This document shows, piece by piece, positions 1 through 64,000 of a stretch of DNA of 64,000 nucleotides. Numbering within the stretch: position 1 is the first letter of the stretch; each line of letters opens with the position of its first letter. Source of the DNA: Nitrosomonas sp. (GTDB lineage Bacteria; Pseudomonadota; Gammaproteobacteria; Burkholderiales; Nitrosomonadaceae); the NCBI RefSeq assembly GCF_024282095.1, contig NZ_JAMWZS010000008.1, positions 6,090-70,089 on the forward strand, read 5' to 3'. Both the position numbers and the translations under genes were made by a program. The notes under the pieces were generated by a model. That model saw only the letters and a list, made by a program, of their open reading frames with translations. It did no database searches and had not been told where the DNA came from.

Positions 1-382
1 AACTGGCTGAAATAAAGGGTCGAACTGATGATGCGTCCGTACTCAACCCGGCGCAACTTGATCAAATTCGGAGTCTGGATATTTCTGGAAAGCATAGACT
101 GCTTCAAAGAATTCTACATACCTTTCTTGAGTCTACTGAGGTTATATTCGTCAGCTTGAGCAAGCAATAATAAATGGTGATACAAATACTCTATATCGAA
201 CCGCACACACACTGAAGTCCAGTTCAGCTAATATTGGTGCTGAAGACTTATCGGCAATATTCAAACAGCTGGAAAGTTGTGGGAAAGCTGGGGAATTAGT
301 AAATGCAAGATTGCTACAGAAAAACTTGCAGCAACATTATCAACAAGTAATAACCGAAATTAGAAAAATACTCGACCAATGA
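1..382 (+). pseudogene. C-terminal HPt (histidine phosphotransfer) domain of a probable hybrid sensor kinase, partial at the window edge and frameshifted near 140
   Basis: Frame 3 reads LAEIKGRTDDASVLNPAQLDQIRSLD...LHTFLESTE and stops at about 168-170. Frame 2 opens at 140 with GYIRQLEQAIINGDTNTLYRTAHTLKSSSANIGAEDLS...RKILDQ* (TGA 380-382), which carries the HPt motif AHTLKSSSANIGA. One extra G in GAGGTT (138-143) would join the frames. Confidence 0.7.
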
Positions 383-491
383 TGACCGTAGAATCTACTG
401 AAACTTTATCGTCATCAATAAATTGATGAAGGATTTTTCCTTTTCGGAAAGCGGTTACTCATCCAGGCAGCTGAATCCACAGGAATAAATT

Positions 492-2432
492 ATGAAAGTA
501 GCTGATATTAATCAGTTAAAAATTAGCACGTTGTTACCCAGTCCCAAAGGCGTGGCGCTTGCCTTATTGGAAGCCTGTCGGCGAGAAGACGTAACGATCA
601 ATGAGATCACTAAACTTGTCCAAACCGATCCTGCACTCTCGGGTCGTTTGATCCAGCGGGCCAATTCGACCAATCAGACTACGCGTGCTATCACTTCTGT
701 GACAGAAGCGATTTCTCGTGTCGGTTTACTGTCAGTTAAACAACTGGCAATGGGATTCTCACTGATCGATCAATATCAAAAAGGCTCTTGCAAGGAATTC
801 GATTACCAGGAATTCTGGTCACATTCGCTCCTCATGGCAATTGTGATGCAAGAATTAGGTAAGTCGACACGGATATCTGCATCGGATGAATTGTTCGCTT
901 GCGGTTTGATGGCGCGCATCGGTTGTTTAGCGTTAGCTACAATTTATCCGGATAAGTACAGTGAATTAATAGCGCAACAAACGCTCGATACACCGCTGAT
1001 CAGGCTGGAACAACAGCATCTGAAGACTGATCACAACGAATTGACCGCAGCAATGTTGATTAATTTTGGTGTTCCCAAGATTTTTGTTGAATCTGTCTAT
1101 TACCATGAAACGCCGGATGAGTCGGGCTTTTCTGAAGGGTCCCGCCCGTTTCAACTGGTACATTTATTTTATTTAGGAAAGCAGATTGCTGATTTTGGAT
1201 TGGCCGAGGAGTCAGAGCGTAACCAACGAATTTCCGAGTTGATGCTGCTGGGTGGAAAAATCGGTTTGGATGCCGAGTCATTTGGCGCATTGATAGATCA
1301 GGTTATGCAGGAATGGCAGTCGTGGGGGAAAATACTCAAGATATCCGCTGTAGAGCTTCTCCCGCCGTTTCATAAGATGATAAATGCGGCTGCGCCGCGT
1401 CAGGAAAATGACACAGATGTTGCTCCACTGCGGATCCTCGCAGTAGAAGATGATCCATCCAGCCTCATTCTTATCGAGGGATTGCTGGCGAGTACTCGTG
1501 GGCACACATTATTTACCGCAAGTAACGGCCAACAAGCCTTATCTTTAGCGATGGAAATCTCGCCGCATATTGTCATCACTGATTGGATTATGCCGGTGAT
1601 GAGCGGGCTGGAATTAACTAAATCTTTGCGTGCTACCGAATGGGGTCAGAATTTATATATTATTATGCTGACTGGCGTTGAAGACGAGGAAGAAGTCGTC
1701 AAGGCCTTTGATGCAGGCGTCGATGATTATGTGACAAAACCGATCAATTCACGTGCTTTCCGAGCCAGATTACGGGCAGCGTGGCATTATCGAAAGTTGC
1801 AAGAATCCTGGGAGCGTGACCGGGAGCAACTCAAGCGTTTTGCTGCAGAACTGGCCGTCACCAATCGTAAGCTGGAACATTTTGCATTAACCGATGTATT
1901 GACTGAATTGCCTAATCGGCGTGCAGGTATGGAAGCATTAACCGATGTATGGAGTGTTGCGAACCGATCGGGTCAACTGATGGCTGTCATGCTGATTGAT
2001 ATTGATCACTTCAAAAATATCAATGACACCTATGGGCATGCCATTGGCGACAAGGTGCTCAAAGAAGTAGCCATATCGATGAAAGACACTGCGCGAAAAG
2101 GCGATACTTTTTGTCGCATGGGGGGAGAAGAGTTTCTGATTGTTTGTCATAATGGAAATACCGATGCAAAATCTGTTGTTCTTTTTGCAGAGAGAATCCG
2201 CCAACATGTCAGTAAGCAACAAATTCATATTGATGAAGCTCACATTAATATTTCTGTCAGTATCGGCGTTGCCTTAAAAGAAGCGAGCATGAAGAACGAG
2301 GAGCATTTGGTCAATACTGCTGATAAGGCACTTTACGCCGCTAAGAATGCAGGGAGAAATAGAGTTTTTCTGGCACTCGGTGATCGGTTCATTAGCTGTA
2401 GCTCGGACAAACCACTCAATCATTTCGATTAA
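492..2432 (+). CDS. HDOD-REC-GGDEF diguanylate cyclase
   Basis: HDOD start (LPSP...DPALSGRLIQRANS), receiver domain (ILAVEDD...ITDWIMPVMSGLEL...DYVTKP), intact GGEEF with an upstream RxxD I-site (RKGD). Confidence 0.9.
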   Translation: MKVADINQLKISTLLPSPKGVALALLEACRREDVTINEITKLVQTDPALSGRLIQRANSTNQTTRAITSVTEAISRVGLLSVKQLAMGFSLIDQYQKGSCKEFDYQEFWSHSLLMAIVMQELGKSTRISASDELFACGLMARIGCLALATIYPDKYSELIAQQTLDTPLIRLEQQHLKTDHNELTAAMLINFGVPKIFVESVYYHETPDESGFSEGSRPFQLVHLFYLGKQIADFGLAEESERNQRISELMLLGGKIGLDAESFGALIDQVMQEWQSWGKILKISAVELLPPFHKMINAAAPRQENDTDVAPLRILAVEDDPSSLILIEGLLASTRGHTLFTASNGQQALSLAMEISPHIVITDWIMPVMSGLELTKSLRATEWGQNLYIIMLTGVEDEEEVVKAFDAGVDDYVTKPINSRAFRARLRAAWHYRKLQESWERDREQLKRFAAELAVTNRKLEHFALTDVLTELPNRRAGMEALTDVWSVANRSGQLMAVMLIDIDHFKNINDTYGHAIGDKVLKEVAISMKDTARKGDTFCRMGGEEFLIVCHNGNTDAKSVVLFAERIRQHVSKQQIHIDEAHINISVSIGVALKEASMKNEEHLVNTADKALYAAKNAGRNRVFLALGDRFISCSSDKPLNHFD

Positions 2433-2589
2433 ACAGCATCTGCCAATCAACTTCTCCTGCCCCTCTTGTCGATAGCGAGCCTTAACCCCGACTTCCGTAC
2501 CTCCGTAGTAATTCCATTCGGTTTAATGTGAGTTTCCGGATGCTTAAATTATGACATAATTAGCCGTCCTAACTATTTATGATCTAAAA

Positions 2590-3165
2590 GTGACCAAGCA
2601 AAATTCTTTTATTCATTATTCGATATTTTTTTTGGTTGGCATGTTTGGCCTATCAGCAATACACAACCCTGTTCGAGCCGATAATGGAATATGGATTGAT
2701 GTTGATACCATTGAACACACGTTATCGGTGATGCAGGGCAGTACTATTCAAGCAGTATTTAAGAATGTAGCTATCGGGCGCTATGGTACCACTTGGTCCA
2801 AGATGACAAAAGACGACAAAACCCCATTAGGTAGATTCAGAGTCGGCTGGGTCAACGAAAAAAGCCGCTATTATCGTTTTTTTGGCTTGAATTATCCAAA
2901 TCTCGATACAGCTAAACGTGCATTGGATGAAAACAGAATTTCTGAAGAAATTTGGTTATCAATTTTAGAAGCAAAGAACTTGGGAAAGACGCCACCTCAA
3001 AATACACCATTGGGTGGTCACATCGGAATACATGGAATTGGCAGGGGCGATCAAGAAATTCATCATAAATACAACTGGACAAATGGCTGTATTGCGCTCA
3101 CAAATGAGCAGATCGACCAGCTTGGTAAATGGATAAAACCCGGTATCTTAGTGAATATTCGCTAG
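2590..3165 (+). CDS. L,D-transpeptidase family protein (YkuD fold; YafK/COG3034-like)
   Basis: Signal peptide; DDKTPLGRF...LNYPN...GGHIGIHG...WTNGCIALTN with catalytic His and Cys. Confidence 0.8.
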   Translation: MTKQNSFIHYSIFFLVGMFGLSAIHNPVRADNGIWIDVDTIEHTLSVMQGSTIQAVFKNVAIGRYGTTWSKMTKDDKTPLGRFRVGWVNEKSRYYRFFGLNYPNLDTAKRALDENRISEEIWLSILEAKNLGKTPPQNTPLGGHIGIHGIGRGDQEIHHKYNWTNGCIALTNEQIDQLGKWIKPGILVNIR

Positions 3166-3443
3166 AAACCCGGGCAGTCAGCCTATTGATATCATTCGAT
3201 ATGTTGCTAAATACTTGAATTGGTCACTCGAATTAAATAATAATTTACGTCATATAGTTACAAGGTAATCCATGGTTTTGGGATGAGCGTTCTTGTAAAT
3301 TTGTCACAGAATCCATTTATTTTGCAGAAAAAATCAGATAAGATTCCAACGGGTTGCTGATATGTAGGTATCAGTAGCTAGTAAAGTGGCGGATGTTTAT
3401 GCGCATTAAAGCATTAAATAGAATAAACACTGAGGAGATCGGA

Positions 3444-3722
3444 ATGAAAGAAAAAATCAAGCATCCAGTTCGCGTTTTAACACTGGCAGCAATAGCAGGT
3501 GCTTTTATTGGATTAACAGGTTGTGCAACCACAGGTCAGTTAGAAGAATTACAGACTAAAGTTAATGCTGTTGCAGCTGACGCAGCAGCAGCTAAAGCAG
3601 AAGCAGCCGCTGCAAGCGCTAAAGCAAATGATGCAGTACGTATTGCTAATGAAGCAAACAATCGTTCAATGGAAACAGAATCAAAAATTGATCGGATGTT
3701 CAAAAAAGCAATGCATAAGTAA
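3444..3722 (+). CDS. Lpp/OprI-like alanine-zipper outer-membrane lipoprotein
   Basis: SD GAGGAG at 3432-3437 precedes ATG 3444; lipobox LTGC; Ala-rich coiled coil; C-terminal Lys (KAMHK*). Confidence 0.85.
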   Translation: MKEKIKHPVRVLTLAAIAGAFIGLTGCATTGQLEELQTKVNAVAADAAAAKAEAAAASAKANDAVRIANEANNRSMETESKIDRMFKKAMHK

Positions 3723-3747
3723 TCAGTTAGTATTCACAGTAAGAATC

Positions 3748-3777
3748 AAAAAAGCCCCTCATCTGAGGGGCTTTTTT
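3748..3777. terminator. Bidirectional Rho-independent terminator
   Basis: AAAAAA-GCCCCTC-ATCT-GAGGGGC-TTTTTT between the convergent lipoprotein and LDT genes. Confidence 0.85.
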
Positions 3778-3799
3778 ATGAATCACCTCGCTTCACTCT

Positions 3800-4786
3800 T
3801 TAATTATTTTGTGTATGGAATTGAATTTGATGGCGTGAACGTGAGATTAAAACCGGTATTCCATTTTTCTCGATGATTGCTTTTCTTAAAACTTCCTGAT
3901 CAATTTCAAAATCCTCAGTTATATTTTTCTTACTACTTTTTAATGCAAGAAAGTCATTGATAGCATTTATTGTCATTTGTTTGTAGTTAGCAAATTTCTC
4001 TTCATCTTCTTCCAATGGTGGGTGCAGTTCAATAAACAGTGAGTCCAGCAGCCAGCCGACTTTAATAGGCTGATTAACGACCTGCACTTGCGTTCCCAAT
4101 GGAATTTTATCAAATAATGCTTCGATATCTTCAGGGTACATGCGGACACACCCAGCTGAAACACGCATGCCAACACCGAACGGCTTGATTGTTCCATGTA
4201 TCAGATAACTACCGCCACCGATACTTAAGCGCATAGCATGCCGACCCAAGGGATTAGTTGGGCCCGGTGGCACCACACTGGGGTAAGGCTGCTCCCCATT
4301 AGCTATCCGATCCATTTGAAGTGATTTCGGCGGTGTCCAGGTTGGATCTTTCTTTTTATCAACGATCTTTGACACGCCCAGTGGGGTCACCCAATCCATT
4401 CGACCAATCCCCACCGGATGCGTAATAATCATAGGCTTCTCTCCTCTGACAGGTTCCGGGAAGTAGTAAATTCTCATTTCAGGTAGATTGAGTACCAAGC
4501 CTTTGCGATCAGCATGAGGGATAATATATCGACTTGGCAAAACAACTTTTGCACCATCTTCGGGTAACCATCGATCAACCGTCGGATTGGCCAGCAGAAT
4601 CTCAATCTGGCCAATATCGTATTGACGTGCTATATCCAGTAGCGTCTCCTCACGACTTGCATGAGTAGTTCGTATTTGGCCAAAAATATCGACATCATGT
4701 GGCGGAAGCACCCATGTTTCAGCACGAATAGCAGAAACAACAACAAAATTAATTGTGGCAAAAATAAGCAGGGAAAATCTATACAT
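3800..4786 (-). CDS. LysM-containing L,D-transpeptidase (ErfK/YbiS/YcfS/YnhG family)
   Basis: Signal peptide, LysM-like ETLLDIARQYDIG, NLPEMRIYY, HPVGIGR, catalytic LIHGT...SAGCVRM. Confidence 0.9.
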   Translation of the reverse strand: MYRFSLLIFATINFVVVSAIRAETWVLPPHDVDIFGQIRTTHASREETLLDIARQYDIGQIEILLANPTVDRWLPEDGAKVVLPSRYIIPHADRKGLVLNLPEMRIYYFPEPVRGEKPMIITHPVGIGRMDWVTPLGVSKIVDKKKDPTWTPPKSLQMDRIANGEQPYPSVVPPGPTNPLGRHAMRLSIGGGSYLIHGTIKPFGVGMRVSAGCVRMYPEDIEALFDKIPLGTQVQVVNQPIKVGWLLDSLFIELHPPLEEDEEKFANYKQMTINAINDFLALKSSKKNITEDFEIDQEVLRKAIIEKNGIPVLISRSRHQIQFHTQNN

Positions 4787-4920
4787 AAGTCATATCGTAC
4801 AGTATCAACGAAAGAAATAACTACGACAAATGGAATAATAACTGAAATCTTCTTGATAAAAGCAGAAAAACAAATGCAAATTTGAATAGTTAGCCAAGAA
4901 AGCCATCGTGACAACCTCTT

Positions 4921-5064
4921 TAGCAGACCGTTGAAAAACTATCTGCGTTGCCGCTACGGTGTAAAAACAGGCTCAACATGCTCATTTAGCATACATACAC
5001 TACGCTTTCTCACCTGTTTTTGTCTGGTATCGGTTGTCCGAAAGCGTTTTTCAACGGCCCGCTA
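4921..5064. mobile_element. ~140-bp palindromic MITE-like repeat, copy 1
   Basis: Imperfect 18-bp terminal inverted repeats TAGCAGACCGTTGAAAAA / TTTTTCAACGGCCCGCTA; internal stem AAAAACAGG (4963-4971) / CCTGTTTTT (5013-5021); homologous copy near 51600. Confidence 0.8.
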
Positions 5065-5065
5065 G

Positions 5066-5690
5066 ACATACCAGAAAGGGTTTCATCCCACGACGAAGCG
5101 GCTTTCCTTATAGTGCTCCAGCCTTTACGCCAAATTCATAGCGTCTATACACCTTACTCTTTCTTTCACTACCAAGGCATATATACACTGTAACACCGTA
5201 CGTTTATCATTGCGTTGTAGCGTGGATTCTTTTGGCAATCCCGGCAACCAATTGAACCGAGGATGGTTTAGAGGGTGTCGATCGATGGTTTACAGCTTGC
5301 AATGTCACGAATCATTCTTTCAACGTAGATTCGTACCACTGTTATTTGCGCCTAGCTCATTAAATCTGCCGCACGCGTAGTACACAGCTTGTATGTATTC
5401 ATCAGGAACACACACTTTGAGACCGTTCAATCTGCTTCGGCAAGGCAATTCTCAGTTATTTCGCTTGCTTCACCAGCGTTTTTATCGCTAGTAAAAACCT
5501 CTTCTCAGCAAACTACCACAACTTCATTCGATTCGTTGGATTACTGGCTTCAGATAGCGCTCCACCATCAACCGGATCGGTATACCGGGGTGCCTTTTCT
5601 AACAACCCATCAATTTGCTGCTCTGCTAAAAGACAAGTTCGTCTTTTCAACGAAACGGATAGGATGTCTATTAACTCAGCATTTGCCTCG
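5066..5690 (-). pseudogene. Highly degraded IS5-family transposase remnant (boundaries approximate)
   Basis: Minus-strand fragments in different frames (LVKQAK*LRIAL, ERMIRDIAS, RRYEFGVKAG, ESRFVVG*NPF) recall IS5-type transposase motifs such as KPYEFGVK and GRxIRDI; many stops and frameshifts. Confidence 0.55.
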
Positions 5691-5737
5691 ATTCCAGCAA
5701 TCCAACATACTCCTAAAGTGACAATATTTAGAAATTC

Positions 5738-5890
5738 TCAGGGTTTATCAGGAGCAGGTTCAGAGTCTCTCGGTGCATAAGCAGATGGAGGTGGTTTATC
5801 CATCGGGTAGCCGTCCAGACTTTTCTTTCCTTCACAAGCAGTTAATACTAATATTGCAAATGCCGTGGCTAATAGTGAAAATTTAATCAT
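5738..5890 (-). CDS. Small lipoprotein, 50 aa (not in ORF track)
   Basis: MIKFSLLATAFAILVLTAC-EGKKSLDGYPMDKPPPSAYAPRDSEPAPDKP*; lipobox LTAC; GGAG SD upstream. Confidence 0.75.
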   Translation of the reverse strand: MIKFSLLATAFAILVLTACEGKKSLDGYPMDKPPPSAYAPRDSEPAPDKP

Positions 5891-6074
5891 TTAATCTCCG
5901 TGTTTTTCTGTTTACTTGTGTGTAATAGCATAATCGAAGTAGTTTGATTATACAAATTTGAGTTAAATGATTGAATAGCTACAAAGTGTAAAGTTGGATA
6001 TGCTCAACATCCTTCTATCTGACACGCAAATAAAAAATATTGCTTGGCAATCTGCGGTCTTAAATACTTCCAAA

Positions 6075-6105
6075 AAAACAACCGCCCTCTAAAGGCGGTT
6101 GTTTT
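6075..6105 (-). terminator. Rho-independent terminator downstream of the 39-aa lipoprotein gene
   Basis: AAAACAACCGCC (6075-6086) / GGCGGTTGTTTT (6094-6105); U-rich tail on the minus strand. Confidence 0.75.
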
Positions 6106-6130
6106 AAACTAAAAATAAACCAATATTTCA

Positions 6131-6250
6131 TTATTTAGGTGTGCCTTCACGATCATCCATAAAACTGGGTGGATATTGACCTGGTTTTGGCTCACCGCAA
6201 CCAACCAAAAAAGTCGCTAAAAGGGCAGCAATCAATAGAGAGTATTTCAT
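6131..6250 (-). CDS. Small lipoprotein, 39 aa (not in ORF track)
   Basis: MKYSLLIAALLATFLVGC-GEPKPGQYPPSFMDDREGTPK*; lipobox LVGC; AGGAG SD; own terminator. Confidence 0.75.
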   Translation of the reverse strand: MKYSLLIAALLATFLVGCGEPKPGQYPPSFMDDREGTPK

Positions 6251-6428
6251 ATTCTTTATCTCCTATATTCAAAAAAATTTTTGACGAAAAAATAAATTAT
6301 GTAAAACAGCTCATCGATCATTCAGAAATAATAAATGACCACAACCTTAATACCAGAATACAATAATACTGTCCAGAAAAATTAGAGAAATCTATAAAAT
6401 ATCAAATGACAGGAGGTTTGTTAGCTGC

Positions 6429-7526
6429 TTAATTCTTACTCATGATATAACCGCTAACATACCATTGATAAAGGATTTTTTTAGTCTCATTCCCAGTTTC
6501 TGAAGATGGCAGAAATTCCTGATTGTCAGCAAGTTTAATGAGTTCTTTGTATGTATTAATACTTACTTTATAGACTTCACCATTGATGAAAATTTTGTTA
6601 TTACCGCTTAACATTCTACTTTTTAAGTTAAGCTGCACACCATTTTCTTTAATCTGCTGCTGAAATATAGTGGGTGCCAAAGGCTTCGCAGGTTGTTCAA
6701 AAAAAACATGCGTTTTAGGTTCTGAAAGATAAATACCCAGAAAATCTTCGATATCACTGCGGTTCCATTTAATTTTCTTCAATATCGAATTCACCTGAGA
6801 CTGCATTGCTGCATTGATTTTTGACGGATGGGGTTGCAATTGCAAGTCAGGATCGGAATACCTGCCTTCCACCGCAACATTATCTTGCAGATAATCCAGA
6901 AATTGCGTTATCAACTCATGATGACTCGGTGCGCGAAAACCAATGGAATAGGTCATACAGTCACCTTCCGCAATACCGTTATGCGCATAATGAGGCGGCA
7001 GATACAGCATATCACCAGCTTCCAGCACCCATTCCTGTTCGGGTTGAAAATTCCTCAAAATCTTCAGTGGCGCATCAGCAATGAATTGATCGTCCTGTTG
7101 TGCGGATATCTGCCAGCGCCTGGATCCCATTCCTTGTAATAAAAACACATCATAGGAATCAAAATGCGGCCCGACTCCACCGCCTTTAGGCGCATAGCTC
7201 ACCATTAAATCATCCAGGCGAGCATGGGGTATAAAACGAAATTTTGATAATAAATCACGCGCAGATGGAAGAAAATGGTTCACATCCTGTACGAGCAGCG
7301 TCCATTGCTTTTTAGGCAATTTTGACAAATCATTATTACTGAACGGGCCATGCCTGAGATGCCATTTACCATTTTTCTGAACGACAAGGCGGGATTGTGC
7401 ATCTTCATCACATGCCAGCTTCATTAATTCATCGGGTGTTAACAAACCATCGAAACCGGGCAGAGCATTTCTTATCAACAAAGGCTGCTTTTGCCAATAA
7501 TCACGTAAAAAATCTTTGGGCGTCAT
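6429..7526 (-). CDS. roxA: JmjC/cupin 2-oxoglutarate oxygenase, RoxA/YcfD-like (ribosomal protein uL16 hydroxylase family); start uncertain (7526 or 7622)
   Basis: FLRDYWQKQPLLIR, DDLMVSYA..GGGVGPHFDSYDVFLLQG (HxD) and YLPPHYAH (distal His). The ORF-track start at 7670 overlaps msrA by more than 100 nt. Confidence 0.8.
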   Translation of the reverse strand: MTPKDFLRDYWQKQPLLIRNALPGFDGLLTPDELMKLACDEDAQSRLVVQKNGKWHLRHGPFSNNDLSKLPKKQWTLLVQDVNHFLPSARDLLSKFRFIPHARLDDLMVSYAPKGGGVGPHFDSYDVFLLQGMGSRRWQISAQQDDQFIADAPLKILRNFQPEQEWVLEAGDMLYLPPHYAHNGIAEGDCMTYSIGFRAPSHHELITQFLDYLQDNVAVEGRYSDPDLQLQPHPSKINAAMQSQVNSILKKIKWNRSDIEDFLGIYLSEPKTHVFFEQPAKPLAPTIFQQQIKENGVQLNLKSRMLSGNNKIFINGEVYKVSINTYKELIKLADNQEFLPSSETGNETKKILYQWYVSGYIMSKN

Positions 7527-7554
7527 TCCCGCCAAAGCGATAGCCTGTATTTTA

Positions 7555-8208
7555 TTAATGCTCAGTCCCCCACAATTCTTCCAGGCGTTTATCACGTCCA
7601 CAGTTTTTTCGGTAATATCCATATCGAAGTGGATTCTTGATGTAATAATCCTGATGATATTCTTCTGCACGGTAAAATTCGGAGGCGGATAGAATCTCCG
7701 TCACAATAGGCTGAGTAAATCGACCGGATGCTTTCAGCGCCTTTTTTGAAGCCTCTGCCAATTCTTTTTGGTCAGGATTAAGGTAAAAAATCGCACTGCG
7801 ATATTGTGAGCCAATATCACAAAACTGTTGGTTAGGTGTCAGCGGATCAATCGTTAACCAATAAGCTGCCAATAATTTAGAGAAACTGGTTTTTGACTTA
7901 TCAAAATGAACTTGCACAGCTTCCACATGCCCCGTTCTGCCAGCAGATACTTGTTTATACGTTGGATTTATCACTGTACCGCCAATATAACCCGATGTGG
8001 TCGAAACGACTCCGGGTATTTTGTCAAAATCAGATTCAGTGCACCAAAAACAACCGCCGGCAAAAATTGCCACCTCTAGATTCTCGCTTGGTACCTGTGC
8101 AGTTGCTGATTCTGCGATGGGTGTATCCATTTGCTGGCAAGCACTCAATACTAATATGGACAGCAATAAGACAATCATAAAATGCCGTCGACAAAGCCAC
8201 GTCCACAT
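7555..8208 (-). CDS. msrA: Peptide-methionine (S)-S-oxide reductase MsrA with lipoprotein signal
   Basis: GGCFWC active site, AEEYHQDYY; lipobox VLSAC; ATG 8208 follows GGTGAG and the msrB stop. Confidence 0.9.
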   Translation of the reverse strand: MWTWLCRRHFMIVLLLSILVLSACQQMDTPIAESATAQVPSENLEVAIFAGGCFWCTESDFDKIPGVVSTTSGYIGGTVINPTYKQVSAGRTGHVEAVQVHFDKSKTSFSKLLAAYWLTIDPLTPNQQFCDIGSQYRSAIFYLNPDQKELAEASKKALKASGRFTQPIVTEILSASEFYRAEEYHQDYYIKNPLRYGYYRKNCGRDKRLEELWGTEH

Positions 8209-8212
8209 ATAC

Positions 8213-8740
8213 TCACCCCCTCGGTGCCGGCAGTTGATCGGTTTCCAGTACAAACTTTAGCGCCAGTCCGTTATTACACCAGCGCTCACCTCGCGGTGGC
8301 GGTCCATCTTTGAAGACATGCCCCTGATGCCCTCCGCATCGTATACAGTGATATTCAGTGCGCAGAAAAATCAGCTTAAAGTCGCGTCTTGTCCCCATAT
8401 GCCCAGGAATGGGCTGTGTAAAGCTCGGCCATCCAGTCCCGCTCTCATACTTATATTGACTTTCAAACAGCGGCAAATAGCATGCGGCACAGATAAAGGT
8501 CCCTGCTCGATGCTCATGATTTAATTCGCTGCTTCCAGGTTCCTCGGTATGCTCTTCAAATAAAACCCGGTAGGCTTCCGGCGACACCAATCCACGCCAT
8601 GCTTCATGGGGTTTGTTGAGTGGCTCGATTGCAGTTTGCGGATTAATATCACCCGCGACCAATTGTGCCGGTAACAAAAATGAAAGCGCGGGTAAAGCAG
8701 TAACTACACTCATTCCTTGAAGAAAGATGCGTCGTTTCAT
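8213..8740 (-). CDS. msrB: Peptide-methionine (R)-S-oxide reductase MsrB with Tat signal
   Basis: MKRRIFLQ twin-arginine motif; CAAC and CIRC Zn ligands; GWPSF, HQGHVF, RWCNNG. Confidence 0.9.
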   Translation of the reverse strand: MKRRIFLQGMSVVTALPALSFLLPAQLVAGDINPQTAIEPLNKPHEAWRGLVSPEAYRVLFEEHTEEPGSSELNHEHRAGTFICAACYLPLFESQYKYESGTGWPSFTQPIPGHMGTRRDFKLIFLRTEYHCIRCGGHQGHVFKDGPPPRGERWCNNGLALKFVLETDQLPAPRG

Positions 8741-8930
8741 AAGAAGCTCCTCGTTGAGTTAATGAAGTCCGATACTGCATTGCACAAAAATTAACCTCAA
8801 CCGATCAAACGGGTGTTACTCGTAATTGAAGACGCTAGCTCAGGATTGGCATCATTTTGATTAACTCTGCCCTGCAGATTTACCTACAAATCCTGTATCA
8901 TCACGGTTTTAGGATTATATCTTAGTCTAC

Positions 8931-9899
8931 ATGAAAATCACTTTTCTGGAATTTGAACAAAATATTGCAGAATTTGAATCAAAAATAGATGAGCTACGCT
9001 TTGCTCAAGATGACTCTGCACTGGACATTTCATCTGAAATCACACGATTACAGGCAAAAAGCCAATCACTCACAAAAAATGTCTATGCAAAATTGACCCC
9101 ATGGCAAATTTCGCAAGTCGCCCGACATCCGCAGCGCCCCTATACGCTGGACTATATAGAACATCTATTCACAGATTTCGAAGAATTACACGGCGACCGG
9201 AATTTTTCTGATGATCATGCGATTGTGGGCGGTTTGGCACGTTTCAACGGCCAAACCATTATGGTCATCGGTCATCAGAAAGGACGTGATACCCGGGAAA
9301 AAATTTATCGTAACTTTGGCATGCCGAAGCCGGAGGGTTATCGTAAAGCGTTGCGCCTAATGCGTTTGGCTGAGAAATTTTCCATCCCGCTGATTACTTT
9401 TATCGATACGCCGGGTGCCTATCCGGGTATCGATGCAGAAGAGCGGGGACAATCTGAAGCCATCGGTAAGAATCTTTACGTCCTGGCAGAATTAAGAGTG
9501 CCTGTGATCTGCATCATTATTGGCGAAGGTGGCTCCGGCGGTGCCTTGGCGGTAGCGGTCGGTGATGTGATACACATGCTGCAATATGCCACCTATTCCG
9601 TCATCTCTCCTGAAGGTTGCGCCTCCATTCTATGGAAAAGTGCAGACAAGGCACCGGAAGCCGCAGAGATTATGGGTATTACCGCCGATCGGCTGAAAGC
9701 AATGAATTTGATCGATAGTATTATTACTGAACCCATTGGCGGAGCGCATCGCGATTATCCGGCAGTGATGCAATCGGTAAAAACCGTTTTACAGGAATCG
9801 CTCCGCAAACTTCAAGATCATTCTACCGAGACACTTCTGGAAAAACGCATCGAGCGACTCATGGCATATGGCTCATATAAGGAAGTCAAAGTCGAATAG
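8931..9899 (+). CDS. accA: Acetyl-CoA carboxylase carboxyltransferase alpha subunit
   Basis: [42 protein letters not shown]. Confidence 0.97.
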
Positions 9900-11226
9900 C
9901 CTGGTATGTGATACTAAAAAAGTATTACTTGCACATATTAAACAGGGTAATCATTTAACGATTGCCTTGAGTGGCGGTATAGATTCGATCGTATTACTGC
10001 ATGTACTTGTCATGCTATCCAAGCAAATGCAATTTACGCTTTCTGCTGTGCATGTTAATCATGGCATCAGTCGCAATGCAGTACTGTGGAGCAGATTTTG
10101 CTGTGATCTTTGTTACGCTTATGGCATTTCTGTCTACGTTGCGTATATACACATCCCCAAAGAATCCGGTATAAGCCTTGAAGCGGTTGCTCGCGACGAA
10201 CGCTATCGCATTTTTAATCACGTACAAGCTGATTATGTGGTGCTCGCACAGCATTTGGACGATCAAGCCGAAACATTGTTATTACAATTATTTCGTGGTG
10301 CAGGCATTAAAGGATTAAGTGCCATGCCGGTTGTGAGAAAACAACTCTCTGATAATGCACCGCAAATACTCCGGCCGCTACTGGAAGTTTCTCGCAGCAG
10401 GATCGAATCCTACGCACGGCAAAATAAATTGAACTGGATCAACGATGAAAGTAATGACAGTATTACTTTCGATAGAAATTTTCTGCGTCATGACATCCTG
10501 CCCATATTGAGAGGGCGATACCCCAATTACTCTCAAACGCTGTTACGCACCAGTCGTCACTTGTCCGAAGCATCGTTGTTATTGGATGAGCTGGCTGCAA
10601 TCGATAGTGAAGATTGCCTGGTTTCCGGTAAGCTTCAAGTCGATGGCCTACGTCAACTGAGTTTTCCGCGCGCCAAAAATCTGTTTCGCTATACTTTGTT
10701 GCAACAGGGTGCGGATCTCCCCAGCACAGCGAAATTAGAAGAAATTTTGCATCAACTTTTATCGCTATCTTCGGATAATCAATTCCATATCAGCTTTGGC
10801 ACTACTGAAATTCGTTGTTATCAAGGCGCTGTCTACATATTAGCTAGAAAAAAACTTTCGGAGCAACCCGAACAATGCCAATACATATGGCGCGGCGGAG
10901 CGTTTTTAACGCTGCAACATTTGAGTGGCACCGTTCGTTTTATCCAGGCAGAAAATCAAGGTATCGATCAACAGAAAATATTAAATAAAGTAATAACTGT
11001 GCGTTCGCGTAGCGGTGGAGAACGTTTTACACCGGCTTGTAACCGTCCGCGACGAAGTTTAAAGAACCTATTACAAGAAGCTTCGATACCGCCATGGGAG
11101 CGTACTATGATGCCATTGCTGTTTTGTGATGATAAGCTCATATGGGTACCGGGAATCGGCATTGACTGTGAATTTCAAGTAAAATCCGGTGAACTGGGAA
11201 CGCTACCTATCTGGAATCGTGAGTGA
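9868..11226 (+). CDS. tilS: tRNA(Ile)-lysidine synthetase
   Basis: PP-loop [26 protein letters not shown]; conserved position after accA. Confidence 0.95.
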
Positions 11227-11305
11227 GAGTAGGTTATGTAATTTTGGAAACAATAGGAACTTTAAAGATTATTCATACAATCAATTTATTCTCTAAGGAT
11301 GCTTC

Positions 11306-12370
11306 ATGATTCTGGTCACGGGTGGCGCGGGATTTATCGGCAGTAATTTTATTCTGGATTGGCTGACGCAATCTGATGAAAAAATTGTAAATCTTGATAA
11401 ATTAACTTACGCGGGTAATTTGCAAAACCTGTCCTCATTAACGGGAAACCCAAGACATATTTTTGTGCATGGGGATATCGGGGACATCGAACTCGTTTCA
11501 CGATTATTGGCTCAGCATCAGCCCCGGGCCATTATTAATTTCGCCGCTGAGAGTCATGTAGATCGTTCGATCCATGGTCCGGAAGACTTTATTCAGACCA
11601 ATATTCTGGGCACATTCCGCTTATTGGAGGCGGTACGTGCTTACTGGAACGAACTCGAAACAACCGCAAAACAGAATTTCCGCTTTCTCCATGTTTCAAC
11701 CGACGAAGTATATGGTTCGTTGAGCCAGAATGAGCCCGCATTTACTGAGGAACATCGCTATGAGCCCAATAGCCCCTATTCCGCCAGCAAAGCTTCCAGT
11801 GATCATTTGGTGCGGGCTTATCACCATACCTACGGTCTGCCTGTACTGACTACAAATTGCTCGAATAATTATGGTCCTTTCCAATTTCCGGAAAAACTGA
11901 TCCCTTTGATGATTGTTAATGCATTAACAGGGAAATCCTTACCGGTATATGGTGATGGTCTGCAAATTCGTGACTGGCTATACGTGACCGATCACTGCAG
12001 TGCGATTCGCCGTGTTTTAGCAGCAGGTAATCCGGGAGAAACTTATAATATTGGCGGCTGGAATGAGAAACCCAACATTGAAATTGTGCAAACAATCTGT
12101 AATTTATTGGAAGAATTATATCCAGGTTCTATCTTTCATCATCTGATCACTTACGTCAAAGACCGGCCGGGACACGATCGTCGTTATGCCATCAATGCCA
12201 CCAAAATTGAACGCGAGCTAAACTGGAAGCCAGCGGAAACCTTTGAAACAGGCATCCGTAAAACTATTCATTGGTACTTGGAAAACCGGCAATGGATTGC
12301 TGATGTTCAAACTGGTGCATACCGGGAATGGATAGAAAAGAATTACGCTGAGTTACAGTCATCGCAATGA
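11306..12370 (+). CDS. rfbB: dTDP-glucose 4,6-dehydratase
   Basis: [46 protein letters not shown]. Confidence 0.96.
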
Positions 12371-13269
12371 AAATTTTGCTATTCGGTAAAAATGGTCAGG
12401 TAGGATGGGAGCTGCAGCGGAGTTTAGCGCCTTTAGGCGAACTAATTGCATTAAATTCAGCAAACGATGAGTACTGTGGTGATTTTACCAATCTTGCAGG
12501 CATCAAACAAACGATACGAAAAATTGCACCCGATATCATTGTCAATGCCGCCGCTTATACTGCTGTGGATAAAGCTGAAAGTGAAACGGAATTAGCACAT
12601 ATCTTAAATGCGCAGGCCCCTGGCGTGCTTGCACAAGAAGCAAAGCAATTGAACGCTTGGTTGGTTCATTATTCTACAGATTATGTTTTTAACGGCAGTG
12701 GTGAGCAACCGCACCTTGAAACAGATGCGACGGATCCCCTCAATGTGTATGGAAAAACCAAACTGGAAGGTGAAAACAATATTGTTGCGTCCGGATGCTC
12801 ACATTTAATATTCCGTACCAGTTGGGTTTATGCAACGCATGGCAATAATTTTATTAAAACGATACTGCGTTTAGCACAGCAACGTGACAAGTTAACAATT
12901 GTCAATGATCAGATTGGTTCACCCACCGGTGCAGAATTGATAGCGGATATTACTGCCTACGCGTTACTTTCATTAAGGCATCAGCATGAGGTTTCCGGCT
13001 TATATCACTTGGTAGCCAAAGGATATACATCATGGTATGAATTTTCCCGTTTTATCTTGGAGCATGCGAGACACGCAAATCTTCCATTAAAAATTCAACC
13101 GCATGCCCTTCTGCCCATAACGAGTTGTGATTTTCCTTTGCCTGCAAAACGCCCATTGAATTCACGCTTAAATACTTGTCAGCTGGAAAAGAGATTTAAT
13201 TTAAATCTGCCCGCTTGGCAAACGGGCGTATCTCGTACATTGACTGAGATTCTAAGCAAGGAAATATGA
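12367..13269 (+). CDS. rfbD: dTDP-4-dehydrorhamnose reductase
   Basis: [38 protein letters not shown]; ATGA overlap with rfbB. Confidence 0.95.
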
Positions 13270-13561
13270 TGCGCTCGGTGTTTAACCTTCCGCTACATCC
13301 GCAAGGCCGATGATCGTATTTCTTTCGAGTGTTCCCTGCGCTTCCTGAGTTCTGTATTTCAGTCAATCGGATAGATTTCGTAAGGGGCAATATGTATATA
13401 GTTGCCTGTTTCGGTTGATATACCGAAGGTAAATATGAAGAGCCTCTCGGTTAAACCAAAAACAAAAACTTGCTTGAATGATTGGTTAAGTTCGTTATAT
13501 ACTCATTTTTTTAACTAATAGTTAAAGAAAAAGAGAACTTTTTTATAAGGAAAATTACACA

Positions 13562-13708
13562 ATGAAATATACTCTTCTGGCTGCATTTTTACTGGCTCTT
13601 CTAACATTGTCTGCATGCGGTGGCAAACCTAGCCAAGCGCTGCCTGAAACCGAAAAAGCAAACTATGAGAAAATCATGAGCGGTGGAGAAGCAGATAGCA
13701 AAAAATAA
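13562..13708 (+). CDS. Small lipoprotein, 48 aa (not in ORF track)
   Basis: MKYTLLAAFLLALLTLSAC-GGKPSQALPETEKANYEKIMSGGEADSKK*; lipobox LSAC; AAGGA SD; terminator follows. Confidence 0.75.
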   Translation: MKYTLLAAFLLALLTLSACGGKPSQALPETEKANYEKIMSGGEADSKK

Positions 13709-13732
13709 TCCCTCTGTTTGAGGAATTAATAA

Positions 13733-13764
13733 AAAACCGCCTTTCAAGGCGGTTTTGTTTTTTT
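13733..13764. terminator. Bidirectional Rho-independent terminator
   Basis: AAAACCGCCT-TTCA-AGGCGGTTTT with flanking A and T runs, between the small lipoprotein gene and bamC. Confidence 0.8.
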
Positions 13765-13897
13765 AAATTTACAAACTCATTTTCTAGCGTATTTGACTTG
13801 AATTGTTGAAAATTTGCCTTACTCTAGAACACTGCAAGGAGAAAATAAAATATTCAGCTATCTTTCCAGGAAGTTTATGCCAGCCTGCTCTCCTCTG

Positions 13898-15061
13898 CTA
13901 TTTAAGCTGTTCATGTAATAGCTTCAGAATACGACTGGTAGTAGCAGAATTTGTTGCCGTTCCATCATCATTGAGCAAAGTAACCTTGCTGGTATTGGTT
14001 CCGGTATTATCAACGTGTATGCGGTATTTTGCAGCTTTTGCATCTGCCTTATCATCACTACGCCAGAACATAATTCCCGACAGAATACCTTCGCCATCGC
14101 CTTTTTTCTTACTATCGTTATCAGGATTGACATAGCGAACAAAATAAACACCTTCCACCCGATTACGGTCCTCAACGGTAAAACCGATGCGATCAAGCGC
14201 CAGCCCGACGCGTCGCCATGATCTGTCAAACGCTTCATTGATGATCAGTGTGCTTCCTGTTTCCCGGTCAATGTAGGCGCGTTCTTGAGTAGTGCTTCTA
14301 CCCGTAGTTAACTCCAACTTGGCTTGTTCTTCTGCTACACCAAAACGCATCATCAACCGGGATAGCATTTCAGCTTCCAAGTCAGGATCAGCGGGACGAG
14401 GCTGCCAGATGGTGCGGTTAAGACTGCCTCCTTCCAGCACTTCATTCATACCGCGGTGACTGATATATATTTCAGTGCTACCCGTTTCATTGCGCTCTAG
14501 ACGGGTACGAAATTTATCACGCTCAGCAGTGGAATAGATACTATCCAGGAAAGTGGAGAGAAAAGTTCGTACAATGTCTTGTGGAATCTTGGCTCGATTC
14601 TCGGCCCAGTCTGTTTCCATAATACCTGCTTCAGGGACTTCCATTTTGATCAGGAAACCCAATTCCTGCCAGAATTCTTTGACTACCGGCCATACCATTT
14701 CAGGTGATTGCGGTACAACCAGCCAGCGTTGCGTGCCGGCGCGCTCAATATGTACATTCTGAATCGATGACGGTATAAAGGAAGGCGTGCCAGCCTTGGG
14801 TTGCCCGCCACGTTCGCTGCTATAGGCAGAAAACGTTGTGCTACTACTGGACGAGTTGGACTCAGGAATTGAGTAGCGCTCATCAATCGCAGGTTGAATC
14901 AGATCAGGCGGAATATCCAAGGGGGGAAGTTTTCCAGCCGACTTGTAATCAATACTCTTGGTTTCAGGAAACAGATCGAGCATCTTACAGCCCGTGTTTG
15001 TCAATGAAAGCACCAATACTAGCGACGGCACGGTTACTTTCCGCCATTTCATTTTTGACAT
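13898..15061 (-). CDS. bamC: Outer-membrane protein assembly factor BamC (NlpB/DapX lipoprotein)
   Basis: Lipobox NTGC, IDYKSA..LPPLDIPPDL, GIMETDWAENRA; directly downstream of dapA. Confidence 0.88.
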   Translation of the reverse strand: MSKMKWRKVTVPSLVLVLSLTNTGCKMLDLFPETKSIDYKSAGKLPPLDIPPDLIQPAIDERYSIPESNSSSSSTTFSAYSSERGGQPKAGTPSFIPSSIQNVHIERAGTQRWLVVPQSPEMVWPVVKEFWQELGFLIKMEVPEAGIMETDWAENRAKIPQDIVRTFLSTFLDSIYSTAERDKFRTRLERNETGSTEIYISHRGMNEVLEGGSLNRTIWQPRPADPDLEAEMLSRLMMRFGVAEEQAKLELTTGRSTTQERAYIDRETGSTLIINEAFDRSWRRVGLALDRIGFTVEDRNRVEGVYFVRYVNPDNDSKKKGDGEGILSGIMFWRSDDKADAKAAKYRIHVDNTGTNTSKVTLLNDDGTATNSATTSRILKLLHEQLK

Positions 15062-15062
15062 C

Positions 15063-15950
15063 TTACTCCTTCAAATCACGGATATTGGCCGATTGCATGG
15101 CTTCGCGAATAAGCTGATGATACTGAGCGGATAACGGTGTGAGGGGAAGGCGAATTCCAAGACCCATTAAGCCCATTTGTGCAACAGCCCATTTCACAGG
15201 AATCGGATTAGCTTCGACAAATAAATCGATATGTAAGCGTAACAGCTGATTATTGAGCGCTCGAGCGGTCTTCAGATTGCCAGCAAATGCGGCCATGCAC
15301 ATGTCGTGCATCATTCTGGGAGCTACGTTTGCTGTGACTGAAATAACACCATGCGCACCTAATAACATCAGTGCTAATGCACTGACATCATCTCCGCTAT
15401 AGATGGAAAAACCCGCTGGCGCGCGCGCTAATAAATCAGAGCCTCGTCCAATATCGCCGGTTGCATCTTTAATACCCACAATATTGGGAATCTGTGTCAA
15501 ACGTAATGCGGTATCGTTGTGGATATCTGCAACGGTCCTACCGGGAACGTTATATAAGATATGCGGAATTTCAACCGCCTCCGCAATTGCCTTAAAGTGC
15601 TGATATAGCCCTTCCTGAGTGGGCTTATTGTAATAAGGGGCAACCGAGAGGCAGGCATCTACTCCGGCATTTTTTGCGTAAATCGATAAATCAATCGCTT
15701 CACGGGTTGAATTAGCACCCGTACCTGCAATGACCGGTATGCGTCCAGCAACATGATCCACTGCAGTGCGCATGAGTAGATGGTGTTCTTCAAAATCCAC
15801 AGTGGGAGATTCGCCTGTAGTGCCAACTACCACAACACCATCGGTACCCTGGTCTATATGAAAATCAAGAAGAGAGCGGAAACGTTCCAGATCTAATCCA
15901 CCCTCTTCATCCATCGGAGTAACGATGGCAACCAAGCTACCTTTAAACAT
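15063..15950 (-). CDS. dapA: 4-hydroxy-tetrahydrodipicolinate synthase
   Basis: GTTGES, AGTGAN, PYYNKP, YNVPGRT, GIKDA, SGDD, NPIPVK. Confidence 0.97.
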
Positions 15951-16030
15951 GACAACTTATCCAGTAAAAAAAATATATTTTACCCGAATCTCGTTGAGAC
16001 GCTATGTTTTAATCAATCGATATCAGCGTT

Positions 16031-18643
16031 CTATCCATTCATTTTAGAAAAACTGATTCTGTCATCGCTGCAGTCAACTTTAATCGTATCTTTGGCAATA
16101 AATTTACCCTCCAGGATCTCTTTTGCCAGCGGATTTTCAATTTGCGCCTGGATCGCGCGCTTTAAAGGTCGCGCACCGAATACCGGATCAAAACCAGCTT
16201 GAGAAATCACGGATAATGCTGCATCGCTAACCTCAAGTTTCATTTCCAGTTTGGCCAGTCTGGTTTCAAGATAGTGAAGCTGTATCTGCGCAATTGAATG
16301 AATATGTTTTTGATCCAAAGCATGAAACACCACGACCTCATCAATACGATTAATAAATTCAGGGCGGAAATGAGCTTTTACCTCACCCATCACTGCATGC
16401 TTGATCGATTCATATGGACTGTCGGACATTTCCTGGATCATTTGCGAGCCCAGGTTGGACGTCATGACAATCACCGTATTCTTGAAATCGACGGTACGCC
16501 CCTGACCATCCGTCATACGACCATCATCCAGAACTTGTAGCAGCACATTGAATACATCCGGATGCGCTTTTTCCACTTCATCCAGCAAAATGACGGCGTA
16601 GGGTTTTCTGCGCACGAGCTCAGTTAAGTAACCGCCTTCTTCATAACCGACATAGCCGGGCGGCGCCCCAATCAGACGTGCTACCGAATGTTTTTCCATA
16701 AATTCGGACATATCGATACGTATTAAATGGTCTTCTGAATCAAATAAAAATCCGGCTAACGCCTTACACAATTCAGTTTTACCTACACCGGTCGGTCCCA
16801 GAAACAGGAATGATCCATAAGGCCGGTCAGGGTCAGCCAATCCGGCACGGGAGCGCCGGATCGCATCGGATACCAAACGTACCGCCTCATCCTGACCGAT
16901 TACCCTGTCATGTAATTTTTGTTCCATCAACAACAATTTTTCACGTTCACCTTGCATCATTTTAGACACAGGAATACCGGTGGCACGCGATACTACTTCC
17001 GCAATTTCTTCAGCACCAACTTGGGTGCGCAATAATTTAGGTGCGGCTGCAGAACCTGATTCAGTTTTTACGCTTTGCTGTTTTTGGTCACTGAGTTGGG
17101 ATTGCAATTGCGCTTCCAATTGTGGAAGGCGGCCATATTGCAATTCCGAGACTTTTTGCCAATCGCCTTTGCGAGTGGCCGCTTCGATTTCCAGCTTGAT
17201 CTTCTCCATCTCCTCCTTGATTTGCTGGGAACCTTGCACATGGAATTTTTCAGTTTTCCAGATTTCATTCAAATCAGCATACTCACGTTCTTTTTGCTTT
17301 ATTTCATCCTCAAGTAATTGCAGGCGTTTCTGTGAAGCCTCATCTTTTTCTTTTTTTATTGCTTCACGCTCGATTTTGAGCTGTATCAGGCGTCGATCCA
17401 GCTTATCCAGTGCTTCGGGTTTGGAATCAATTTCCATACGAATGCGCGCTGCGGCTTCATCAATCAGATCAATGGCTTTGTCAGGCAGAAAACGATCAGT
17501 GATATAACGATTGGACAGTTCCGCAGCAGCGACAATTGCCGGATCGGTAATATCAACACCGTGATGTACTTCGTATCTCTCCTGTAAGCCGCGCAGTATC
17601 GCGATGGTGGCTTCCACAGTAGGTTCTTCTACCAATACTTTTTGGAAGCGTCGCTCCAGCGCAGCATCTTTCTCAATATACTTGCGGTACTCATCCAAGG
17701 TAGTGGCACCGACACAGTGCAACTCACCGCGCGCCAATGCGGGCTTTAGCATATTACCCGCATCCATTGCGCCTTCCGCTTTGCCTGCGCCCACCATGGT
17801 ATGCAGCTCATCAATGAATACAATGGTTTTTCCTTCGTCTTGTGCAAGTTCTTTCAACACTGATTTGAGACGCTCCTCAAATTCCCCCCGGTATTTGGCA
17901 CCTGCCAGGAGTGCGGCCATATCCAAAGAGAGCACACGCTTATCTTTCAAGCTTTCAGGTACCTCGCCATTGATAATGCGCTGCGCCAAGCCTTCAACAA
18001 TGGCGGTTTTGCCGACACCCGGCTCACCAATCAGGACAGGATTATTTTTAGTGCGCCGTTGCAAAACTTGTATCGCACGGCGAATCTCATCGTCACGTCC
18101 GATGACTGGATCCAACTTGCCTTGACGTGCGCGTTCGGTAAGATCCAGGGTATATTTTTTTAAGGCTTCGCGGCTGCTTTCAGCTTCAGCGCTGCTGACT
18201 TGTTCACCGCCTCGTATCGCATTGATGGCCTTTTCCAAAGCTGTGTGATTGGCACCATGCTGCTTGAGTAAAGTACCAATCTCGCCTTTGTCCTGCAGGA
18301 TTGCCAAAAGAAACACCTCTGAAGCAATAAACTGATCGTTGCGTTTTTGCGCTTCTTTGTCTGCCAAATTCAGTAGGTTATTCAGCGTGCGAGAAATATT
18401 TACTTCCCCTCCTGAATTTTCAACTTTGGGTAATCGCTGCACGCTTTGCTTGATGCTTTCCAGCAATGGAGCGGTATTGACGCCGGAACGTTGCAGCAAA
18501 GAGAGTGTACTGCCATCTTCCTGTTGCAGGAGCGCCAGTAGTAGATGCTGCGGCTCAATTGCCGGATTATCCTGACCGACAGCGATGCTTTGAGCATCTG
18601 CAAAGGCTTGTTGAAATTTGGTGGTTAGTTTGTCAAAACGCAT
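16031..18643 (-). CDS. clpB: ATP-dependent chaperone ClpB
   Basis: Two AAA+ modules ([16 protein letters not shown]), coiled-coil middle domain, 870 aa. Confidence 0.97.
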
Positions 18644-18674
18644 GAAATTCTCCCTCCGTAGGTTATTGGCTCCT

Positions 18675-18702
18675 ACGTGGGGGGCGGTGCCGGAATTTCA
18701 AG
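18675..18702 (-). promoter_or_regulatory. Putative sigma-32 (RpoH) promoter of clpB
   Basis: Minus strand CTTGAA-N14-CCCCAC(GT) about 35 nt upstream of the clpB ATG; matches the CTTGAA-N13-15-CCCCAT consensus. Confidence 0.7.
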
Positions 18703-18708
18703 AGCGGA

Positions 18709-21700
18709 TTATTTGGCTATGCGAAGTGCGTGTATCTTGCTTATTTCTGGTATGAATTTCTTTAAAATGTTTTCGATCTCAGAAACGGGTACCGGTCTGC
18801 TGAAATAATAGCCTTGATAGTGATTGCATTTTTGTGCGATTAATAGATTAAGCTGTTCTGCTGTTTCAATACCTTCTGCAATGACATCCATTTCCAGGCT
18901 GTGTGCCATCGCAATGATAGCGGCGACAATCGTGTGATCGTTCTTATCGGTTACGATATCACGAACGAATGTGCGGTCTATTTTAAGCGTATGAATTGGG
19001 AAACGTTTCAGGTAACTGAGGCTTGAATAGCCAGTACCAAAGTCATCAATTGAGATATGTATGCCCATGTCACTCAAACATTTAAGTGTTTCGACGACTT
19101 TCTCAATGTTATCGATCAGCATACTCTCGGTGATCTCCAGGGTGATATATTTTGCTTCCACCCCGGTTTCATTCAGTATTCGAGAAATATTTTTTGTTAA
19201 ATCTTTATCCCGGAACTGTCTTCCTGATAGATTAATGGCCACCCTTGGAACAGTATAACCCTGATTCTGCCACGTTTTGATTTGTATACAGACTGTTTTC
19301 AGAACCCATTCACCAATCGGAATAATCAGCCCGGTTTCCTCCGCCAAGCTAATGAATTTATCCGGAGAAATCAATTTATGTTCAGGGTGCCGCCAACGCA
19401 GCAGCGCTTCCACACTATAAAGTTGATGATCCGGCATATCCATGACAGGCTGGTAGTATAGAACCAGTTCGTCACGCTCTAGCGCATGGCGTAAATCAAG
19501 ACCGAGAGTGTGCCGCTCGTGAGCTGATTTGTTGAGTTCATCGGTAAAGAACTGATAATTATTGCGTCCATTTTCTTTGGCATAGTACATGGCTACATCA
19601 CTGTTCTTCAATAATGCTTCCGCACTGGTTCCATCATCCGGGAATACCGCAATGCCGATGCTGCCGCCGATATGTAGCTCGTTTTCATGGATATGATAAG
19701 GCTGTATCATCGAATCCAGAATCTTTTGAGCCACTTTTGCAGCATCCAGGGATTCCGCGATGGAATTTAGCACCACAATAAATTCATCGCCGCCTTGACG
19801 CGCAACAGTGTCTTCATTGCGGACACATGCCGACAATCGCTTGGCTACCGCCTTTAGTAAAAGATCACCGATGTCATGGCCTAATGAATCATTGATAGTT
19901 TTGAAATGATCCAAGTCGATAAACAGCACAGCCATTTGCCTTTGATGGCGTGTATCATGGACCAGTGCTTGTTCGATGCGATCTTGCAGCAAGTGCCGAT
20001 TGGGTAAGCCTGTTAACGCGTCATGCGTTGCCATTTGAATAATGCGCTGTTCAGCCTCTTTGCGTTCGTACCAACGACCCAGGTCATGTGCAATGGTGTC
20101 AATCAGATTCTGTTCATAGGGAAATGTGAATGCCAGGTCTTGCAAGTAAGATACCTTTAACAGTCCACATACTTCTCCATTCGACATAATTTTTGCGCTG
20201 ATTTCATTGCGAAGGTTTGCGTGGTATCCCGCTGTAGCGAATTGCTTGTTTCCCAGTTCAATCATGGCAACTGCCATTTCAGGAGAATGCAGGGCCAGGA
20301 TGAGGGATTCCAATATGTTCTGGCATATCTTTTCTGTACTGAGATCCTGTCCCATATAATTTCTGATAATTTGCAGGCAATTACTTTCTTTAAGCCGTTC
20401 GCTCAAGCCACAGTCTTTTTGTTTGTGTGCGGTAATATCGACACTGATCGACAAATAACAATCGGTTTTCCCAGGGGCACTCACAATCGGTATGATTGCT
20501 GAATCCACCCAATAGAGTGTTCCTGCTTTATTGCGGTTACAGATTTCCTGGTGCCAGATTTCACCTTTGGTAATAGTTGCCCACATGTCAACAAAAAATG
20601 ATTCTGGATGTATCTGTGAGTTCAATAAGCGATGATCTTGTTCTATCAGTTCTTCTGCGGAGTAACCACTGATTTCACACAATTTATCATTGACTTGTAT
20701 AATCTTTCCATGGCGATCGATAAAGGCGATTAAAGCAATTCTGCCAATAGCGTTGATATAGGCAGTCAGTTCAGAAGAAATTTTCTCGGCATGGTTTCTA
20801 GCCTGTATTAACTTTCTATGCGTTTTTATCAATGCATTTCTGGATTTAATGGATTTTTGAATCAGCGGCAAGGTCAACCAATACAGAATTGCTATGCCAA
20901 ATGCTACAAATAGCCCCAGATACAGCAAGATCGTTTTAATCTGATCCGTCAGATGATCGTACAACTCGTGTTCATTAATTTTGAGTACAGCGCCTAATCC
21001 ATAGGCAACAGGCGAATGCGCTGCGACAACATCGATTTGCCGGTAGTCCTTGGTGAATTTAATACCGGTTTGCCCTGCTAGCGCATAGTGGATCGGTAAC
21101 GGTTTGTTGTCCATGATGCGCTGCATACGTTTAAAATGATTACCATCAAACCCACGTAGAAAACAGTCCATCTCCAGATTATTTCCTTTCACAGGAGCAC
21201 ACAGCAGAAAGTCACCCGTCATGCCAATCAGGGTGATTTCTGTAAATATTCTGGTGAGAGCGGGTAGCGGTTCCTCCGTTATGATACGGCCAATGAATTT
21301 ATTTTCATCATTCAGAACAGGCATGGAATTACGCAAAATAAATTTCCCATCATCCCACAATAAATTGCTGCGGATATCCGGACCAGTATCTAACTCAATC
21401 ATGAGATCCGAGTAATTGGAATGAAGACCCGATCTGAGTATCAAGTTGCCTGCAGGGCCATAGATACTGACACCTGAGAAGTTATTCTTCAGCATTGTTT
21501 CTGAAGATTTAATTAAATTGATAGCCCCTTCGTCTTTGAGTGCATTCGAATTGGCTTTTTCCAAGCTTTGAACCAGAGAAATACGAGTGGATGCTGTTTT
21601 TGTATGTGATATGGAATGTGTCATCTGATTTTCGATCAGCTTAACCATATTTTCTAATGCCACGTTCAGACCCGAAGTCGTCATCGCTTCAGTCTGTGGT

Positions 21701-21810
21701 TGCATGATCCTATAGACAGAGAAACCTGTTAACAAGATGAGAGTCACCAGTGTCAATCCACTGATGGTAATAATTCTGCGATCATCTTGATTGATAAAAA
21801 AACGAAACAT
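18709..21810 (-). CDS. Membrane-bound PAS-GGDEF-EAL protein (diguanylate cyclase/phosphodiesterase)
   Basis: Two TM segments flanking a periplasmic domain; PAS (FIDRHGKIIQVND...WVDSAI); GGDEF intact with RNED I-site; EALLRW, LEITE, DDFGTGYSSL, AEGIET. Confidence 0.92.
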   Translation of the reverse strand: MFRFFINQDDRRIITISGLTLVTLILLTGFSVYRIMQPQTEAMTTSGLNVALENMVKLIENQMTHSISHTKTASTRISLVQSLEKANSNALKDEGAINLIKSSETMLKNNFSGVSIYGPAGNLILRSGLHSNYSDLMIELDTGPDIRSNLLWDDGKFILRNSMPVLNDENKFIGRIITEEPLPALTRIFTEITLIGMTGDFLLCAPVKGNNLEMDCFLRGFDGNHFKRMQRIMDNKPLPIHYALAGQTGIKFTKDYRQIDVVAAHSPVAYGLGAVLKINEHELYDHLTDQIKTILLYLGLFVAFGIAILYWLTLPLIQKSIKSRNALIKTHRKLIQARNHAEKISSELTAYINAIGRIALIAFIDRHGKIIQVNDKLCEISGYSAEELIEQDHRLLNSQIHPESFFVDMWATITKGEIWHQEICNRNKAGTLYWVDSAIIPIVSAPGKTDCYLSISVDITAHKQKDCGLSERLKESNCLQIIRNYMGQDLSTEKICQNILESLILALHSPEMAVAMIELGNKQFATAGYHANLRNEISAKIMSNGEVCGLLKVSYLQDLAFTFPYEQNLIDTIAHDLGRWYERKEAEQRIIQMATHDALTGLPNRHLLQDRIEQALVHDTRHQRQMAVLFIDLDHFKTINDSLGHDIGDLLLKAVAKRLSACVRNEDTVARQGGDEFIVVLNSIAESLDAAKVAQKILDSMIQPYHIHENELHIGGSIGIAVFPDDGTSAEALLKNSDVAMYYAKENGRNNYQFFTDELNKSAHERHTLGLDLRHALERDELVLYYQPVMDMPDHQLYSVEALLRWRHPEHKLISPDKFISLAEETGLIIPIGEWVLKTVCIQIKTWQNQGYTVPRVAINLSGRQFRDKDLTKNISRILNETGVEAKYITLEITESMLIDNIEKVVETLKCLSDMGIHISIDDFGTGYSSLSYLKRFPIHTLKIDRTFVRDIVTDKNDHTIVAAIIAMAHSLEMDVIAEGIETAEQLNLLIAQKCNHYQGYYFSRPVPVSEIENILKKFIPEISKIHALRIAK

Positions 21811-21891
21811 TGTCTATTAGCATTTCCAAGAAACAGAGATTTTTATGACGACCCGTGATTAAGTGAGGACTATTCAAAGAACGACGAACTA

Positions 21892-21918
21892 TTATCGGTA
21901 AGCGGCTTCTATACTTAA
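21892..21918 (-). promoter_or_regulatory. Putative sigma-28 (FliA) promoter of the GGDEF-EAL gene
   Basis: Minus strand TTAAGTAT-N11-ACCGATAA versus consensus TAAAGTTT-N11-GCCGATAA, about 80 nt upstream of ATG 21810. Confidence 0.5.
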
Positions 21919-22066
21919 GCTGCAATTAGGCACTTTTTTACCCCTTTATCTGAAGCTTGCTGAAAATAGCTTGTCGTAAATTGATGAATAAACAGACGCA
22001 ACAACGCGGGGATGACGATTCAAAGCTGACTGCGTTTTGGGAGAACGACCGAATGAAGGAAATGAT

Positions 22067-23554
22067 TTATATTTTTTTCTTTAGTAACTCGGGATAAGGA
22101 TACAAAATATTCAGTGCCACACTTTTACCCGCTGTTTCAACGATGCGCACATGCTCACGCTTAAACTGTCGTGCGTGATGCAAACCACATGAATGAGCGA
22201 TCATGTTAATTTCCTTGTTAACATTTTTGGCGTAGTTAGCAACGCGCAGATATTTTTCCTCAACCACCAGGCCGTTTTGCAAGCGCACATCGTGGGTTGT
22301 GATGCCGGTGGGGCAAGTATTGAGATGGCAGCGCATCGCCTGGATGCAACCCAATGAGAACATAAAGCCTCGCGCCGTATTGACAAAATCAGCGCCGGCG
22401 CAAAGCGCCCAAGCACCTTCCGCAGAAGTAACCAATTTCCCCGCAGCAACGACATAAATGCGGTTTTTCAGGCCGGACTGAATCAGTGCATCCACCACGC
22501 GCGGCAAGGCTTCCGCAATCGGCAAGCTAACATGGTCAAGCAGCGTCTGCGGTGCGGCACCACTGCCGCCTTCACCGCCGTCTATGGTCAGAAAATCGGG
22601 AGCATATTCGAGCCCACGACGGTTGATGTTGTCGCACAACTCATTAATAAAATTCCATCCGCCGATCGCCGTTTTGATACCGACCGGGCGTCCGGTCAGT
22701 TCACGGATATAATTGATTTTATCGAGCAGCTCATCGATGTTATTAATGTCTTTATGGCGATTCGGGCTGATGGAATCCTGATGCTCAGGGATGCCGCGTA
22801 TTGCGGCAATTTCACTTCCCACTTTGGTGCCCGGCAATAACCCGCCTTTGCCGGGTTTTGCACCTTGCGACAATTTGATCTCAAACGCTTTGACCACTTT
22901 GCTCAATTCTTTGGCGCGTTGCGCGGAGAAATTGCCGTGTTCATCGCGAATACCGTACTTGGCGGTGCCGATTTGCATAATCACATCGCAATCGCCCTCC
23001 AAATGATACGGAGCCAACCCGCCTTCGCCGGTATTCAGCCAACAACCCGCTTGTGCCGCGCCGCGTGACAAAGCGCGCACGGCAGGTTTCGAAATGGCGC
23101 CGTAGCTCATAGCGCTGATGTTAATGATGGATTTAGCTTCAAAAGGATGTTCGCAATAGCCCTGACCGATGTGCAATGAGGGTGTTGGCAGTTGATCTTC
23201 TTCCTGAATCGGGAAAGCGGCGTTGACGAAAATGATCGATCCCGGTTGACGCAAATCATTGGTGGAACCGAAACCGACCAGACTGCCTTTATTCTTTGCA
23301 TTTTTGTAGATCCAGCCGCGCGTGGCACGATTGAACGGCATTTCATCCCGATCATTGGCAAAGAAATATTGCCGGAAATATTTTCCCTGTATTTCGAAAA
23401 AGTAGCGCAAACGCCCAATGACAGGATAATTGCGTAGTACTGTGTGCTTTTTCTGTGTGACATCCTGGATGAACCAAAAAATAATCATCACGACGATGGC
23501 AACACCAAGTATCGTGACAATGCCATGGATGATCAAATCAATCACGTGAGCCAT
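22067..23554 (-). CDS. FMN-binding glutamate synthase family protein (stand-alone FMN domain)
   Basis: N-terminal TM; NISAMSYGAIS, NTGEGG, EIKLSQGAKPG, DGGEGGSG, [3Fe-4S]-type CIQAMRCHLNTCPTG. Confidence 0.88.
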   Translation of the reverse strand: MAHVIDLIIHGIVTILGVAIVVMIIFWFIQDVTQKKHTVLRNYPVIGRLRYFFEIQGKYFRQYFFANDRDEMPFNRATRGWIYKNAKNKGSLVGFGSTNDLRQPGSIIFVNAAFPIQEEDQLPTPSLHIGQGYCEHPFEAKSIINISAMSYGAISKPAVRALSRGAAQAGCWLNTGEGGLAPYHLEGDCDVIMQIGTAKYGIRDEHGNFSAQRAKELSKVVKAFEIKLSQGAKPGKGGLLPGTKVGSEIAAIRGIPEHQDSISPNRHKDINNIDELLDKINYIRELTGRPVGIKTAIGGWNFINELCDNINRRGLEYAPDFLTIDGGEGGSGAAPQTLLDHVSLPIAEALPRVVDALIQSGLKNRIYVVAAGKLVTSAEGAWALCAGADFVNTARGFMFSLGCIQAMRCHLNTCPTGITTHDVRLQNGLVVEEKYLRVANYAKNVNKEINMIAHSCGLHHARQFKREHVRIVETAGKSVALNILYPYPELLKKKI

Positions 23555-23644
23555 ATAATCTCCTTCCTTGCAACTTACTATCGCGGGAGCCTATATACTA
23601 TCTGTTCGACCATAGTAAGTGAACAGCTTGGGTGCATAAAGAAA

Positions 23645-24490
23645 TTGAACAATTTACTCGATGAAATTAATGACAATGTAAAACGTGCGTTAGCGGAAGA
23701 TATGGGTACGGGCGACCTGACGGCGGCATTGATTCCGCAGGACAAGGAATTAAACGCATTGGTAATCAGTAGGGAAAACGCGGTATTGTGCGGAATGCAG
23801 TGGTTTGAGATCTGTTTTCTGACGTTGGCGCCGCAAACAACGATCGACTGGCTTGCCCGGGATGGGGATTATGTTCAAGCCGGGCAACAACTTTGCACGA
23901 TCAAAGGGCCAGCCCGCGCACTGTTGACCGCGGAGCGTTCCGCACTGAATTTTCTGCAGATGCTGTCCGCCGTAGCAACACACACCAAGCGCTTTACCGA
24001 TGCCATCGCCGGCACAAAAACGCTTATCGTCGATACGCGCAAAACCCTGCCAGGTTTGCGATTGGCGCAGAAATACGCGGTAACCTGCGGCGGCGGCGTC
24101 AATCATCGCATCGGCCTGTATGACGGCATTCTGATCAAGGAAAACCACATCATCGCAGCGGGTGGCATCAAACCGGCTTTGATGAAAGCGCGGGAAATCG
24201 CGCCGCCGGATGTTTTTATTCAAATTGAAGTGGAATCGTTGCAGGAATTACATGAGGCGCTGGCGGCTGGCGCCACGATGGTGTTGTTGGATAATTTTAC
24301 GCTGGATCAGTTGCGCGATGCAGTTACGCTGACTCGCCAGCGGAGCAGTGAACGAGTCATCTTGGAGGCATCCGGCAATATCACACTGAATAATGTGCGT
24401 CAGGTGGCTGAAATGGGGGTTGACCGGATTTCCGTCGGCGGCTTAACTAAAAATATTCAGGCAATCGATCTGTCAATGCGTTTTGTTTAA
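23645..24490 (+). CDS. nadC: Nicotinate-nucleotide diphosphorylase (carboxylating)
   Basis: ALAEDMGTGDLT, ERSALNF, DTRKTLPGLR, HRIGLYD.ILIKENH, LLDNF, EASGN. TTG 23645 gives a typical 281 aa; the ORF-track start overlaps the divergent gene. Confidence 0.93.
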   Translation: MNNLLDEINDNVKRALAEDMGTGDLTAALIPQDKELNALVISRENAVLCGMQWFEICFLTLAPQTTIDWLARDGDYVQAGQQLCTIKGPARALLTAERSALNFLQMLSAVATHTKRFTDAIAGTKTLIVDTRKTLPGLRLAQKYAVTCGGGVNHRIGLYDGILIKENHIIAAGGIKPALMKAREIAPPDVFIQIEVESLQELHEALAAGATMVLLDNFTLDQLRDAVTLTRQRSSERVILEASGNITLNNVRQVAEMGVDRISVGGLTKNIQAIDLSMRFV

Positions 24491-24509
24491 CAGGCCGTTA
24501 ATGACATAT

Positions 24510-24872
24510 TTATCTTATTTGTTCAAGGCTGACTTGTGCGCGCCCTTTTCCAAAAAATCCCAGCTTTTTAGCTGCATGTTTTGTGACATCGATGATATTT
24601 TGATTATGTTGTGCCATGCGGTCATTGATTTTGACGATGACACTTTGGTTATTTGCTAAATTAGTGACCTTGACTTGCGACCCATAAGGAAATTTATTAT
24701 GTGCAGCGGTCAGTTTATTTTGATCAAAAACTTCCCCATTCGCTGTTTTCTTACCTTGATACTTATCGTGATAGTGGACGGCATTGCCTGTTCCCGCGAG
24801 GGCAACACAGGAATTTAGTGTGATAAAAGCAACAGTGCCATGAAATAATAGTGAAGTAACGCATTTATTCAT
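24510..24872 (-). CDS. RlpA-like double-psi beta-barrel lytic transglycosylase (no SPOR domain)
   Basis: TANGEVFDQNKLTAAH..PYGSQVKVTNL...VKINDR...IIDVTK.AAKKLG. Confidence 0.8.
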   Translation of the reverse strand: MNKCVTSLLFHGTVAFITLNSCVALAGTGNAVHYHDKYQGKKTANGEVFDQNKLTAAHNKFPYGSQVKVTNLANNQSVIVKINDRMAQHNQNIIDVTKHAAKKLGFFGKGRAQVSLEQIR

Positions 24873-25066
24873 AAAAAATTTCCTCTGCAAAATATCAGCA
24901 TGCCAGTAATACTGAAAACCGATTAATTTGATGATTTTTATACCAATCCACAGCGAGACAATCGATGTGGATTGCGGCGGTGGCAGTTTACAGGCATTCG
25001 CACGGTTGGTTTTTGAGAATTGAGTACAATTTTACCCGCATTTACAGCTTGCAATTTTTACATCCA

Positions 25067-25714
25067 TCACTTTTGTTCCATCGTGCTAATGAATGCATTC
25101 GCTTCATTGATTGATTTTTCCATCGAAGCAACCAGCGCGGATACATCGGATTTGATCGTGCCCAATTCGCCTTTGAGCGAAGCAATGGCGCGGGCATTGA
25201 GGTTGTGTTTGAGGAACATGACCTGATCGTGAAACACGGTAAGGATCGGTTCGATTTTGGCTTCGGCTTGTTTCATCGAAGCGATTAACTGACGGTAATG
25301 CGCTTGCGTGCTATCAAGTTTTTTCTGACTGCTTTGTTTCATCGAGGCGTTGCTGTATTGCGTGATTTCCGTTTTCCATTCGGTGAATAACGCTTCGGAA
25401 ACACTTTCTATGTCCGCAATTCGTGTTTTGACTTCGTCGGCTTTGCTGACGCTGGCTTCATACGCGTCATTAAGCCGTTTATAGGTAGCTTCCAGGTCAC
25501 CGCCGCTAAAGTTGGTGGCGGCAGTAAACTGTTCCAGTGCGGATTTGAATTGCTCCTTGGTTTCTTCCTGCGTATCGCGTGCTTTCTCAACTCGCGACAC
25601 CATCACATCGCGTTTCGGAATGCCGATTTTTTCCAGGCCTTCGAGATACATCGTGGTGCAGGCTGTCAGCATCAGCACTATTGAAAGAATGAATAAACGG
25701 GACAGAGTGTTCAT
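25067..25714 (-). CDS. Lipoprotein, probably DUF2959 family, alpha-helical
   Basis: GGAG SD before ATG 25714; lipobox LTAC; GIPKRDVMVSRVEKARDTQEETKEQFKSALEQF recognised by eye. Confidence 0.7.
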   Translation of the reverse strand: MNTLSRLFILSIVLMLTACTTMYLEGLEKIGIPKRDVMVSRVEKARDTQEETKEQFKSALEQFTAATNFSGGDLEATYKRLNDAYEASVSKADEVKTRIADIESVSEALFTEWKTEITQYSNASMKQSSQKKLDSTQAHYRQLIASMKQAEAKIEPILTVFHDQVMFLKHNLNARAIASLKGELGTIKSDVSALVASMEKSINEANAFISTMEQK

Positions 25715-25778
25715 GTTGTTCTCCATTAAAAGGTCTACAGGTTGTTGATTTTTATTGTCTGCTACGAAGTGGTCGGAT

Positions 25779-27773
25779 TTAACGTAACACACCTCGCCGT
25801 AACAACCGCCAAGCTACTTTCAAACCCCATAAGATGGGATGGCGACGCAACATCGGGGTAATTTCGACGCGCACACCGGTGTGCCGCTCAATTTTCCACG
25901 CCGCATATTCGACGCTATTGTTGAAAGTCAACGTGGCTTTGGATAAGCGCAGGATCGACAGAATTTTTCCCTGCCAACGGCGCAAACGCCAGCGCCACAG
26001 TGCCTGTCGTTGTGTCGCTGGATCGGTCAGGCAGCGGTATTTTCCATTGTCTAGTTTTTCCAATATGCCTTGCAGCATGGGAGCTGCCACTTCTGTCAGG
26101 CGGGTAAATGCACCCAGGTTGGCCTGCGCCAGATGGCGCGCGCGCGTTTCGCGCTCTGCCCGCAATTCAGCGGCATAGGTAAGCATCAGACAGCGGGTCC
26201 AGATTTCTTCCACATCGAATATACCTGCCTCGAGTGCTGCGGCTCCCGATTTTAAAAAAGTGACAACAGCGTGCGCCAGCGAAGCATAAATGTGTTCCCG
26301 CACAGCATCATCACGGCAGTACAGCAACCGTGACGGTTGCGCAAAACGCGCCCAAATATACGGATGAAACCAATGCTGCGCACCACGCCTGAAGTCGTGT
26401 GTTGAAATGACGGCGTATTTGGCGCGTAACGTTCTTCCCTGATGCGGTACTTCCACATAAAAAACATTCGGTGCCAGCCAAGCGTTTAAGTTGGCCAAAT
26501 AGCGCTCGGGATAAGCCTTGTGGTAGCTATCCACGATGACATACAAATCGACAATGCCTTCTTCCAGGCTAATGGCGGAATGCAAGCAGGAGCCATACAG
26601 AATCACGGCATCCAGTGACTCGCCAAAGCGCATGATGAGCACATCCACCAACGGGACGAGATCGGGAGATACCGCCTTGTTGCTTTCCCAAGCGACTTCG
26701 TTGAGTAGCCGGATGGGCAGTTGTTCGGTGGATGTGGCTTTAGTATTAGTCATAGTCTTAACAGCGCCTTCCAGCACTAAGAATGTCACAGGATTGGTGG
26801 CAGTAATCCGTAGCGGTTTGTTGGTACTGGCAGATCGATACAATTCACCGTCCACAATATACTCATCATCCATTTGCAGCGTTAAGGAACGGGTGTTATG
26901 GCTGTAATAACCATCTTTTTCCCGCAGCACTTCGCCGCCGCCTGAAATTAACGGCCATATTGAGCGCCACAAGCGTTTGTGGTGTTGATCGACCAATGTC
27001 ACATGCAGCGGCGCCGGTTCTTTTCCCCAGTAGGGACGAATGTTAAGCAACAGGCAATCCAATGCACTGACCAGTGCGAACAGATAAGTGCCTTGATGAG
27101 TTCGCCCATCGGCTTGCATCATGGTCATTGTGACCGGCGCCCATTCATTCTGATGGCGGCCAGATAGCATACCGATCATCATGCCGGCGAGCGAGCGCAG
27201 CATGATCAAAGAAGTAAAAATGCCGCCGGTAATTCCGATTTGCTTGACCGGGCTGCGCGAGAATTTGACGCCGCGTGCAATCAGTCCGACAGCGAAGAAC
27301 ATGCCATAGATTGCCCCCATTCCTGCCTGCTCGATACGTAGTACGGGACGCTGTACCAGCCTGGGTTCCACTGGCCGTAATAGATAATCACGCAAGCGGC
27401 GCAGGATTTGTTCGGGTTTGCCACGCATTCCCAGATCCAATGGCGTCATATTGGTGGTACCGCCCGGTATGACCATCAGCACAGGCCATTTCGCAGGCGC
27501 CAATGCAGCAAACAAATGACCGAGGATCGCATGCGTCGTACCGTCTCCCGCAACAATCACCAGTAAATCGATATTCGCTCGGAGCAATTGATCAATTGCA
27601 CTTTTGAAAGTGATCGCATCGGTAGCTTCGTAGACCATGATACCGGGTATTTCGCTCAATGCCTGCCGGATAGCCGGTTGACATTTACGTGTCTGGCCTC
27701 CCAGTGGGTTGAGCAGGCAACCAACTTTGGCTGTCCCGCTTCTCAAGCGGTCAATCCGTGCTTGTAATGTCAT
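25779..27773 (-). CDS. Fusion: diacylglycerol/ceramide kinase catalytic domain + nucleotidyltransferase-fold (Tam41-like) domain
   Basis: N-half has AGDGT and IPGGTTNM kinase motifs; C-half, from Met at 26753, has ILYGSCLH...GIVDLYVIVD. Single uninterrupted ORF; likely start ATG 27773. Confidence 0.75.
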   Translation of the reverse strand: MTLQARIDRLRSGTAKVGCLLNPLGGQTRKCQPAIRQALSEIPGIMVYEATDAITFKSAIDQLLRANIDLLVIVAGDGTTHAILGHLFAALAPAKWPVLMVIPGGTTNMTPLDLGMRGKPEQILRRLRDYLLRPVEPRLVQRPVLRIEQAGMGAIYGMFFAVGLIARGVKFSRSPVKQIGITGGIFTSLIMLRSLAGMMIGMLSGRHQNEWAPVTMTMMQADGRTHQGTYLFALVSALDCLLLNIRPYWGKEPAPLHVTLVDQHHKRLWRSIWPLISGGGEVLREKDGYYSHNTRSLTLQMDDEYIVDGELYRSASTNKPLRITATNPVTFLVLEGAVKTMTNTKATSTEQLPIRLLNEVAWESNKAVSPDLVPLVDVLIMRFGESLDAVILYGSCLHSAISLEEGIVDLYVIVDSYHKAYPERYLANLNAWLAPNVFYVEVPHQGRTLRAKYAVISTHDFRRGAQHWFHPYIWARFAQPSRLLYCRDDAVREHIYASLAHAVVTFLKSGAAALEAGIFDVEEIWTRCLMLTYAAELRAERETRARHLAQANLGAFTRLTEVAAPMLQGILEKLDNGKYRCLTDPATQRQALWRWRLRRWQGKILSILRLSKATLTFNNSVEYAAWKIERHTGVRVEITPMLRRHPILWGLKVAWRLLRRGVLR

Positions 27774-27789
27774 TGGGTGTGATAAACGA

Positions 27790-29028
27790 TTAATTGGATG
27801 ATACCGGATAGGGCTTTTTGAGATTGATCGGGGCGCGCGTGAATATTTTGACCGCCCATATTTCCCGGTCACGTGCCGGATCGATATCCTGCAGCCAGGA
27901 TTTCAGTGATCCTTCTTTTTGCTTGGTTTTCCAGCCGGTCATCAAGCGCCATACCAGTATACCCGTTGAGATCAAATGCCATGCAACGACCAACAAAAGC
28001 CCGAAATCCGGTTGGCCGGTCAACCATCCATACGTGAGCAACAAAAGATTCGGATTGCGCCGGGCGGTGATGAGCCGATTGAAGGAATCCCATTTGTGCC
28101 AGATGAACATATCAAAGTGTGCCAACCAGAACTGGAACATGCCTTCGCACAAACGTCCGCCGACATAGCCGATGAACATAAGCCACATCAGTATTCCCAA
28201 GCCGGTAATGGGCGTGAGCGTGCTTGCCAAACCGACTCCCCAAGCCAGATACCAGAGTGGTGGATGAATGATATCCAGACCATGATCCAGTACATCGCCG
28301 AGTCGGCTTGACGTCACGGTAACACGTGCCAGTTTCCCGTCCACGGTGTCGAGAAAGGTCATGAACCATCCCATGAGCAGACCCATGCCAAAAAACCCGA
28401 ACCAGAATGCGACCCCAGCCAACACGGCCAAAACGACGCTGAGATACGTGACATGATTGGGTTGCCAGCCTTCCCGGACACAGTAATGTGTCGCCCAGAA
28501 TGCCGGTACCGGCCAGAGCCATTTGGTGACCAGATCGGTCACGCCCTTATACGACCCGGAAAACAGCTCCTGTTCCAATAACGGGCGATTTTCTTCGCTG
28601 ATGGGCAAAATATAAGGCGGATCTTTCTTTTTCAGATTCTGCTGGAAGTCTATTTGCAGATCCTTCAAACCAATGCGCGGAATGGTCAGCAGCACAAAGC
28701 GATAATTCTGGCTCTTGTTATTGTTGAGATTCCTGAGTAATTGCTGCGCTTGATCGCCATCGGTACGTATCGCGGCGGGACAATTTTCGTCGCTGTATAG
28801 CGCTGTTTTTTTCTCCATGCCGAGCAATGCGGTGAGTACCCGGGCATCAAACAGAAAATTGGCGTTCAGGAATAATACAGCAGCACCGGAAGGAATTTTT
28901 TCTACATCCTCAGTAAGGATGATATGTTCTCTCGTTTTCAACATGCGCTGCAAACGCTCACGGCCGGTTAGTCCCCAAATTTTGGTTTCAATTTCACCGA
29001 AGATATAGATATAGGTTGAAGTCGACAT
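27790..29028 (-). CDS. CDP-alcohol phosphatidyltransferase family protein with N-terminal soluble extension
   Basis: Signature D-x2-DG-x2-AR-x8-G-x3-D-x3-D: FLDTVDGKLARVTVTSSRLGDVLDHGLD; several TM helices. Confidence 0.9.
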   Translation of the reverse strand: MSTSTYIYIFGEIETKIWGLTGRERLQRMLKTREHIILTEDVEKIPSGAAVLFLNANFLFDARVLTALLGMEKKTALYSDENCPAAIRTDGDQAQQLLRNLNNNKSQNYRFVLLTIPRIGLKDLQIDFQQNLKKKDPPYILPISEENRPLLEQELFSGSYKGVTDLVTKWLWPVPAFWATHYCVREGWQPNHVTYLSVVLAVLAGVAFWFGFFGMGLLMGWFMTFLDTVDGKLARVTVTSSRLGDVLDHGLDIIHPPLWYLAWGVGLASTLTPITGLGILMWLMFIGYVGGRLCEGMFQFWLAHFDMFIWHKWDSFNRLITARRNPNLLLLTYGWLTGQPDFGLLLVVAWHLISTGILVWRLMTGWKTKQKEGSLKSWLQDIDPARDREIWAVKIFTRAPINLKKPYPVSSN

Positions 29029-29131
29029 GTGTTGTAGTGATTGGGTTTTGTCTGAGTTATGAAAGATCTGTCATGGATAAAACAAGACTGCGCAATTATA
29101 TAGGCATTGATACTACACTAACCCATTCGTG

Positions 29132-30193
29132 TTAAAAAGTTCTGCGTAACCATAAAGTTGCTAGAATGATCATGGCAAAACCCGGTACCAGTGCGATGAA
29201 TGCCGGGTTTAAACGTAATATCAAACCCGTATTCGCAATAATTTGATCCAGCAGATAAACGGCAATGCCGATCAACGCAGCAAACACCAGTTTATTGCTC
29301 AAGCCGGTGCGAATCGATCCAAATACAAACGGAATCGACAACAGCAGCATTGCAATCGTCATCAGTGCACTGCCCAATTTACGCCATAGCGCCAACGCAT
29401 ACGAATCCGTATCCTGACCGGTGCTGCGCAGGAATTCCACATGCCTTACCAATTCAAGCGGTGACAGGCTTTCGGGTAATTTGGTGAGGGTTAGAATATC
29501 GTCCGGGTTTAGAAACGACGACCAGTTTAATGAAGCAAGACGGGTCGCTGAAATCTCGTCGTCTTTAAATGTTCTGACGATTACATTGTTTAATTCCCAG
29601 CTATCGTCATCTTTGATATCTGCATATTGGGCCAGGGTGTGCGAGAGTAAAAAACCTTCCTGATCTAGTTGCAGGATTTCAATATCGGCTGCTCTTTTGG
29701 CATGCATCATCTGGCCGATGCGCAGAATATTGTGCTCATTGCGCGTCCAGATTCCCAGATTCCTGCCTAATTCGGCACTGAGCTCCAGCGCGATAGCACG
29801 ATTGGTAATGGCTTTTTGCTGCAACTGGGGCGCGACAAATTGCTCTAGGATCGCGACACTCAGCAACAGTAATATACCAACGCTTAAAGGTGCGAGACTG
29901 ATGCGCAGAGGTGAAATTCCGGCAACCCGTAAAGCGATCAATTCCGAATGAACTGCCAGTTTTCCAAGCGCAATCACTGTACCCAATAAAGCAACAAAAG
30001 GTGCAATTTGGATAAGTCTGCGCGGCACCAACATGGCTGTGTATAAAAATGCATCTTTGATGCGATAGGTGCCTTTGCCGACATCTTCCAATTGATCCAA
30101 TAAATCAAAGAAACTGAATAACGGTAACAAAACCGCTGTGGCAATCATGAAACCGATCGCCACTTGATAAACGATATAGCGATAAATGATCAT
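29132..30193 (-). CDS. lptG: LptG-like (YjgP/YjgQ) permease paralog
   Basis: MIIYRYI start overlapping the lptF-like stop (ATGA); SELIALRVAGIS coupling helix; 3 TM + beta-jellyroll + 3 TM layout. Confidence 0.85.
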   Translation of the reverse strand: MIIYRYIVYQVAIGFMIATAVLLPLFSFFDLLDQLEDVGKGTYRIKDAFLYTAMLVPRRLIQIAPFVALLGTVIALGKLAVHSELIALRVAGISPLRISLAPLSVGILLLLSVAILEQFVAPQLQQKAITNRAIALELSAELGRNLGIWTRNEHNILRIGQMMHAKRAADIEILQLDQEGFLLSHTLAQYADIKDDDSWELNNVIVRTFKDDEISATRLASLNWSSFLNPDDILTLTKLPESLSPLELVRHVEFLRSTGQDTDSYALALWRKLGSALMTIAMLLLSIPFVFGSIRTGLSNKLVFAALIGIAVYLLDQIIANTGLILRLNPAFIALVPGFAMIILATLWLRRTF

Positions 30194-31269
30194 GATTGAC
30201 GCGGGAATCGTTTGCGCTTTGATTTCAATGCATAGATGCCAAGCGCGACTAACATCAGCAGATATAACCACCAAACGCCCGGCACGCTACCCACAACGCC
30301 TTGTTCGACCCAGGTTTTGGCCAGTCCGGTCAAATTATAATAGGCGGCGAAAACAAGCGCTGCGATCAGATACGTTCGATCGGTTTTATCGTGGCGCGGC
30401 GTGGTGCGAATAAACGTCACCGCGATTAAAGCCAGCAGGATGGTAGCAAGCGGGCGGGAAATGCGCCATTGCAATTCCGCAATATCCCGCGGCTGATCGG
30501 ATTCCCACAGCGTTCTCGTGGCGGCGGCCTTGCGCCGGTAATTCAGAACAAAGTCATTATCAATGAAATAAGTCATGTTCCTGAACTGAATGACCTCATC
30601 AATGCTTGCTGCATTGGTTAATTGATATACCACACCCTCGGATAATTGAATATGCGGTCTCAGTTCTTCCGCTGTTGGCTGAATCTGGCGAGCTTGCCTG
30701 GCAATGACGATTTCACTGCTGTCCGGCTTCTTGATATAGTGAAAAATATTCTGCATTTGCTGATCAACATCACTTTTGCTGCGCACATAGACCACCCTGC
30801 CGGTCTTTTCACTGCCATAAAAACGCCCGGCCTGAAAGCGGTTGGTATTTAAGTCCGCTTCAGCCTGCGCGTCCAATATGTAACTTTCCGCATAAGCCCA
30901 AGGCCGTACATACGATGACAGCATGCCGCTGGCGATACCAACCGGTATTGCCACAGTCAGTACGGTAAGGACAATGCGCGTACCACTGACGCCGACAGAG
31001 CGGATTACATTCAATTCCTGATCTTTGTTGAGTCTGCCCAGACCGATAATGACAGAAATATAGAGTGCAATAGGAATGAGTACTTCCAGTGCAATCAGCG
31101 TTTTTAGAAATACCAGTTTGAGCAGTGCGGCGATGCCCAATGTTTCGGTAACAGCGCCAGCCAAAAGCCGGGCGCTGCTGAAGCTGGCGAATAAGCCAAC
31201 CAGAATCAAAATGACTACCGTGAAGGGCAGCGATATTTCGCGCGCGATGTACCGCTCAATTAATTTCAT
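30190..31269 (-). CDS. lptF: LptF-like (YjgP/YjgQ) permease paralog
   Basis: MKLIERYIAREI, LGRLNKDQELNVIRSVGVS, AELQWRISRPL. Confidence 0.85.
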   Translation of the reverse strand: MKLIERYIAREISLPFTVVILILVGLFASFSSARLLAGAVTETLGIAALLKLVFLKTLIALEVLIPIALYISVIIGLGRLNKDQELNVIRSVGVSGTRIVLTVLTVAIPVGIASGMLSSYVRPWAYAESYILDAQAEADLNTNRFQAGRFYGSEKTGRVVYVRSKSDVDQQMQNIFHYIKKPDSSEIVIARQARQIQPTAEELRPHIQLSEGVVYQLTNAASIDEVIQFRNMTYFIDNDFVLNYRRKAAATRTLWESDQPRDIAELQWRISRPLATILLALIAVTFIRTTPRHDKTDRTYLIAALVFAAYYNLTGLAKTWVEQGVVGSVPGVWWLYLLMLVALGIYALKSKRKRFPRQS

Positions 31270-32078
31270 ATATCGGTTTTGAGTATCGACTCAGCAAGCA
31301 CTAAGTCTTCTACTTTATCAACATCTACGCCAGCACGAGGATTATCAAGCACAACGGCCTGTATTTTTACCCCTGATTTTTCTGATACGGCGGCTAATGC
31401 CTGCTGTAGTGTGAGCGACCCAAACAAATAAGACAGTACCATTTTGAATCCAAGCACTTGTCCGATCAAGCGCCAGGGACGTTTGCGCAGCTCTTCAGCT
31501 TGCCGCCAGAATCCGACCAGCATCCGCCCCTGAGGATTGAACATGAACAGATTGCAGCCGCAGAATCCACCGTCGCGCAGCCGTATGACGGTGCGTTTTG
31601 AACCTGGAAATGCGGCGGCGATGTCTTGCTGCCTGATCGTGCCAACAGCAGCATCACACTGCGTTGCCAGGGCGTCGTGTAAAAAACGTTGCACGATATC
31701 GGGTGTGAGCAAGGCATGATCGGCAGTAGTCAATAATACCGGCGTATCGCTCGGTACATGACTGAGACCGCTTTCAGCGCTGCGACTGGGCGAATCCAGA
31801 TTCGGCAGCCAGGTTACTTGTCCGGATGCGATCCGTTGTTTTAATTCCGGACAATGCAGGAGCAAGGATTCGGAAGGGCCGCAGAGAGTAATCGAGGTAA
31901 TCAGATCGCAAGCTGCCAGCGCATCCACAACACGGATAACCATCGGAACGCCGCCAACAGGTGCAAAGGCTTTGCAGGCTGCGCCGGTGTGTTGCGTGAT
32001 GGGATCTTTATTGGTGCGGTCAGCAGCCAGAACCAGTGCGGCGAAACGCTGCGGCGTTGGATAGGATTCAGCGCTCAC
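31266..32078 (-). CDS. Nucleotidyltransferase (MobA-like NTP transferase) family protein
   Basis: ALVLAADR...CKAFAPVGGVPM, LLTTADHALL, DVDKVEDL; GTG start overlaps the upstream TGA (GTGA). Confidence 0.8.
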   Translation of the reverse strand: MSAESYPTPQRFAALVLAADRTNKDPITQHTGAACKAFAPVGGVPMVIRVVDALAACDLITSITLCGPSESLLLHCPELKQRIASGQVTWLPNLDSPSRSAESGLSHVPSDTPVLLTTADHALLTPDIVQRFLHDALATQCDAAVGTIRQQDIAAAFPGSKRTVIRLRDGGFCGCNLFMFNPQGRMLVGFWRQAEELRKRPWRLIGQVLGFKMVLSYLFGSLTLQQALAAVSEKSGVKIQAVVLDNPRAGVDVDKVEDLVLAESILKTDI

Positions 32079-33226
32079 AATGTTTTTCCATAAATACGAT
32101 AGCGTTTGTATTGTTCGCTGCCAATGCTGTCAAGGATACTGCGCATGGCGACGTTGTCTTCCAGTATCCATGACATTTCAACTTCCTGGATGCCGCGCGC
32201 GATTCCCGCTTGCCGTGGCGCATCAATGACCAGGCAAGCCAATGCCAGACCCAGTGGCGTATTGTGAAATTGTTTACGTACGCCCATCAGCGGTATGCGG
32301 CCTGTGCGGATCTGATGATTTCTGATTCTGTTGACCAGTTTGAGCCAGCCAAATGGAAACAGGCTACCGTTTAATTCAGTCAAGACTTCATTGAGATTAG
32401 GCAATCCCACCATGAATGCTGAAGGCTTGCCATCGACTTCGGCGACTTGAATGAATTCATCGGGCAACAACAAACGCAGACTGCTGCCCAGTTCAGCAAA
32501 TTCTTCTCGTGTGAAGGGGATGAATCCCCAATTTTCAGACCAGGCATCGTTAAAAATATCCCGCAGCATTTCCATTTCCGCATCGAATTGATTGCGGTTC
32601 AGTGTACGTAATTTTATTTTTGGAGAAAATCGATTGATCAATATCTGCATGACACGCGGTATTTCAAAATCGACTCTGACTTTATAGGCCAGCAAATCTT
32701 TTACCGGCTGATACCCTTGTTCTTCCAGCAAGCGTCCATACCAACGCGGTGAGTGGGGCATCATGATGACCGGCGGCGTGTCGAATCCATCGACCAGAAT
32801 GCCGCACTCCTGATTGATGGAAAGGTTGAATGGCCCGCTGACTCGGCGGATTTGCCGGGATGCCAGCCATGCTTCTGCATTTAGCATCAGTGCAGCACAT
32901 ACTTCTGCGTCGTCGATGCATTCGAACAGGCCAAAATGACCGCTGTCTGTACCGTAGCGCTCTTGGTGCAAGGAATCGATCTGCGCACTGATGCGTCCAA
33001 CCGCTTGGCCATTTTGAAAGGCTACCCAGGCTTGCCATTCGCCATGTTTAAAAAAAGGATTGAAACGGGAAAAGTGAAAGCGCCGCTCCAAACGTAAAGG
33101 CGGTACCCACAACGGATCATCGGCATAAACATGCCAAGGTACGTCAATGAATTTGCCCATATCACGATAAGACATGACCGGACGCACCGTTACTTTGGAA
33201 TTGCCCGGTTTATCGTGTTTATTCAT
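32075..33226 (-). CDS. GNAT-fold N-acyltransferase, bacterial ceramide synthase (bCerS)-like
   Basis: YADDPLWVPPL, GRISAQID, GHFGLFECIDD, GPFNLSINQECGILVDGF, FNDAWSENWGF, EMSWILEDN; size and neighbourhood match the bCerS family as recalled. Confidence 0.75.
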   Translation of the reverse strand: MNKHDKPGNSKVTVRPVMSYRDMGKFIDVPWHVYADDPLWVPPLRLERRFHFSRFNPFFKHGEWQAWVAFQNGQAVGRISAQIDSLHQERYGTDSGHFGLFECIDDAEVCAALMLNAEAWLASRQIRRVSGPFNLSINQECGILVDGFDTPPVIMMPHSPRWYGRLLEEQGYQPVKDLLAYKVRVDFEIPRVMQILINRFSPKIKLRTLNRNQFDAEMEMLRDIFNDAWSENWGFIPFTREEFAELGSSLRLLLPDEFIQVAEVDGKPSAFMVGLPNLNEVLTELNGSLFPFGWLKLVNRIRNHQIRTGRIPLMGVRKQFHNTPLGLALACLVIDAPRQAGIARGIQEVEMSWILEDNVAMRSILDSIGSEQYKRYRIYGKTL

Positions 33227-33353
33227 AGCAGATGAGCGCTGTCGTTTGAATGATCATTGGATCAAGAATAACTGATCGGTTCGCTAAATAGTTTAAATCA
33301 GTAATGCAGCCAGTTCACTGCATCAGTTAAGTATGATAAAAAAGAAGGTTTTT

Positions 33354-33839
33354 TTATAAATTAGTATGTTTGAGTAAATTCGATACCAATCGATGAAAAG
33401 TTTCTTTGGGATCCGGTTCCTTATTTGTGGATTGTTTGGTAGGCGCAGCATGATCGGATGCTGAAGGTTGTTCAGCAACAGCACACTTCTCATCAGTGAT
33501 ATTCCGGCAGAAATCACAAAAATTATTCCAATCCGTGTTGTAACTCAGCAGGCGATCCTGTGGAATGAATACGCGCAAAACCTCAAAGTTTTGCTGCATT
33601 TCGGGTAGACGAGAGCACAGGTAAGTATTGATATTTCTGGGCCAGCCTTTATGGGTTGGATACAGAAGCTCCAATTGTGTTTCAATGGTATAGCGAAAAT
33701 TATCAATCGCATTGGCGCGGCGTTTGCGATTAAGAATTTCAACAAATACAGCCACTAACCCCAAAAAGCCAAACAAAACAAATGGCCATAACGGTACAGT
33801 CTCAAAATATCCGGTGATTTGATTAATATTTTCGTCCAA
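33354..33839 (-). CDS. Hypothetical protein with a single N-terminal TM helix
   Basis: 161-aa ORF, hydrophobic LWPFVLFGFLGLVAVFVEIL followed by RKRR; no competing long ORF. Confidence 0.7.
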   Translation of the reverse strand: MDENINQITGYFETVPLWPFVLFGFLGLVAVFVEILNRKRRANAIDNFRYTIETQLELLYPTHKGWPRNINTYLCSRLPEMQQNFEVLRVFIPQDRLLSYNTDWNNFCDFCRNITDEKCAVAEQPSASDHAAPTKQSTNKEPDPKETFHRLVSNLLKHTNL

Positions 33840-34220
33840 GGTCGTCTCAATCCAGTTTTAAGTATATTGAAAAAACAAACTCAAGTAGTTAATTAATTGA
33901 ATGCTTACTTGATTCTGTTAATGTTTGTGCAGCGCATTATCTTGCCATAGTAAAATCTATGTATCAATATTGTTATTTTGCACTGTTTAACAGCTTGCCA
34001 ACTAAAAAATTATGCTGATATGCAACATATAGTTCCTGTAAAAAATTAATAACTGCGCATACCTGTTGATTCATGTGGTTTTTCAGATAGTGATGCGGAG
34101 CCTGTAAGGGGGATAATAACTCGCATTACTAAATTTGAATTGACCTGATAGTGCTTATTGCGTTATTTTTACCTGTTTTGTAATAGCTGAGAAGCACTTA
34201 ATTTATTTAATTTTGTATGT

Positions 34221-34478
34221 ATGGTATCCAAGTCTTCTAAAAATGCTGCGGCATCTCAGCCAGAAAGTTTTGAGGCGGCATCGGCTGAGCTGGAAAAAAT
34301 AGTGGCAACCATGGAAACAGGACAAATGTCATTGGAAGCTTCCCTTTCAGCTTATCAGCGCGGAGTTGAATTATTGCAATATTGTCAGAATACACTGCAA
34401 GGTGCGCAACAACAGGTAAAAATACTTGAAGCAGACATGTTAAAAAATTTTACAAGACCTGACAGTGATGAGCGCTGA
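34221..34478 (+). CDS. xseB: Exodeoxyribonuclease VII small subunit
   Basis: SFEAASAELEKIVATMETGQMSLEASLSAYQRG; xseB-ispA-dxs synteny. Confidence 0.93.
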   Translation: MVSKSSKNAAASQPESFEAASAELEKIVATMETGQMSLEASLSAYQRGVELLQYCQNTLQGAQQQVKILEADMLKNFTRPDSDER

Positions 34479-35361
34479 CTTTCAAAGCTGGGCCAGTAAT
34501 TGTCAAGCCAGTATCGAAACGTTTCTTGAGTCCCGATTACCTGCCGCTGATTGTGTTCCTGTTCGATTGCATAAGGCAATGCGTTATGCTGTCTTGGGCG
34601 GCGGAAAGCGAGTGCGGCCTTTATTGTCTTTTGCAGCGGGAGAACTTGCACATGCGGATGTCGAACGCGTGACGGTTGTTGCTGCGGCGACAGAACTTAT
34701 TCATGCGTATTCTCTAGTGCATGATGACCTGCCTTGTATGGATGATGATATTCTGCGACGTGGCAAGCCTACCTGTCATATCGAATTTGATGAGGCCACG
34801 GCATTGTTGACGGGTGATAGTTTACAAACACTCGCGTTTGAGTTGCTGGCGGAAAAACGTCTGGCTGATACGCCCGAGACGCAATTAGCGATGATCACAC
34901 AATTGGCACTGGCTTCCGGTTCGCGTGGTATGGCAGGAGGACAGGCATTTGATCTGGACAGTGTCGGCAAGGCACTCAGTCTGCCGGAACTGGAGTTCAT
35001 GCATATCCATAAAACCGGTGCGTTGATTCGTGCTGCCGTGATGCTGGGAGCCCGTTGCAGCAACCGCTTGGATGATAATCAGTTGAGTAAGCTGGATCAT
35101 TTCGCCAAATGTGTCGGTTTGGCATTTCAGGTGGTTGACGATCTGTTGGACGCTGAAGCAACGACGGCCACATTGGGCAAAACCGCCGGTAAAGATGCTG
35201 AAAATAACAAGCCCACGTATGTCAGTATTCTGGGTATTAGCCAAGCGCGTGAATTGGCGGAAAAATTACAGCATGATGCCGATCAGGCTTTAGATGGTTT
35301 TGGTGAAGCTGCATTAAGGTTGCGTCAAGTAACCGATTTTATAATTAAACGTAAGTTCTAG
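34468..35361 (+). CDS. ispA: Farnesyl diphosphate synthase / polyprenyl synthetase
   Basis: GGKRVRP, SLVHDDLPCMDDD.LRRGKPT, HKTG, FQVVDDLLD, GKTAGKD. Confidence 0.95.
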   Translation: MSADFQSWASNCQASIETFLESRLPAADCVPVRLHKAMRYAVLGGGKRVRPLLSFAAGELAHADVERVTVVAAATELIHAYSLVHDDLPCMDDDILRRGKPTCHIEFDEATALLTGDSLQTLAFELLAEKRLADTPETQLAMITQLALASGSRGMAGGQAFDLDSVGKALSLPELEFMHIHKTGALIRAAVMLGARCSNRLDDNQLSKLDHFAKCVGLAFQVVDDLLDAEATTATLGKTAGKDAENNKPTYVSILGISQARELAEKLQHDADQALDGFGEAALRLRQVTDFIIKRKF

Positions 35362-35395
35362 CATTTTCCTCATTATTTTTATTTTCAGGTTTTGA

Positions 35396-37240
35396 ATGTA
35401 TCCACTGTTAGATATCATTAATTCACCATCCCAATTACGTGAACTGGATCAAAAGAAATTACCGCAGTTTGCCAAGGAACTCCGTAGCTTCTTGATTGAA
35501 TCGGTCGCAAAAACCGGTGGACATTTGTCTTCCAATCTGGGTACCGTCGAATTGACCGTTGCACTACACTACGTTTTTAATACACCGTATGATCAGTTGG
35601 TGTGGGATGTCGGTCATCAGACGTATGCGCACAAAATTCTGACAGGCCGGCGAGATGGCATGAGCAAGCTGCGCATGCAGGGCGGCATAGCCGGATTTCC
35701 ACGCCGCGATGAAAGTGAATATGATGCATTCGGCACCGCGCATTCCAGTACCTCGATCAGCGCCGCGCTGGGTATGGCGGTTGCGGCGCGATTAAACAAG
35801 ACGGATCGGCGTGCAGTGGCGATTATCGGCGACGGTGCGATGAGTGCAGGCATGGCATTTGAAGCACTGAACAATGCCGGTGTGATGGATGCCAATTTGC
35901 TGGTTATCCTGAATGACAATGACATGTCGATATCACGGCCGGTCGGAGCACTCAACAACTATTTAGCCAAGTTGATGTCCGGACGATTCTATGCCACGGC
36001 GCGCCGTGCCGGCGAGAAAGTACTTGGTGTCGTGCCACCCATGCTGGAATTGGCCAAACGCGCGGAAGAGCATGTCAAAGGTATGGTCACACCCGGTACG
36101 CTATTTGAAGAATTCGGATTTAATTACATTGGCCCGATCGACGGCCATGACCTGGATGTTCTGGTTACTACACTGAACAACATCAAGCTCCTGGAGGGAC
36201 CGCAGTTTCTGCATGTGGTTACCCGTAAAGGTGCCGGTTACAAGGTGGCGGAAGAAGATCCCATTCTGTATCACGGTGTTGGCAAGTTTGATCCGGAAAA
36301 AGGAATTGTTGCCAAATCAGCCGGAAAGCCCGCCTATACACAGATATTTGGTGATTGGCTGTGTGACATGGCGGCACAAGACTCCCGCTTGATCGGCATT
36401 ACTCCGGCAATGCGCGAGGGATCCGGGTTGGTGCGCTTTTCACAGGAATATCCTGAGCGTTATTTCGATGTGGGTATCGCCGAGCAACATGCGGTGACAT
36501 TCGCGGCTGGTGCGGCATGTGACGGCTTAAAGCCGGTCGTGGCGATTTATTCAACCTTTCTGCAGCGTGCTTATGATCAATTGATCCATGATGTCGCCAT
36601 CCAGAATTTACCGGTGGTATTTGCCATCGACCGGGCCGGCTTGGTGGGCGCGGATGGCCCAACACACGCGGGTAGTTTTGATTTGTCTTACTTGCGCTGT
36701 ATTCCAAACATGACTGTCATGGCACCCTCTGATGAAAATGAGTGCAGGCAGATGTTATATACCGCCTTTAAACTGGACACGCCATCAGCGGTACGTTATC
36801 CACGGGGAACTGGAACCGGTGTACAGGTTCAAAGGGAAATGCAGGCATTGCCGATCGGCCGGGGCGAAATCCGGCGACAGGGGAAAAAGATTGCTTTCCT
36901 GGCATTTGGCAGCATGCTGACACCGTGTCTGGAAGCAGCAGAAGAACTGAATGCCACGGTGGCTAATATGCGCTTTATCAAACCGTTGGACGATGATCTA
37001 GTGGCATCTCTGGCTGCCAGCCATGATCTGCTGGTTACCGTGGAAGAAAATACCGTGATGGGTGGAGCTGGCGGTGCTGTGACAGAATCCCTCAACAGTC
37101 AGAGAATTGGTGCCCAAGTGTTACAATTAGGATTACCGGACATTTTTATCGATCAGGGTGATCCTGCGCAGATGCTTGTAGATTGCGGATTGGACAAAAA
37201 TGGACTTATTAAATCAGTGCGATCAATATTGCCTGAGTAG
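35396..37240 (+). CDS. dxs: 1-deoxy-D-xylulose-5-phosphate synthase
   Basis: [48 protein letters not shown]. Confidence 0.97.
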
Positions 37241-37307
37241 GTTTCTGGGAGTCGGTCATGTTTGATCGGATTGCTGCCAGGCATATCTTGTTGCACAGGA
37301 GATAAAC

Positions 37308-38114
37308 ATGAATAAACAGATAGACTTACCGATTGCTGATGTACAGAGTTCACCCGATACCCGGCGTATTGCGATCGACCGGGTTGGCATTAAGGCCATA
37401 CGTCATCCTGTGGTTGTAGCGGATAAGGATGGTGGAATACAGCATACCATTGCAGTTTTCAACATGTATGTGAATTTGCCGCACAATTTCAAGGGCACAC
37501 ATATGTCTCGCTTCGTCGAGATACTCAATGGTCATGAACGGGAAATTTCTGTTGAGTCATTCCAGGTAATTTTGCGGGAAATGATCGAGAAATTGGAAAC
37601 GGATTCCGGTCATATTGAGATGACTTTTCCTTATTTCATCAATAAATCCGCACCTGTTTCACAAGTAAGAAGCTTATTGGACTATGAAGTGACATTCATA
37701 GGTGAAATTAAAAATAATGAATACCTCTTTACCATGAAAGTCGTGGTGCCCGTTACCAGCTTATGTCCTTGTTCCAAGAAAATATCCAATTATGGCGCAC
37801 ATAATCAACGCTCACATGTCACCATTTCCGTGCGTACCAACAGTTTTGTATGGATCGAAGACGTTATCAGGATTGCCGAAAATAATGCGTCGTGTGAACT
37901 TTATGGCTTACTGAAACGGCCGGATGAAAAATATGTGACCGAGAAGGCCTACGATAATCCCAAGTTTGTGGAGGATATCGTCAGAGATATCGCGGAAGTG
38001 CTGAATCATGATGCGCGTATTGATGCCTATGTGGTCGAGTCGGAGAATTTTGAGTCGATTCATAATCATTCAGCATATGCGCTGATTGAGAATGATAAGA
38101 AACGCCGCCAGTAA
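37308..38114 (+). CDS. folE2: GTP cyclohydrolase I type 2 (FolE2)
   Basis: [53 protein letters not shown]. Confidence 0.95.
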
Positions 38115-38166
38115 TTACGTCATTCCTGAGTAACCGTCTTAATCAACAGCCCGTTAGGAGAGCGTC

Positions 38167-39252
38167 ATGCCGGACACGATGACTCAACAGCGCGCTGCCG
38201 GTGCCATCATGGGCGCATTTGTCGGTGACGCATTGGCACTTGGCCCTCATTGGTATTACGATCTCGCTGAGCTTCGGCGTGACTATGGCGAATGGATTAC
38301 TACCTATACCGATCCCAAACCTGGTCGCTATCATAGCGAACGCAAAGCTGGCCAACCCTCTCAAGCAGGTATTATTCTCACACTCATGCTGCGCTCCCTG
38401 GTTGCGCAGGGCGAATACAATGAAGCGGATTTTTGCCGCCGCATGGATGAAGACCTCTTCCCGTTTCTCGATGGCACGCCGATGGGTGGACCAGGCGGTT
38501 ACACCAGCCAATCAATTCGAGAAGCATGGCGGCGGCGGGTGGAGCAGAAATTGCCGTGGGGACAAACCGGCGGTCATGCGGATGACACGGAAGCAATTGA
38601 GCGCACGCTGGCGCTTGCAGTTCGCTACGCATTTCAGCCTACCGAGCTTGCTACCACAGTCGCAAGCAATACCCGCCTGACCCAGATCGATGATACCGTG
38701 ATTTCGATGACCGTAGCGTATGCTGCGGTGCTGGGTATGCTGGTAAGAGGACATGCGCTGGATAAAACGCTATCCGGGAAACTGATGGGACTGGTAAAAA
38801 CCGGAAAACTACCCTTCCATGCCGTCACCTTTGCCGATTTGCAACCACCCCGCCCGGGTGATCCCGATCCGCCTCGTGCCGGACGATTCGCGTCACCAGA
38901 TGCCCTGCTCACGCCATCTTATATGGCTGAAGCTGCGGCTGATGCAGATATACGCATAGAACCGGCGTGGAAGGTGTCGATTGTTTACGGCATGCCTTGT
39001 GCCATCTATCACCAGCTCCCTGCCGCCTATTATCTTGCCGCCCGTTTTCGGGATAATTTTGAGTCTGCCGTGCTGCATGCGGTCAATGGTGGCGGACAGA
39101 ATCAGGCACGCGCCATTCTTACCGGCGCACTTGTCGGCGCTCAAGTAGGCTTTTCCGGTATTCCGCAACGATTTCTTGACGGACTTGACGATGGTGACAC
39201 ACTCAAGGGTCTTGCGATGGATCTTGCTACCCAGATAAACGACCCCGATTAA
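38167..39252 (+). CDS. ADP-ribosylglycohydrolase family protein
   Basis: GAIMGAFVGDALA, ADDTE, AVNGGG...RAILTGALVGA. Confidence 0.85.
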   Translation: MPDTMTQQRAAGAIMGAFVGDALALGPHWYYDLAELRRDYGEWITTYTDPKPGRYHSERKAGQPSQAGIILTLMLRSLVAQGEYNEADFCRRMDEDLFPFLDGTPMGGPGGYTSQSIREAWRRRVEQKLPWGQTGGHADDTEAIERTLALAVRYAFQPTELATTVASNTRLTQIDDTVISMTVAYAAVLGMLVRGHALDKTLSGKLMGLVKTGKLPFHAVTFADLQPPRPGDPDPPRAGRFASPDALLTPSYMAEAAADADIRIEPAWKVSIVYGMPCAIYHQLPAAYYLAARFRDNFESAVLHAVNGGGQNQARAILTGALVGAQVGFSGIPQRFLDGLDDGDTLKGLAMDLATQINDPD

Positions 39253-39305
39253 TATCCAACAAAAATTAAACTAACTCCATGCTGGTGGAATGAAACAAGC
39301 AAGAG

Positions 39306-40340
39306 CTAGGGTTTGCGACCAGTTACGATGCTGTAGTAGCCGAAAGCTTTGTGAATCTGAATGTCCTCAAATCCTATTTCCTTGAGCATCGATGATAATT
39401 CCAGACCGGAGTATTGCTTGCCTTCGGTCCAGCCCATCATCAACATACTGAAAGCTGCAGAGGCGAAAGGACCTGTCTTCTGATCATCATAGAGTATTTC
39501 ATGGATGACGATGCGCCCGCCGGATTCGAGACTATTAAAACTCTTTGCGGTCAGAAAATGACACTTCTCCGGTGCCCAATCGTGATAGATGTTTGAGAAA
39601 AAATGCAGATCAGCTGAAGGCCAATGATCACTCCAAATATTGGTTTCATGTGTTTTGATCCGTTCCTGCAAGCCATACTGACTAATATATTCCTGGGCAA
39701 GCTCGCATACCGGAAGAAAATCCAGAAATATTACTTTCAGGTCGGGTAACTTTATTGCTGCACCAATCGAATGTGCCGCAGAACCTCCCGCAACATCAAG
39801 CATCACGCGATGCCGGGAAAAATCCAGGACCTCGGGCCAAACGAATGCTGATGTGATACTGATGCTATGCATGCCGCGCGTAAAGCGATGCAGCAATTCA
39901 ATTTGTTCTTCATGGGTCTTAAAAATATCACCGCCGCCATAAGCTTGTGGAGAATCTGTCAACACTGCTTTTTCCAAGCTTGCGAAGGAAGATACCTGAT
40001 AGTTGTCTATCATCAGATCCCAGAAAAATCCGAAATAATTGGGGCTATTTTCCAGTAAATATTCCTCTGATACTACGGTCAGAGAATAACGCTCTTCCTG
40101 CAACGATAAAAAACCCAATGCGGTAGCTGCGGTCAAGATAGCCTCTGCCGGACGTTGCTTGATACTGAGAGAATCGCAAATGTCTGTTAATGTACGCGGA
40201 CCATCTGCCAGCAAAGAAAAAACTTTTAGTCGATGCGCCAGCAGCAATGCCGGATAACCATATACCGCAAAAACCACATCCCATACCGGACGATCATCGA
40301 CTCGCGGCGCCCGAATGTTGGAAAAAGCATCTTGTGCCAT
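39306..40340 (-). CDS. SAM-dependent O-methyltransferase (dimerisation + Methyltransf_2)
   Basis: GGAGG SD before ATG 40340; LDVAGGS SAM motif, IYHDW, GGRIVIHE. Confidence 0.85.
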   Translation of the reverse strand: MAQDAFSNIRAPRVDDRPVWDVVFAVYGYPALLLAHRLKVFSLLADGPRTLTDICDSLSIKQRPAEAILTAATALGFLSLQEERYSLTVVSEEYLLENSPNYFGFFWDLMIDNYQVSSFASLEKAVLTDSPQAYGGGDIFKTHEEQIELLHRFTRGMHSISITSAFVWPEVLDFSRHRVMLDVAGGSAAHSIGAAIKLPDLKVIFLDFLPVCELAQEYISQYGLQERIKTHETNIWSDHWPSADLHFFSNIYHDWAPEKCHFLTAKSFNSLESGGRIVIHEILYDDQKTGPFASAAFSMLMMGWTEGKQYSGLELSSMLKEIGFEDIQIHKAFGYYSIVTGRKP

Positions 40341-40443
40341 CAATCCTCCTTTACCTTTAATTGGCTTACCCAATACACCAATCGCAAGTATTTATTATTT
40401 AATTTATTGGTAGATACTCAGGTTGCTCGCTGTGCCGCATGAT

Positions 40444-40965
40444 TCACAGTAATTCTTGATGGGTGGAAGCTTTCATGGATTTTTCCGTTTCCACCAAGCG
40501 CTTGATATTCTGGACCGTTCGCTCAGCGCCATCCTTGATGGCAGCACGGACTAATCCCTCGAAAGGTCGCATGATCGCCAGAATTTCAAGCAGCTCAAAA
40601 GAGAATGTCAGTTTGGTTGAATGTTCAGGATTGATAACCTGTAATTCATACGTACAACGAAAAGGATCGGAAATCCCGACCAGTGTTAAACGCACGCCGG
40701 GCTCATACGTAGAAATTTTAAATTTCGATTCGGTACGACGCCCTTGGTCGATACGCACTTGCCGCCCTTCGGTTCCTAACTTTACCGGGCCTGGGGTGAT
40801 CTGTTGAAGTTCTTTAACTTCTGGCGACCATTTGGGATAATTTTCGAACAGGCCGTCTCCAAGATACCGAAAAATTTCACCGGCCGGACACTCCACGACA
40901 GTATGCGCTCTACCTATGACCGGCTCGGTGGAGCCTAAATTGAGCATAGAACCTAAATTGAACAT
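40444..40965 (-). CDS. SRPBCC/START-like (polyketide cyclase/dehydrase) family protein
   Basis: IFRYLGD...NYPKWSPEVKE...GPVKLGT, size 173 aa, C-terminal helix. Confidence 0.75.
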   Translation of the reverse strand: MFNLGSMLNLGSTEPVIGRAHTVVECPAGEIFRYLGDGLFENYPKWSPEVKELQQITPGPVKLGTEGRQVRIDQGRRTESKFKISTYEPGVRLTLVGISDPFRCTYELQVINPEHSTKLTFSFELLEILAIMRPFEGLVRAAIKDGAERTVQNIKRLVETEKSMKASTHQELL

Positions 40966-41077
40966 ATTGCTTGCCCCTTTCTGACCGACGGATGCCCAGA
41001 ATCAGTGTAATGATTGGCAATTAGCTGAGACGTTAAACGAATAAAGAATCGATTTCAAGCACTTTTAGGATCTGGTC

Positions 41078-42022
41078 TTATCTAAAAGACCACTCACTAT
41101 TAGCCAGAATATTCAGTGCAACTTGGCTAAATCGTTTCGCAAATAAATCTGCAAAACCTTCGTGAGGTGTGAAGTCAACCAATACTTCCGCATTAATTAT
41201 TTCACGTGCAACATATTCCGCACTACCTAGCGCATCAGTAAGCCCTAAATCAATACTTTTTTGCCCCGTCCATACGATACCGCTGAATATATCCGGTGCA
41301 TCTTTTAAACGTTCGCCTCTACCTTGCCGCACTACATGGATAAATTGTTCATGAATTTCTTTTAACATAGCTGTCGCATGATTTTTCTGAACTGGATCCA
41401 TCGGTGTAAAAGGATCAAGAAATCCTTTATTCTCACCCGCCGTTAGTAAACGCCTCTCAACACCTAATTTTTCTAAAGTGCCGGCAAAACCGAAACCGTC
41501 CATTAGAACACCGATTGAACCTACCAAACTTGCTTTATCTACAAAGATTTTATCTGCAGCAGCAGCCACATAATAACCGCCTGAAGCGCAAATATCCCCA
41601 ATCACTGCATAAAGCGGTATCTCAGGGTATTTAACCCGCAGTCTCTTTATTTCATCATAAATATAACCCGCTTGCACCGGGCTTCCACCGGGGCTATTAA
41701 TTCGTAATATAACTCCCTGAGTATTCTTGTCTTTAAACGCAGATTGCAGGCTGGCATTGATTTTATCAGCACTACTAGCACTATCCGCAGTTATGATTCC
41801 TCGCAAGTCAATGAGTGCTGTATGTTTATCAGTGATTCGTATTTTTCCATTATCAATCCACCCTAATGCAGCAAATAACAACGCAAAAATATATATAAAG
41901 AATAATAACTTAAAAAATATCCCCCAATTACGTGCACGACGCTGCTCACGTACGGATGCCAAGACAATATTTTCTAATAAATTTTTTTCCCAACCCTCAT
42001 TCTTCACTTTCGGTTCATCCAT
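41078..42022 (-). CDS. S49 family signal peptide peptidase (SppA-like)
   Basis: LRINSPGGSP, DICASGGYY, VGSIGV, AGENKGFLDPF. Confidence 0.9.
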   Translation of the reverse strand: MDEPKVKNEGWEKNLLENIVLASVREQRRARNWGIFFKLLFFIYIFALLFAALGWIDNGKIRITDKHTALIDLRGIITADSASSADKINASLQSAFKDKNTQGVILRINSPGGSPVQAGYIYDEIKRLRVKYPEIPLYAVIGDICASGGYYVAAAADKIFVDKASLVGSIGVLMDGFGFAGTLEKLGVERRLLTAGENKGFLDPFTPMDPVQKNHATAMLKEIHEQFIHVVRQGRGERLKDAPDIFSGIVWTGQKSIDLGLTDALGSAEYVAREIINAEVLVDFTPHEGFADLFAKRFSQVALNILANSEWSFR

Positions 42023-42249
42023 TTATACATACTCACAAATCAAAATTAGAATTACTGCAGTCTAAACTAATAAGCTGAATTATCACAATCATAAGAAAAT
42101 GAAATAGTAATAAATTTCGCGTTCTCTGAATAAATGAAATTTACCGTGATGACAAGATATTGATGCTAATTAAAAACTGCTTCCTTCTGCTAATTCAGAA
42201 TTGACCAATTGATCTTTGCACGGCGAAAAGCAGGACAAAACTGGCGGAT

Positions 42250-42370
42250 GATGTGCGCAAAATTCACACCGCCCCTGCGAACCAGAGCGAAATGACACAT
42301 TTCGAAGCAGTCATCGATGGCGCGCACAAAAAGTATCTGCATGAATCTGAAAAAGCTGCCAACAAAATTT
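42250..42370 (+). pseudogene. Short IS5-family transposase remnant
   Basis: VRKIHTAPANQSEMTHFEAVIDG, followed closely by ICMNL/KAANKI across a frameshift; resembles the middle and extreme C-terminal motifs of IS5-type transposases with the intervening part missing. Confidence 0.4.
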
Positions 42371-42915
42371 TCGAGGATAAGCCACCAAGGAGGGCAACCC
42401 GTCCAAATGCTGCACAAACAATCCCCGTGGCAAGACCACGGGGAATCGCAAGTTAAATCTTCTTCAGGTCTGATCAATCAATATCATCCCCTAATTGCGC
42501 AGTAGTTGTGAATAAATGACCACAAATACATCTATAAATACAATAAGATACTGCCTATTGAATTAAATTCCTGAACAGAAAACAGCAGATTCAATTAGAA
42601 ACAATACAGGTCTGTTGGGTCCAAGACCGGAATTATCTTGAATAAGATGACAAATGCATTGTATTTAATTGATAATTAAAGAAATAAGCAAATCTTATAG
42701 CCAGAAAAGCAACAGCCATGTTGTCTATTTACAACATAGTTGTTATTTAATTTACAAAATTTGCTTGTTTTCCTTGCGATACACTTCCGTGTTGGGCACA
42801 ATCCAATCAAACCCTCCAACATGGAGGGTCCGAACAACGGGGTACATTCCATCGGAGTGTAGCAAGGCAAAAAGAGACACCCCCAGTCGCTTTAACATTA
42901 AAGGAGAACTTCCGT

Positions 42916-44112
42916 ATGAAGAAGAAACTTATTTCGCTGGCAGTAGCCGGTGCACTTGCAGTCCCAATGGTTGCATCAGCACAAGGAACCAATGTAACAC
43001 TTTTCGGTAGTGTTCAGGCTGAATATGCTACGGTTAACCGCGATAAACAAAGTAGTCAAGCCCATATCGGTGATGATACCGGCAAATCAAGATGGGGTAT
43101 GCATGTCACCGAAAACTTGGGCGGTGGATTAAAAGCGAAAGCACATGTTGAATATGGCTTCAGTACAGGCAGTGGTGCTCTAGGTATTGCACGGGAAAGA
43201 TGGGTTGGGTTGGCTAACGACAACTGGGGTGAAGTGAAATTTGGTCGCGTTCAATCTCCATTTAAAGATTTTGCCGGTGGTAATACCATTGATGCATTTT
43301 CATACACAACTCTGCAAGCTTCCGGCAGCGGCGGTACCATGACTGCATCAGCCAATGGTTTAGGATCAGGTGCGAATGGTTTCGTGAACAGTGCTGTTCG
43401 TTATGATTCACCAAAAGTTGAAGGCTTCAGCTTCGCAGGTATATTGATGCCAGGCGACTCCAACAGATTAGACCCAGCTAACATTATCGCTGCAACAGGC
43501 CCTTACGCTGGAAGCAACTCTAATTCTGGTGGTGAAGATGGTGAATGGGACTTCCAAGTCGCAGGTAAATATGAAGCGAAAGTAGCAGGACATAACCTAG
43601 GTGCGTTTGGTGGATACTCTCGTGATAACATCAGTACCCGTCAAAGAACAAATTTAGGTTTGACTAACAATGAGCATGTGTGGCGTGGTGGTTTGATGTG
43701 GGGTTTCCAAAACTTCAAACTCAGCGGTCAATACGAAAGAGTTAGCAACGCGGTGGGTGCAGCAAGTTGTACCAATGCTGCTGCATTAGGCAATCCAGCA
43801 ACAGGCTTGGGTGATTCACGCGGACAGTGTAATTCAGCGATGAATCTGGGTGGTGATGGACATCTGTGGTTTGCGGGTGGTCAGTATGATTGGGGCAACA
43901 CCAGCTTTATCGCTCAAGGCGGTATGACAGATGCCAATGCAACTGCTCTCGCAGCAAAACGCGAAGTGAGCAGCTTCACGGTTGGTTTGATACATAATCT
44001 CAGCAAACGCTCTAGCCTTTTTGGCGGTTACCAACGCGCAATGGTAGATGATAGAAATTCATTATTCAGAGATAGCAATACCTATTCAGTGGGTATGCGT
44101 CACAATTTCTAA
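42916..44112 (+). CDS. Trimeric outer-membrane porin (betaproteobacterial type)
   Basis: AAGGAG SD; signal peptide ending ASA; NVTLFGSVQ, LGGGLKA, EVKFGR, VRYDSP; C-terminal GMRHNF. Confidence 0.92.
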   Translation: MKKKLISLAVAGALAVPMVASAQGTNVTLFGSVQAEYATVNRDKQSSQAHIGDDTGKSRWGMHVTENLGGGLKAKAHVEYGFSTGSGALGIARERWVGLANDNWGEVKFGRVQSPFKDFAGGNTIDAFSYTTLQASGSGGTMTASANGLGSGANGFVNSAVRYDSPKVEGFSFAGILMPGDSNRLDPANIIAATGPYAGSNSNSGGEDGEWDFQVAGKYEAKVAGHNLGAFGGYSRDNISTRQRTNLGLTNNEHVWRGGLMWGFQNFKLSGQYERVSNAVGAASCTNAAALGNPATGLGDSRGQCNSAMNLGGDGHLWFAGGQYDWGNTSFIAQGGMTDANATALAAKREVSSFTVGLIHNLSKRSSLFGGYQRAMVDDRNSLFRDSNTYSVGMRHNF

Positions 44113-44131
44113 TCAGCAGAGTTGACTTAAT

Positions 44132-44159
44132 AAAAAAGGCACCAATTGGTGCCTTTTTT
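44132..44159 (+). terminator. Rho-independent terminator of the porin gene
   Basis: AAAAAAGGCACC-AATT-GGTGCCTTTTTT. Confidence 0.88.
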
Positions 44160-44260
44160 ATTTTTAGAAAGAAATATAGTAAATCTGATTAGTCTTTTTC
44201 CTGCTGTAAATTTATACTTCAGGAAATTACTGAAAAACTTTTAGCGGAGATTGTGTAGTT

Positions 44261-44707
44261 ATGAGTATGAAAAAATGGACTGATGAAGAACTGATCACTA
44301 CGCGTGATAGCCTTGAAGCATGGAACAGTCGAAATAATAGTTCAGGATCCGGTTCAAAATTATGGTTATTTACAGCATTCTTAGGGGCATTTGCCATTTC
44401 AACCGGAGTAGCATTTTTCTTTCTTGATGGCATTGATGTCATGAATGTCCTATTAATAATTATGGGTACGGTCACATGTGCATCTTGGTATAAAAGTGAA
44501 AAACAGCGTAAAGATAATATTGCATTTCTTGCTGAGATCAATAAGGAGATTAAATCTCGCAAGGTAAAAGATACGCCGAAACATAAAGATAAAACCGATA
44601 CGACAGCAAAAGAGATTAAAGAAAATTCTCGGGAGGATTCATCCGTAACAGAATCCCAACCTACCGAAAAGACGCTTGAGAAAGTGGAAGAAAAATCCGG
44701 GAATTAG
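44261..44707 (+). CDS. Hypothetical 2-TM membrane protein with charged C-tail
   Basis: 148 aa; two hydrophobic stretches followed by a K/E-rich tail. Confidence 0.7.
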   Translation: MSMKKWTDEELITTRDSLEAWNSRNNSSGSGSKLWLFTAFLGAFAISTGVAFFFLDGIDVMNVLLIIMGTVTCASWYKSEKQRKDNIAFLAEINKEIKSRKVKDTPKHKDKTDTTAKEIKENSREDSSVTESQPTEKTLEKVEEKSGN

Positions 44708-44714
44708 TTCAGGT

Positions 44715-45281
44715 ATGAAAATAAGTAATTTATTGGCAACATTTGTGCAATTCATTACCTTCAGAACATCTCACGCAGAAAATAGCTTATCTAACGGTAA
44801 CATAAATCTTACATCGGATTTGAACCAAAATGACCGCCAACTTTTTGAAGCTTTGTGTCAATTCTTGTGGATCCAGGGCGGTCCATTGCCACTGATCTTT
44901 GACGTGGCGGATGTGGTTTATACAAAACAAGGGATTACATCAGCAACATTAAAACATCTTGAAGCAATTGGTTTACTTATTTTCGACACCAATGGTTTCG
45001 TTAAAAAGGGATTTGGTAAGCATACACGGCTATTTTACTGCGGTAAGCCGACAAAAATAGGTTTCCAGCATGATGCAAATAATTACCTGGATTTAGGGCA
45101 TGTCGTGCTTACAGAGCGCGGCAAAAAATTGGCTTTGACTTATCAAACACCAAGAAATCAGGAATTTTATGAGTACGTCATCAAAAGATGGTTTCAGCAG
45201 GGATTGATCTTATCATCCATACAAATTGATCGGAATCCACGAACCGATTTCGTTGGTCGCGCCTGTTCGATTAAAGAATAA
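44715..45281 (+). CDS. Hypothetical protein, possibly related to the C-terminal part of DUF2806-type proteins
   Basis: LFEALCQF...PLIFDV....LKHLEAIGLL...LDLGHVVLTERGKKL...FYEYV pattern recognised from memory only; ATG 44715 lies 7 nt after the upstream stop. Confidence 0.55.
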   Translation: MKISNLLATFVQFITFRTSHAENSLSNGNINLTSDLNQNDRQLFEALCQFLWIQGGPLPLIFDVADVVYTKQGITSATLKHLEAIGLLIFDTNGFVKKGFGKHTRLFYCGKPTKIGFQHDANNYLDLGHVVLTERGKKLALTYQTPRNQEFYEYVIKRWFQQGLILSSIQIDRNPRTDFVGRACSIKE

Positions 45282-46542
45282 GAATGGCGCGATAATCATT
45301 GACATTGGTATAGGTCGGTCCAGTCACCACCAAATCATTTAGGTGCCGGAAGAATGTATAAGCATCATTATTGGCTAACAATGCGGCAGCATTCAATCCA
45401 AGCGCCTTGGCGCGAATGAGTGAATCAGGCGTCATGAGTGCCCCGGCGTTGTTTGCTGTGCCATCTATCCCATCGGTATCACAAGCAAGTGCATAAATCT
45501 TCTCCAGACCAGCAAGCTCAATCAGCAGTGACAATAAAAACTCTGAATTACGACCTCCGCGTCCCTTGCCCCGGATAGTGACTGTCGTTTCGCCACCTGA
45601 TAACAGCGCTATTGGCGCCTTTAACAATTGCGGATGTAAGCGGATTTCTTTGGCAAGCGCTGCATAGCCTTTGGCAATTTCCCGGGATTCCCCAGTTACT
45701 GTATCGCCGAGTATCAAGGTGGCAATGTTGAGACTTTGGAAATAATCCGCTGCTGCCATCAGTGATTGATGAGCATTGGCAATAATTCTGTTTTCAACAT
45801 GGGTGAAAATGGAAGCATCGGGCTTAGGCGTTTCATCGACTGCGCGTTCCGCTCCTGTCAATAAAATCTGCCTGACCGCTGGCGATACATCCAAATGGTA
45901 GCGATCAAGCACAGCCAGTGCATCAGAGAAGGTGGTTGGATCTGGTGCGCAGGGACCAGAAGCAATATGGGTTGCTGCATCTCCGGTCACATCCGAGATA
46001 ATTAACGCCAGTATGGGAGCCTTGCAAGCTGCAGCCAGCTTGCCGCCTTGGATGGCCGACAAGTGTTTGCGGACGGTGTTGATCTCCTGAATGCTGGCAC
46101 CACATCGCAATAATTGCTGAGTAATCTCTTGGAGTTCCTGCAATGAAACACCAACGATCGGTAGAGAAAGCAGGCTGGATCCCCCGCCACTGAACAAGCA
46201 TAGTAGTAGATCTTCGGATTTTAACGCTTTGACCGCAGCCAAAATCTCTCGTGATGCCAGTTCCCCGTTTTCGTCAGGAATGGGGTGCCCGGCTTCGATC
46301 ACCCTGATTTTATGCGTGGGGAGTGCATGCCCATAACGGGTGACAACCAAACCATCCAGTTGCGCATTGGCAGGCCAGGAATTCTCAACCGCCAACGCCA
46401 TAGCCGCAGATGCTTTACCAGCACCGACAACGAGCGTGCGACCTCGCGGAGGATCCGGTAGATGTTGTGGTATGATATGCAGCGGATCGGCTGCTTTAAC
46501 CGCGACTGAGAAACTTTCCAGCAAGCAGCTGCGCGGATTCAT
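45271..46542 (-). CDS. Glycerate kinase, MOFRL family (glycerate 2-kinase/TtuD-like)
   Basis: [67 protein letters not shown]. Confidence 0.9.
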
Positions 46543-49358
46543 TTTGCGAGCATGGGTTGCAGGTAATGGCCGGTAAAACTGTTGTTATTGGCTGCGATTG
46601 CTTCAGGCGTGCCTTCAGCGATGATACAACCGCCGCCGTCGCCGCCTTCCGGCCCTAAGTCAATAATCCAGTCCGCAGTTTTGATGACATCCAGATTATG
46701 CTCAATCACTACCACGGTATTACCATGATCCCGCAGTCTGTGTAACACTTTCAGCAGTAGATCAATATCCTGAAAATGCAAACCCGTAGTCGGTTCATCC
46801 AGAATATACAGCGTACGTCCCGTGTCACGTTTGGAAAGCTCCAGCGATAACTTTACCCGCTGCGCTTCACCACCGGAGAGCGTCGTAGCGGATTGTCCCA
46901 GCGTAATATAGCCAAGCCCCACTTGCAGAAGTGTTTGTAATTTACGTGCAACGACCGGTACTGCATTGAAAAATTCAAATGCATTTTCCACAGTCATCTG
47001 CAGTACTTCATTGATATTCTTGCCTTTATACTGAATCTCCAGGGTTTCACGATTATACCGTCGGCCATGGCATACGTCGCAGGTGACATAGATATCCGGC
47101 AGAAAATGCATTTCCACCTTGATCACGCCATCGCCCTGACACGCTTCGCATCGTCCGCCTTTGACATTGAAGGAAAACCGGCCAGGCGCATAACCGCGTT
47201 CGCGCGCCTGTGGTACACCGGCAAACAACTCGCGGATGGGTGTAAATAGCCCAGTGTAAGTCGCAGGATTGGAACGGGGCGTGCGTCCGATAGGGCTTTG
47301 GTCCATATTGATGACTTTATCGAAAAAAGCCAGACCTTCAATGTGTTGATAGGGTGCGGGTTCGGCATTGCTGGCATACAGGTGCCGGGCCACTGCGCGA
47401 TGCAGTGTTTCATTAATGAGCGTCGACTTGCCGGATCCAGAAACGCCAGTCACACAGACAAACAATCCTACCGGTAGATTCAGTGTGACGTTTTTGAGAT
47501 TATTACCGGATGCACCATCAATGCGCAGTATTCGATCTTTAATCAGCTCGTGACGTTGCTCCGGTATTTTGATCGATAATTTCCCCGATAAGTATTTGCC
47601 GGTCAGAGAATCGCTATTTTCCTGGATAGCTTGCGGATCGCCCTGAGCGACAATAAAGCCACCGTGCTCTCCAGCGCCGGGCCCCATATCCACCACATAA
47701 TCCGCAATTTGTATGGCATCCTGATCATGTTCAACCACAATGACGCTATTGCCGAGGTCACGCAGATTTTTAAGCGTATCCAACAGGCGACCATTATCGC
47801 GTTGATGCAAACCAATGGAAGGTTCATCCAGAACATACATGACACCGGTCAAGCCGGAGCCGATTTGACTGGCGAGGCGGATACGCTGGGATTCACCGCC
47901 AGACAACGTATCCGCCGACCGATCCAGCGATAAATAATCCAATCCGACATTGTTGAGAAATTGCAGGCGGCTGGAAATTTCCTTGATGATCCGCTCAGCA
48001 ATCGATTGTTTCTGACCTGATAATTGGATTTGGTCAAAAAATAGTTTGGCTGCTTTCAACGGGAAAGCACTAATTTCAAAAATCGCCTGCCCGGCAACAT
48101 GCACATGACGCGCAGCCCGGCATAAACGCGTACCCTGGCATTCCGGACAGGTTTGTGCATTGAGATATTTTGATAACTCTTCACGCACGGTCTGCGATTC
48201 TGTTTCCTTATAACGCCTTGTTAGATTGGGGATGATTCCTTCAAAAGCATGTGTCTCCTGGTGCTTCTTCCCCCCTTCCGTTAAATAGGAAAAATGTATT
48301 TTTTCTTTACCGGAGCCCTGCAGAACGATGTTCTGAATAGAGTCATCCAGATTTTCAAATGGCGTTTCCAAGTCAAATTCATAATGTTTGGAGAGACTTG
48401 TTAATAGTTGGAAGTAAAACTGATTGCGTCGATCCCAATTTTTTACCGCACCTGCGGCCAGTGAAAGATGTGGAAAAGCGACTACGCGCGCTGGATCAAA
48501 AAAGGTGATTTGCCCCAGACCGTCACATTTGTGACAAGCGCCCAATGGGTTATTGAATGAAAATAACCTGGGTTCTAATTCGGACAACGAATAACTGCAC
48601 ACGGGACAACTGAATTTGGCGGAAAAAAGGTGTTCCTGGCCGGTATCCATTTCAACTGCTAACGCACGTCCATCGGAATGGCGTAATGCCACTTCAAATG
48701 ATTCAGCAAGCCGTTGCTTGGCATCCGGAGCAACCTTCAGGCGATCAATGACAACCTCAATCGTATGTTTCTTAGTTTTCTGCAATTTGGGCATTGCATC
48801 AATTTCATACACTTCTCCGTCAATCCGTAAGCGGATGAAACCTTGCGCGCGCAGCTCATCAAATAACTCAACCTGTTCACCTTTGCGTTCCACGATCAAC
48901 GGTGAAAGAATCATCAAGCGCGTGTCAAGTGGAAGTTGCAGCACATGATCGACCATTTGCGAAACGCTTTGTGCGGTCAGGATAATATTGTGCTCTGGGC
49001 AGTGCGGATCACCGACCCGGGCAAACAGCAAACGCAGATAATCATGAATTTCAGTCACTGTGCCTACCGTCGAGCGTGGGTTATGCGAAGTTGCTTTTTG
49101 TTCGATGGCAATTGCAGGTGAAAGCCCCTCAATCAAATCAACATCGGGTTTTTCCATGAGTTGAAGAAACTGTCTCGCATAGGCTGAAAGTGATTCCACA
49201 TAGCGGCGCTGACCTTCCGCATAGAGCGTATCGAATGCCAGTGAGGATTTGCCCGACCCTGATAGCCCGGTAATGACAACGAGCTTGTTACGTGGCAGAT
49301 CGAGCTGAATGTTTTTCAGATTGTGGGTGCGCGCCCCGCGTATTTTTATGGATTCCAT
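46539..49358 (-). CDS. uvrA: Excinuclease ABC subunit A
   Basis: Two ABC ATPase motifs ([20 protein letters not shown]), Zn fingers, LSGGESQR / LSGGEAQR. Confidence 0.98.
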
Positions 49359-49424
49359 GAACTATCTATGTATGAGTCAACCTGCTAATATACCCAACTT
49401 TTTGGAAATATCACAACCTGATTC

Positions 49425-50810
49425 ATGTCTGCATCAACTTCATCTGAAAAAATGTCTCCAGAGGAACTGCGCGCGACCATCGGTCTGGCAGGCGTTTATG
49501 GCTTGCGAATGTTTGGATTATTTATCATTTTGCCGGTATTTGCTTTTTATGCTGAAGACTTGCCCGGTGGAAACAACTACACGCTGGTCGGCATTGCCCT
49601 AGGGGCATATGGCTTGACACAAGCCATTTTGCAAATTCCTTTCGGTTGGTTGTCGGATCGTATCGGGCGTAAGCCCGTCATTTATTTGGGTTTGATTTTG
49701 TTTGCGATTGGCAGTCTGATTGCTGCTGTCGCAATCGATATTTACTGGGTAATACTGGGACGTATCATTCAAGGTGCCGGCGCAATCTCGGCTGCTGTGA
49801 TGGCGCTCGCAGCGGATCTTACACGCGAAGAACATCGCACTAAAGCTATGGCAACCATCGGTATGACCATTGGCACTGTTTTCGCCATTTCTTTAATTGC
49901 CGCTCCAGTATTGAATCAATGGATCGGTGTGCCAGGAATCTTTGCCATGACGGGCGTATTAGCGTTGCTAGCAATGATTGTGGTCAACAAAATTATCCCT
50001 GATCCGCAAATCAGCCGTTTTCATTCGGATACGGAGGCATCGCCTGCAAGTTTTGGCAGCGTATTGCGCGATACACAGTTGTTGCGTTTAAATTACGGCA
50101 TTTTCGCTTTACATGCCACGTTGATGGCGTTATGGTTGGTTGTGCCACTCACTTTACGCCAGGCAGGGATGGCAGCCGACGATCATTGGCAGATTTATCT
50201 ACCGGTTCTGTTGTTGTCGATTGTATTAATTATTCCGGCAATTATTTACGCCGAGAAAAAAGCAAAGTTAAAATTTGTATTTATTGCGGCTATCGCTATG
50301 TTGTTGATAGGACAGATATTGCTGGCAATTAACTTTGATTCAATCTGGGGTACAGCCTTTGCATTATTGGTTTTTTTTACGGCATTCAATTTGCTGGAAG
50401 CCAGCTTGCCATCTCTGATTTCGAAGATTGCACCGGTTGGTGCAAAGGGAACAGCGATCGGTGTCTACAGTAGCACGCAGTTTTTGGGTGCTTTTGCAGG
50501 AGCAGCAGCGGGTGGTTATTTATTTGGAGTGTATGGAAGCTACGCGTTATACACATTTTGCGGATCATTACTGATCGTATGGTTGATACTTGCAGTCACG
50601 ATGAAAGCCCCAGCTGCGGTGCGTTCCAAGATGTATCATGTGCAAGAAATGGATTTGGATAAATCCAGAGAGTTATCACGTCAGCTTGCGGCAATATCAG
50701 GTGTATATGAAGCCTTGGTGCTGGCTAACGAAGGCGTCGCCTATCTAAAAGTGGATATGGAAGGCTTTGATGAAGAAAAAGTGATTAAATTGCTTGAGGA
50801 GGAAACATAA
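49425..50810 (+). CDS. MFS transporter (YajR-like)
   Basis: GWLSDRIGRKP motif A, about 12 TM, C-terminal soluble domain; uvrA-MFS-ssb synteny. Confidence 0.88.
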   Translation: MSASTSSEKMSPEELRATIGLAGVYGLRMFGLFIILPVFAFYAEDLPGGNNYTLVGIALGAYGLTQAILQIPFGWLSDRIGRKPVIYLGLILFAIGSLIAAVAIDIYWVILGRIIQGAGAISAAVMALAADLTREEHRTKAMATIGMTIGTVFAISLIAAPVLNQWIGVPGIFAMTGVLALLAMIVVNKIIPDPQISRFHSDTEASPASFGSVLRDTQLLRLNYGIFALHATLMALWLVVPLTLRQAGMAADDHWQIYLPVLLLSIVLIIPAIIYAEKKAKLKFVFIAAIAMLLIGQILLAINFDSIWGTAFALLVFFTAFNLLEASLPSLISKIAPVGAKGTAIGVYSSTQFLGAFAGAAAGGYLFGVYGSYALYTFCGSLLIVWLILAVTMKAPAAVRSKMYHVQEMDLDKSRELSRQLAAISGVYEALVLANEGVAYLKVDMEGFDEEKVIKLLEEET

Positions 50811-51260
50811 ATGGCATCAGTCAATAAAGTCATACTCATTGGTAACTTGGGAAAAGACCCGGAAACCCGCTACATGTCAAATGGTGATGCAGTGACCAAT
50901 ATTACAGTAGCGACGACGGATACCTGGAAAGACAAGAATGGTGAAAAGCAGGAAAAGACTGAATGGCATCGTGTGACGTTTTATCGCAAACTTGCAGAAA
51001 TTGCAGGAGAATACTTAAAGAAAGGTCGCTCTGTTTATATTGAGGGCAGACTGGAAACCAGAAAATGGACGGATAAAAACGGCGTGGAACGTTATACGAC
51101 GGATATTATTGCAAACGATATGAAAATGCTGGGCAATCGATCAGGAAGCGGTAGCTTCGAATCACCTGATCATGAAGAAGACAATTCTGCTCCTAATCGA
51201 TCTTCTTCAGCCAAGGGTGCCAGTGGATTTGATGATATGGATGATGATATCCCGTTCTAA
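50811..51260 (+). CDS. ssb: Single-stranded DNA-binding protein
   Basis: [34 protein letters not shown]-terminal DDDIPF. Confidence 0.97.
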
Positions 51261-51284
51261 GCGAACGGGGCGAATCAGTGTAAT

Positions 51285-51491
51285 TTAATGTCTGTCAGGG
51301 AGTTGAAGTATTCCTTCTCGGAAATCTGATCCAGAGATACTTGATTGGCGACGGGGAGGTAATGAAAATTCAATACTTTCTATACTGCCACCAATTGCTT
51401 TAGCCATATTTCTGAACTCCACTGCGAGCATACATTTGGGAACAATGAATGTTTGCTTAAATCCAGATTTGAAATTAACAAGAATTTTCAT
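51285..51491 (-). CDS. Small hypothetical protein, 68 aa
   Basis: MKILVNFKSGFKQTFIVP...; sits alone in an intergenic gap with protein-like composition; weak SD. Confidence 0.4.
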   Translation of the reverse strand: MKILVNFKSGFKQTFIVPKCMLAVEFRNMAKAIGGSIESIEFSLPPRRQSSISGSDFREGILQLPDRH

Positions 51492-51595
51492 AACGTTATT
51501 CCAGGTAAGTTTGATTTATTTAAGAATTTGACCAATGATTTCATAGCGGTGCTATTAATTATTTTGATTCTAACGACTTAAGTAAATTAAACTTT

Positions 51596-51736
51596 AACAG
51601 GCGTTGAAAAACTATCTGCGCTGCCGCTACGATGTAAAAACAGGCTCAGAATGCTTATTTATTACGCATAAACTGCGCTTTTTCGCCTATTTTTTGCCTT
51701 GTATCGGCTGCCTCGAAAACATTTTTCAACAGCCTA
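51596..51736. mobile_element. ~140-bp palindromic MITE-like repeat, copy 2
   Basis: AGGCGTTGAAAAA ... TTTTTCAACAGCCT ends; aligns by eye along its length with 4926-5059 (e.g. shared GTTGAAAAACTATCTGCG and TGTAAAAACAGGCTCA). Confidence 0.8.
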
Positions 51737-52019
51737 TGTATTATTCCTGCTGTTTTCATTGTAATTGCGCGGCATTCCACACCCTATGAATAGAAAAATA
51801 CGGGTGCCTTACTGCCTTTATGAAGTTAACAAAAATAAACTTCCAGCCTTACTAGAAGCCATTTAACTTTGATACTCACCAGCACAATAAACTAAACGCA
51901 GAATTTTATGGAATTAACCCTGATCTGCCATCCATCTTGCTTTTTTTGCATGCTTCTCTCTGATAAACTCAACGCTTCGATAATACACAAAAATATATCA
52001 GCTAATTGAGGAGTCCCGG

Positions 52020-52742
52020 ATGTTTGACAAACCCAACCAACTTATTTTTTACATCAATGTAACGCTCATTGTTTTCGGTGTCTTGGTGGCATTGCTAACT
52101 GATCATGTTGTGATTGGGCTAATATTCGCTATCAGTGCATTGATACTGGTTTATGATCAAATCAGGCAAAATAAATTCGCATTTACCATCGCAGATTTAA
52201 GAAAAATACTGACTGTTCATGACACTACCGGAAATAAAGCAACATTGACACAAACACAAATGACAACCGCTTGTCACGTTGATAACTCGGAATATTGGTT
52301 TAGAAATATTCACGCCATTGGAAGCATTAGTAATTTCAGAGTCAATAACGGCGATCCGGCCGAACAAAGAAAAGACAATGGAAGCTACCAAGTCTGTATG
52401 AAGCTTCCGCCCGAATTAAAAGCAATCAATGGTTGTGATCTGACTTTATCGTATGAATACAAGGATGCTTTTACACAAACAGAGGGAACCCTCTCCCACG
52501 TTGTCGATAACGACACGCAACAATTGCATCTGGTCGTTGAATTACCCGAGGGTCGCGCCATTTCATCCGCTAGGTTCTTCTGCAAACATCATGGTAAAGA
52601 AGAAGCACTGCTGCCGCCTGTTGTGACCGGACAGACAAAGATTGAAGCAGATATCAGAGATCCGAAACTGGGTGCAGAGTACTGCTTGCAATGGAATTGG
52701 TCTGAAGCAGGTTTGTTAAAAAAATTAGGGCGTTTTTTCTAA
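52020..52742 (+). CDS. Hypothetical membrane protein (2 N-terminal TM + beta-rich domain)
   Basis: GAGGAG SD; 240 aa; hydrophobic residues about 8-43, then alternating beta-strand patterns ending YCLQWNW. Confidence 0.75.
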   Translation: MFDKPNQLIFYINVTLIVFGVLVALLTDHVVIGLIFAISALILVYDQIRQNKFAFTIADLRKILTVHDTTGNKATLTQTQMTTACHVDNSEYWFRNIHAIGSISNFRVNNGDPAEQRKDNGSYQVCMKLPPELKAINGCDLTLSYEYKDAFTQTEGTLSHVVDNDTQQLHLVVELPEGRAISSARFFCKHHGKEEALLPPVVTGQTKIEADIRDPKLGAEYCLQWNWSEAGLLKKLGRFF

Positions 52743-52876
52743 TTGTAAGTAAGTGTAACCGTCTTCTATCTAATCTTGGTTTAAAAAATACAGATTAATA
52801 AGCCAAGATTAGATGAACATGAGCCTCATAGCACTTTCCAATTCTTTCCGCTGTTAGCAAATAAACTTAAACGCCA

Positions 52877-54415
52877 TTGAATTTACTCAAAGCCCTCGCT
52901 GCTATCAGCAGCATGACCTTCATCTCGCGTATTCTCGGGTTTGTACGCGACATCATGATCGCCCGGATTTTTGGCGCAGGCATGGCGACGGATGCTTTTT
53001 TTGTTGCTTTCCGCATTCCTAATCTGTTGCGGCGATTATTTGCTGAAGGCGCATTTTCACAGGCATTTGTTCCAATACTCGCTGAGTACAAAAATACCCG
53101 CACCCCCGAAGAAACCCGCGGTTTGATTGACCATATCACCATGCTCTTGGGCATCACGCTGTTCATTGTCACTGTCATTGGCATCGTGGCAGCGCCGCTG
53201 ATCATCTATGCCAGCGCACCCGGATTTTCTACCGATCCGGAGAAATTCAATCTGACCGTTGAACTCCTGCAGATTACCTTCCCCTATATTTTATTTATTT
53301 CCCTGGTGGCTTTGGCGGGCGGCATACTCAATACGTATGGCAGGTTTAATGTACCTGCGATCACACCGGCATTCTTGAACCTATCATTTATCGGTTGCGC
53401 ACTGTGGCTCACACCTCTACTGGATCCACCGGTTCTGGCACTGGCTTGGGCGGTTTTTATCGGCGGCGTATTGCAACTCGCTTTCCAAATACCATTTCTG
53501 TTACGCCTCAAGTTATTGCCGCGCATTCGTTTCAACAATCCGGATACCGGCGCTTGGCGTGTAATCAAATTAATGGGCCCGGCAGTTTTCGGCGTATCGG
53601 TGGGTCAAATCAGTTTACTGATCAACACCATTTTCGCTTCACTGCTGGTTACCGGCAGCGTTTCCTGGCTTTATTATGCTGATCGCTTAATGGAATTCCC
53701 AGCAGGTCTGTTGGGTGTCGCATTGGGCACCATCTTGCTGCCATCGCTGGCTCGACATTACAACAGCAACAGTCACAACGAATACTCCCGCTTGCTCGAC
53801 TGGGGTCTGCGCATGACGATACTACTGACATTGCCGGCAGCGCTGGCATTAGCGTTATTGGCGACTCCCTTGATCACAACGCTTTTTCACCACGGCGCAT
53901 TCACTGACCATGATGTATGGATGACGCGCGAAGCACTGATTGCCTACAGTATTGGATTGCTTGGATTGATTCTGGTGAAAGTGCTCGCACCGGGATTCTA
54001 TGCGCGCCAGAATATCAGAACACCGGTAAAAATCGCCGTCATCACATTAGTTGCCACACAACTGATGAATCTCGCCTTCATCATTCCCCTCAAACATGCC
54101 GGATTAGCATTGGCTATCGGTTTAGGCGCTTGTCTTAACGCAGGATTACTGTATTACAAGTTACGCAGTCATGAAATCTATCAACCGCAACCAGGATGGT
54201 TGATGTTCTTTCTGAAAATACTAACTGCGTTGACGATTATGGGAATTGTGCTGTGGTTTGCGACAGGCAGTGATGCTTCCTGGCTCGTTGATTCTACAAT
54301 GACACGCGTCGGCCGGTTAAGCTGGATAATCATTGCGGGTGCATCCAGTTATTTCGCTGCGTTATGGTTGTTAGGATTCCGCGTCAAAGACTTTACCAAG
54401 CAACAGGCTATATAG
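52877..54415 (+). CDS. murJ: Murein biosynthesis integral membrane protein MurJ (lipid II flippase)
   Basis: [50 protein letters not shown]. Confidence 0.96.
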
Positions 54416-54443
54416 AACAGCTTATTCCAATTCTACTTAGAAA

Positions 54444-54861
54444 TAGCGAGGTCTTTGAAAAACTTTATTTTTTATAATTCGGATTAAAAATACTGTGCTT
54501 TCTGAGCGGTTGATGCGTTTCTAACCAATCGCAATCAAGCAATTTCTACAAACATTAACTCATAACGGTAAATTTTCGTCTAAATGGCATATGTTTTCTG
54601 CGTGATTAGGATTTTGCATAAACAATCTTGGCAATCTCTCAGGTTGTATGCCATGCTTTGTAATTCCTATTACAGATGCCTACCAGCAAACTTGAATAGC
54701 AATAATCCAGAATAGGCAGGGCGTCCTGTCGCATCTGATACAGCAGCATAGTGTTGGACGATTGTTTGCTCTATCGGGATCCAATTAATCAGTTGATTAA
54801 TCTGATTTAGAAAGTCTCCTTTGCGCGTGCGGCGGGTGGCATCAAAATCTGAAAAACTCAT
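54444..54861 (-). mobile_element. Internally deleted IS5-family element relic (transposase N-terminus joined to C-terminus plus one terminal end)
   Basis: MSFSDFDATRRTRKGDFLNQINQLINW...GRPAYSGLLLFK/LLVGI (N-terminal IS5 motif), then ELQSMAYNL/RLPRLF within 50 nt (C-terminal motif), then an IR-like end TAGCGAGGTCTTTGAAAAACT at 54444-54464. Confidence 0.65.
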
Positions 54862-55083
54862 GACAAAAATACAATCTTCTGAATAAATGACAGGTAGTTA
54901 CGTTGGATGCTTACGTGACAATCAGTTCAATTCAGACATTGGTTAAAAAACGATAGCAACTTCAGCGCTGAGAAAAAGGATTTCTCAAGGATGATATCTA
55001 GCAATAACTTGTTTCGAATATCTTTGCCGATACAATCACGCACAAGGATATTGCTTGAATACCCTTGCCTATCAACATCTTAG

Positions 55084-56529
55084 CTACATTGAATTTTGAA
55101 TCGCGTAGAGACTTAGTCCCATCAGCGCTTGAGGAAATATGCCCAGTGCCAGTACTGCAAAGCCATTCGCACTCAATAAAATCCTTACATCACTATTGGG
55201 CAGAATAGGTTCATCAGTTTCTGGTTCATCGAAGTACATTAGTTTAATGATACGCAAATAATAAAAAGCGCCAATTAATGAGAACAGTACCGCTGCAACC
55301 GCTAACCAAATATAACCCGCATTGACAACAGCCTGTAATACGGCCATTTTTGCATAAAAACCGATCATAGGCGGAATACCTGCCAGTGAGAACATCAGCA
55401 GCAAGGTAATAAATGCATACCAGGAATTTCTTTTACTCAGTCCTTTGAAATCACTGATATTTTCTGCCTCAAATCCATTACGACACAGCAACATGATCAC
55501 TGCAAAAGTGCCTAGCGTCATCAAAACGTAAGCAATGACATAAAACAAAGCAGAACTATAGCCGTTTGAATCCGCGCTGATAAAGCCAAGCAACAGGAAT
55601 CCCATATGGGAAATGGTTGAATAAGCCAACATACGCTTGATATTCGTTTGTGCAATGGCTGCAAGATTGCCTACTGCCATCGACATGACGGCCAGAATGA
55701 CCAGCATACCTTGCCAATCAGCGACCATTTCTCCCATTCCCTCAACCAGCAAACGCATTACAAAACCAAAAGCTGCCAATTTAGGAGCAGAACCAATAAA
55801 TAATGTAACTGCTGTGGGTGCCCCTTGATAAACATCTGGTGCCCACATATGAAAAGGCGCTGCACTCAGCTTGAAGCTGATTCCAGCTACAATAAATACT
55901 AACCCTACAACCAATACTTCTCTACTACTTGCTTCACTTTGAATGATTTGAGCCAGTTGAGAAACATGTAATGTTCCTGTTGCGCCATAAACCATTGACA
56001 TACCGTAAAGCAAGAATCCTGACGCCAGTGCCCCGAGCACAAAAAATTTCATGGCTGCTTCGGTTGCAACAATTGAATCTCGGCGCAATGCTACCAATGC
56101 ATAAAGTGACAATGAAAGTAATTCAAGACCAATATAAAGTGTCAGAAAATGACTGGCAGAAATCATCACCATCATTCCCAATGTTGCAAACAATACTAAG
56201 CTAAAAAACTCACCTCTCAACATGCCCCGGTCACTGATATAAGCGTGAGAATATATCAACACTGCTGATACCGTACCATACACCATCAACTTCAGTATAT
56301 CTGCCATCGCATCATCGACAAACATACCGGAAAATGTTTGACTGGTTTCTGTCGAAAACGATAAAAAAGTCAGTAGTGCGCACCCCAACAATGTAACTTG
56401 CGTTAACAAATAGGCAACATAACGTCTATTCTCGCCTGCTGTGAGATCAGCCAGCATTACCACGCATACCATAATGAGCATAAAAATCTCGGAAGAGGCT
56501 GGCGCAAAATCAGGTGGTATAAAATTCAT
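55084..56529 (-). CDS. nuoN: NADH-quinone oxidoreductase subunit N
   Basis: [48 protein letters not shown]. Confidence 0.96.
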
Positions 56530-56579
56530 TAATCCTTCATCCTCATGTCGGAAAATACTACTATTCCAGAATCACTTTA

Positions 56580-58064
56580 TTACAACTTACTACTGTTTAC
56601 ATGTATCAGTAAGTGATCTATGGTCGCATGCATTACTTCAGTTAATGGATATGGATAAACACCAATCCATAAAACTGAAATCGCCAAAATTGCCAATAAT
56701 GCAAACTCACGTTTTGATATATCTTCCAGCCCTTCAACGGCTGGACTAGCTACAGCACCAAATATGACCCGCTTATACATCCATAATGTGTAAGCGGCAC
56801 CAAAAATTAACGTGGTTGCGGCTAAGAATGCATACCAGAAGTTAATTTTCATACTGCCCATGATGACCATAAATTCGCCTACAAAGCCGCTCGTACCCGG
56901 CAATCCGGCATTCGCCATTGCAAACAACATAAAGAAAGCAGCAAATACGGGCATCTTATTTACCACCCCACCATAATCCGCAATTTGACGTGAATGTAAT
57001 CTGTCGTATAGCACGCCCACGCACAGGAACATGGCACCGGAAATAAATCCGTGCGAAATCATCTGAACCATCGCCCCTTCAACACCGTAGGCGTTAAACA
57101 GGAAAAAACCCAATGTAACAAATCCCATATGCGCTACCGATGAATAGGCAATCAGCTTTTTCATATCGGCTTGCATGAGTGCAATCAGTCCAATATAAAC
57201 CACTGCTATCAGTGAGAGTGCAATCATCATGCCAGCCAGATAGTTACTAGCATCAGGAACAATGGGCAGTGAAAACCGCAAAAATCCGTATCCGCCCAAT
57301 TTAAGTAAAATAGCTGCTAGAACAACCGAACCGCCCGTTGGCGCTTCTACGTGCGCATCGGGCAACCACGTATGCACTGGCCACATCGGTACTTTCACTG
57401 CAAACGCCAGTAAAAATGCAATAAAAATTAAAATCTGCGGTGTTAGCGGAATTTCTAATTGATGATAATCCTGTATCGAAAAGCTGCCTCCCGATGTTTG
57501 ATACAAATAAATAAAAGCGATCAGCATCAACAAGGAACCAAGCAATGTATAAAGAAAAAACTTGATAGCCGCATAAACACGATTAGGGCCGCCCCATATC
57601 CCAATAATCAGGAACATCGGTATTAATGATGCTTCCCAGAACACGTAAAACAGCATTGCATCCAATGAAGAAAACACACCATTGACAATACCCGACATGA
57701 CTAAAAAAGCCCCCATATACTGGGATACACGTTGTTTAATAACTTCCCAGCCTGCCACAACGACCAAAGGTGTAATGAAACAATTCAGTAATATCAATGG
57801 CATCGATATACCATCTACACCTACATGATAATTGACGTTAAAGCGCTCAAACCAAACGTAATTCTCGACAAACTGCATCGCACTGGTTGCAGAATCAAAA
57901 CCGGTATAAAGAGGAATTGCTATCAACAATCCCAGAATTGATCCTGCGAGAGCTATCCAGCGAGCAATTTGCGCATTATGGTCATCGCCGGTTGCGAATA
58001 CGGCAACACCAAACACAATTGGCAGCCAAATAATTAAACTTAATAGTGGGAATTCAAACGACAT
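56580..58064 (-). CDS. nuoM: NADH-quinone oxidoreductase subunit M
   Basis: FYVFWE, AFAVKVPMWPVHTWLPDAHVEAPT, KKLIAYSSVAHMG. Confidence 0.96.
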   Translation of the reverse strand: MSFEFPLLSLIIWLPIVFGVAVFATGDDHNAQIARWIALAGSILGLLIAIPLYTGFDSATSAMQFVENYVWFERFNVNYHVGVDGISMPLILLNCFITPLVVVAGWEVIKQRVSQYMGAFLVMSGIVNGVFSSLDAMLFYVFWEASLIPMFLIIGIWGGPNRVYAAIKFFLYTLLGSLLMLIAFIYLYQTSGGSFSIQDYHQLEIPLTPQILIFIAFLLAFAVKVPMWPVHTWLPDAHVEAPTGGSVVLAAILLKLGGYGFLRFSLPIVPDASNYLAGMMIALSLIAVVYIGLIALMQADMKKLIAYSSVAHMGFVTLGFFLFNAYGVEGAMVQMISHGFISGAMFLCVGVLYDRLHSRQIADYGGVVNKMPVFAAFFMLFAMANAGLPGTSGFVGEFMVIMGSMKINFWYAFLAATTLIFGAAYTLWMYKRVIFGAVASPAVEGLEDISKREFALLAILAISVLWIGVYPYPLTEVMHATIDHLLIHVNSSKL

Positions 58065-58161
58065 GCTTATTCCGATTTATTTGTTAGTACTTATTATCTT
58101 TAAGTATTTGATTCATCAATATCGATATCAAGCGTTAGGTTTTACAGTTTTTTCATTAAGC

Positions 58162-60111
58162 CTAGTAAAGCCATAACGTCAAGATAACAAATATGCCAAC
58201 AATCATAGTAAATGCATAGTGATAGATATAACCAGTTTGGTAACGTCGTACTAGCGCAGCCGTCAGTGCTACAACACGAGCTGTACCATTAACAAAGAAT
58301 CCATCAATCACTTTTATATCGCCATGCTTCCACAATGCAGTGCCTAAAGCACGTGTGCCACCAGCGAATAACCATGAATAAAACTCATCAATATAATATT
58401 TTCGATCCAGCAAGTTATACAAAAAACCAAAGCGGGATTTTATTTTCCCTGGTATATCCGTCCTTGCACTATACAAATACCAAGCAGTAAAAATTCCTGC
58501 TATTGATAACCAGAATGGTGCTGTAGACAGGGCATGCACCATCATTCCTCCGATACCCGTAAATTCCGCACCCAATTTCTCGATAGCATCATGCTGCGGT
58601 AATACATGAATCACATTGTTAAAATAATCACCAAAAACAATCGGACCAATAAACCACCCAGCAGCGATCGTTGGTATAGCGAGAATCACTAGCGGCATTG
58701 TCACGACCCAAGGCGACTCATGTAAATGCTCTTTAGTATGTGCATCCATTCGAGGCTGCCCGTGGAAGGTCATGAACACCAAGCGGAATGTGTAAAGCGC
58801 TGTAACAAATACAGTCGTCAATACGCAAAAATAAGCAAACCCGACGCCAGGAATATTGGCAAAATGAACAGCTTCAATAATTGCATCTTTAGAAAAAAAC
58901 CCCGAGAAACCAGGTACGCCAGCGCTCGCTAGTGCGGCAATAAACATCGTCCAATAGGTAATTGGCATATAATTTTTAAGTCCACCCATTTTCTGCATGT
59001 TTTGTTCATGATGCATAGCAATAATGACAGAACCTGCTCCTAAAAATAAAACAGCTTTAAAGAAAGCGTGTGTCATCAAATGGAAAATTGCGGCGGAATA
59101 GGCAGACGCACCTAACGCGACAGTCATATACCCTAATTGAGACAACGTGGAATAAGCAACTACGCGTTTGATATCATTTTGAACTACTGCAACAAGTGCC
59201 ATAAACAAAGTTGTAATTCCACCAATTATCAATATGACCGATAATGCCGTGTCTGATAATTCAAATAGCGGCGACATTCGCGCTACCATGAAAATGCCTG
59301 CCGTTACCATAGTAGCCGCATGAATCAATGCGGAAATTGGCGTAGGGCCTTCCATCGAATCAGGTAACCACACATGTAATGGAAATTGCGCTGATTTACC
59401 CATTGCACCAATAAACAACAATATACAAATCAATGTAATTACCAACCAAGGCATGCCAGGTATTAATTCAACCTTTTCATCGACTATTCCGGGTGCTTGT
59501 GCAAATACAGAAACATAATCCAATGTGCCAAAATGCATCAATACCATGGCGATGCCCAGAAGAAAGCCAAAATCACCAACGCGATTAACTAAGAATGCCT
59601 TCATATTGGCATAGATAGCAGTTGGGCGGGTATACCAGAATCCGATCAACAAATAAGATACAAGACCGACGGCCTCCCAGCCGAAAAATAGTTGTAGAAA
59701 ATTATTCGACATTACCAACATCATCATTGAGAAGGTAAATAGCGAAATATAGCTGAAGAAACGCTGATAGCCGGGATCTCCATGCATATAGCCAATGGTA
59801 TAAATATGTACCATCAGCGAGACTAAACTGACAACAACCATCATCGTTGCTGACAATTGATCGATTAAAAAACCGATCTCGAATCGAGTATCACCTGTCA
59901 CCAACCATGTATATACACTGCCGTTATAGTTGTTACCTTCCAGCACATCCAGAAAAATAACAATGGATGCTAACAAGGAAACAAATACAAGTGATATCGT
60001 CGTGCGATGACTCCACAAAGGCCCAATAAAACGTCCAAATAAACCAGCTATGAGTGCGCCCACTAGCGGTGCAAGTGGCACCAATAAATAAAGTTTTTGC
60101 ATCTCAGTCAA
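58162..60111 (-). CDS. nuoL: NADH-quinone oxidoreductase subunit L
   Basis: GKSAQFPLHVWLPDSMEGPTPISALIHAATMV, DIKRVVAYSTLSQLG. Confidence 0.97.
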   Translation of the reverse strand: MTEMQKLYLLVPLAPLVGALIAGLFGRFIGPLWSHRTTISLVFVSLLASIVIFLDVLEGNNYNGSVYTWLVTGDTRFEIGFLIDQLSATMMVVVSLVSLMVHIYTIGYMHGDPGYQRFFSYISLFTFSMMMLVMSNNFLQLFFGWEAVGLVSYLLIGFWYTRPTAIYANMKAFLVNRVGDFGFLLGIAMVLMHFGTLDYVSVFAQAPGIVDEKVELIPGMPWLVITLICILLFIGAMGKSAQFPLHVWLPDSMEGPTPISALIHAATMVTAGIFMVARMSPLFELSDTALSVILIIGGITTLFMALVAVVQNDIKRVVAYSTLSQLGYMTVALGASAYSAAIFHLMTHAFFKAVLFLGAGSVIIAMHHEQNMQKMGGLKNYMPITYWTMFIAALASAGVPGFSGFFSKDAIIEAVHFANIPGVGFAYFCVLTTVFVTALYTFRLVFMTFHGQPRMDAHTKEHLHESPWVVTMPLVILAIPTIAAGWFIGPIVFGDYFNNVIHVLPQHDAIEKLGAEFTGIGGMMVHALSTAPFWLSIAGIFTAWYLYSARTDIPGKIKSRFGFLYNLLDRKYYIDEFYSWLFAGGTRALGTALWKHGDIKVIDGFFVNGTARVVALTAALVRRYQTGYIYHYAFTMIVGIFVILTLWLY

Positions 60112-60159
60112 TAATTCTTATATTAGTTATATGTATTTAAGCTTTGCTGCTTTTTTGTA

Positions 60160-60465
60160 TTAACCTTTGAGTTTATCCAGATCATCAACATTAATTGTTT
60201 GCTGATTACGGAATAACACAACAAGTATTGCTAAACCTATGGCTGATTCCGCCGCGGCAACCGTCAAAATAAAAAATACAAAAATCTGTCCTGATATATC
60301 CTGTAAATAGTGTGAAAATGCCACAAAATTCATGTTTACAGCCAATAGCATCAATTCAATAGACATCAATATAATAATGACATTTTTTCTATTGAGAAAA
60401 ATACCGACGATACCGATAGCAAATAGAATTGCACCAAGTACCAGATAATGGGATAGCGATACCAA
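60160..60465 (-). CDS. nuoK: NADH-quinone oxidoreductase subunit K
   Basis: [25 protein letters not shown]. Confidence 0.96.
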
Positions 60466-60522
60466 ACTAATTACCTCTTCTTGTATTTTTATACATTGCC
60501 AAACAACTCTTGAATGACTTAC

Positions 60523-61128
60523 TTATTCTTTTTTCTCTGATGGCATAGCTACTATACGTAGTCGATCTTCTTTTTTTACTTGAACCTGCTTGGACGAATT
60601 AGTTGATCGTTTATCCTCACGATGACGTAGAGTCAGTGCGATTGCTGCGACCATTGCAACCAGCAAAAGTACCGCTGCTAACTCAAAGGCATAAACATAC
60701 TCGGTATAAATCAGACGACCCAATGCTCTAGTATTACTATAATCAGCATCTTGTGCACTAGGCGCTGGCATTTCTTCAAGCCCAAAATATTTACCCATTA
60801 ACACCATCGTCATTTCACCAACCATTATCAGTGCAACTAATGCACCAAAAGGAAACCATTTCCAAAAGCCTTCGCGCAATTGATCTAAATTAATATCCAG
60901 CATCATTACCACAAACAGAAACAATACCATCACAGCGCCGACATATACCAACACTAAAGTGATCGCAAGAAATTCTGCTTCTAACAACAACCACAAGCCA
61001 GCACACGTAACAAATGCCAGCACCAATAATAACGCTGAATAAACTGGATTACGAACTGTAATCACACCAAGCGCTGATGTAACCAAAATAGCCGAAAAAA
61101 TATAAAATATGATGTCCTGAAAATTCAT
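60523..61128 (-). CDS. nuoJ: NADH-quinone oxidoreductase subunit J
   Basis: NPVYSALLL, AEFLA..LVLVYVGAVMVLFLFVVMML. Confidence 0.95.
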   Translation of the reverse strand: MNFQDIIFYIFSAILVTSALGVITVRNPVYSALLLVLAFVTCAGLWLLLEAEFLAITLVLVYVGAVMVLFLFVVMMLDINLDQLREGFWKWFPFGALVALIMVGEMTMVLMGKYFGLEEMPAPSAQDADYSNTRALGRLIYTEYVYAFELAAVLLLVAMVAAIALTLRHREDKRSTNSSKQVQVKKEDRLRIVAMPSEKKE

Positions 61129-61147
61129 GTGTGTTTACCAGCAAGGT

Positions 61148-61636
61148 TCAGCGATAACGCGCATCAGCTTCTCTGTCCTTGGCAATCTGTTCTTCGTAAC
61201 GATCTCCAACAGCCAATAACATTTCTTTGGTGTAAATTAAATCGCCCCTTTTCTCACCGTGATATTCCAGTATGCGTGTCTCAACAATTGAGTCAACCGG
61301 ACAGGATTCCTCACAGAAACCACAAAAAATACACTTACTCAAATCGATATCATAGCGTGTAGTACGCCGCGTACCATCGGCGCGTTGCTCAGATTCTATG
61401 GTAATAGCCAACGCGGGACAAACTGCTTCACACAGTTTGCAAGCAATACAACGCTCCTCTCCGTTTGGATAGCGACGTAATGCATGTAAACCACGGAAAC
61501 GTGGCGATTGCGGCGTCTTTTCTTCTGGATAGTGTACAGTTATTTTCGGTTTAAACAGATATTTTCCAGTTACCGCCATACCTTTTAGCAATTCGAATAA
61601 CAAAAAGGTACTAAAAAATTTTTTTATACGATCCAT
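61148..61636 (-). CDS. nuoI: NADH-quinone oxidoreductase subunit I
   Basis: Two CxxCxxCxxxCP motifs ([24 protein letters not shown]); ATG 61636 gives 162 aa. Confidence 0.96.
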
Positions 61637-61650
61637 TGTATTTTTCAATC

Positions 61651-62748
61651 CTAAAACCAGATATTTAACGGAGGTAACTTTCTTACTGATTCAGGTAATT
61701 GCATTATTAATCCTAATAAAACAATCCATATGAGTGTAATTGGGATAAACACTTTCCACCCCAATCTCATGATCTGATCATAACGGTATCGCGGAAAAGT
61801 TGCACGAAACCAAAGAAAAAAGAACAGGATAAATGCAATTTTTAACAGCAACCAGATAAAACCTGGTATCAGTGTAAATGGTGCAATATCGACGGGTGGT
61901 AACCATCCTCCCAGAAACATTATCGATGTTAAAGCTGCTACCAAAATCATATTGGAGTATTCAGCCAGAAAAAACACTGTAAAGGCCATGCCTGAATAAT
62001 CAACATGAAAACCTGCCACAATTTCTGACTCGCCTTCAGCCACATCAAAAGGTGCGCGATTTGTTTCAGCAACACCAGAAATCAGATAAACCAGAAACAT
62101 GGGAAACAGTGGAATCAAATACCAATTCAACAAACTGTCGCCTTGCTGACCGTTTACTATATCACCGAGATTTAAACTTTGCGACATCATCAATACACAT
62201 ACTAAAGCAAATCCCATTGCCAGTTCATAAGAAACTACCTGGGCTGCAGAGCGCATGGCTCCCAAGAATGCATACTTGGAATTCGATGCCCACCCAGCAA
62301 TGATAATGCCGTATATACCCATTGATGTCATCGCCAGAATATACAGTAAACCAGCATTGATATTAGCCAAAACGAGTTCGGGTGAAAACGGTATTACAGC
62401 CCATGCTGCCAATGCCGGCATAATTGTCAGTATTGGTGCCAAGATAAATAGAAATTTATTTGCACCAGTCGGAATGACAATTTCTTTCATAATTGCCTTA
62501 ACCGCATCCGCAATCGGTTGTCCCCATCCCCGTAGCCATGGAATCCCAAAAAAGGTTACTCTATTGGGTCCAACACGAATCTGCATATAGGCGATTATTT
62601 TACGCTCGGCAAAGGTCAGATAGGCAACTCCCAATAACAATGGAATGACAATAGCAAAGATAAATGTCATGTTCGTCGCTAATGAAAACAGCATGGCTCC
62701 CCACTCCGCTCCAAACATCTGTATAAACTGTTGTTGAATATACTCCAT
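61651..62748 (-). CDS. nuoH: NADH-quinone oxidoreductase subunit H
   Basis: [37 protein letters not shown]; GGAG SD before ATG 62748. Confidence 0.96.
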
Positions 62749-62770
62749 TAATACACTCCAACCTTTACCA

Positions 62771-64000
62771 TTACAGTTTTTCCACCAATATTTCTCCAAA
62801 CAAAGCGCCTAGTGATACAGTCTTTGGATGAGCGCATGCAACACGTACGCAACTAACAGGCAATTTTTCGTCACAGGCAACTTCAAGCTGCACAGACTCA
62901 TCTCCCTGCTTAATTTTTACCTGAGCTCCTGCGACAATATCCAAGCTCTTGAGTGTTGCTTCTGCCATCCATACTTTAGGTGGCAGTGCATCATGTGTAG
63001 ATTGCAGAGATTCTGCACGCCTAACAACCGGATCAGCCTGATAAATAGGCACTTCTCCAATACGCTGCAGACTATGTTTTTCTATTCCATTAATCTCAAA
63101 ACAAAAATCTTTTAAAGTATTATTCAAGTATTGCCCAGTCTCTAATTCATCAGGAAATATTTCTGTACGAATTTGTTCTGGAGTTTCATAGTCAAATTTA
63201 TCAAGTGCCATTAGATTAGCTAATACACGCAATACTTTCCATGCAGGTCGAGCTTCTCCCAATGGGGGTACGACACCATTGAAGCTCTGCACCCGTCCCT
63301 CAGTATTAACATAAGTGCCTGAGGTCTCAGTAAATGGTGCGATTGGCAACAACACATCGGCATACTCTGCAGCATTTCCCTTATAAACGCTCATTGATAC
63401 TACAAATTCGCTCGCCTTTATCGTTTTCAGTGCCTGCTGAGAATTATAGGTATCAAATTCCGGTTCTATATTCATCAATATAAACGCCTGGCATTTTTCG
63501 CCAATTAAACTCGCATCAGCGCTGAATCCTAACATTTGCGCAGCATTTAACCCGCTGACCTCTGAATATTCCGATTTTGCAGAAATCGACAATGCGTTAA
63601 TCTCTGGTATTGCGCCCACTAGATAAGCACCAACGCTATTTGCAGCTTCACCCAGTACACCAAAGCTCGCGCCTGTAACTTGCGCAATCCAACCAGCCAA
63701 CAAATTGATCTTCGAATAATCCGGATGATGCTGAGACAAGTTACCAAGATAAATCGCTGCCGGTACATTTTCGATCAAACTGGAAGCGATAGCAAACGCA
63801 TTGGCGGTATTCGAAACATTAATTGAATTAATTAATTTATGTAATTCATCAGCTTGTTTTATTCCTTTTATTTCAATTGCTGCTTTTAGTATTTCCGCCA
63901 GAACTCTGACCATCGCATTTGGTGCAACAATTGCTTTATTCGTAACCTTGATTAGTAAATCGTCATCAATAGGATTAACAATATTCAATTGCATGCCATG
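62771..64000 (-). CDS. nuoG: NADH-quinone oxidoreductase subunit G, C-terminal part (runs off the window)
   Basis: [48 protein letters not shown]; upstream of nuoH; frame open to the window end. Confidence 0.93.

Follow-up and report, generated by a model that had tools for sequence, protein, structure and literature searches.

Three adjacent genes in a 64,000-nucleotide stretch of a Nitrosomonas sp. contig (here called the window) raise the question of whether one locus can encode a peptidoglycan-bound lipoprotein together with the enzyme that attaches it and the enzyme that releases it. In E. coli, the terminal Lys of Lpp is linked to mDAP by LdtA-C, and DpaA (YafK, LdtF) hydrolyses the bond. 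An earlier note on this DNA had proposed that one gene of the trio attaches the central lipoprotein and the other detaches it. We favor a reading of this kind, in which the three genes would form a writer, substrate and eraser of a covalent tether, at a probability of about 55%.

Layout of the locus

The trio occupies positions 2590-4786 of the window, and all three open reading frames are found where the earlier note had placed them. The first gene, p1 (2590-3165, forward strand), encodes a secreted 191-residue YkuD-fold protein of the hydrolase type and is a candidate peptidoglycan-lipoprotein amidase, the putative eraser. It is followed by lpp (3444-3722, forward strand), recognized by Pfam and NCBIfam models as a 92-residue alanine-zipper lipoprotein of the Lpp/OprI type and the candidate tether, or substrate. 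The candidate writer is encoded convergently by ldt (3800-4786, reverse strand), a 328-residue L,D-transpeptidase of the LdtA-E/LdtPae2 type by its Pfam, NCBIfam and PDB matches.

A distance of 77 nt separates the stop codons of lpp and ldt. A terminator scan identified between them a hairpin common to both genes (3747-3778; 14 pairs, 6 of them G-C) with the arrangement A6-GCCCCTCA-loop-TGAGGGGC-T6, in agreement with the shared terminator that had been suggested. An Rfam scan of positions 2400-5100 returned no RNA family, and the terminator region gave sub-threshold terminator-like matches on both strands. The 279-nt spacer between p1 and lpp contains two overlapping sigma-70-like promoter matches on the forward strand (3186-3244; consensus scan only, 9/12 matches each). 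The count of such sites in the spacer was not above that in shuffled sequence, and these matches could conceivably represent a promoter of lpp itself.

An alanine-zipper lipoprotein with a conserved terminal lysine

The lipoprotein frame is open from 3393 to 3722 on the forward strand. Its likeliest start is the ATG at 3444, with GAGGAG at 3432-3437, 7 nt ahead, and the resulting 92-residue product carries an LTGC lipobox with Cys26, Ala27 at the +2 position (no inner-membrane retention residue) and a mature part of 67 residues. It matched NCBIfam NF040598 (Ala_zip_lipo, Lpp/OprI) at 68.7 bits (cut-off 43) and Pfam PF11839 (Alanine_zipper) at 51.8 bits (cut-off 23.1). There was no match to Pfam LPP (PF04728) at E <= 0.01, and identity to E. 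coli Lpp was 27% over 63 residues. Judged by these models, the protein belongs to the OprI/Lpp alanine-zipper family and is not a Braun Lpp in the strict PF04728 sense. It is the sole gene of such kind in the genome.

The protein ends in the tail KIDRMFKKAMHK, whose last letters are KAMHK, and its terminal residue is Lys92. Among 65 syntenic homologues, conservation of the lipoprotein is highest in its last 12 residues; the pattern K(I/L)DRMFKK(A/S)MxK is strongly conserved, and Lys is the last residue in 63. The description of an Lpp/OprI-like lipoprotein that ends in Lys is borne out.

Conservation and co-occurrence of the three genes

The order p1, lpp and convergent ldt is shared by most Nitrosomonas, and a cross-family search for the locus, with a 16-sequence p1 alignment as query, recovered it in Methylococcaceae, Ectothiorhodospiraceae, Chromatiales and Halioglobus. 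The cluster persists across families at 43-57% p1 identity, and in one genome (L040) the three genes are together in a different order. Co-occurrence was measured in 400 genomes drawn evenly from the class Gammaproteobacteria. The lipoprotein gene was present in 76/80 genomes with p1 versus 35/320 genomes that lack p1 (odds ratio 155, a statistic that ignores shared ancestry), and the association holds even in a subclade of p1 whose genes do not adjoin lpp. p1 lies directly upstream of lpp in 39/400 genomes. Every one of the 75 genomes with both p1 and lpp that were checked has an LdtA-E-type gene; in 63 this gene is no more than 2.5 kb from lpp, and in 59 the two genes converge. A single LdtA-E-type gene, usually the one adjoining lpp, is present in 55. 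We conclude that the arrangement is far beyond chance and is conserved across orders. What this analysis established comprises the identities of the genes, their motifs, the fold, the synteny and the co-occurrence. A literature search found no paper on the trio or on a peptidoglycan-bound lipoprotein of Nitrosomonas.

The co-occurrence of p1 with matches to the DpaA model (7/80 genomes with p1 versus 34/320 others) gave no clear pattern of mutual replacement. The DpaA model matched in 10 of the 35 genomes that have the lipoprotein and lack p1.

These data also bear on whether the lipoprotein is attached at all. It might be non-covalent in Nitrosomonas, with the cluster reflecting common regulation of envelope genes or an inherited old gene order; the case for a bound form in this genus is built on comparison, and six OmpA-domain proteins could tether the outer membrane non-covalently. 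Set against this are the terminal Lys and the 12-residue tail, conserved beyond the rest of the protein, and a cluster that is kept at the p1 divergence given above and was rearranged once. Moreover, the homologous OprI is bound via its terminal Lys (PMC10434034). We consider a non-covalent lipoprotein very unlikely.

The convergent enzyme and its paralogues

The ldt product has a signal peptide, a degenerate LysM-like N-terminal domain, a YkuD domain (IHGT...SAGCVRM) and an Ldt_C domain. The Pfam scores were 73.3 bits for YkuD and 24.8 bits for Ldt_C, just below the 26.8 cut-off, and the N-terminal region searched alone reached 12.1 bits against LysM (PF01476), below the 20.9 cut-off. The SxGChR signature marks the convergent enzyme as a transpeptidase of the LdtA-E type; it had been described as a LysM-ErfK-type enzyme, of which the transpeptidase part stands and the LysM part holds less well. 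The top NCBIfam models all scored under their equivalog cut-offs (LdtE 222.6/480, LdtB 198.5/583 and LdtA 183.2/517 bits), and the protein shares 34-37% identity over ~310 residues with all four E. coli LdtA-E-type enzymes, at 37% for LdtE. Its best solved relative is PDB 9tyw (233.7 bits, E 2.5e-68; 176-197 bits against the E. coli Ldts), whose sequence agrees with that of LdtPae2 at all 46 residues given in the supplement of PMC10434034. Deletion and E. coli expression experiments have shown that LdtPae2 anchors OprI (PMC10434034).

Two further genes in the genome are relevant to the assignment of the writer. A second LdtA-E-type paralogue of 403 residues, located on another contig, has a lipoprotein signal and a true LysM domain (31.5 bits), and its presence counts against the enzyme in the window as the writer. 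Elsewhere, a separate YcbB/LdtD-like gene adjoins a MepK-like gene and is the predicted enzyme for 3-3 cross-links. A phylogeny of both YkuD proteins of the trio, which the earlier note had called for, placed both Nitrosomonas Ldts outside the E. coli LdtA-E radiation. This tree gave no assignment of the window enzyme to anchoring or cross-linking, a split that is internal to the E. coli group; anchoring and cross-linking Ldts are not separable by lineage (PMC10434034).

The writer role of the enzyme is not assignable from adjacency alone because E. coli K-12 has a convergent lpp/ldtE pair, yet LdtE is a 3-3 cross-linker and not an Lpp anchor. On this precedent, the enzyme in the window could be a cross-linker like LdtE, with the 403-residue paralogue attaching the lipoprotein and the role of p1 unaffected. 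That LdtE is the best NCBIfam model, that the paralogue exists and that lineage does not separate the two activities all speak for such an assignment. It is opposed by the 55/75 genomes in which the only LdtA-E-type gene is usually the one beside lpp, by the higher score against the LdtPae2-type structure than against the E. coli Ldts, and by the presence of a YcbB-type cross-linker elsewhere in the genome. A cross-linking role is unlikely, and we retain the convergent enzyme as the candidate writer.

p1 falls in a probable hydrolytic branch of the YkuD family

The p1 frame starts with GTG and encodes a Sec-type signal peptide (MTKQNSFIHYSIFFLVGMFGLSAIHNPVRA, with predicted cleavage before DNG) and a YkuD domain (Pfam, 73.1 bits). 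The catalytic pair is His148 and Cys167, the latter within W163-T-N-G-C-I-A169, and the residues H148, W163, T164, G166, C167 and A169 are invariant in the family. The TxGC(I/V)A motif, with Ala replacing the transpeptidase Arg, is present in 66/67 family members. DpaA also lacks the catalytic-site Arg, and SxGChA has been proposed as a hydrolase signature (PMC10434034). Because Pgp2 also carries a motif of the TxGCIA type (TRGCIA), SxGChA/TxGCIA-type sequences are best read as marking hydrolases in general, not amidases.

An AF2 model of p1 had a pLDDT of 92.4. Together with the alignment it indicates a short L2 loop, a helical L3 loop and no lid loop; the form of L2 and L3 resembles that in DpaA and the carboxypeptidases. 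p1 contains an insert of roughly 30 residues that forms two helices (A..AL..G.I....PPQ.T.LGG), and its C-terminal end at residue 191 is the end of the YkuD domain, with no NTF2-like domain. The active-site geometry was judged from alignments alone. In these alignments S-R-Y-Y 92-95 of p1 corresponds to DpaA S107-R108-Y109. Position 70 is Lys in 32/67 family members and position 71 is Arg or Lys in 42/67; both lie near DpaA Lys83, which binds the mDAP D-centre carboxylate, with the loop alignment off by one residue. The invariant Gly146 aligns with the carboxypeptidase Trp (GIWIHG in Pgp2, Trp158 in Csd6), and DpaA is likewise non-aromatic there.

A single-sequence search of PDB sequences with p1 gave no match. 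A search with the profile of the family recovered Bd1075, Pgp2 and DpaA, with slightly better matches to the first two, and the top fold matches were Pgp2, Bd1075 and Csd6 (E 6e-8 to 4e-7, TMq 0.53-0.56; DpaA TMq 0.50). The best PDB matches by sequence and by fold are all hydrolytic YkuD enzymes. In the tree, the core of the p1 family is a clade of its own (SH-aLRT 96) beside DpaA-like and LdtPae3-like clades, and the three group together apart from LdtA-E (SH-aLRT 99).

We rejected p1 as an orthologue of DpaA/YafK. It had no match to the DpaA equivalog model NF040599 at E <= 0.01 (428 bits for E. coli DpaA), the DpaA-like clade (SH-aLRT 97) leaves it out, and its His-Cys spacing is 19 (H148-C167) versus 8 in DpaA (H135-C143) and Lpg1514 (H166-C174). 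The label "YafK-like" given to p1 earlier is correct for the SxGChA-type motif and for a loose 22% identity to E. coli DpaA (E 1e-4, single comparison), and does not extend to the family model or the clade. LdtPae3 was also rejected as a member of the p1 family: a fragment of it best matched a separate clade of ~170-residue proteins (50% identity), against 30-44% for p1 loci, and an LdtPae3-like ORF had 30% identity to p1 and 30% to DpaA. As it stands, the p1 clade is an uncharacterized clade of candidate erasers.

The nearest structural relatives raise a different assignment for p1. By model and fold search, p1 is slightly nearer L,D-carboxypeptidases than DpaA, which is a point against the eraser reading. 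It could be an L,D-carboxypeptidase that trims tetrapeptides to tripeptides, like Csd6, Pgp2 and Bd1075, so that it limits donor stems and affects tethering indirectly. In addition to the order of the fold and profile matches, TxGCIA is common to p1 and Pgp2, the long His-Cys spacing is as in carboxypeptidases, and the leaving group is the sole difference between the two reactions. However, p1 has neither the C-terminal NTF2-like domain nor an aromatic residue at the carboxypeptidase-specific Trp position, and a general stem trimmer would not be expected to track the lipoprotein gene (76/80 vs 35/320) or to adjoin it (39/400). We judge a carboxypeptidase role quite unlikely.

A third possibility is that p1 is itself a writer, a specialized transpeptidase that either attaches the lipoprotein or swaps the residue at its end. 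The intact His/Cys YkuD pair with canonical spacing would fit, as would the strict dependence of p1 on the lipoprotein gene and its place immediately before that gene. They are countered by the Ala at the position of the catalytic-site Arg in nearly the whole family and by the lack of a lid loop to form a two-entrance groove. LdtPae3, which has the same motif, formed no cross-links in E. coli and anchored no lipoprotein there, and a releasing activity is proposed for it only tentatively (PMC10434034). Furthermore, p1 is accessory because the lipoprotein gene occurs without it in 35 genomes and the checked p1 genomes all have an LdtA-E-type enzyme. A writer role for p1 is highly improbable.

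Proposed mechanism

Although adjacency by itself does not assign the writer and p1 is no DpaA orthologue, the division into an attaching and a detaching enzyme has good comparative support, short of proof; both enzyme activities and the peptidoglycan binding of the lipoprotein are inferred. In the model we favor, the 67-residue mature lipoprotein would form an alanine-zipper coiled coil of the OprI/Lpp type with its N-terminal lipid in the outer membrane. Ldt would use a tetrapeptide stem as donor, releasing D-Ala4 and forming a Cys-acyl enzyme on the L-centre of mDAP3, and would then transfer the stem to the epsilon-amino group of Lys92. p1, as a periplasmic enzyme of the hydrolytic YkuD branch (Ala for Arg, no lid loop), would attack the same mDAP-Lys amide with Cys167, and resolution of the acyl enzyme by water would free the lipoprotein. 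The bound and free pools could then be adjusted as in E. coli Lpp/LdtA-C/DpaA and P. aeruginosa OprI/LdtPae2/LdtPae3.

Implications

We tentatively suggest, at slightly less than even odds, that the members of the p1 clade are peptidoglycan-lipoprotein amidases of a third, unrecognized lineage next to DpaA and LdtPae3, within a conserved three-gene module for tether remodelling. The three genes are found together in roughly a tenth of the genomes of Gammaproteobacteria, and p1 with the lipoprotein in a fifth, nitrifiers and methanotrophs included. A widely cited survey that used Pfam LPP alone found covalent Lpp tethering limited to four gammaproteobacterial orders (10.1101/2021.05.31.446380). 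If the suggestion holds, outer-membrane tethering that is both covalent and reversible would be far wider than this picture. An OprI-type lipoprotein is present in 111/400 sampled Gammaproteobacteria genomes. The covalent tether is probably much commoner than the survey implies because these lipoproteins come with a conserved terminal Lys, an adjoining Ldt and a hydrolase-type partner. In this Nitrosomonas, the tether would work in an outer membrane apparently without lipid A.

The tight cluster also names a candidate detaching enzyme for all lineages that carry it, and the function of p1 bears on whether hydrolysis is the general activity of YkuD proteins in the TxGCIA branch. The envelopes of nitrifiers and methanotrophs have received little study, and their mechanics are of practical interest in these organisms.

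Comparison with known systems

The trio is of a kind known from E. coli and Pseudomonas; its p1 branch is unstudied, and the trio itself is found in many other bacteria. The L,D-carboxypeptidases Csd6 (H. pylori), Pgp2 (C. jejuni) and Bd1075 (B. bacteriovorus) resemble p1 in their TxGCIA motif, in the basic residue that precedes GD.KTP.G and in the helical form of the L3 loop. They differ in having an NTF2-like C-terminal domain and a Trp in the D-Ala pocket, where p1 has Gly, and their genomic tie is to cell-shape genes, whereas that of p1 is to the lipoprotein gene.

The E. coli Lpp/LdtA-C/DpaA system has a matching logic, in which YkuD transpeptidases link Lys to mDAP and a YkuD paralogue with SxGChA hydrolyses the bond. 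The S-R-Y-Y patch is common to p1 and DpaA, and E. coli K-12 has its lpp/ldtE pair in the same convergent arrangement as Nitrosomonas lpp and ldt. In contrast, DpaA has a C-terminal tail that is absent from p1, and dpaA is unlinked to lpp, whereas p1 is upstream of lpp here.

P. aeruginosa OprI/LdtPae2/LdtPae3 has the same lipoprotein family (alanine-zipper with a terminal Lys), although the tail is KIDRMFKKAMHK in Nitrosomonas and ...KASRK in OprI. Presumably ldtPae2 adjoins oprI and ldtPae3 lies far from it in that genome. The respective locus tags are PA14_27180 and PA14_15840 (PMC10434034). p1 and LdtPae3-like proteins form separate clades (SH-aLRT 95-96) with about 30% identity and a two-helix insert in p1; in both, the loop from His to Cys is long and the motif (D/N)-W-T-x-G-C-I-A is present, and the LdtPae2 sequence is that of the best solved relative of the convergent Nitrosomonas enzyme.

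Organization of the three-gene cluster

Three open reading frames fill positions 2590-4786 of the window, as the earlier note had described. The first, p1 (2590-3165, forward strand, GTG start), encodes a secreted protein of 191 aa, in which a Sec-type signal peptide that ends between VRA and DNG is followed by a single YkuD domain (Pfam, 73.1 bits). The second, lpp, lies on the same strand in a frame listed from 3393; its product is 92 aa long because the start was set at the ATG at 3444, with a GAGGAG box 7 nt before it. This protein has the lipobox LTGC, with Cys26 and an Ala at +2, and its mature form of 67 residues is Ala-rich with the tail KIDRMFKKAMHK. It scores 68.7 bits against the NCBIfam Lpp/OprI model Ala_zip_lipo (curated cut-off 43) and also passes the curated cut-off of Pfam Alanine_zipper, while the Pfam profile search gave no match to LPP. 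It is the sole such gene in the genome (2.8 Mb, 99.97% complete).

The third gene, ldt (3800-4786, reverse strand), is convergent with lpp and encodes a 328-aa protein. Besides a signal peptide and a LysM-like region that is degenerate, this protein carries a YkuD domain (with SAGCVRM) and an Ldt_C domain. Its full-length identity to E. coli LdtA, B, C and E is 34-37% in each case. The earlier label of LysM proved too loose for a region that scores 12.1 bits, below the cut-off. A shared hairpin of 14 pairs with A6 and T6 flanks separates the lpp and ldt stop codons, and an Rfam search of this interval returned only sub-threshold terminator look-alikes on both strands.

Conservation of the cluster

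Nitrosomonas is the source of the close p1 homologues, and there lpp follows p1 in 23 of 29 loci from other genomes, with a convergent Ldt in 17 of the 29 within the short flanks available. One Nitrosomonas genome (G015, locus L040) keeps the trio together with p1 first, then ldt and then lpp, and there all three genes read in the same direction. In a wider sample of 80 loci, one genome per species, the order p1, lpp and convergent ldt was found outside Nitrosomonas in Methylomonas, Methylomicrobium, other Methylococcaceae and Methylothermaceae, and also in Ectothiorhodospiraceae, Chromatiales, Thiogranum and Halioglobus, with p1 identities of 43-57%.

The lipoprotein was recovered downstream of p1 in 65 loci. 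Its most conserved part is the last 12 residues, with the consensus K(I/L)DRMFKK(A/S)M(H/M/Y)K, and Lys is the final residue in 63 of the 65. In a Nitrosomonas MAG (L046) the frame does not stop at the usual KKAM(H)K but continues to 128 aa, with loss of the terminal Lys; either a sequencing error or true variation could explain this. The L105 lipoprotein ends in KTMQKSG. Some p1-family proteins carry N-terminal extensions, among them P0129, in which a lipobox of its own (LTTGC) precedes a coiled-coil-like stretch and suggests a membrane-anchored version of p1; other open reading frames of the family reach 313-389 aa (L183, L182).

Co-occurrence of p1, the lipoprotein and Ldt

Of 400 genomes sampled evenly across the class, each with a completeness of 90% or more, 80 had a match to the p1 profile, 111 to the lipoprotein model and 76 to both (odds ratio 155, Fisher p 6e-49, with shared ancestry ignored). 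By genus, p1 is present in 56 of 309. Of the four p1 matches without a lipoprotein, one is a pseudogene, one a fragment at a contig end and one a false positive with SxGCIR; the last is on a contig (C62) that itself has no lipoprotein match. In 42 genomes p1 and lpp lie at most 3 kb apart, with p1 scoring at least 200 bits in every one, and in 39 of these lpp comes immediately after p1 in the same orientation. Another, more divergent subclade of p1 shows no linkage to lpp yet still co-occurs with the lipoprotein, which argues for a functional dependence of p1 on the lipoprotein and not merely for inherited gene order.

All 75 other genomes with both p1 and the lipoprotein carry an LdtA-E-type gene. 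Its distance from lpp is no more than 2.5 kb in 63 of them, and 59 have it in convergent orientation; 55 of the 75 have only one such gene.

Two p1 homologues contain an in-frame stop codon (G113:C1:278197-278727 and G194:C4:50115-50690). The lipoprotein gene is also missing from G113, as might be seen if p1 decayed once its substrate had been lost. Within the order to which the window belongs, only 8 of 99 genera have the alanine-zipper lipoprotein, versus 83 of 309 class-wide, and in the sample of relatives p1 was present in 2 of 25 genera; Nitrosomonas may have gained the module through transfer, or relatives may have widely lost it.

p1 belongs to the hydrolytic branch of the YkuD family

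The earlier note had called p1 YafK-like, a label that proved too loose. In a tree of 69 sequences, LdtA-E (SH-aLRT 99) stand apart from a hydrolase-type group, in which the p1 core forms its own clade (96) beside distinct DpaA-like (97) and LdtPae3-like (95) clades. The tree gives no order among these three and does not place Pgp2. An identity of p1 as a DpaA orthologue was rejected: it has no NF040599 match, 22% identity, a different His-Cys spacing (19 residues from His148 to Cys167, versus 8 in DpaA and Legionella Lpg1514) and no C-terminal tail.

P. aeruginosa LdtPae3, whose catalytic block is printed as IMIHGTPLDDEYPEWYFSTLDW-TNGCIAMNN (supplement of PMC10434034), resembles p1 in its long loop and DW-TNGCIA motif. 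Its fragment best matches a group of about 170-aa proteins (50% identity), with p1 loci at 30-44%. One such LdtPae3-like protein is 30% identical to both p1 (61 bits) and DpaA (53 bits), while p1 and DpaA compared directly score only 27 bits. In E. coli, LdtPae3 makes neither cross-links nor lipoprotein anchors, and it has been tentatively assigned to OprI release (PMC10434034).

That p1 belongs to the hydrolytic branch is indicated by its active site and fold. The W-T-x-G-C-(I/V)-A motif is invariant, and 66 of 67 family members have the Ala; SxGChA in place of SxGChR is a proposed hydrolase signature (PMC10434034). DpaA reportedly lacks the catalytic-site Arg and has a single entrance (PMC12729407). 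p1 keeps the S-R-Y-Y patch of DpaA, in which Arg108 and Tyr109 are cleft residues (PMC10653827), and a basic residue is common across the family at the position expected for Lys83. In the AF2 model (pLDDT 92.4), L2 forms a short hairpin and L3 contains two helices, a combination of DpaA and carboxypeptidases, not transpeptidases (PMC10653827).

The best PDB profile matches of p1 are Bd1075, Pgp2 and DpaA (2.8e-8 to 5.4e-7), and Foldseek places Pgp2, Bd1075 and Csd6 at the top (TMq 0.53-0.56) and DpaA ninth (0.50). Because Pgp2 has TRGCIA too, the motif is a mark of hydrolases as a whole and does not single out amidases. A carboxypeptidase role for p1, the main alternative, is nevertheless unlikely: p1 has no NTF2 domain, and in place of the D-Ala-pocket Trp of Pgp2 and Csd6 it carries a Gly that is invariant. 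We lean slightly towards p1 being an amidase.

The convergent Ldt as a candidate writer

The best solved relative of the window Ldt is 9tyw (233.7 bits), whose sequence is identical to LdtPae2 across the block printed in the supplement of PMC10434034; P. aeruginosa relies on LdtPae2 alone to anchor OprI (PMC10434034). E. coli K-12 has the same convergent pair, lpp and ldtE, 63 nt apart, and the product of LdtE is cross-links. Neither of the two Nitrosomonas LdtA-E-type enzymes falls within the E. coli group in the tree, and orthology therefore cannot settle between anchoring and cross-linking; nor do anchoring and cross-linking enzymes form separate lineages (PMC10434034). The best argument for a writer role is that most lipoprotein genomes have a single LdtA-E-type enzyme, encoded next to lpp. 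We put at about 0.8 the probability that an LdtA-E-type enzyme links the lipoprotein to peptidoglycan, and the neighboring Ldt is probably the one that does so.

Genomic context

The genome has five YkuD genes, two of them in the window. The third encodes an LdtA-E-type paralogue of 403 aa that has a genuine LysM domain and a lipoprotein signal, and the fifth a cytoplasmic ElsL-like carboxypeptidase. The fourth is of YcbB/LdtD type and is directly followed by a MepK-like (DUF882) peptidase gene (contig C77, L002 562-2846), the same pair as ldtD-mepK of E. coli and the customary combination for forming and cleaving 3-3 cross-links. As the five include no DpaA orthologue, p1 is the sole DpaA-like candidate. 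The genome encodes six OmpA-domain proteins, and LpxC (PF03331) has no match anywhere in it; an outer membrane that is free of LPS but covalently tethered would merit study.

Upstream of p1 (492-2432, forward strand) lies a gene for an HDOD-receiver-GGDEF diguanylate cyclase, and GGDEF response-regulator homologues sit just past ldt in three distant cluster loci (L070, L084, L122). OprI anchoring goes up in P. aeruginosa biofilms (PMC10434034), and a connection to c-di-GMP is possible. Downstream, a JmjC/RoxA-like hydroxylase gene (6429-7670, reverse strand) and open reading frames that resemble the methionine sulfoxide reductases MsrA and MsrB (7555-8740, reverse strand), named by reading the sequences, appear unrelated to the trio.

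Comparison with known tether systems

A conserved three-gene module of this type was absent from the reviews and surveys consulted. The kind of system is already known, and the interest lies in this absence and in the breadth of the module's conservation. The best reading of the locus is as a Nitrosomonas form of the known Lpp/OprI tether system, with all three parts in one place; its candidate detaching enzyme represents an uncharacterised clade, sister to DpaA and LdtPae3.

Follow-up and report, generated by a model that had tools for sequence, protein, structure and literature searches.

Three tiny predicted lipoproteins from a Nitrosomonadaceae gene array and their possible role as motif-docking peptides of the outer membrane

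Three very small open reading frames were studied within the window, i.e., the whole 64,000-nt stretch of Nitrosomonas sp. DNA that was analyzed (GCF_024282095.1, NZ_JAMWZS010000008.1:6090-70089). Gene A (positions 5738-5890, minus strand) encodes a 50-aa prolipoprotein consisting of MIKFSLLATAFAILVLTAC followed, from Cys19 of the lipobox LTAC onwards, by EGKKSLDGYPMDKPPPSAYAPRDSEPAPDKP. Gene B (6131-6250, minus strand) encodes a 39-aa prolipoprotein (MKYSLLIAALLATFLVGC followed by GEPKPGQYPPSFMDDREGTPK; lipobox LVGC, Cys18), and gene C (13562-13708, plus strand) one of 48 aa (MKYTLLAAFLLALLTLSAC followed by GGKPSQALPETEKANYEKIMSGGEADSKK; lipobox LSAC, Cys19). Their signal peptides start with MIK or MKY, continue with 13-15 hydrophobic residues and end in a lipobox satisfying the pattern [LVI][ASTVI][GAS]C, the Cys of which is invariant in the alignments of all three families. 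Including this Cys, the mature parts comprise 32 (A), 22 (B), and 30 residues (C), and are hydrophilic and rich in Pro, Asp, Glu, and Lys. Based on these signal-peptide criteria, A, B, and C are predicted to be lipoproteins of the Sec/Lsp type (Lgt/LspA/Lnt). Shine-Dalgarno (SD) sites were located at 5899-5896 (GGAG, minus strand) for A, 6264-6260 (AGGAG, minus strand) for B, and 13547-13551 (AAGGA, plus strand) for C. An earlier note on this DNA had described three tiny lipobox ORFs with SD sites and short mature parts rich in the same residues, and all of these features were recovered.

Cross-species alignment revealed that the SD site and a promoter-like block are conserved ahead of each of the three genes. 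The block upstream of A (5921-5960, minus strand; CAAATTTGTATAATc-N-tTCGATTATGCTATT) is kept in nine out of ten aligned genomes and features a -10-like element at 5947-5952. Within the rox-B intergenic region (6277-6384, minus strand), a conserved block, TGGACAG...TTCTGGTATTAAG...TGGTC, was found together with a conserved TGTTTTACATAATTT (featuring a -35-like TTTACA). For C, a consensus scan predicted a sigma-70-type promoter (13474-13503, plus strand; TTGAAT-18-TATACT), which sits within the block cTTGCTTGAAtGAT...TTCGTTATATACTGC conserved across species and has its -10-like element at 13498-13503. Two assignments made by eye for the conserved rox-B block were rejected, namely a sigma-54 promoter (TGGCAC-N5-TTGC), because the -12 element varies between species, and a sigma-E promoter, because GGAACTT is missing.

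Gene B is followed by an intrinsic terminator (6074-6105, minus strand; AACAACCGCC-loop-GGCGGTTGTTTTTTT), and a terminator-like hairpin was present after B in nine out of nine genomes compared, with a stem of the AAACCGC/GCGGTTT type in the five closest ones. The intrinsic terminator of C is bidirectional (13733-13756, plus strand; AAAACCGCC-loop-GGCGGTTTT with a T run), and AAAAACCGCC...GGCGGTTTTT after C is kept in every species compared. No terminator was found for A in this genome, and some relatives feature variable hairpins after A. The similar ACCGCC/GGCGGT terminators previously reported for two of the three ORFs are real; throughout the 2.8-Mb genome, only three T-tailed hairpins with such a stem were detected, located after B, after C, and after a paralog (G000:C5:19263-19445), all of them family members, which is more than chance. 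An Rfam search of positions 1-20000 of the window yielded no match.

To support a gene, the lipobox pattern on its own is weak evidence: a genome-wide scan of small ORFs (25-80 aa) returned 68 pattern matches, most of them spurious. Lipobox-like patterns thus arise randomly, and A, B, and C could in principle be chance ORFs within non-coding DNA. However, the reading frames are conserved, dN/dS is far below 1, SD sites and promoters are conserved, and synteny extends across all four genera sampled, leaving the probability of such chance ORFs close to nil. Among 24 genomes of the same genus, B was matched in all 24 (E<1e-3) with no internal stop codons in any of them, A in 19, and C in 23; furthermore, the B HMM matched 146 out of 151 Nitrosomonadaceae genomes, mostly with two to seven copies per genome. 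Within Nitrosomonas, dN/dS across the three genes ranged between 0.11 and 0.32 at dS of approximately 0.9-1.8. For B, the values were 0.32 in the mature part and 0.13 in the signal peptide, and for the mature parts of A and C, 0.11 (at dS 1.7) and 0.16 were obtained, respectively. Reading frames lacking conservation in relatives had been named beforehand among the outcomes that would speak against the genes; instead, the frames were open and conserved in the genus. The observation is solid because of conservation, purifying selection, and synteny, and not because of the lipobox pattern alone. At the level of sequence comparison, these results establish A, B, and C as genuine protein-coding genes with open frames conserved across Nitrosomonas.

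In the family alignments of A, B, and C, the invariant columns are bunched directly after the Cys, and the tails differ in length and sequence. The invariant core of B is K-P-G-Q-Y-P-P-S, that of A is C-E-G-K-K-S-L-D-G-x-P-M-D-K-P-P-P-S-A...R-D-S (19-21 invariant columns), and C aligned with the core C-G-(G)-K-P-x-Q-A-L-P-E-T-E-K-x-N-Y-E-K. The earlier note had proposed a dispersed paralogous family, and several observations bear this out. The profile-profile alignment of A and B extends past the signal peptide into PPS...R(D/E), the B profile matches a C-type protein (GGGKPGQALP), and the MKY(S/T)LL start occurs, among the 179 lipobox ORFs of the genome, in family members only; the terminator described above is common to several members. 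Further copies were found elsewhere in the genome (C18, C56, C80, and C5), and their gene neighborhoods provided no functional clue. Taken together, these findings firmly indicate that A, B, and C are paralogs which arose within an old tandem array and have since diverged.

Relatives from all four genera sampled usually keep the order rox-B-A-(D)-C, with bamC-dapA running towards it; the adjacency to bamC is convergent and not operonic. As deduced from marker synteny in 12 relatives and in other genera and from blastn, the block carrying A, B, rox, msrA, msrB, accA, tilS, rfbB, and rfbD (5738-13466) is inverted. This rfbD-to-A block of approximately 7.7 kb has the inverted orientation here and in one relative, compared to most relatives, and the inversion puts C approximately 7.3 kb from A and on the opposite strand. 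The arrangement noted previously, with two genes in tandem and one 7 kb away, accordingly holds for this genome because the block is inverted, but represents a secondary state, the ancestral one being a tandem B-A-C array that was split. The junctions were bracketed in non-conserved DNA (4787-5752 and 13270-13466). Homology detected by blastn to the non-inverted genomes G023 and G014 and to the inverted genome G020 ends at the same points (~5753 and ~13466), so that these points simply mark where sequence conservation stops, which leaves the junctions as bracketed intervals. The synteny comparison clearly supports the inversion as the event that separated B-A from C in this genome. A C-terminus of A altered by the inversion was considered as well but discarded, since the tail of A varies in all species.

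The distribution of the three genes was examined by searches of related families and representative proteins. Within 16 other families of the order, no match below E=0.004 was obtained for B (list up to E<=1), and none at E<=0.1 for A and C, except for a single one at 0.053. The A profile gave one marginal match in 196 genomes of the order from outside the Nitrosomonadaceae. Among 1.84 billion representative proteins, the B profile matched only 39 clusters at E<=0.001. Nineteen of these were read, and in 17 a lipobox precedes a motif of the KPGQYPPS type and an acidic tail that varies (approximately 10-270 residues); the other two were a C-type protein and an unrelated repeat protein. Judged by these searches, the A/B/C array is evidently specific to the ammonia-oxidizing family Nitrosomonadaceae.

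Among known envelope proteins, the small lipoprotein LptM (YifL) is the one most readily compared with A, B, and C. LptM is a lipoprotein of approximately 6 kDa that carries Gly at position +2 and a conserved motif close to its anchor (PF13627), whereas its C-terminal part is poorly conserved; the N-terminus binds the hinge and barrel of LptD (PMC10567701). The three proteins likewise are tiny and feature Gly (Glu in A) at +2, a short Pro-containing motif right after the lipobox Cys, and a poorly conserved, disordered tail. They could therefore be regarded as additional LptM paralogs acting on the LptD/E translocon, considering the like size class, the Gly at +2, the Pro-rich motif following the Cys (CGLKGPLYLP in LptM and CGEPKPGQYPP in B), the label 'predicted small lipoprotein YifL' given to some homologs by JGI, and weak matches to NF047847. 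However, the latter reached only 15.5 (B) and 14.9 bits (C) against a cut-off of 27.7 and covered profile positions 1-21, i.e., the signal peptide, and PF13627 gave no match for A, B, and C at E<=10, nor for the paralogs and longer homologs. By contrast, the true LptM of this genome (G000:C7:97716-97790) passed NF047847 with 36.1 bits and PF13627 with 27.5 bits (cut-off 27.3). Canonical lptM is located directly upstream of lysA, whereas A, B, and C lie between rox and bamC and have no lysA/dapF neighborhood. Their motifs (KPGQYPPS, etc.) differ from the GxKGPLYxP motif of LptM, and they are limited to the Nitrosomonadaceae; LptM, by contrast, has a wide distribution in Proteobacteria, and other families of the order that possess it lack A, B, and C. 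An origin as extra LptM paralogs is thus quite improbable.

Other known small lipoproteins fit less well. Braun lipoprotein Lpp and OprI resemble A, B, and C in being small, abundant-type outer-membrane lipoproteins, and B (...TPK) and C (...DSKK) end in Lys in this genome, as do many orthologs, which would allow for tethers joined to peptidoglycan through the C-terminal Lys by L,D-transpeptidases. This function appears very improbable, given that Lys is not a conserved C-terminal residue (...DKP in A, and NN, EE, GH, KD, or SQ in orthologs) and that the proteins are much shorter and lack coiled-coil heptads. The AF2 model of A (pTM 0.30) predicted a signal-peptide helix and one helical turn, with the rest as coil and no coiled coil. 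The earlier suggestion of entericidin-like proteins, i.e., membrane-active toxin/antidote lipoproteins, or of secreted signaling lipopeptides, found even less support. The ecnA and ecnB genes are small and tandemly paired, and EcnA/EcnB (PF08085) share with A, B, and C the tandem arrangement and the size of lipoproteins of approximately 40-50 aa. However, mature EcnA/EcnB are Gly/Ala-rich, amphipathic, and membrane-active, whereas mature A, B, and C are hydrophilic, charged, and Pro-rich, with no predicted or amphipathic helix. No Pfam entericidin match was obtained even at E<=10, the adjacent genes include none for export or processing, and A, B, and C belong to the core gene set found throughout the family and not to the accessory one, making this proposal extremely doubtful.

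The reading favored here, to which a probability of roughly 45% is assigned, is that A, B, and C are tiny outer-membrane lipoproteins of a Nitrosomonadaceae array, each with its own promoter-like block, that act by motif docking. Lipidation at Cys18/19 and cleavage of the signal peptide would release peptides of 21-31 residues, which, with Gly or Glu and not Asp at +2, the Lol system would deliver to the outer membrane (inner leaflet). The +2 sorting rule was established in E. coli, and Betaproteobacteria may not follow it. The peptides are predicted to have no fold of their own, and their functional part would be the near-invariant Pro-rich motif beside the anchor, namely KPGQYPPS in B, EGKKSLDGYPMDKPPPSA..RDS in A, and KPxQALPETE in C. 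As short linear peptides, these motifs may each dock on a conserved partner in the envelope, e.g., an outer-membrane machine or barrel, by analogy with the anchor-proximal motif of LptM on LptD/E, and the C-terminal tail would represent a dispensable, variable acidic extension. A conserved linear motif of this kind might just as well be modified or serve as the substrate of a protease or another enzyme.

Alternatively, the proteins could act through their bulk properties, either as acidic, disordered, lipid-anchored 'bristles' (cation binding, periplasmic spacing, or hydration) or as carriers of O-glycans attached to the Ser that is invariant in PPS. The tails of homologs are indeed strongly acidic, of low complexity, and very variable in length, the PPS Ser is invariant in both A and B, and one protein with a Wzy_C domain is encoded in the genome. 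However, no PglL_A signature was found, and the tails are almost absent here (21 mature residues without the Cys in B), while the motif is still invariant, which favors the motif over bulk charge. A function through bulk properties is therefore regarded as unlikely. A bolder extension of the docking idea is that B-A-(D)-C are lineage-specific, LptM-like subunits, each residing in a different outer-membrane machine (Bam, Lpt, or porin), which would have evolved because the Nitrosomonadaceae build an unusual outer membrane; the odds of this are decidedly low. If true, A, B, and C would serve as indispensable adaptors in an unusual envelope of a globally important nitrifier.

Betaproteobacterial ammonia oxidizers are drivers of nitrification in wastewater plants as well as in soils and waters, and their envelope houses or surrounds their energy metabolism. 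Three to four peptide-sized lipoproteins, with motifs of 8-25 residues almost invariant, are kept in almost all genomes of the family, and the A/B/C trio offers a compact and testable entry point to envelope biology specific to this lineage.

With respect to databases, a literature search on small lipoproteins of Nitrosomonas retrieved nothing relevant, the locus tags of the homologs from Nitrosomonas sp. Is79A3 occurred in no searchable paper, and the supplementary files of a three-species proteomics study of ammonia-oxidizing bacteria (PMC5960693), searched by protein name rather than accession, gave no match in the part covered. Searches of Pfam and NCBIfam produced only sub-threshold matches confined to the signal peptide, and no family model covers A, B, or C. 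Nevertheless, the proteins are not unannotated or missed by standard annotation, as had been supposed, since NCBI nr contains identical sequences for A, B, and C (UniRef also for A) as hypothetical proteins. Public orthologs and paralogs are 50-98% identical and include Nit79A3_1157 and Nit79A3_0605 (Nitrosomonas sp. Is79A3) as well as UniRef members from N. ureae, N. cryotolerans, and Nitrosovibrio tenuis, none of the public homologs being characterized. Besides the YifL label from JGI, homologs carry the names 'hypothetical protein', 'Lipoprotein', and 'Lipoprotein-attachment site-containing protein'. Databases may thus already contain very small conserved genes under the bare label 'hypothetical protein' and without any family model, and three new small-family definitions would improve their annotation.

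Three small open reading frames, each with a canonical lipobox, were found at the exact coordinates claimed in the earlier note: gene A (5738-5890, minus strand, 50 aa; signal peptide MIKFSLLATAFAILVLTAC, mature part EGKKSLDGYPMDKPPPSAYAPRDSEPAPDKP), gene B (6131-6250, minus strand, 39 aa; MKYSLLIAALLATFLVGC and GEPKPGQYPPSFMDDREGTPK), and gene C (13562-13708, plus strand, 48 aa; MKYTLLAAFLLALLTLSAC and GGKPSQALPETEKANYEKIMSGGEADSKK). Shine-Dalgarno sites precede A (GGAG, 5899-5896), B (AGGAG, 6264-6260), and C (AAGGA, 13547-13551). Scanning small ORFs of 25-80 aa in the whole 2.8-Mb assembly (G000, 46% G+C) for the lipobox pattern yielded 68 mostly spurious matches, so that the pattern by itself is not significant. 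The reading frames, in turn, are conserved in relatives: all 24 same-genus genomes have B matches at E<1e-3 that are free of internal stops, mostly in 2-7 copies, and matches to C and A were present in 23 and 19 of these genomes, respectively. Furthermore, within the GTDB family Nitrosomonadaceae, the B-family profile was positive in 146 out of 151 genomes, including all four genera. For the mature parts, pooled pairwise Nei-Gojobori comparisons of orthologs gave dN/dS values of 0.11 in A, 0.32 in B, and 0.16 in C at a synonymous divergence of 0.9-1.8, indicating that the peptide sequences are under purifying selection. Invariant residues are concentrated immediately behind the lipidated Cys, namely C-E-G-K-K-S-L-D-G-x-P-M-D-K-P-P-P-S-A..R-D-S in A, K-P-G-Q-Y-P-P-S in B, and G-x-P-x-Q-A-L-P-E-T-E..N-Y/F-E-K in C. 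A, B, and C are almost certainly real lipoprotein genes.

The proposal that they represent a paralogous family was supported by several lines of evidence. In profile-profile comparison, the alignment of A with B runs past the signal peptide (KPPPSAYAPRDSEP versus QYPPSFMDDREGTP), that of B with C continues through GEPKPGQYPP / GGKPSQALPE, and an exhaustive search with the B profile recovered a C-type protein containing GGGKPGQALP (E=5e-5). Among 179 lipobox-pattern ORFs of the genome, the start MKY[ST][LIFV][LIFV] is confined to B, C, and a B-like copy of 57 aa (G000:C18:14334-14507), and an MKYS start also occurs in A orthologs of other species. Two further copies (G000:C56:517-672 and G000:C80:16977-17168) are distantly C-like, with ACG(G)KPTAPE, and another one (G000:C5:19263-19445, minus strand) bears the C-terminal module of the long C type. 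Across the genome, an ACCGCC/GGCGGT stem was found in three T-tailed hairpins, each of them behind a family member, i.e., B (6074-6105), C (13733-13756), and the paralog on contig C5; the noted likeness of the B and C terminators, both consisting of a GC stem and a T run, thus exceeds chance. These comparisons support an ancient tandem array with dispersed copies. In one relative, C is tandemly duplicated (L040, G012:C28, 9665-9796 and 9808-9939; two 43-aa copies, 11 nt apart), showing that the array still grows by local duplication.

A fourth member, D, lies between A and C in two other genera (g18 and g19) and combines a C-like N-terminus with a C-terminal LDGNGN...GH module. Some Nitrosomonas C proteins possess a related module (CPHGLDGNGNCLKEG..RPYGGTSKPGH), the Cys/His form of which reads C-x-H-G-x-D-x-N-G-x-C-L-K-E-G..R-P-Y/F-G-G-x-S-K-x-G-H. 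In some Nitrosomonas (L039, 10034-10255; L045, 4553-4777; L043, 7041-7259), it forms a fusion with C; in G000, it resides on the separate small lipoprotein of contig C5, while the D proteins of both genera (Nitrosospira-type) feature a Cys-free version, with the GH end in g19 genomes. The Cys/His form could represent a metal-binding or disulfide-loop module.

Synteny was analyzed by marker genes in 12 Nitrosomonas genomes and in genomes of the three other genera. The conserved order comprises rfbD-rfbB-tilS-accA on one strand and msrB-(msrA)-rox-B-A-C on the other, convergent with bamC-dapA; the rox product contains JmjC_2 and ROXA-like winged-helix domains, and the 387-aa neighbor of C is NlpB/BamC. 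The window deviates from 10 out of 11 relatives sharing the locus by an inverted block of ~7.7 kb (5738-13466; A, B, rox, msrA, msrB, accA, tilS, rfbB, and rfbD); as a result, the minus strand carries A and B, and C follows on the plus strand ~7.7 kb rightward. The previously reported distance of 7 kb is therefore real, but secondary, reflecting a rearranged tandem trio. One relative (G020) shows the same block orientation, yet its DNA beyond A differs, and the two inversions may thus be independent events. Since conservation with inverted and non-inverted relatives stops at the same points, the junctions could only be bracketed (4787-5752 and 13270-13466); a palindromic element (4921-5064) lies inside the left bracket. 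The longest rox ORF (6429-7670, minus strand) starts with a GTG at 7670 and shares 116 nt with the 3' end of msrA (7555-8253, minus strand); the true start is probably located further downstream.

Beyond the family, matches were scarce. In 16 other families of the Burkholderiales, B had no match below E=0.004 (listed to E<=1), and A and C had none at E<=0.1 except one at 0.053; with the A profile, 196 genomes of the order from outside the family gave one marginal match (E=8e-4). Run exhaustively by HMMER against 1.84 billion representative proteins, the B profile retrieved only 39 clusters at E<=0.001. Among 19 sequences read, 17 showed a lipobox, a KPGQYPPS-type motif, and a variable, mostly acidic tail of ~10-270 residues; the others were a C-type protein and an unrelated repeat protein. 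Named sources were Nitrosomonas, Nitrosospira, Nitrosovibrio, and a few loosely binned MAGs; by the names of its homologs, the window belongs to Nitrosomonas, close to Is79A3, Nm166, and N. ureae. The family consists of ammonia oxidizers, as 1-3 amoA copies were found in each of the other three genera (complete genomes for two, a draft genome for one). AmoA (PF02461) had no match at E<=1e-5 in G000 (99.97% complete, 81 contigs); in complete relatives, amoA is present as 2-3 identical copies, and the multi-copy amo operon was probably dropped from this draft assembly. The description of the three genes as unannotated did not hold, because the exact proteins are already in NCBI nr, and A also in UniRef. 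Homologs are named 'hypothetical protein', 'Lipoprotein', 'Lipoprotein-attachment site-containing protein', or 'predicted small lipoprotein YifL', and no Pfam or NCBIfam model covers A, B, or C, whose database status is that of hypothetical proteins. Tiny lipoproteins with disordered mature parts are known as a general kind, of which these uncharacterized families are lineage-specific examples, with no mechanistic surprise so far; a universal array in a key nitrifier family with very strong motif conservation is nevertheless a reasonable study target.

An entericidin-like nature, as suggested earlier, was rejected, since Pfam gave no match and the mature parts, rich in Pro, are hydrophilic. 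For A, the only structure that AF2 predicted from a 20-sequence alignment was the signal-peptide helix plus a single helical turn (pTM 0.30), and A is predicted to be without an autonomous fold. In LptM, the acylated N-terminus and the next residues bind the LptD hinge and barrel (PMC10567701). A, B, and C resemble this design in an almost invariant short motif adjoining the lipid anchor, a Gly or Glu rather than Asp at position +2, and a variable tail of a few to ~270 residues. These three features favor a model in which A, B, and C would be lipopeptides anchored in the outer membrane, the linear motif of which would dock on a conserved, family-specific envelope partner; by analogy, we assign this docking a probability of about 0.45. 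A genuinely LptM-like action on LptD was considered as an alternative, but orthologs of lptM are defined by PF13627 and a conserved neighborhood (PMC10567701), whereas A, B, and C have no PF13627 match and only sub-threshold NF047847 matches limited to the signal peptide. Moreover, a separate canonical lptM (G000:C7:97716-97790, minus strand; GTG start, ~44 aa, CGLKGPLYLP; VRLFFTTLLLTYLLSAC followed by GLKGPLYLPLPKTDEV...) is located directly upstream of lysA and passes both models. Tethering to peptidoglycan, as by Lpp-like proteins, is disfavored by an unconserved C-terminal Lys and the lack of a coiled coil. As an alternative to docking, a bulk-property or glycan-carrier role was considered. 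G000 encodes a Wzy_C (O-antigen-ligase-type) domain protein of ~400 aa (G000:C42:26527-27003, minus strand); a PglL_A signature was found nowhere in this assembly.

In oriented cross-species alignments, A, B, and C each keep their own Shine-Dalgarno site and promoter-like block. Each of the compared genomes also has terminators behind B and C; the stem following B is of the ACCGCC type only in the closest ones. These signals indicate transcription as separate monocistronic units. The rox-B intergenic region harbors a genus-wide conserved block (6335-6384, minus strand), TGGACAG-N-ATTCTGGTATTAAG-N-TGGTC, which fits neither the sigma-54 nor the sigma-E promoter consensus. Within it, TCTGG is repeated ~20 nt apart, and the block could be a regulator binding site.

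Follow-up and report, generated by a model that had tools for sequence, protein, structure and literature searches.

A candidate anionic sphingolipid operon of Nitrosomonas carries the only LptF/LptG pair of its genome and probably makes the Lpt cargo in place of LPS

Introduction

The region CC_1152-CC_1168 of Caulobacter crescentus contains bCerS, CpgA-D and CC_1153 together with LptF2, LptG2 and LptC2, i.e., the same enzyme families as the locus described here, and it too has an LptFG pair beside bCerS. CC_1153 is needed for CPG2 in this species. LptF2/G2, which bind the single LptB and form a complex with it, are required for sphingolipid transport, and the lethality of their loss depends on sphingolipid synthesis (bioRxiv 10.64898/2026.04.12.717747). 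Caulobacter makes LPS and has kept a separate canonical LptFG, whereas the pair found in the cluster of Nitrosomonas is the sole one. Sphingomonas, including S. wittichii, is without LPS and has its sole LptFG pair in the sphingolipid region (bioRxiv 10.64898/2026.04.12.717747); its sphingolipids bear glycosyl head groups (glucuronosyl ceramide).

Neut_1100-1106 of Nitrosomonas eutropha C91 were paired with Caulobacter CerS, CC_1153, LptF2/G2, CpgA, CpgB, and CpgC (PMC11324152, Fig 7, Table S2D), and the synthesis of CPG and CPG2 was already predicted for this species (Olea-Ozuna 2024, PLoS Pathog, PMC11324152). The identities between N. eutropha and Caulobacter are 41% for CpgA, 44% for CpgD, 33% for CC_1153 and 32% for CpgC (Neut_1106 vs CC_1161), with high coverage, and low for the kinase (25% to CpgB) and LptFG (24-33%; PMC11324152). 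LptC2, the flippase candidate and CC_1158 of Caulobacter have not been reported in Nitrosomonas, no N. eutropha ortholog being given for CC_1158 (PMC11324152). The same paper regards the N. eutropha lptFG genes as corresponding to the "second versions" LptF2/G2, and we found in it no statement that they are the sole pair, nor that lipid A genes are missing. In N. europaea, lpxK was the sole lipid A gene reported, which was put down to genome reduction (Opiyo 2010, PMC3087551). No report of sphingolipids in Nitrosomonas was found in the literature searched.

Gene Content and Organization of the Cluster

The window, i.e., the whole stretch of 64,000 nucleotides from Nitrosomonas sp. that was analyzed (GCF_024282095.1, NZ_JAMWZS010000008.1:6090-70089), had received an initial annotation of six co-oriented genes and a lipoprotein gene as a candidate anionic sphingolipid synthesis and export cluster. 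All seven genes are present on the minus strand at the positions given there, as judged from profile matches and predicted fold, and they are listed here with the gene preceding them.

33354..33839, minus strand: conserved hypothetical protein of 161 aa with one predicted membrane helix, co-oriented and directly upstream of cerS
32075..33226, minus strand: putative bacterial ceramide synthase (bCerS), assigned to the tandem-GNAT N-acyltransferases by homology, predicted fold and position
31266..32078, minus strand: MobA/CofC-like nucleotidyltransferase (PF12804, NTP_transf_3, 57 bits, cut-off 27; PDB 2dpw, 6.5e-21)
30190..31269, minus strand: LptF (TIGR04407 equivalog, 305 bits, cut-off 230)
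29132..30193, minus strand: LptG (TIGR04408 equivalog, 313 bits, cut-off 240)
27790..29028, minus strand: CDP-alcohol phosphotransferase resembling CpgA, with a cytoplasmic domain at its N terminus (PF01066, CDP-OH_P_transf, 31.4 bits, cut-off 22)
25779..27773, minus strand: 664-aa protein in which a CpgB-like lipid (putative ceramide) kinase is fused to a CpgC-like protein of the Tam41 fold (DAGK_cat and weak Tam41_Mmp37)
25067..25726, minus strand (25067-25792 in the profile search): DUF2959 lipoprotein (PF11172, 276 bits; signal peptide, lipobox LMLTAC)

The longest open reading frames were too long at two starts, and we place the start of lptG at 30193 and that of the kinase fusion at 27773. 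The overlaps behind the translational coupling claimed for the first four genes of the cluster could be read directly in the sequence at all three sites, i.e., GTGA between cerS and the nucleotidyltransferase gene (32075-32078), ATGA between the latter and lptF (31266-31269), and ATGA between lptF and lptG (30190-30193). The overlaps are restricted to these four genes, because the cpgA-like gene is separated by 103 nt from lptG and by 16 nt from the fusion gene. Scans for promoters and terminators gave counts no higher than in shuffled sequence and are thus uninformative on the operon boundaries. The 161-aa gene, which lies 127 nt from cerS and has no match among Pfam and NCBIfam profiles, is kept upstream of cerS in seven Nitrosomonas loci (L100-L104, L111, L113) at 38-95% identity and is possibly the first gene of the unit. 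The DUF2959 lipoprotein gene, which is kept downstream of the Tam41-like gene in five loci (L100, L103, L111, L113, L119), is the conserved last gene. The genes on either side are housekeeping genes (ispA, dxs, folE2, nadC, clpB, dapA, and bamC), and no sign of a mobile element was seen in the flanks of the cluster.

The gene order is the same as in N. eutropha C91. In a comparison of 80 loci, a set drawn from organisms other than Caulobacter and N. eutropha, it was kept far beyond chance in Nitrosomonas, Nitrosospira and several gammaproteobacteria; the order cerS-NT-lptF-lptG-cpgA-kinase-Tam41 also occurs in Pseudomonas asuensis, Azorhizophilus, and Salinisphaera. The cluster itself is therefore already known and adds little, because the same operon was published for N. 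eutropha.

The product of 32075-33226 gave no match to Pfam and NCBIfam profiles, and its predicted fold is a tandem GNAT (AF2 pLDDT 91.4; Foldseek top matches 7q3a, 5kf1, 2wpw, and MshD). Its homologues number 7837, those in Nitrosomonas records being labeled N-acetyltransferase, and among the sampled genomes full-length homologues occur in 32 of 401 from the phylum and in 24 of 400 from the class. It shares 38-56% identity over its full length with sphingolipid-locus proteins of alpha- and gammaproteobacteria, and the full-length alphaproteobacterial homologues that adjoin lptFG are 38-47% identical. The tie to Caulobacter CC_1154 is transitive, through Neut_1100 in the same position (41% to CC_1154, 5e-105; PMC11324152). 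Membership of the bCerS family is thus a supported prediction.

Judging from its sequence and its position, which is that of Neut_1101, the MobA-like nucleotidyltransferase is the predicted counterpart of CC_1153. The CpgA-like gene occupies the position of Neut_1104, the product of which is 41% identical to CC_1159 (PMC11324152), and its own product has an intact catalytic motif D-x2-DG-x2-AR-x8-G-x3-D-x3-D (DTVDGKLAR-x8-GDVLDHGLD). In the 697-aa longest reading frame of the fusion gene, DAGK_cat covers residues 52-168 (44.7 bits, cut-off 23.6) with an AGDGT motif, which marks a generic family member whose substrate is not readable from sequence, and a weak Tam41_Mmp37 match covers residues 452-592 (PF09139, 21 bits, under the cut-off of 24, E = 2.4e-4; PDB 6ig2, E = 0.89). 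Caulobacter bCerS and CpgA-D have no entries in PDB. In N. eutropha the two halves are encoded separately (Neut_1105 and Neut_1106), and here they form one protein, with a length of 664 aa that matches public gene calls. An assembly error was considered and rejected, since the fused protein is found in many independent assemblies and isolates; the fused form accounts for 36 protein clusters, almost all of Nitrosomonas origin. Actually, the fusion state is polymorphic, as stop codons part the kinase and the Tam41-like half in several relatives (N. oligotropha Nm45, N. communis, and others).

Ceramide Synthesis and the Predicted Head Group

Contig C79, apart from the bCerS cluster, carries an aasR-cerR-acpR-spt operon, so that spt, a dedicated ACP gene and cerR, for which a genome search had been proposed, were all found. 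The spt gene (G000:C79:9153-10340) matches the NF047599 (SerpalmtaseBetaP) equivalog with 577 bits against a cut-off of 500, and directly upstream on the same strand lie genes for a PP-binding protein of 84 aa, an AMP-binding protein of 608 aa and an Epimerase-family protein of 306 aa. The same contig holds a CpgD-like candidate (G000:C79:33834-35058), a nucleotidyltransferase of the PF00483 type (255 aa) with a HIT-like ORF after it. Its profile matches are to generic sugar-phosphate nucleotidyltransferases only; the comparison with Neut_0268/Neut_0267 is one of arrangement, and the C79 pair mirrors that pair. In N. eutropha the spt operon (Neut_0458-0461) and the cpgD/HIT pair (Neut_0267/0268) likewise lie at separate sites. 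Of the Cpg-type enzymes, CpgA-, CpgB- and CpgC-like proteins are encoded in the operon, while the nucleotidyltransferase of the cluster corresponds to CC_1153 and not to CpgD, the CpgD-like gene lying on C79. On the whole, the reading as a cluster for anionic sphingolipid synthesis and export is supported by the gene order of Neut_1100-1106, the bCerS family and the presence of Spt in the genome, and none of the findings named beforehand as refuting it was made.

In the pathway that we propose, Spt, AcpR, AasR and CerR from the other contig would make ceramide together with bCerS, and the kinase half of the fusion would phosphorylate it as does Caulobacter CpgB. The CpgC-like half, the CpgA-like and CC_1153-like proteins and the unlinked CpgD-like cytidylyltransferase may then attach one or two head groups of the phosphoglycerate type. 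The lipid could instead bear another anionic head group (phosphoinositol, phosphoglycerol, or a sugar phosphate), or the kinase could act on diacylglycerol, as might be suggested by the generic nature of the kinase domain, the lack of a reported CC_1158 ortholog in N. eutropha, the KdsB-like CMP-sugar synthase and LpxK-like kinase kept without lipid A, and the best curated matches of the phosphotransferase, which are archaetidylinositol-phosphate and PIP synthases, far under their cut-offs. We consider this unlikely, judging from the high-coverage identities of CpgA, CpgD, CC_1153 and CpgC between N. eutropha and Caulobacter described above and from the co-occurrence of the entire enzyme set as in Caulobacter.

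Copy Number and Phylogeny of LptF and LptG

The initial annotation implied that lptF and lptG are an accessory second pair, as in Caulobacter. This did not hold, since the genome contains only two PF03739 genes, one lptF and one lptG, both in the cluster. Each complete sampled Nitrosomonas genome likewise has one adjacent lptFG pair (further rows seen in draft genomes are fragments or lie under the threshold), and in Nitrosomonas genomes the pair always adjoins bCerS. Among the gammaproteobacteria of the sample that possess a Nitrosomonas-like bCerS, the majority have two lptFG pairs and LpxC.

Nitrosomonas LptFG fall within a 23-member gammaproteobacterial clade of CerS-linked copies, with support of 100/100 in the LptF, LptG and concatenated trees, and their closest relatives are the linked copies of G693 and G705 (Arhodomonas aquaeolei), which are sister to them (support 100/99). 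The native LptFG of 12 other families of the order form a clade of their own (support 100/100), and Nitrosomonas lies outside it. The same two genomes, G693 and G705, also carry some of the most similar bCerS; the shared nearest relatives and the common gene order fit a transfer as one unit. The best reading of the trees is that the lptFG pair was probably acquired horizontally, with the sphingolipid cluster, from a donor resembling gammaproteobacteria and took the place of the native betaproteobacterial pair.

It might be argued that lptFG are a vertically inherited housekeeping pair into which sphingolipid genes were inserted, that their tree position reflects fast evolution and long-branch attraction, and that they carry another envelope lipid while the sphingolipid takes another route. 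Indeed, LptF and LptG each exceed the cut-off of their NCBIfam equivalog, the stem branch leading to Nitrosomonas is a long one (0.6-0.85), and many rows of the trees have an unusual amino-acid composition. The separate and concatenated trees nevertheless place both genes alike with support of 99-100, AU tests reject vertical descent (p = 2.9e-7 for LptF and 1.1e-5 for LptG), the LptFG neighbors G693 and G705 are also near in bCerS, the gene order is shared with Pseudomonas asuensis, Azorhizophilus and Salinisphaera, and lptFG are translationally coupled to synthesis genes. An explanation of this kind thus seems quite improbable to us, and we retain the horizontal acquisition of lptFG with the cluster.

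The linked LptFG of alphaproteobacteria and those of gammaproteobacteria and Nitrosomonas form separate, strongly supported clades, in trees that include other alphaproteobacteria than Caulobacter itself, indicating that LptFG became associated with sphingolipid genes, or diversified in that association, on separate occasions. Because their clade differs, the transport data on Caulobacter LptF2/G2 apply to Nitrosomonas by analogy only. Membership of the cluster clade does not tell the cargo either, since three gammaproteobacteria (G631, G783, and G594) have only cluster-type LptFG, yet possess LpxC and presumably make LPS with that lineage alone. For the same reason, a linked LptFG pair as the only pair failed as a predictor of the absence of LpxC. 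A charge-reversed patch in TM1 of LptG was also considered as a mark of the cluster lineage, and it was dropped because the Nitrosomonas residues in the alignment (ED/DD before the GxGxY turn) are not clearly distinct from those of native betaproteobacterial LptG.

Lipid A Genes and the Lpt Bridge

LpxC was found by the PF03331 HMM in none of the 25 Nitrosomonas genomes, including this one, and in 15 of the 16 sister families. LpxA, LpxB, LpxC, LpxD and WaaA gave no match in this genome by tblastn with approximate E. coli queries; the LpxC probe matched relatives as a positive control, and the curated HMM was used for LpxC only. Homologues of LpxK and KdsB (an LpxK-like kinase and a KdsB-like CMP-sugar synthase) persist.

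Compared with LptB2FGC-LptA-LptDE of E. coli, LptF, LptG, LptB (TIGR04406, 391 bits, cut-off 240), LptC (TIGR04409, 137 bits, cut-off 38) and LptA (TIGR03002, 151 bits, cut-off 72) all pass their equivalog cut-offs. LptD is present (E = 1e-115 to 1e-120), divided between two overlapping contig ends; LptE was not found in this genome with a weak probe. The synteny lptC-lptA-lptB-rpoN is retained. Given the lack of LpxC and the failure to find LpxA, LpxB, LpxD or WaaA, the canonical Lpt substrate presumably cannot be made.

The coexistence of a phosphosphingolipid with LPS, lptF and lptG being an accessory second pair dedicated to the sphingolipid, is the arrangement of Caulobacter (PMC11324152) and of most of the gammaproteobacteria with a Nitrosomonas-like bCerS (two pairs, LpxC), and it is hardly conceivable here since this genome, like every complete Nitrosomonas genome of the sample, has a single adjacent pair and since LpxC is lacking throughout the 25 genomes of the genus.

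The sole LptFG pair and the lack of lipid A synthesis in the genus give the cluster a different significance for the cell. LptF and LptG, encoded mid-operon in translational coupling with synthesis genes, would pair with the LptB of the cell. With the only LptF and LptG in the cluster and a genus that has no lipid A genes, the lipid probably stands in for LPS: the absence of LpxC in the genus and of any detectable LpxA, LpxB, LpxD and WaaA in this genome makes the sphingolipid the likely Lpt cargo and the likely main anionic lipid of the outer leaflet. We therefore consider it probable that the cluster is the operon in which Nitrosomonas encodes the later steps of anionic sphingolipid synthesis together with the exporter, and that the lipid made replaces LPS as Lpt cargo.

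Concluding Remarks

Sphingomonas resembles Nitrosomonas in the lack of LpxC, the single lptFG by bCerS and the retention of the Lpt bridge, and all nine sampled genomes of one family (f63) combine the lack of LpxC with a single lptFG adjoining bCerS. It belongs to another proteobacterial class and its LptFG to another clade, and Nitrosomonas, unlike Sphingomonas, has a phosphoglycerate-type enzyme set in place of one for glycosyl head groups. We propose from these trees and gene sets that the LPS-less state of Nitrosomonas was reached independently of Sphingomonas, via acquisition of a gamma-type cluster.

A wider proposal, which we put forward tentatively and with slightly more doubt than conviction, is that the betaproteobacterial ammonia oxidizers, i.e., Nitrosomonas and probably Nitrosospira, have an LPS-less outer membrane with a ceramide phosphoglycerate-type anionic lipid in its outer leaflet. 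It would have been reached, independently of Sphingomonas, by gain of the cluster with its LptFG, loss of the native LptFG and loss of the Raetz pathway, in whatever order, leaving LptB, LptC, LptA and LptD to serve the sphingolipid solely.

Three observations had not been joined in the literature searched, namely the lack of lipid A genes (2010), the anionic sphingolipid gene set (2024), and the assignment, made here, of the sole LptFG pair to the sphingolipid-cluster lineage, acquired horizontally. If the proposal is true, the outer membrane of globally important nitrifiers would be free of endotoxin and based on a sphingolipid, and it would provide, beside Sphingomonas, a second independent natural case of an Lpt machine with a sphingolipid as its only cargo. 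This would aid the understanding of how Lpt chooses its cargo and how LPS can be lost, and it would bear on envelope permeability, sensitivity to polymyxin-type agents and the lipid biomarkers of ammonia oxidizers.

A probable sphingolipid gene cluster in the window

The region 25067-33226 of the window was read in the initial annotation as a candidate cluster for the synthesis and export of an anionic sphingolipid, and the co-oriented gene set with its downstream lipoprotein was found there as seven minus-strand genes. Two open reading frame starts (those of the kinase fusion and lptG) were trimmed according to public gene calls and profile alignments.

Genes of the cluster (Pfam and NCBIfam assignments)
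Within 25067-33226, minus strand: 383-aa protein without Pfam or NCBIfam match
Minus strand: MobA-like nucleotidyltransferase, 270 aa
Minus strand: LptF, 359 aa
ATG start 30193, minus strand: LptG, 353 aa
Minus strand: CDP-alcohol phosphotransferase, 412 aa, with an additional N-terminal domain
Start 27773, minus strand: kinase fusion, 664 aa, DAGK-type lipid kinase domain and weak Tam41/Mmp37-like region
Within 25067-33226, minus strand: DUF2959 protein; its signal peptide closes with the lipobox LMLTAC

The three 4-base overlaps claimed for these genes (GTGA, ATGA, and ATGA) are present in the sequence, the lipobox bears out the label lipoprotein, and the catalytic motif of the CDP-alcohol phosphotransferase is complete. 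The flanking genes have common housekeeping functions (ispA, dxs, folE2, nadC, clpB, dapA, and bamC). A 1033-aa PAS-GGDEF-EAL protein adjoining clpB (18709-21810, minus strand) belongs to ordinary c-di-GMP signaling and has no relation to the sphingolipid finding. The close relative L100 (uncultured Nitrosomonas, 94%) carries a 2.1-kb insertion between lptG and cpgA (14092-16259), where the gap in the window is 103 nt.

Counterparts of the Caulobacter genes in N. eutropha were tabulated previously (Olea-Ozuna et al., 2024; PMC11324152, Fig 7, Table S2D): Neut_1100 (CerS, 41% identity), Neut_1101 (CC_1153), Neut_1102/1103 (LptF2/LptG2, weak, E = 1e-9 and 6e-15), Neut_1104 (CpgA, 41%), Neut_1105 (CpgB, 25%), and Neut_1106 (CpgC, 32%), with Neut_0458-0461 (aasR, cerR, acpR, and spt) and Neut_0267/0268 (HIT and CpgD) at other sites, and this species was predicted to make the ceramide phosphoglycerates CPG and CPG2. 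Because the gene order of Neut_1100-1106 is identical to that of the window, the cluster as such was already described for the genus, and ours is a further member of the published system. By this table, the nucleotidyltransferase of the operon is the CC_1153 counterpart and not CpgD.

The kinase and Tam41-like regions, which are separate in N. eutropha (Neut_1105 and Neut_1106), form a single polypeptide in the window and in 36 protein clusters, nearly all of them from Nitrosomonas, while stop codons part the two halves in N. oligotropha Nm45, N. communis, and others. Judging from these sequences, the fusion is a recent, polymorphic stop-loss joining of two enzymes of consecutive predicted steps.

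Ceramide synthesis genes

The closest homologues of the 383-aa first gene product (putative bCerS) are from Nitrosomonas (97% in strain Nm84 and 86% in N. oligotropha Nm45), and many alpha- and gammaproteobacteria have full-length homologues in their sphingolipid loci. Its predicted fold is a tandem GNAT (pLDDT 91.4), and the structures most similar to it are those of tandem-GNAT acyltransferases. Elsewhere in the genome (G000; 2.8 Mb, 99.97% complete), contig C79 carries an operon for an AMP-binding acyl-ACP synthetase, an epimerase-family reductase, an 84-aa ACP, and a serine palmitoyltransferase (577 bits on the NCBIfam betaproteobacterial Spt equivalog, cut-off 500), which by its gene content is a ceramide operon of the textbook proteobacterial type. 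About 24 kb along C79 lie a PF00483-type nucleotidyltransferase, a HIT-like open reading frame, and a fatty-acid desaturase/hydroxylase-like gene. Since spt was found and the homologues of the first gene sit in sphingolipid loci, neither of two observations named in the initial annotation as contrary to its reading (no spt in the genome; best hits to non-sphingolipid families) was made, and that reading is supported at the sequence level.

The desaturase/hydroxylase-like membrane protein (C79:35091-36167) has histidine boxes and is encoded immediately after the PF00483-type (CpgD-like) and HIT-like genes; it is a candidate for hydroxylation of the ceramide acyl chain, in which it would compare with Caulobacter CC_0202. 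Hopanoid side-chain genes are found some 3 kb away from spt and its operon (locus L014, C79:3787-6088); they encode an HpnH-like radical SAM protein with DUF3463 and a glycosyltransferase of family 2. The end of spt is overlapped by a 222-aa open reading frame that matches no family. A second alpha-oxoamine synthase (C70:14542-15576; 462 aa, N-terminal extension of ~60 residues) is below all NCBIfam cut-offs (best BioF, 351 bits vs 426), and a separate true BioF is encoded in the genome.

A sole LptFG pair and its probable origin

The initial annotation placed extra lptF/lptG-like genes beside the Caulobacter locus; lptF and lptG of the window are no such additional pair. A Pfam search of the whole genome found only two LptF_LptG genes, both in the cluster, and the complete genomes among 24 further genomes of the genus hold exactly one adjacent lptFG pair; bCerS is always just upstream of the pair. 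bCerS is lacking in 16 further families of this GTDB order; Nitrosospira has it, in unchanged gene order. Genomes of the GTDB class Gammaproteobacteria (which includes betaproteobacteria) with a Nitrosomonas-like bCerS (about 47-56% identity) mostly carry, in addition to the lptFG pair next to bCerS (linked, or cluster-type), a second pair elsewhere. In the alphaproteobacterial locus L056 (G420:C15:62650-65400), bCerS-linked LptF and LptG domains share one 760-aa open frame, which may be an LptF-LptG fusion.

LptF and LptG trees were built from nine genomes of Nitrosomonas, a further twelve families of its order, and bCerS-containing genomes of alphaproteobacteria (13) and of class Gammaproteobacteria (16 more). 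All linked pairs of this class and those of Nitrosomonas form one clade (support 100/100; LptF, LptG, and concatenated bootstrap trees). The sister group of Nitrosomonas in it (support 100/99) consists of the linked pairs from two genomes, G693 and G705 (the latter Arhodomonas aquaeolei), whose bCerS are also among the most similar. A clade of their own (100/100) unites the twelve sister families, and when Nitrosomonas was constrained to group with its own order the log-likelihood fell by 109 units for LptF and 94 for LptG (AU p = 2.9e-7 and 1.1e-5, respectively). The linked pairs of alphaproteobacteria fall in a clade apart, with two pairs per genome in its Caulobacter-like members and one in those that resemble sphingomonads. 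Nitrosomonas has the order cerS-NT-lptF-lptG-cpgA-kinase-Tam41 in common with Pseudomonas asuensis, Azorhizophilus paspali, and Salinisphaera. The simplest account of these sequences would be that the whole cassette with its exporter was gained horizontally and that the native lptFG was lost afterwards.

Lipid A genes and the Lpt bridge

In tblastn searches of the genome with E. coli probes, LpxC and LpxA had no match, and the LptB and MsbA probes gave matches; LpxD, LpxB, and WaaA probes also had none. A curated HMM, used for LpxC only, found it in none of 25 genus genomes, closed ones included, and in 15 of 16 sister families; the absence of LpxA, LpxB, LpxD, and WaaA is that of the tblastn probes. 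The LpxC probe matches sister-family relatives at 55-60% identity and is therefore sound. The absence of lipid A genes agrees with the report on N. europaea, in which lpxK was the sole gene found and genome reduction was held responsible (Opiyo et al., 2010; PMC3087551).

The only lipid A-related genes left are LpxK-like and KdsB-like. The LpxK homologue (C28:8456-9463; TIGR00682, 150 bits vs cut-off 92) has neither msbA nor kdsB adjoining, and its P-loop, DSISIDDGGKTP, differs from that of E. coli LpxK, GNLTAGGNGKTP; it may act on another lipid substrate or be decaying. The KdsB-type CMP-Kdo synthetase homologue (C42:31079-31828; NF009905, 313 bits vs cut-off 255) may serve capsule or another glycoconjugate.

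lptC-lptA-lptB-rpoN keep their usual order and score above equivalog cut-offs, and LptD is present, spanning two overlapping contig ends. Judging from its genes, the Lpt machine appears complete despite the absent lipid A genes.

Among bCerS genomes of class Gammaproteobacteria outside Nitrosomonas, LpxC was present in all sampled except G561, a 62%-complete draft. Three of them (G631, G783, and G594) keep LpxC with the cluster-type lptFG as sole pair, indicating that loss of the native pair needs no loss of LPS; LPS is presumably a possible cargo of the cluster-type pair in these organisms, where a single LptFG may handle LPS as well as a sphingolipid. In family f63, all nine genomes are without LpxC and have linked lptFG only, a sphingomonad-like pattern.

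Proposed pathway and its meaning

By analogy with Caulobacter genetics and CpgB/CpgD biochemistry (PMC11324152; PMC12275187), Spt, AcpR, AasR, CerR, and bCerS would make ceramide at the inner membrane, the kinase half of the fusion would phosphorylate it, and the Tam41-like half, the CDP-alcohol phosphotransferase, and the nucleotidyltransferases would add phosphoglycerate-type head groups. LptB2FG would then extract the sphingolipid and pass it to LptC-LptA-LptD. Caulobacter LptF2/G2, whose loss is lethal as long as spt is intact, was shown to be needed for sphingolipid transport and to bind LptB, and LPS-free Sphingomonas has its sole LptFG in the sphingolipid region and retains the entire Lpt system (bioRxiv 10.64898/2026.04.12.717747); Nitrosomonas goes unmentioned in that study. 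Because lipid A is lacking, a sphingolipid would be the obvious cargo of LptB2FG in Nitrosomonas. The addition to the published cluster is that Nitrosomonas appears to lack LPS and to have a sphingolipid outer membrane, which would make it a second lineage of this kind that arose independently; its sole LptFG is a cluster-type pair that was apparently acquired horizontally.

Follow-up and report, generated by a model that had tools for sequence, protein, structure and literature searches.

The only LptF/LptG permease pair encoded by Nitrosomonas sp. lies among genes resembling those for the sphingolipid CPG2, in a 64,000-nucleotide stretch of the genome (the window). We think it likely that this sole LptFG of Nitrosomonas (oligotropha/ureae cluster), in which lipid A synthesis and the canonical pair have been lost, serves a CPG/CPG2-type sphingolipid cluster, and sphingolipid rather than LPS is most likely what the pair exports to the outer membrane. 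That cargo had already been suggested by a sequence-only reading of the window, and genomic context, phylogeny, and the absent lipid A pathway all lend it support, though the setting in which that reading placed the pair, as an addition to a working LPS system, was wrong.

The genes concerned form an operon-like run on the minus strand, in the order bCerS-NTP transferase-lptF-lptG-CpgA-like-CpgB/C-like-DUF2959. It opens with a bCerS-like N-acyltransferase gene (32075..33226), a homologue of bacterial ceramide synthase whose profile match is a weak GNAT alone but which is 50% identical to the gene at the bCerS position of the Pseudocitrobacter spt/cerR/aasR cluster; the best 120 matches in a homologue search were all near-identical Nitrosomonas proteins. 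Neut_1100, the orthologue in N. eutropha, shares 41% identity with the bCerS of Caulobacter (CC_1154; PMC11324152 S2D). Next comes a MobA/CofC-like NTP transferase gene (31266..32078; PF12804, 57 bits), which is CC_1153-like, its counterpart Neut_1101 corresponding to CC_1153, and which overlaps both the stop of the bCerS-like gene and the start of lptF by 4 nt. Profiles and trees identify the following genes as lptF (30190..31269; PF03739, TIGR04407) and lptG (29132..30193; PF03739, TIGR04408), each the sole copy and each of the sphingolipid-cluster type (F2 and G2, respectively). The lptF stop and lptG start share an ATGA overlap at 30190-30193, with the lptG ATG at 30193, a junction that rules out a 380-aa ORF as LptG and gives a protein of 353 aa. 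The 4-nt overlaps at these junctions bear out the earlier observation that lptF and lptG are coupled to the NTP transferase and bCerS-like genes.

On the other side of the pair, a CpgA-like gene (27790..29028; PF01066, PF13562), similar to CC_1159, encodes a nucleotidyltransferase-like N-domain and a CDP-alcohol phosphatidyltransferase. The version in N. eutropha, Neut_1104, has 41% identity to CC_1159 (PMC11324152), and in Caulobacter the second phosphoglycerate of CPG2 requires cpgA (PMC12275187). The next gene (25779..27872) encodes a CpgB-like ceramide/lipid kinase (DAGK_cat; PF00781, residues 52-168) joined within a single reading frame to a CpgC-like Tam41-type domain (PF09139, residues 452-592). 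Its counterpart in N. eutropha is Neut_1105 plus Neut_1106; such a fusion is seen in about 15 of 38 relatives, the others having two genes. A DUF2959 gene (25067..25792; PF11172, 276 bits), overlapping the kinase gene by 14 nt, closes the run and is kept at this end in most Nitrosomonas loci. Synteny of the run is common to Nitrosomonas, Nitrosospira, and Nitrosovibrio (Nitrosomonadaceae), and the N. eutropha cluster, Neut_1100-1106, was already listed in 2024 (PMC11324152); that species also has a CpgD-like gene (Neut_0268) and a HIT gene (Neut_0267). Promoter and terminator scans over the cluster gave signals no better than chance. The spt, acp, cerR, and aasR genes lie on another contig (C79), and the window, as previously noted, holds neither lptA, lptB, or lptC nor pepA or holC; lptCAB is found on contig C63 and pepA-holC on contig C35.

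Across the entire genome, which is 2.8 Mb long and 99.97% complete, PF03739 matches these two genes alone, so the pair is not a second copy, and exactly two matches, one pair, were present in 40 of 41 Nitrosomonadaceae genomes. Both proteins are full length: PF03739 (353 positions) is matched over 1-349 by LptF (219 bits) and over 1-353 by LptG (222 bits), and the equivalog models are matched with 305 bits for LptF (TIGR04407, cut-off 230) and 313 bits for LptG (TIGR04408, cut-off 240). Solved LptF and LptG structures have six TM helices, the third and fourth separated by a periplasmic beta-jellyroll, and in E. coli LptF E84 and LptG E88 contact LptB. Judging from end-to-end sequence alignment with PDB chains (LptF residues 3-345, LptG residues 3-350), the window pair probably shares this architecture, and the equivalent coupling-helix Glu is present in all five Nitrosomonadaceae sequences aligned. 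The pair resembles canonical E. coli LptB2FG in family, whole-length architecture, coupling-helix Glu, and passage of the equivalog cut-offs, but is 22% (F) and 29% (G) identical to the E. coli proteins, lacks their pepA linkage, and occurs in a genome without a lipid A pathway. Neither of two candidate discriminators proved usable. Passing the NCBIfam equivalog cut-offs is no proof of canonical identity, and neither is the label "LPS export permease", since established F2/G2 proteins and the only pairs in genomes without LPS score above them too. The charge of the cavity, an earlier suggestion for a check on cargo, was assessed at the lipid A phosphate-binding residues (E. coli LptG K34/K40/R133/R136 and LptF R33/K317); R33 and R136 occur in canonical and sphingolipid-type proteins alike, and the E. 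coli/Shigella contacts are unconserved even among canonical betaproteobacterial LptFG, with K34 replaced by D.

Loss of lipid A synthesis extends across the family, with LpxC found in 0 of 81 Nitrosomonadaceae genomes versus 11 of 12 sister families. In the source genome, LpxA/B/C/D/H/L, WaaA, and KdsC/D gave no match even at E <= 10, and the Raetz pathway that would accompany a canonical LPS exporter is thus absent. The missing genes have left recognizable gaps: rseP-bamA-skp-fabZ-rnhB is contiguous without lpxD, lpxA, or lpxB, a syntenic scar; lptC-lptA-lptB-rpoN has no kdsD/kdsC upstream; and pepA-holC has no neighbouring lptFG, leaving an empty site. An assembly artefact does not explain these absences, as there are no N runs, the flanking genes are contiguous, and one pair without LpxC is likewise what closed Nitrosomonas genomes carry (G005, G008, and others). 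LptC, LptA, LptB, LptD, and LptE are nevertheless all retained in the source genome. A comparable pattern emerged from a phylum survey of 36 other bCerS-positive genomes, 23 without LpxC and 13 with it: exactly one pair, usually adjoining bCerS, was present in 21 of the 23, versus two pairs in 8 of the 13.

Maximum-likelihood trees place the pair with cluster-linked permeases rather than with the canonical LPS transporters that a sequence-only reading would have counted against sphingolipid export. Nitrosomonadaceae LptF forms a clade (99% SH-aLRT) with the cluster-linked F2 of Enterobacteriaceae and of a gammaproteobacterium with both pairs (G288), and LptG does the same with the corresponding G2 proteins (98% SH-aLRT), while canonical LptFG of 11 sister families form a separate clade (99%) with the window pair outside it. 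Canonical placement was rejected by AU tests for LptF (p 0.0019) and LptG (p 0.0070), though long branches lead to the window pair and to all of the F2/G2 proteins, and attraction between them could inflate the grouping, a bias that the AU test shares. Alphaproteobacterial F2/G2 of the Caulobacter type form a clade apart from the gamma/beta F2/G2 that hold the window pair.

These long branches are an argument for a different origin with the same function, in which a vertically inherited canonical LptFG diverged rapidly after LPS loss and was brought together with the cluster by relocation or insertion. LptG scores overlap in a way that would suit such a history (97-170 bits against canonical sister-family proteins, 160-167 bits against enterobacterial G2), and the entire F2/G2 group falls inside a gamma/beta super-clade with canonical proteins. 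LptF, however, reaches 183 bits with enterobacterial F2 but no more than 69-135 bits with canonical proteins from the order to which Nitrosomonas belongs, and monophyly with own-order canonical proteins is rejected by AU for both permeases. The same bCerS-NT3-lptF-lptG order also occurs in G288, where pepA adjoins the other, separate pair, and the pepA site of the source genome is vacant. We therefore regard vertical origin as unlikely, and it is equally doubtful that the F2/G2 grouping is the product of long-branch attraction or convergence that such an origin would imply.

A different objection concerns cargo, since the pair might be a broad extractor or one that handles, alongside sphingolipid or in its place, an LpxK-phosphorylated glycolipid, an ornithine lipid, or a hopanoid conjugate. 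Nitrosomonas keeps an LpxK that passes the TIGR00682 equivalog cut-off, as well as a KdsB-like cytidylyltransferase with an aldolase neighbour (contig C42), so another phosphorylated glycolipid is conceivable, and a single LptFG serves Bacteroidota and myxobacteria, which produce LPS as well as sphingolipid (bioRxiv 10.64898/2026.04.12.717747, discussion). In N. europaea, lpxK was the only one of nine lipid A genes reported in 2010 (PMC3087551). Yet the other family genera in the sample, three in all, have this lptFG cluster but no LpxK, which is also missing from all other bCerS-positive, LpxC-less genomes and was accordingly set aside as a general re-tasked partner; moreover, translational coupling ties the pair to sphingolipid enzymes on either side, and a pathway for an alternative Lpt-sized cargo was not identified. 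Such a cargo seems improbable to us. Far less credible still is the version in which the window pair is a second, paralogous LptFG beside a canonical LPS-exporting pair whose LptB it borrows. That is the arrangement of Caulobacter and of the 8 two-pair genomes with LpxC and bCerS, but, barring a second pair in sequence missing from the assembly, there is no further PF03739 gene here or in 40 of 41 family genomes; the canonical LptFG is gone along with the Raetz pathway, LpxC being missing family-wide and lpxA/B/D deleted from a conserved cluster, and no LPS system is left from which to borrow. A sole pair had been named in advance as grounds for abandoning sphingolipid transport; the pair is indeed sole, but the functional idea is not thereby refuted, because the argument presupposed an LPS-making organism.

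In the history we favour, Nitrosomonadaceae would have lost the canonical pepA-linked lptFG together with lipid A/Kdo synthesis and kept the sphingolipid-cluster pair. Ceramide would be made by Spt/AcpR/CerR/AasR, encoded on the other contig, and bCerS; the CpgB/C-, CpgA-, and CC_1153-like enzymes whose genes flank lptFG would add phosphate and further decoration, and the sole LptFG would finally send the product to the outer membrane. Our literature search turned up no account of an ammonia oxidiser containing ceramide, CPG, or CPG2, so the product of the cluster is itself something that we infer, as are the cargo and its route.

A close functional precedent is Caulobacter crescentus LptF2/LptG2 (CCNA_01214/01213; CC_1156/CC_1155), sphingolipid-locus paralogs of LptFG that become required once anionic sphingolipid is made and that bind LptB (bioRxiv 10.64898/2026.04.12.717747). 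They use the cell's single LptB, and their presumed role is to pull anionic sphingolipid out of the inner membrane. Like them, the window pair adjoins bCerS in a ceramide/CPG2-type cluster without a dedicated LptB, and it would draw on the one LptB of its cell; published similarity between N. eutropha and Caulobacter proteins is 24-33% (PMC11324152). Caulobacter also has a canonical pair, LPS, and LptC2, whereas Nitrosomonas has this pair alone, no lipid A pathway, and no LptC but the one in canonical context. In that respect it is closer to LPS-less Sphingomonas, which keeps a sole, cluster-linked LptFG (bioRxiv 10.64898/2026.04.12.717747). LPS-less Sphingomonadaceae such as S. wittichii, whose single LptFG are proposed to be dedicated sphingolipid transporters, lack LpxC, LpxB, and WaaA and encode LptA, LptD, and LptE, the same state as in the 21 surveyed bCerS-positive genomes without LpxC. 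Because Sphingomonadaceae belong to another class and their LptFG to another clade, this one-pair, LPS-less state would have arisen independently in the two groups, and while sphingomonads make glycosphingolipids, the Nitrosomonas cluster encodes CPG-type phosphoglycerate head-group enzymes. By sequence, the closest relatives found outside the family (~33% identity) are the enterobacterial LptF2/G2 (Pseudocitrobacter; E. coli BL21/UTI89-type locus), which adjoin spt-acp-cerR-aasR and bCerS. No cpgA/B/C-like genes were detected in these loci, and their hosts, unlike Nitrosomonas, keep LPS and a canonical pepA-linked lptFG. On a more speculative view, the gamma/beta line of F2/G2 seems to be of independent origin from its alphaproteobacterial counterpart, and LptFG would in that case have been recruited to sphingolipid export at least twice.

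Parts of this picture have been published separately, with lipid A gene loss in N. europaea described in 2010, the cluster of N. eutropha in 2024, and the single Sphingomonas LptFG in 2026, and their synthesis for Nitrosomonadaceae appears to be new. More tentatively, and with a little less than an even chance of being right, we propose that Nitrosomonadaceae, betaproteobacteria that matter to biogeochemistry worldwide, are a second independent natural lineage to have swapped LPS for anionic sphingolipid, with F2/G2 displacing canonical LptFG and the LptB/C/A/D/E bridge being kept. If so, cargo choice would reside in LptFG, the remainder of the bridge would be largely cargo-agnostic, and the family would offer a natural, non-pathogenic system in which to trace cargo specificity to particular Lpt components, a question that the Caulobacter work did not settle for LptA/D/E. 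Nitrosomonadaceae LptFG would then also be mislabelled by annotation pipelines as functioning in LPS export. As ammonia oxidisers, Nitrosomonadaceae power nitrification in soil and in wastewater treatment, and an outer leaflet of anionic sphingolipid delivered by re-tasked Lpt machinery would set their envelope chemistry apart from that of the textbook Gram-negative cell, with consequences for polymyxin and detergent sensitivity, endotoxin assays, and phage receptors.

The interval 29132-31269 holds two genes, both on the minus strand. The first, lptF (30190-31269, 359 aa), gives a full-length match to PF03739 and 305 bits on the LptF equivalog TIGR04407; lptG, downstream of it and listed as 29132-30274, matches PF03739 and the LptG equivalog TIGR04408 at 313 bits. 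The junction reads ...TCA ATC ATG A..., and because the lptF stop (30192-30190) overlaps the ATG at 30193, lptG most likely spans 30193-29132 (353 aa, starting MIIYRYI...) and is most likely translationally coupled to lptF. Both window proteins align over their full length with solved LptF and LptG chains, and the residues corresponding to the glutamates that couple E. coli LptF (E84) and LptG (E88) to LptB are also Glu. A sequence-only reading had described a second LptF/LptG-like pair. The genes and the coupling it saw hold up, but the pair is not a second one: searching all 81 contigs of the genome (2.8 Mb, 99.97% complete) with the profile found these two PF03739 genes only, making this the sole lptFG pair, an outcome which that reading had named as one that would refute its proposal. 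Exactly two PF03739 matches were found in 40 of 41 high-quality Nitrosomonadaceae genomes, the one exception (G055) having a third, isolated PF03739 gene (C1:210206-211237; 220 bits) far from the cluster pair. The remaining Lpt genes lie on other contigs of the window's genome, with lptC-lptA-lptB-rpoN-hpf on C63 and the LptE lipoprotein between leuS and holA on C65, while pepA and holC on C35 face an unrelated gene. A single lptD gene is split over two contig ends (C70:13-1311 and C45:4729-5576), so C70 and C45 are probably adjacent in the chromosome.

A tblastn search of this genome with E. coli K-12 queries detected no LpxA, LpxB, LpxC, LpxD, LpxH, LpxL, WaaA, KdsC or KdsD at a threshold as loose as E <= 10; the only lipid A/Kdo proteins it returned were LpxK and a KdsB-like cytidylyltransferase, and kdsD and kdsC are absent upstream of lptC. 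The conserved cluster rseP-bamA-skp-lpxD-fabZ-lpxA-lpxB-rnhB here reads rseP-bamA-skp-fabZ-rnhB (C26:68515-73353). Precisely three lpx genes are gone, lpxD from between skp and fabZ and the lpxA-lpxB pair that would separate fabZ from rnhB: a clean deletion scar of lipid A genes. An assembly artefact can be ruled out, as the genome has no N runs, the genes flanking the missing ones are contiguous and closed genomes also lack LpxC. LpxC (PF03331) was found in none of the 19 genomes of the genus, closed ones included, and in none of 81 Nitrosomonadaceae genomes; of 12 sister families in the order, 11 have it. In N. europaea, lpxK alone of nine Kdo2-lipid A genes is present (Opiyo et al. 2010, PMC3087551).

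The orphan LpxK (C28:8456-9463; PF02606, 240 bits; TIGR00682, 150 bits, cut-off 92) persists with the rest of the Raetz pathway gone. Within the family it occurs only in the window's genus, being absent from the three other Nitrosomonadaceae genera sampled, and no other bCerS-positive genome lacking LpxC carries it; since LpxK tracks LpxC perfectly elsewhere, the Nitrosomonas protein looks like a lineage-specific relic. At C42:31079-32607, a gene for an HpcH/HpaI-type aldolase comes directly after the KdsB-like gene (35% identity to E. coli KdsB; PF02348). No KdsA, KdsC, KdsD or WaaA accompanies it in this genome, and it may activate another acidic sugar or acid.

On their shared minus strand, lptF and lptG are preceded by the genes for a GNAT-like protein (the bCerS-like gene; 383 aa, 32075-33226) and a MobA-like NTP transferase (31266-32078, 4-nt overlap at each side), and followed, after a 103-nt gap, by those for a nucleotidyltransferase-like/CDP-alcohol phosphatidyltransferase protein (27790-29028), a DAGK_cat plus Tam41-like protein (697 aa, 25779-27872) and DUF2959 (25067-25792), which overlaps the kinase gene by 14 nt and ends the run. 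The host is an oligotropha/ureae-group Nitrosomonas (96% protein identity to strain Nm84), and the gene order is kept in essentially all recovered Nitrosomonas, Nitrosospira and Nitrosovibrio loci. The run's N. eutropha counterpart, Neut_1100-1106, was listed by Olea-Ozuna et al. 2024 (PMC11324152) with the Caulobacter counterparts bCerS (CC_1154), CC_1153, LptF2/G2 (CC_1156/1155), CC_1159, CC_1160 (ceramide kinase) and CC_1161. The Klein-lab names for CC_1160 and CC_1161 are cpgB and cpgC, responsible for adding the first phosphoglycerate, and CC_1159 is cpgA, which adds the second jointly with cpgD (PMC12275187). The published match between the Neut and Caulobacter LptF/G proteins is a weak one, at 24-33% identity with E values of 1e-9 and 6e-15 (PMC11324152), so that listing left their type open.

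The CpgB-like kinase and CpgC-like Tam41 domain share one 697-aa frame in the window, as they do in some 15 of the 38 related loci, and are separated by a stop or frame change in the remainder (two genes in N. eutropha), so this fusion is evolutionarily labile. The DUF2959 gene and a 161-aa protein without a family match (33354-33839, minus strand), which precedes bCerS, keep their positions in most Nitrosomonas loci and fall outside the published Caulobacter gene set. The divergent neighbors ispA, dxs and folE2 (34465-38114, plus strand) also remain adjacent across Nitrosomonas loci, with no functional link to the cluster evident.

As a first pointer, similarity scores set the window LptF nearer to the LptF of a Pseudocitrobacter sphingolipid cluster (183 bits, 33% identity), a locus that also has spt, acp, cerR, aasR and bCerS, than to canonical LptF from 11 sister betaproteobacterial families (69-135 bits) or E. 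coli (78 bits). The NCBIfam "LPS export permease" equivalogs fail to discriminate between types, as both canonical pairs (384 bits for LptF and for LptG in a betaproteobacterium) and sphingolipid-cluster LptF2/LptG2 pairs (291 and 298 bits in Enterobacteriaceae) pass, with the window pair at 305 and 313 bits. The sole pair of an alphaproteobacterium without LpxC is likewise accepted (266 and 306 bits), and automatic annotation will therefore label sphingolipid-cluster and LPS-less pairs as LPS exporters. The cavity-charge comparison that the sequence-only reading also proposed is uninformative at the sequence level, since in our alignment even canonical betaproteobacterial proteins do not conserve the residues reported to contact the lipid A phosphates in Shigella/E. 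coli LptFG (PMC6744409).

A survey of 401 genomes from the phylum, made so that sequences could be labeled by their context, found bCerS in 39, and LptF/G and LpxC were counted in the 36 positives outside Nitrosomonas. LpxC is missing from 23 of these, 21 of which have exactly one LptF/G pair, typically no more than a few kb from bCerS; among the 13 with LpxC, eight have two pairs, one usually adjoining bCerS. One complete 5.4-Mb genome of a different family, G307, has a bCerS homologue, no LpxC and no LptF/G, and may be a sphingolipid producer using another export route. Maximum-likelihood trees (LG+C20 PMSF; 59 LptF and 63 LptG rows) are congruent, uniting the Nitrosomonadaceae pairs with those linked to the cluster in Enterobacteriaceae and in genome G288 (SH-aLRT 99% for LptF, 98% for LptG) and placing the canonical proteins of the 11 sister families in a separate clade (99%). 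Forcing Nitrosomonadaceae with the latter is rejected by the AU test for LptF (delta lnL 51, p 0.0019) and LptG (delta lnL 38, p 0.0070), although all sequences concerned have long branches, to which the test is as susceptible as the model. G288, which has LpxC and two pairs, provides independent support, because its linked pair lies in the window's order, bCerS-NT3-lptF-lptG, next to aasR-cerR-acp-spt; the other of its two pairs points away from pepA in a divergent arrangement. The window pair thus groups with cluster-linked LptF2/LptG2 and not, as would have counted against a sphingolipid role, with canonical LPS transporters. Cluster-linked gamma- and betaproteobacterial LptF2/LptG2 (loci L052, L054 and L145) nest in the gamma/beta LptFG super-clade and stand away from a clade that joins alphaproteobacterial LptF2/LptG2 with LPS-less pairs (L147-L153, L165-L178). 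This suggests repeated recruitment of LptFG to sphingolipid clusters, or capture of a local copy by the cluster after transfer.

Of the proposal that the pair is a paralog dedicated to a sphingolipid, the sphingolipid role is likely, but the paralog part does not hold: rather than working next to an LPS system, this pair is the only extractor, and a replacement. The reading set out below agrees with what Uchendu, Isom and Klein (bioRxiv 2026) report for Caulobacter, where LptF2/G2 bind the one LptB of the cell and are essential only once anionic sphingolipid is made, and it is what they propose for LPS-less Sphingomonas. In the literature searched, we found no paper linking LPS loss, the sphingolipid pair and ammonia oxidizers, and no lipid analysis showing sphingolipids in ammonia oxidizers; we therefore infer the cargo of the pair and the lipid product of the cluster. 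The most economical reading is that Nitrosomonadaceae would have lost lipid A synthesis and canonical lptFG and kept the sphingolipid-cluster pair together with canonical LptB, C, A, D and E. The window pair would then extract an anionic sphingolipid of CPG type, the product of the flanking enzymes together with those of the spt-acp-cerR-aasR locus found on contig C79 of the same genome.
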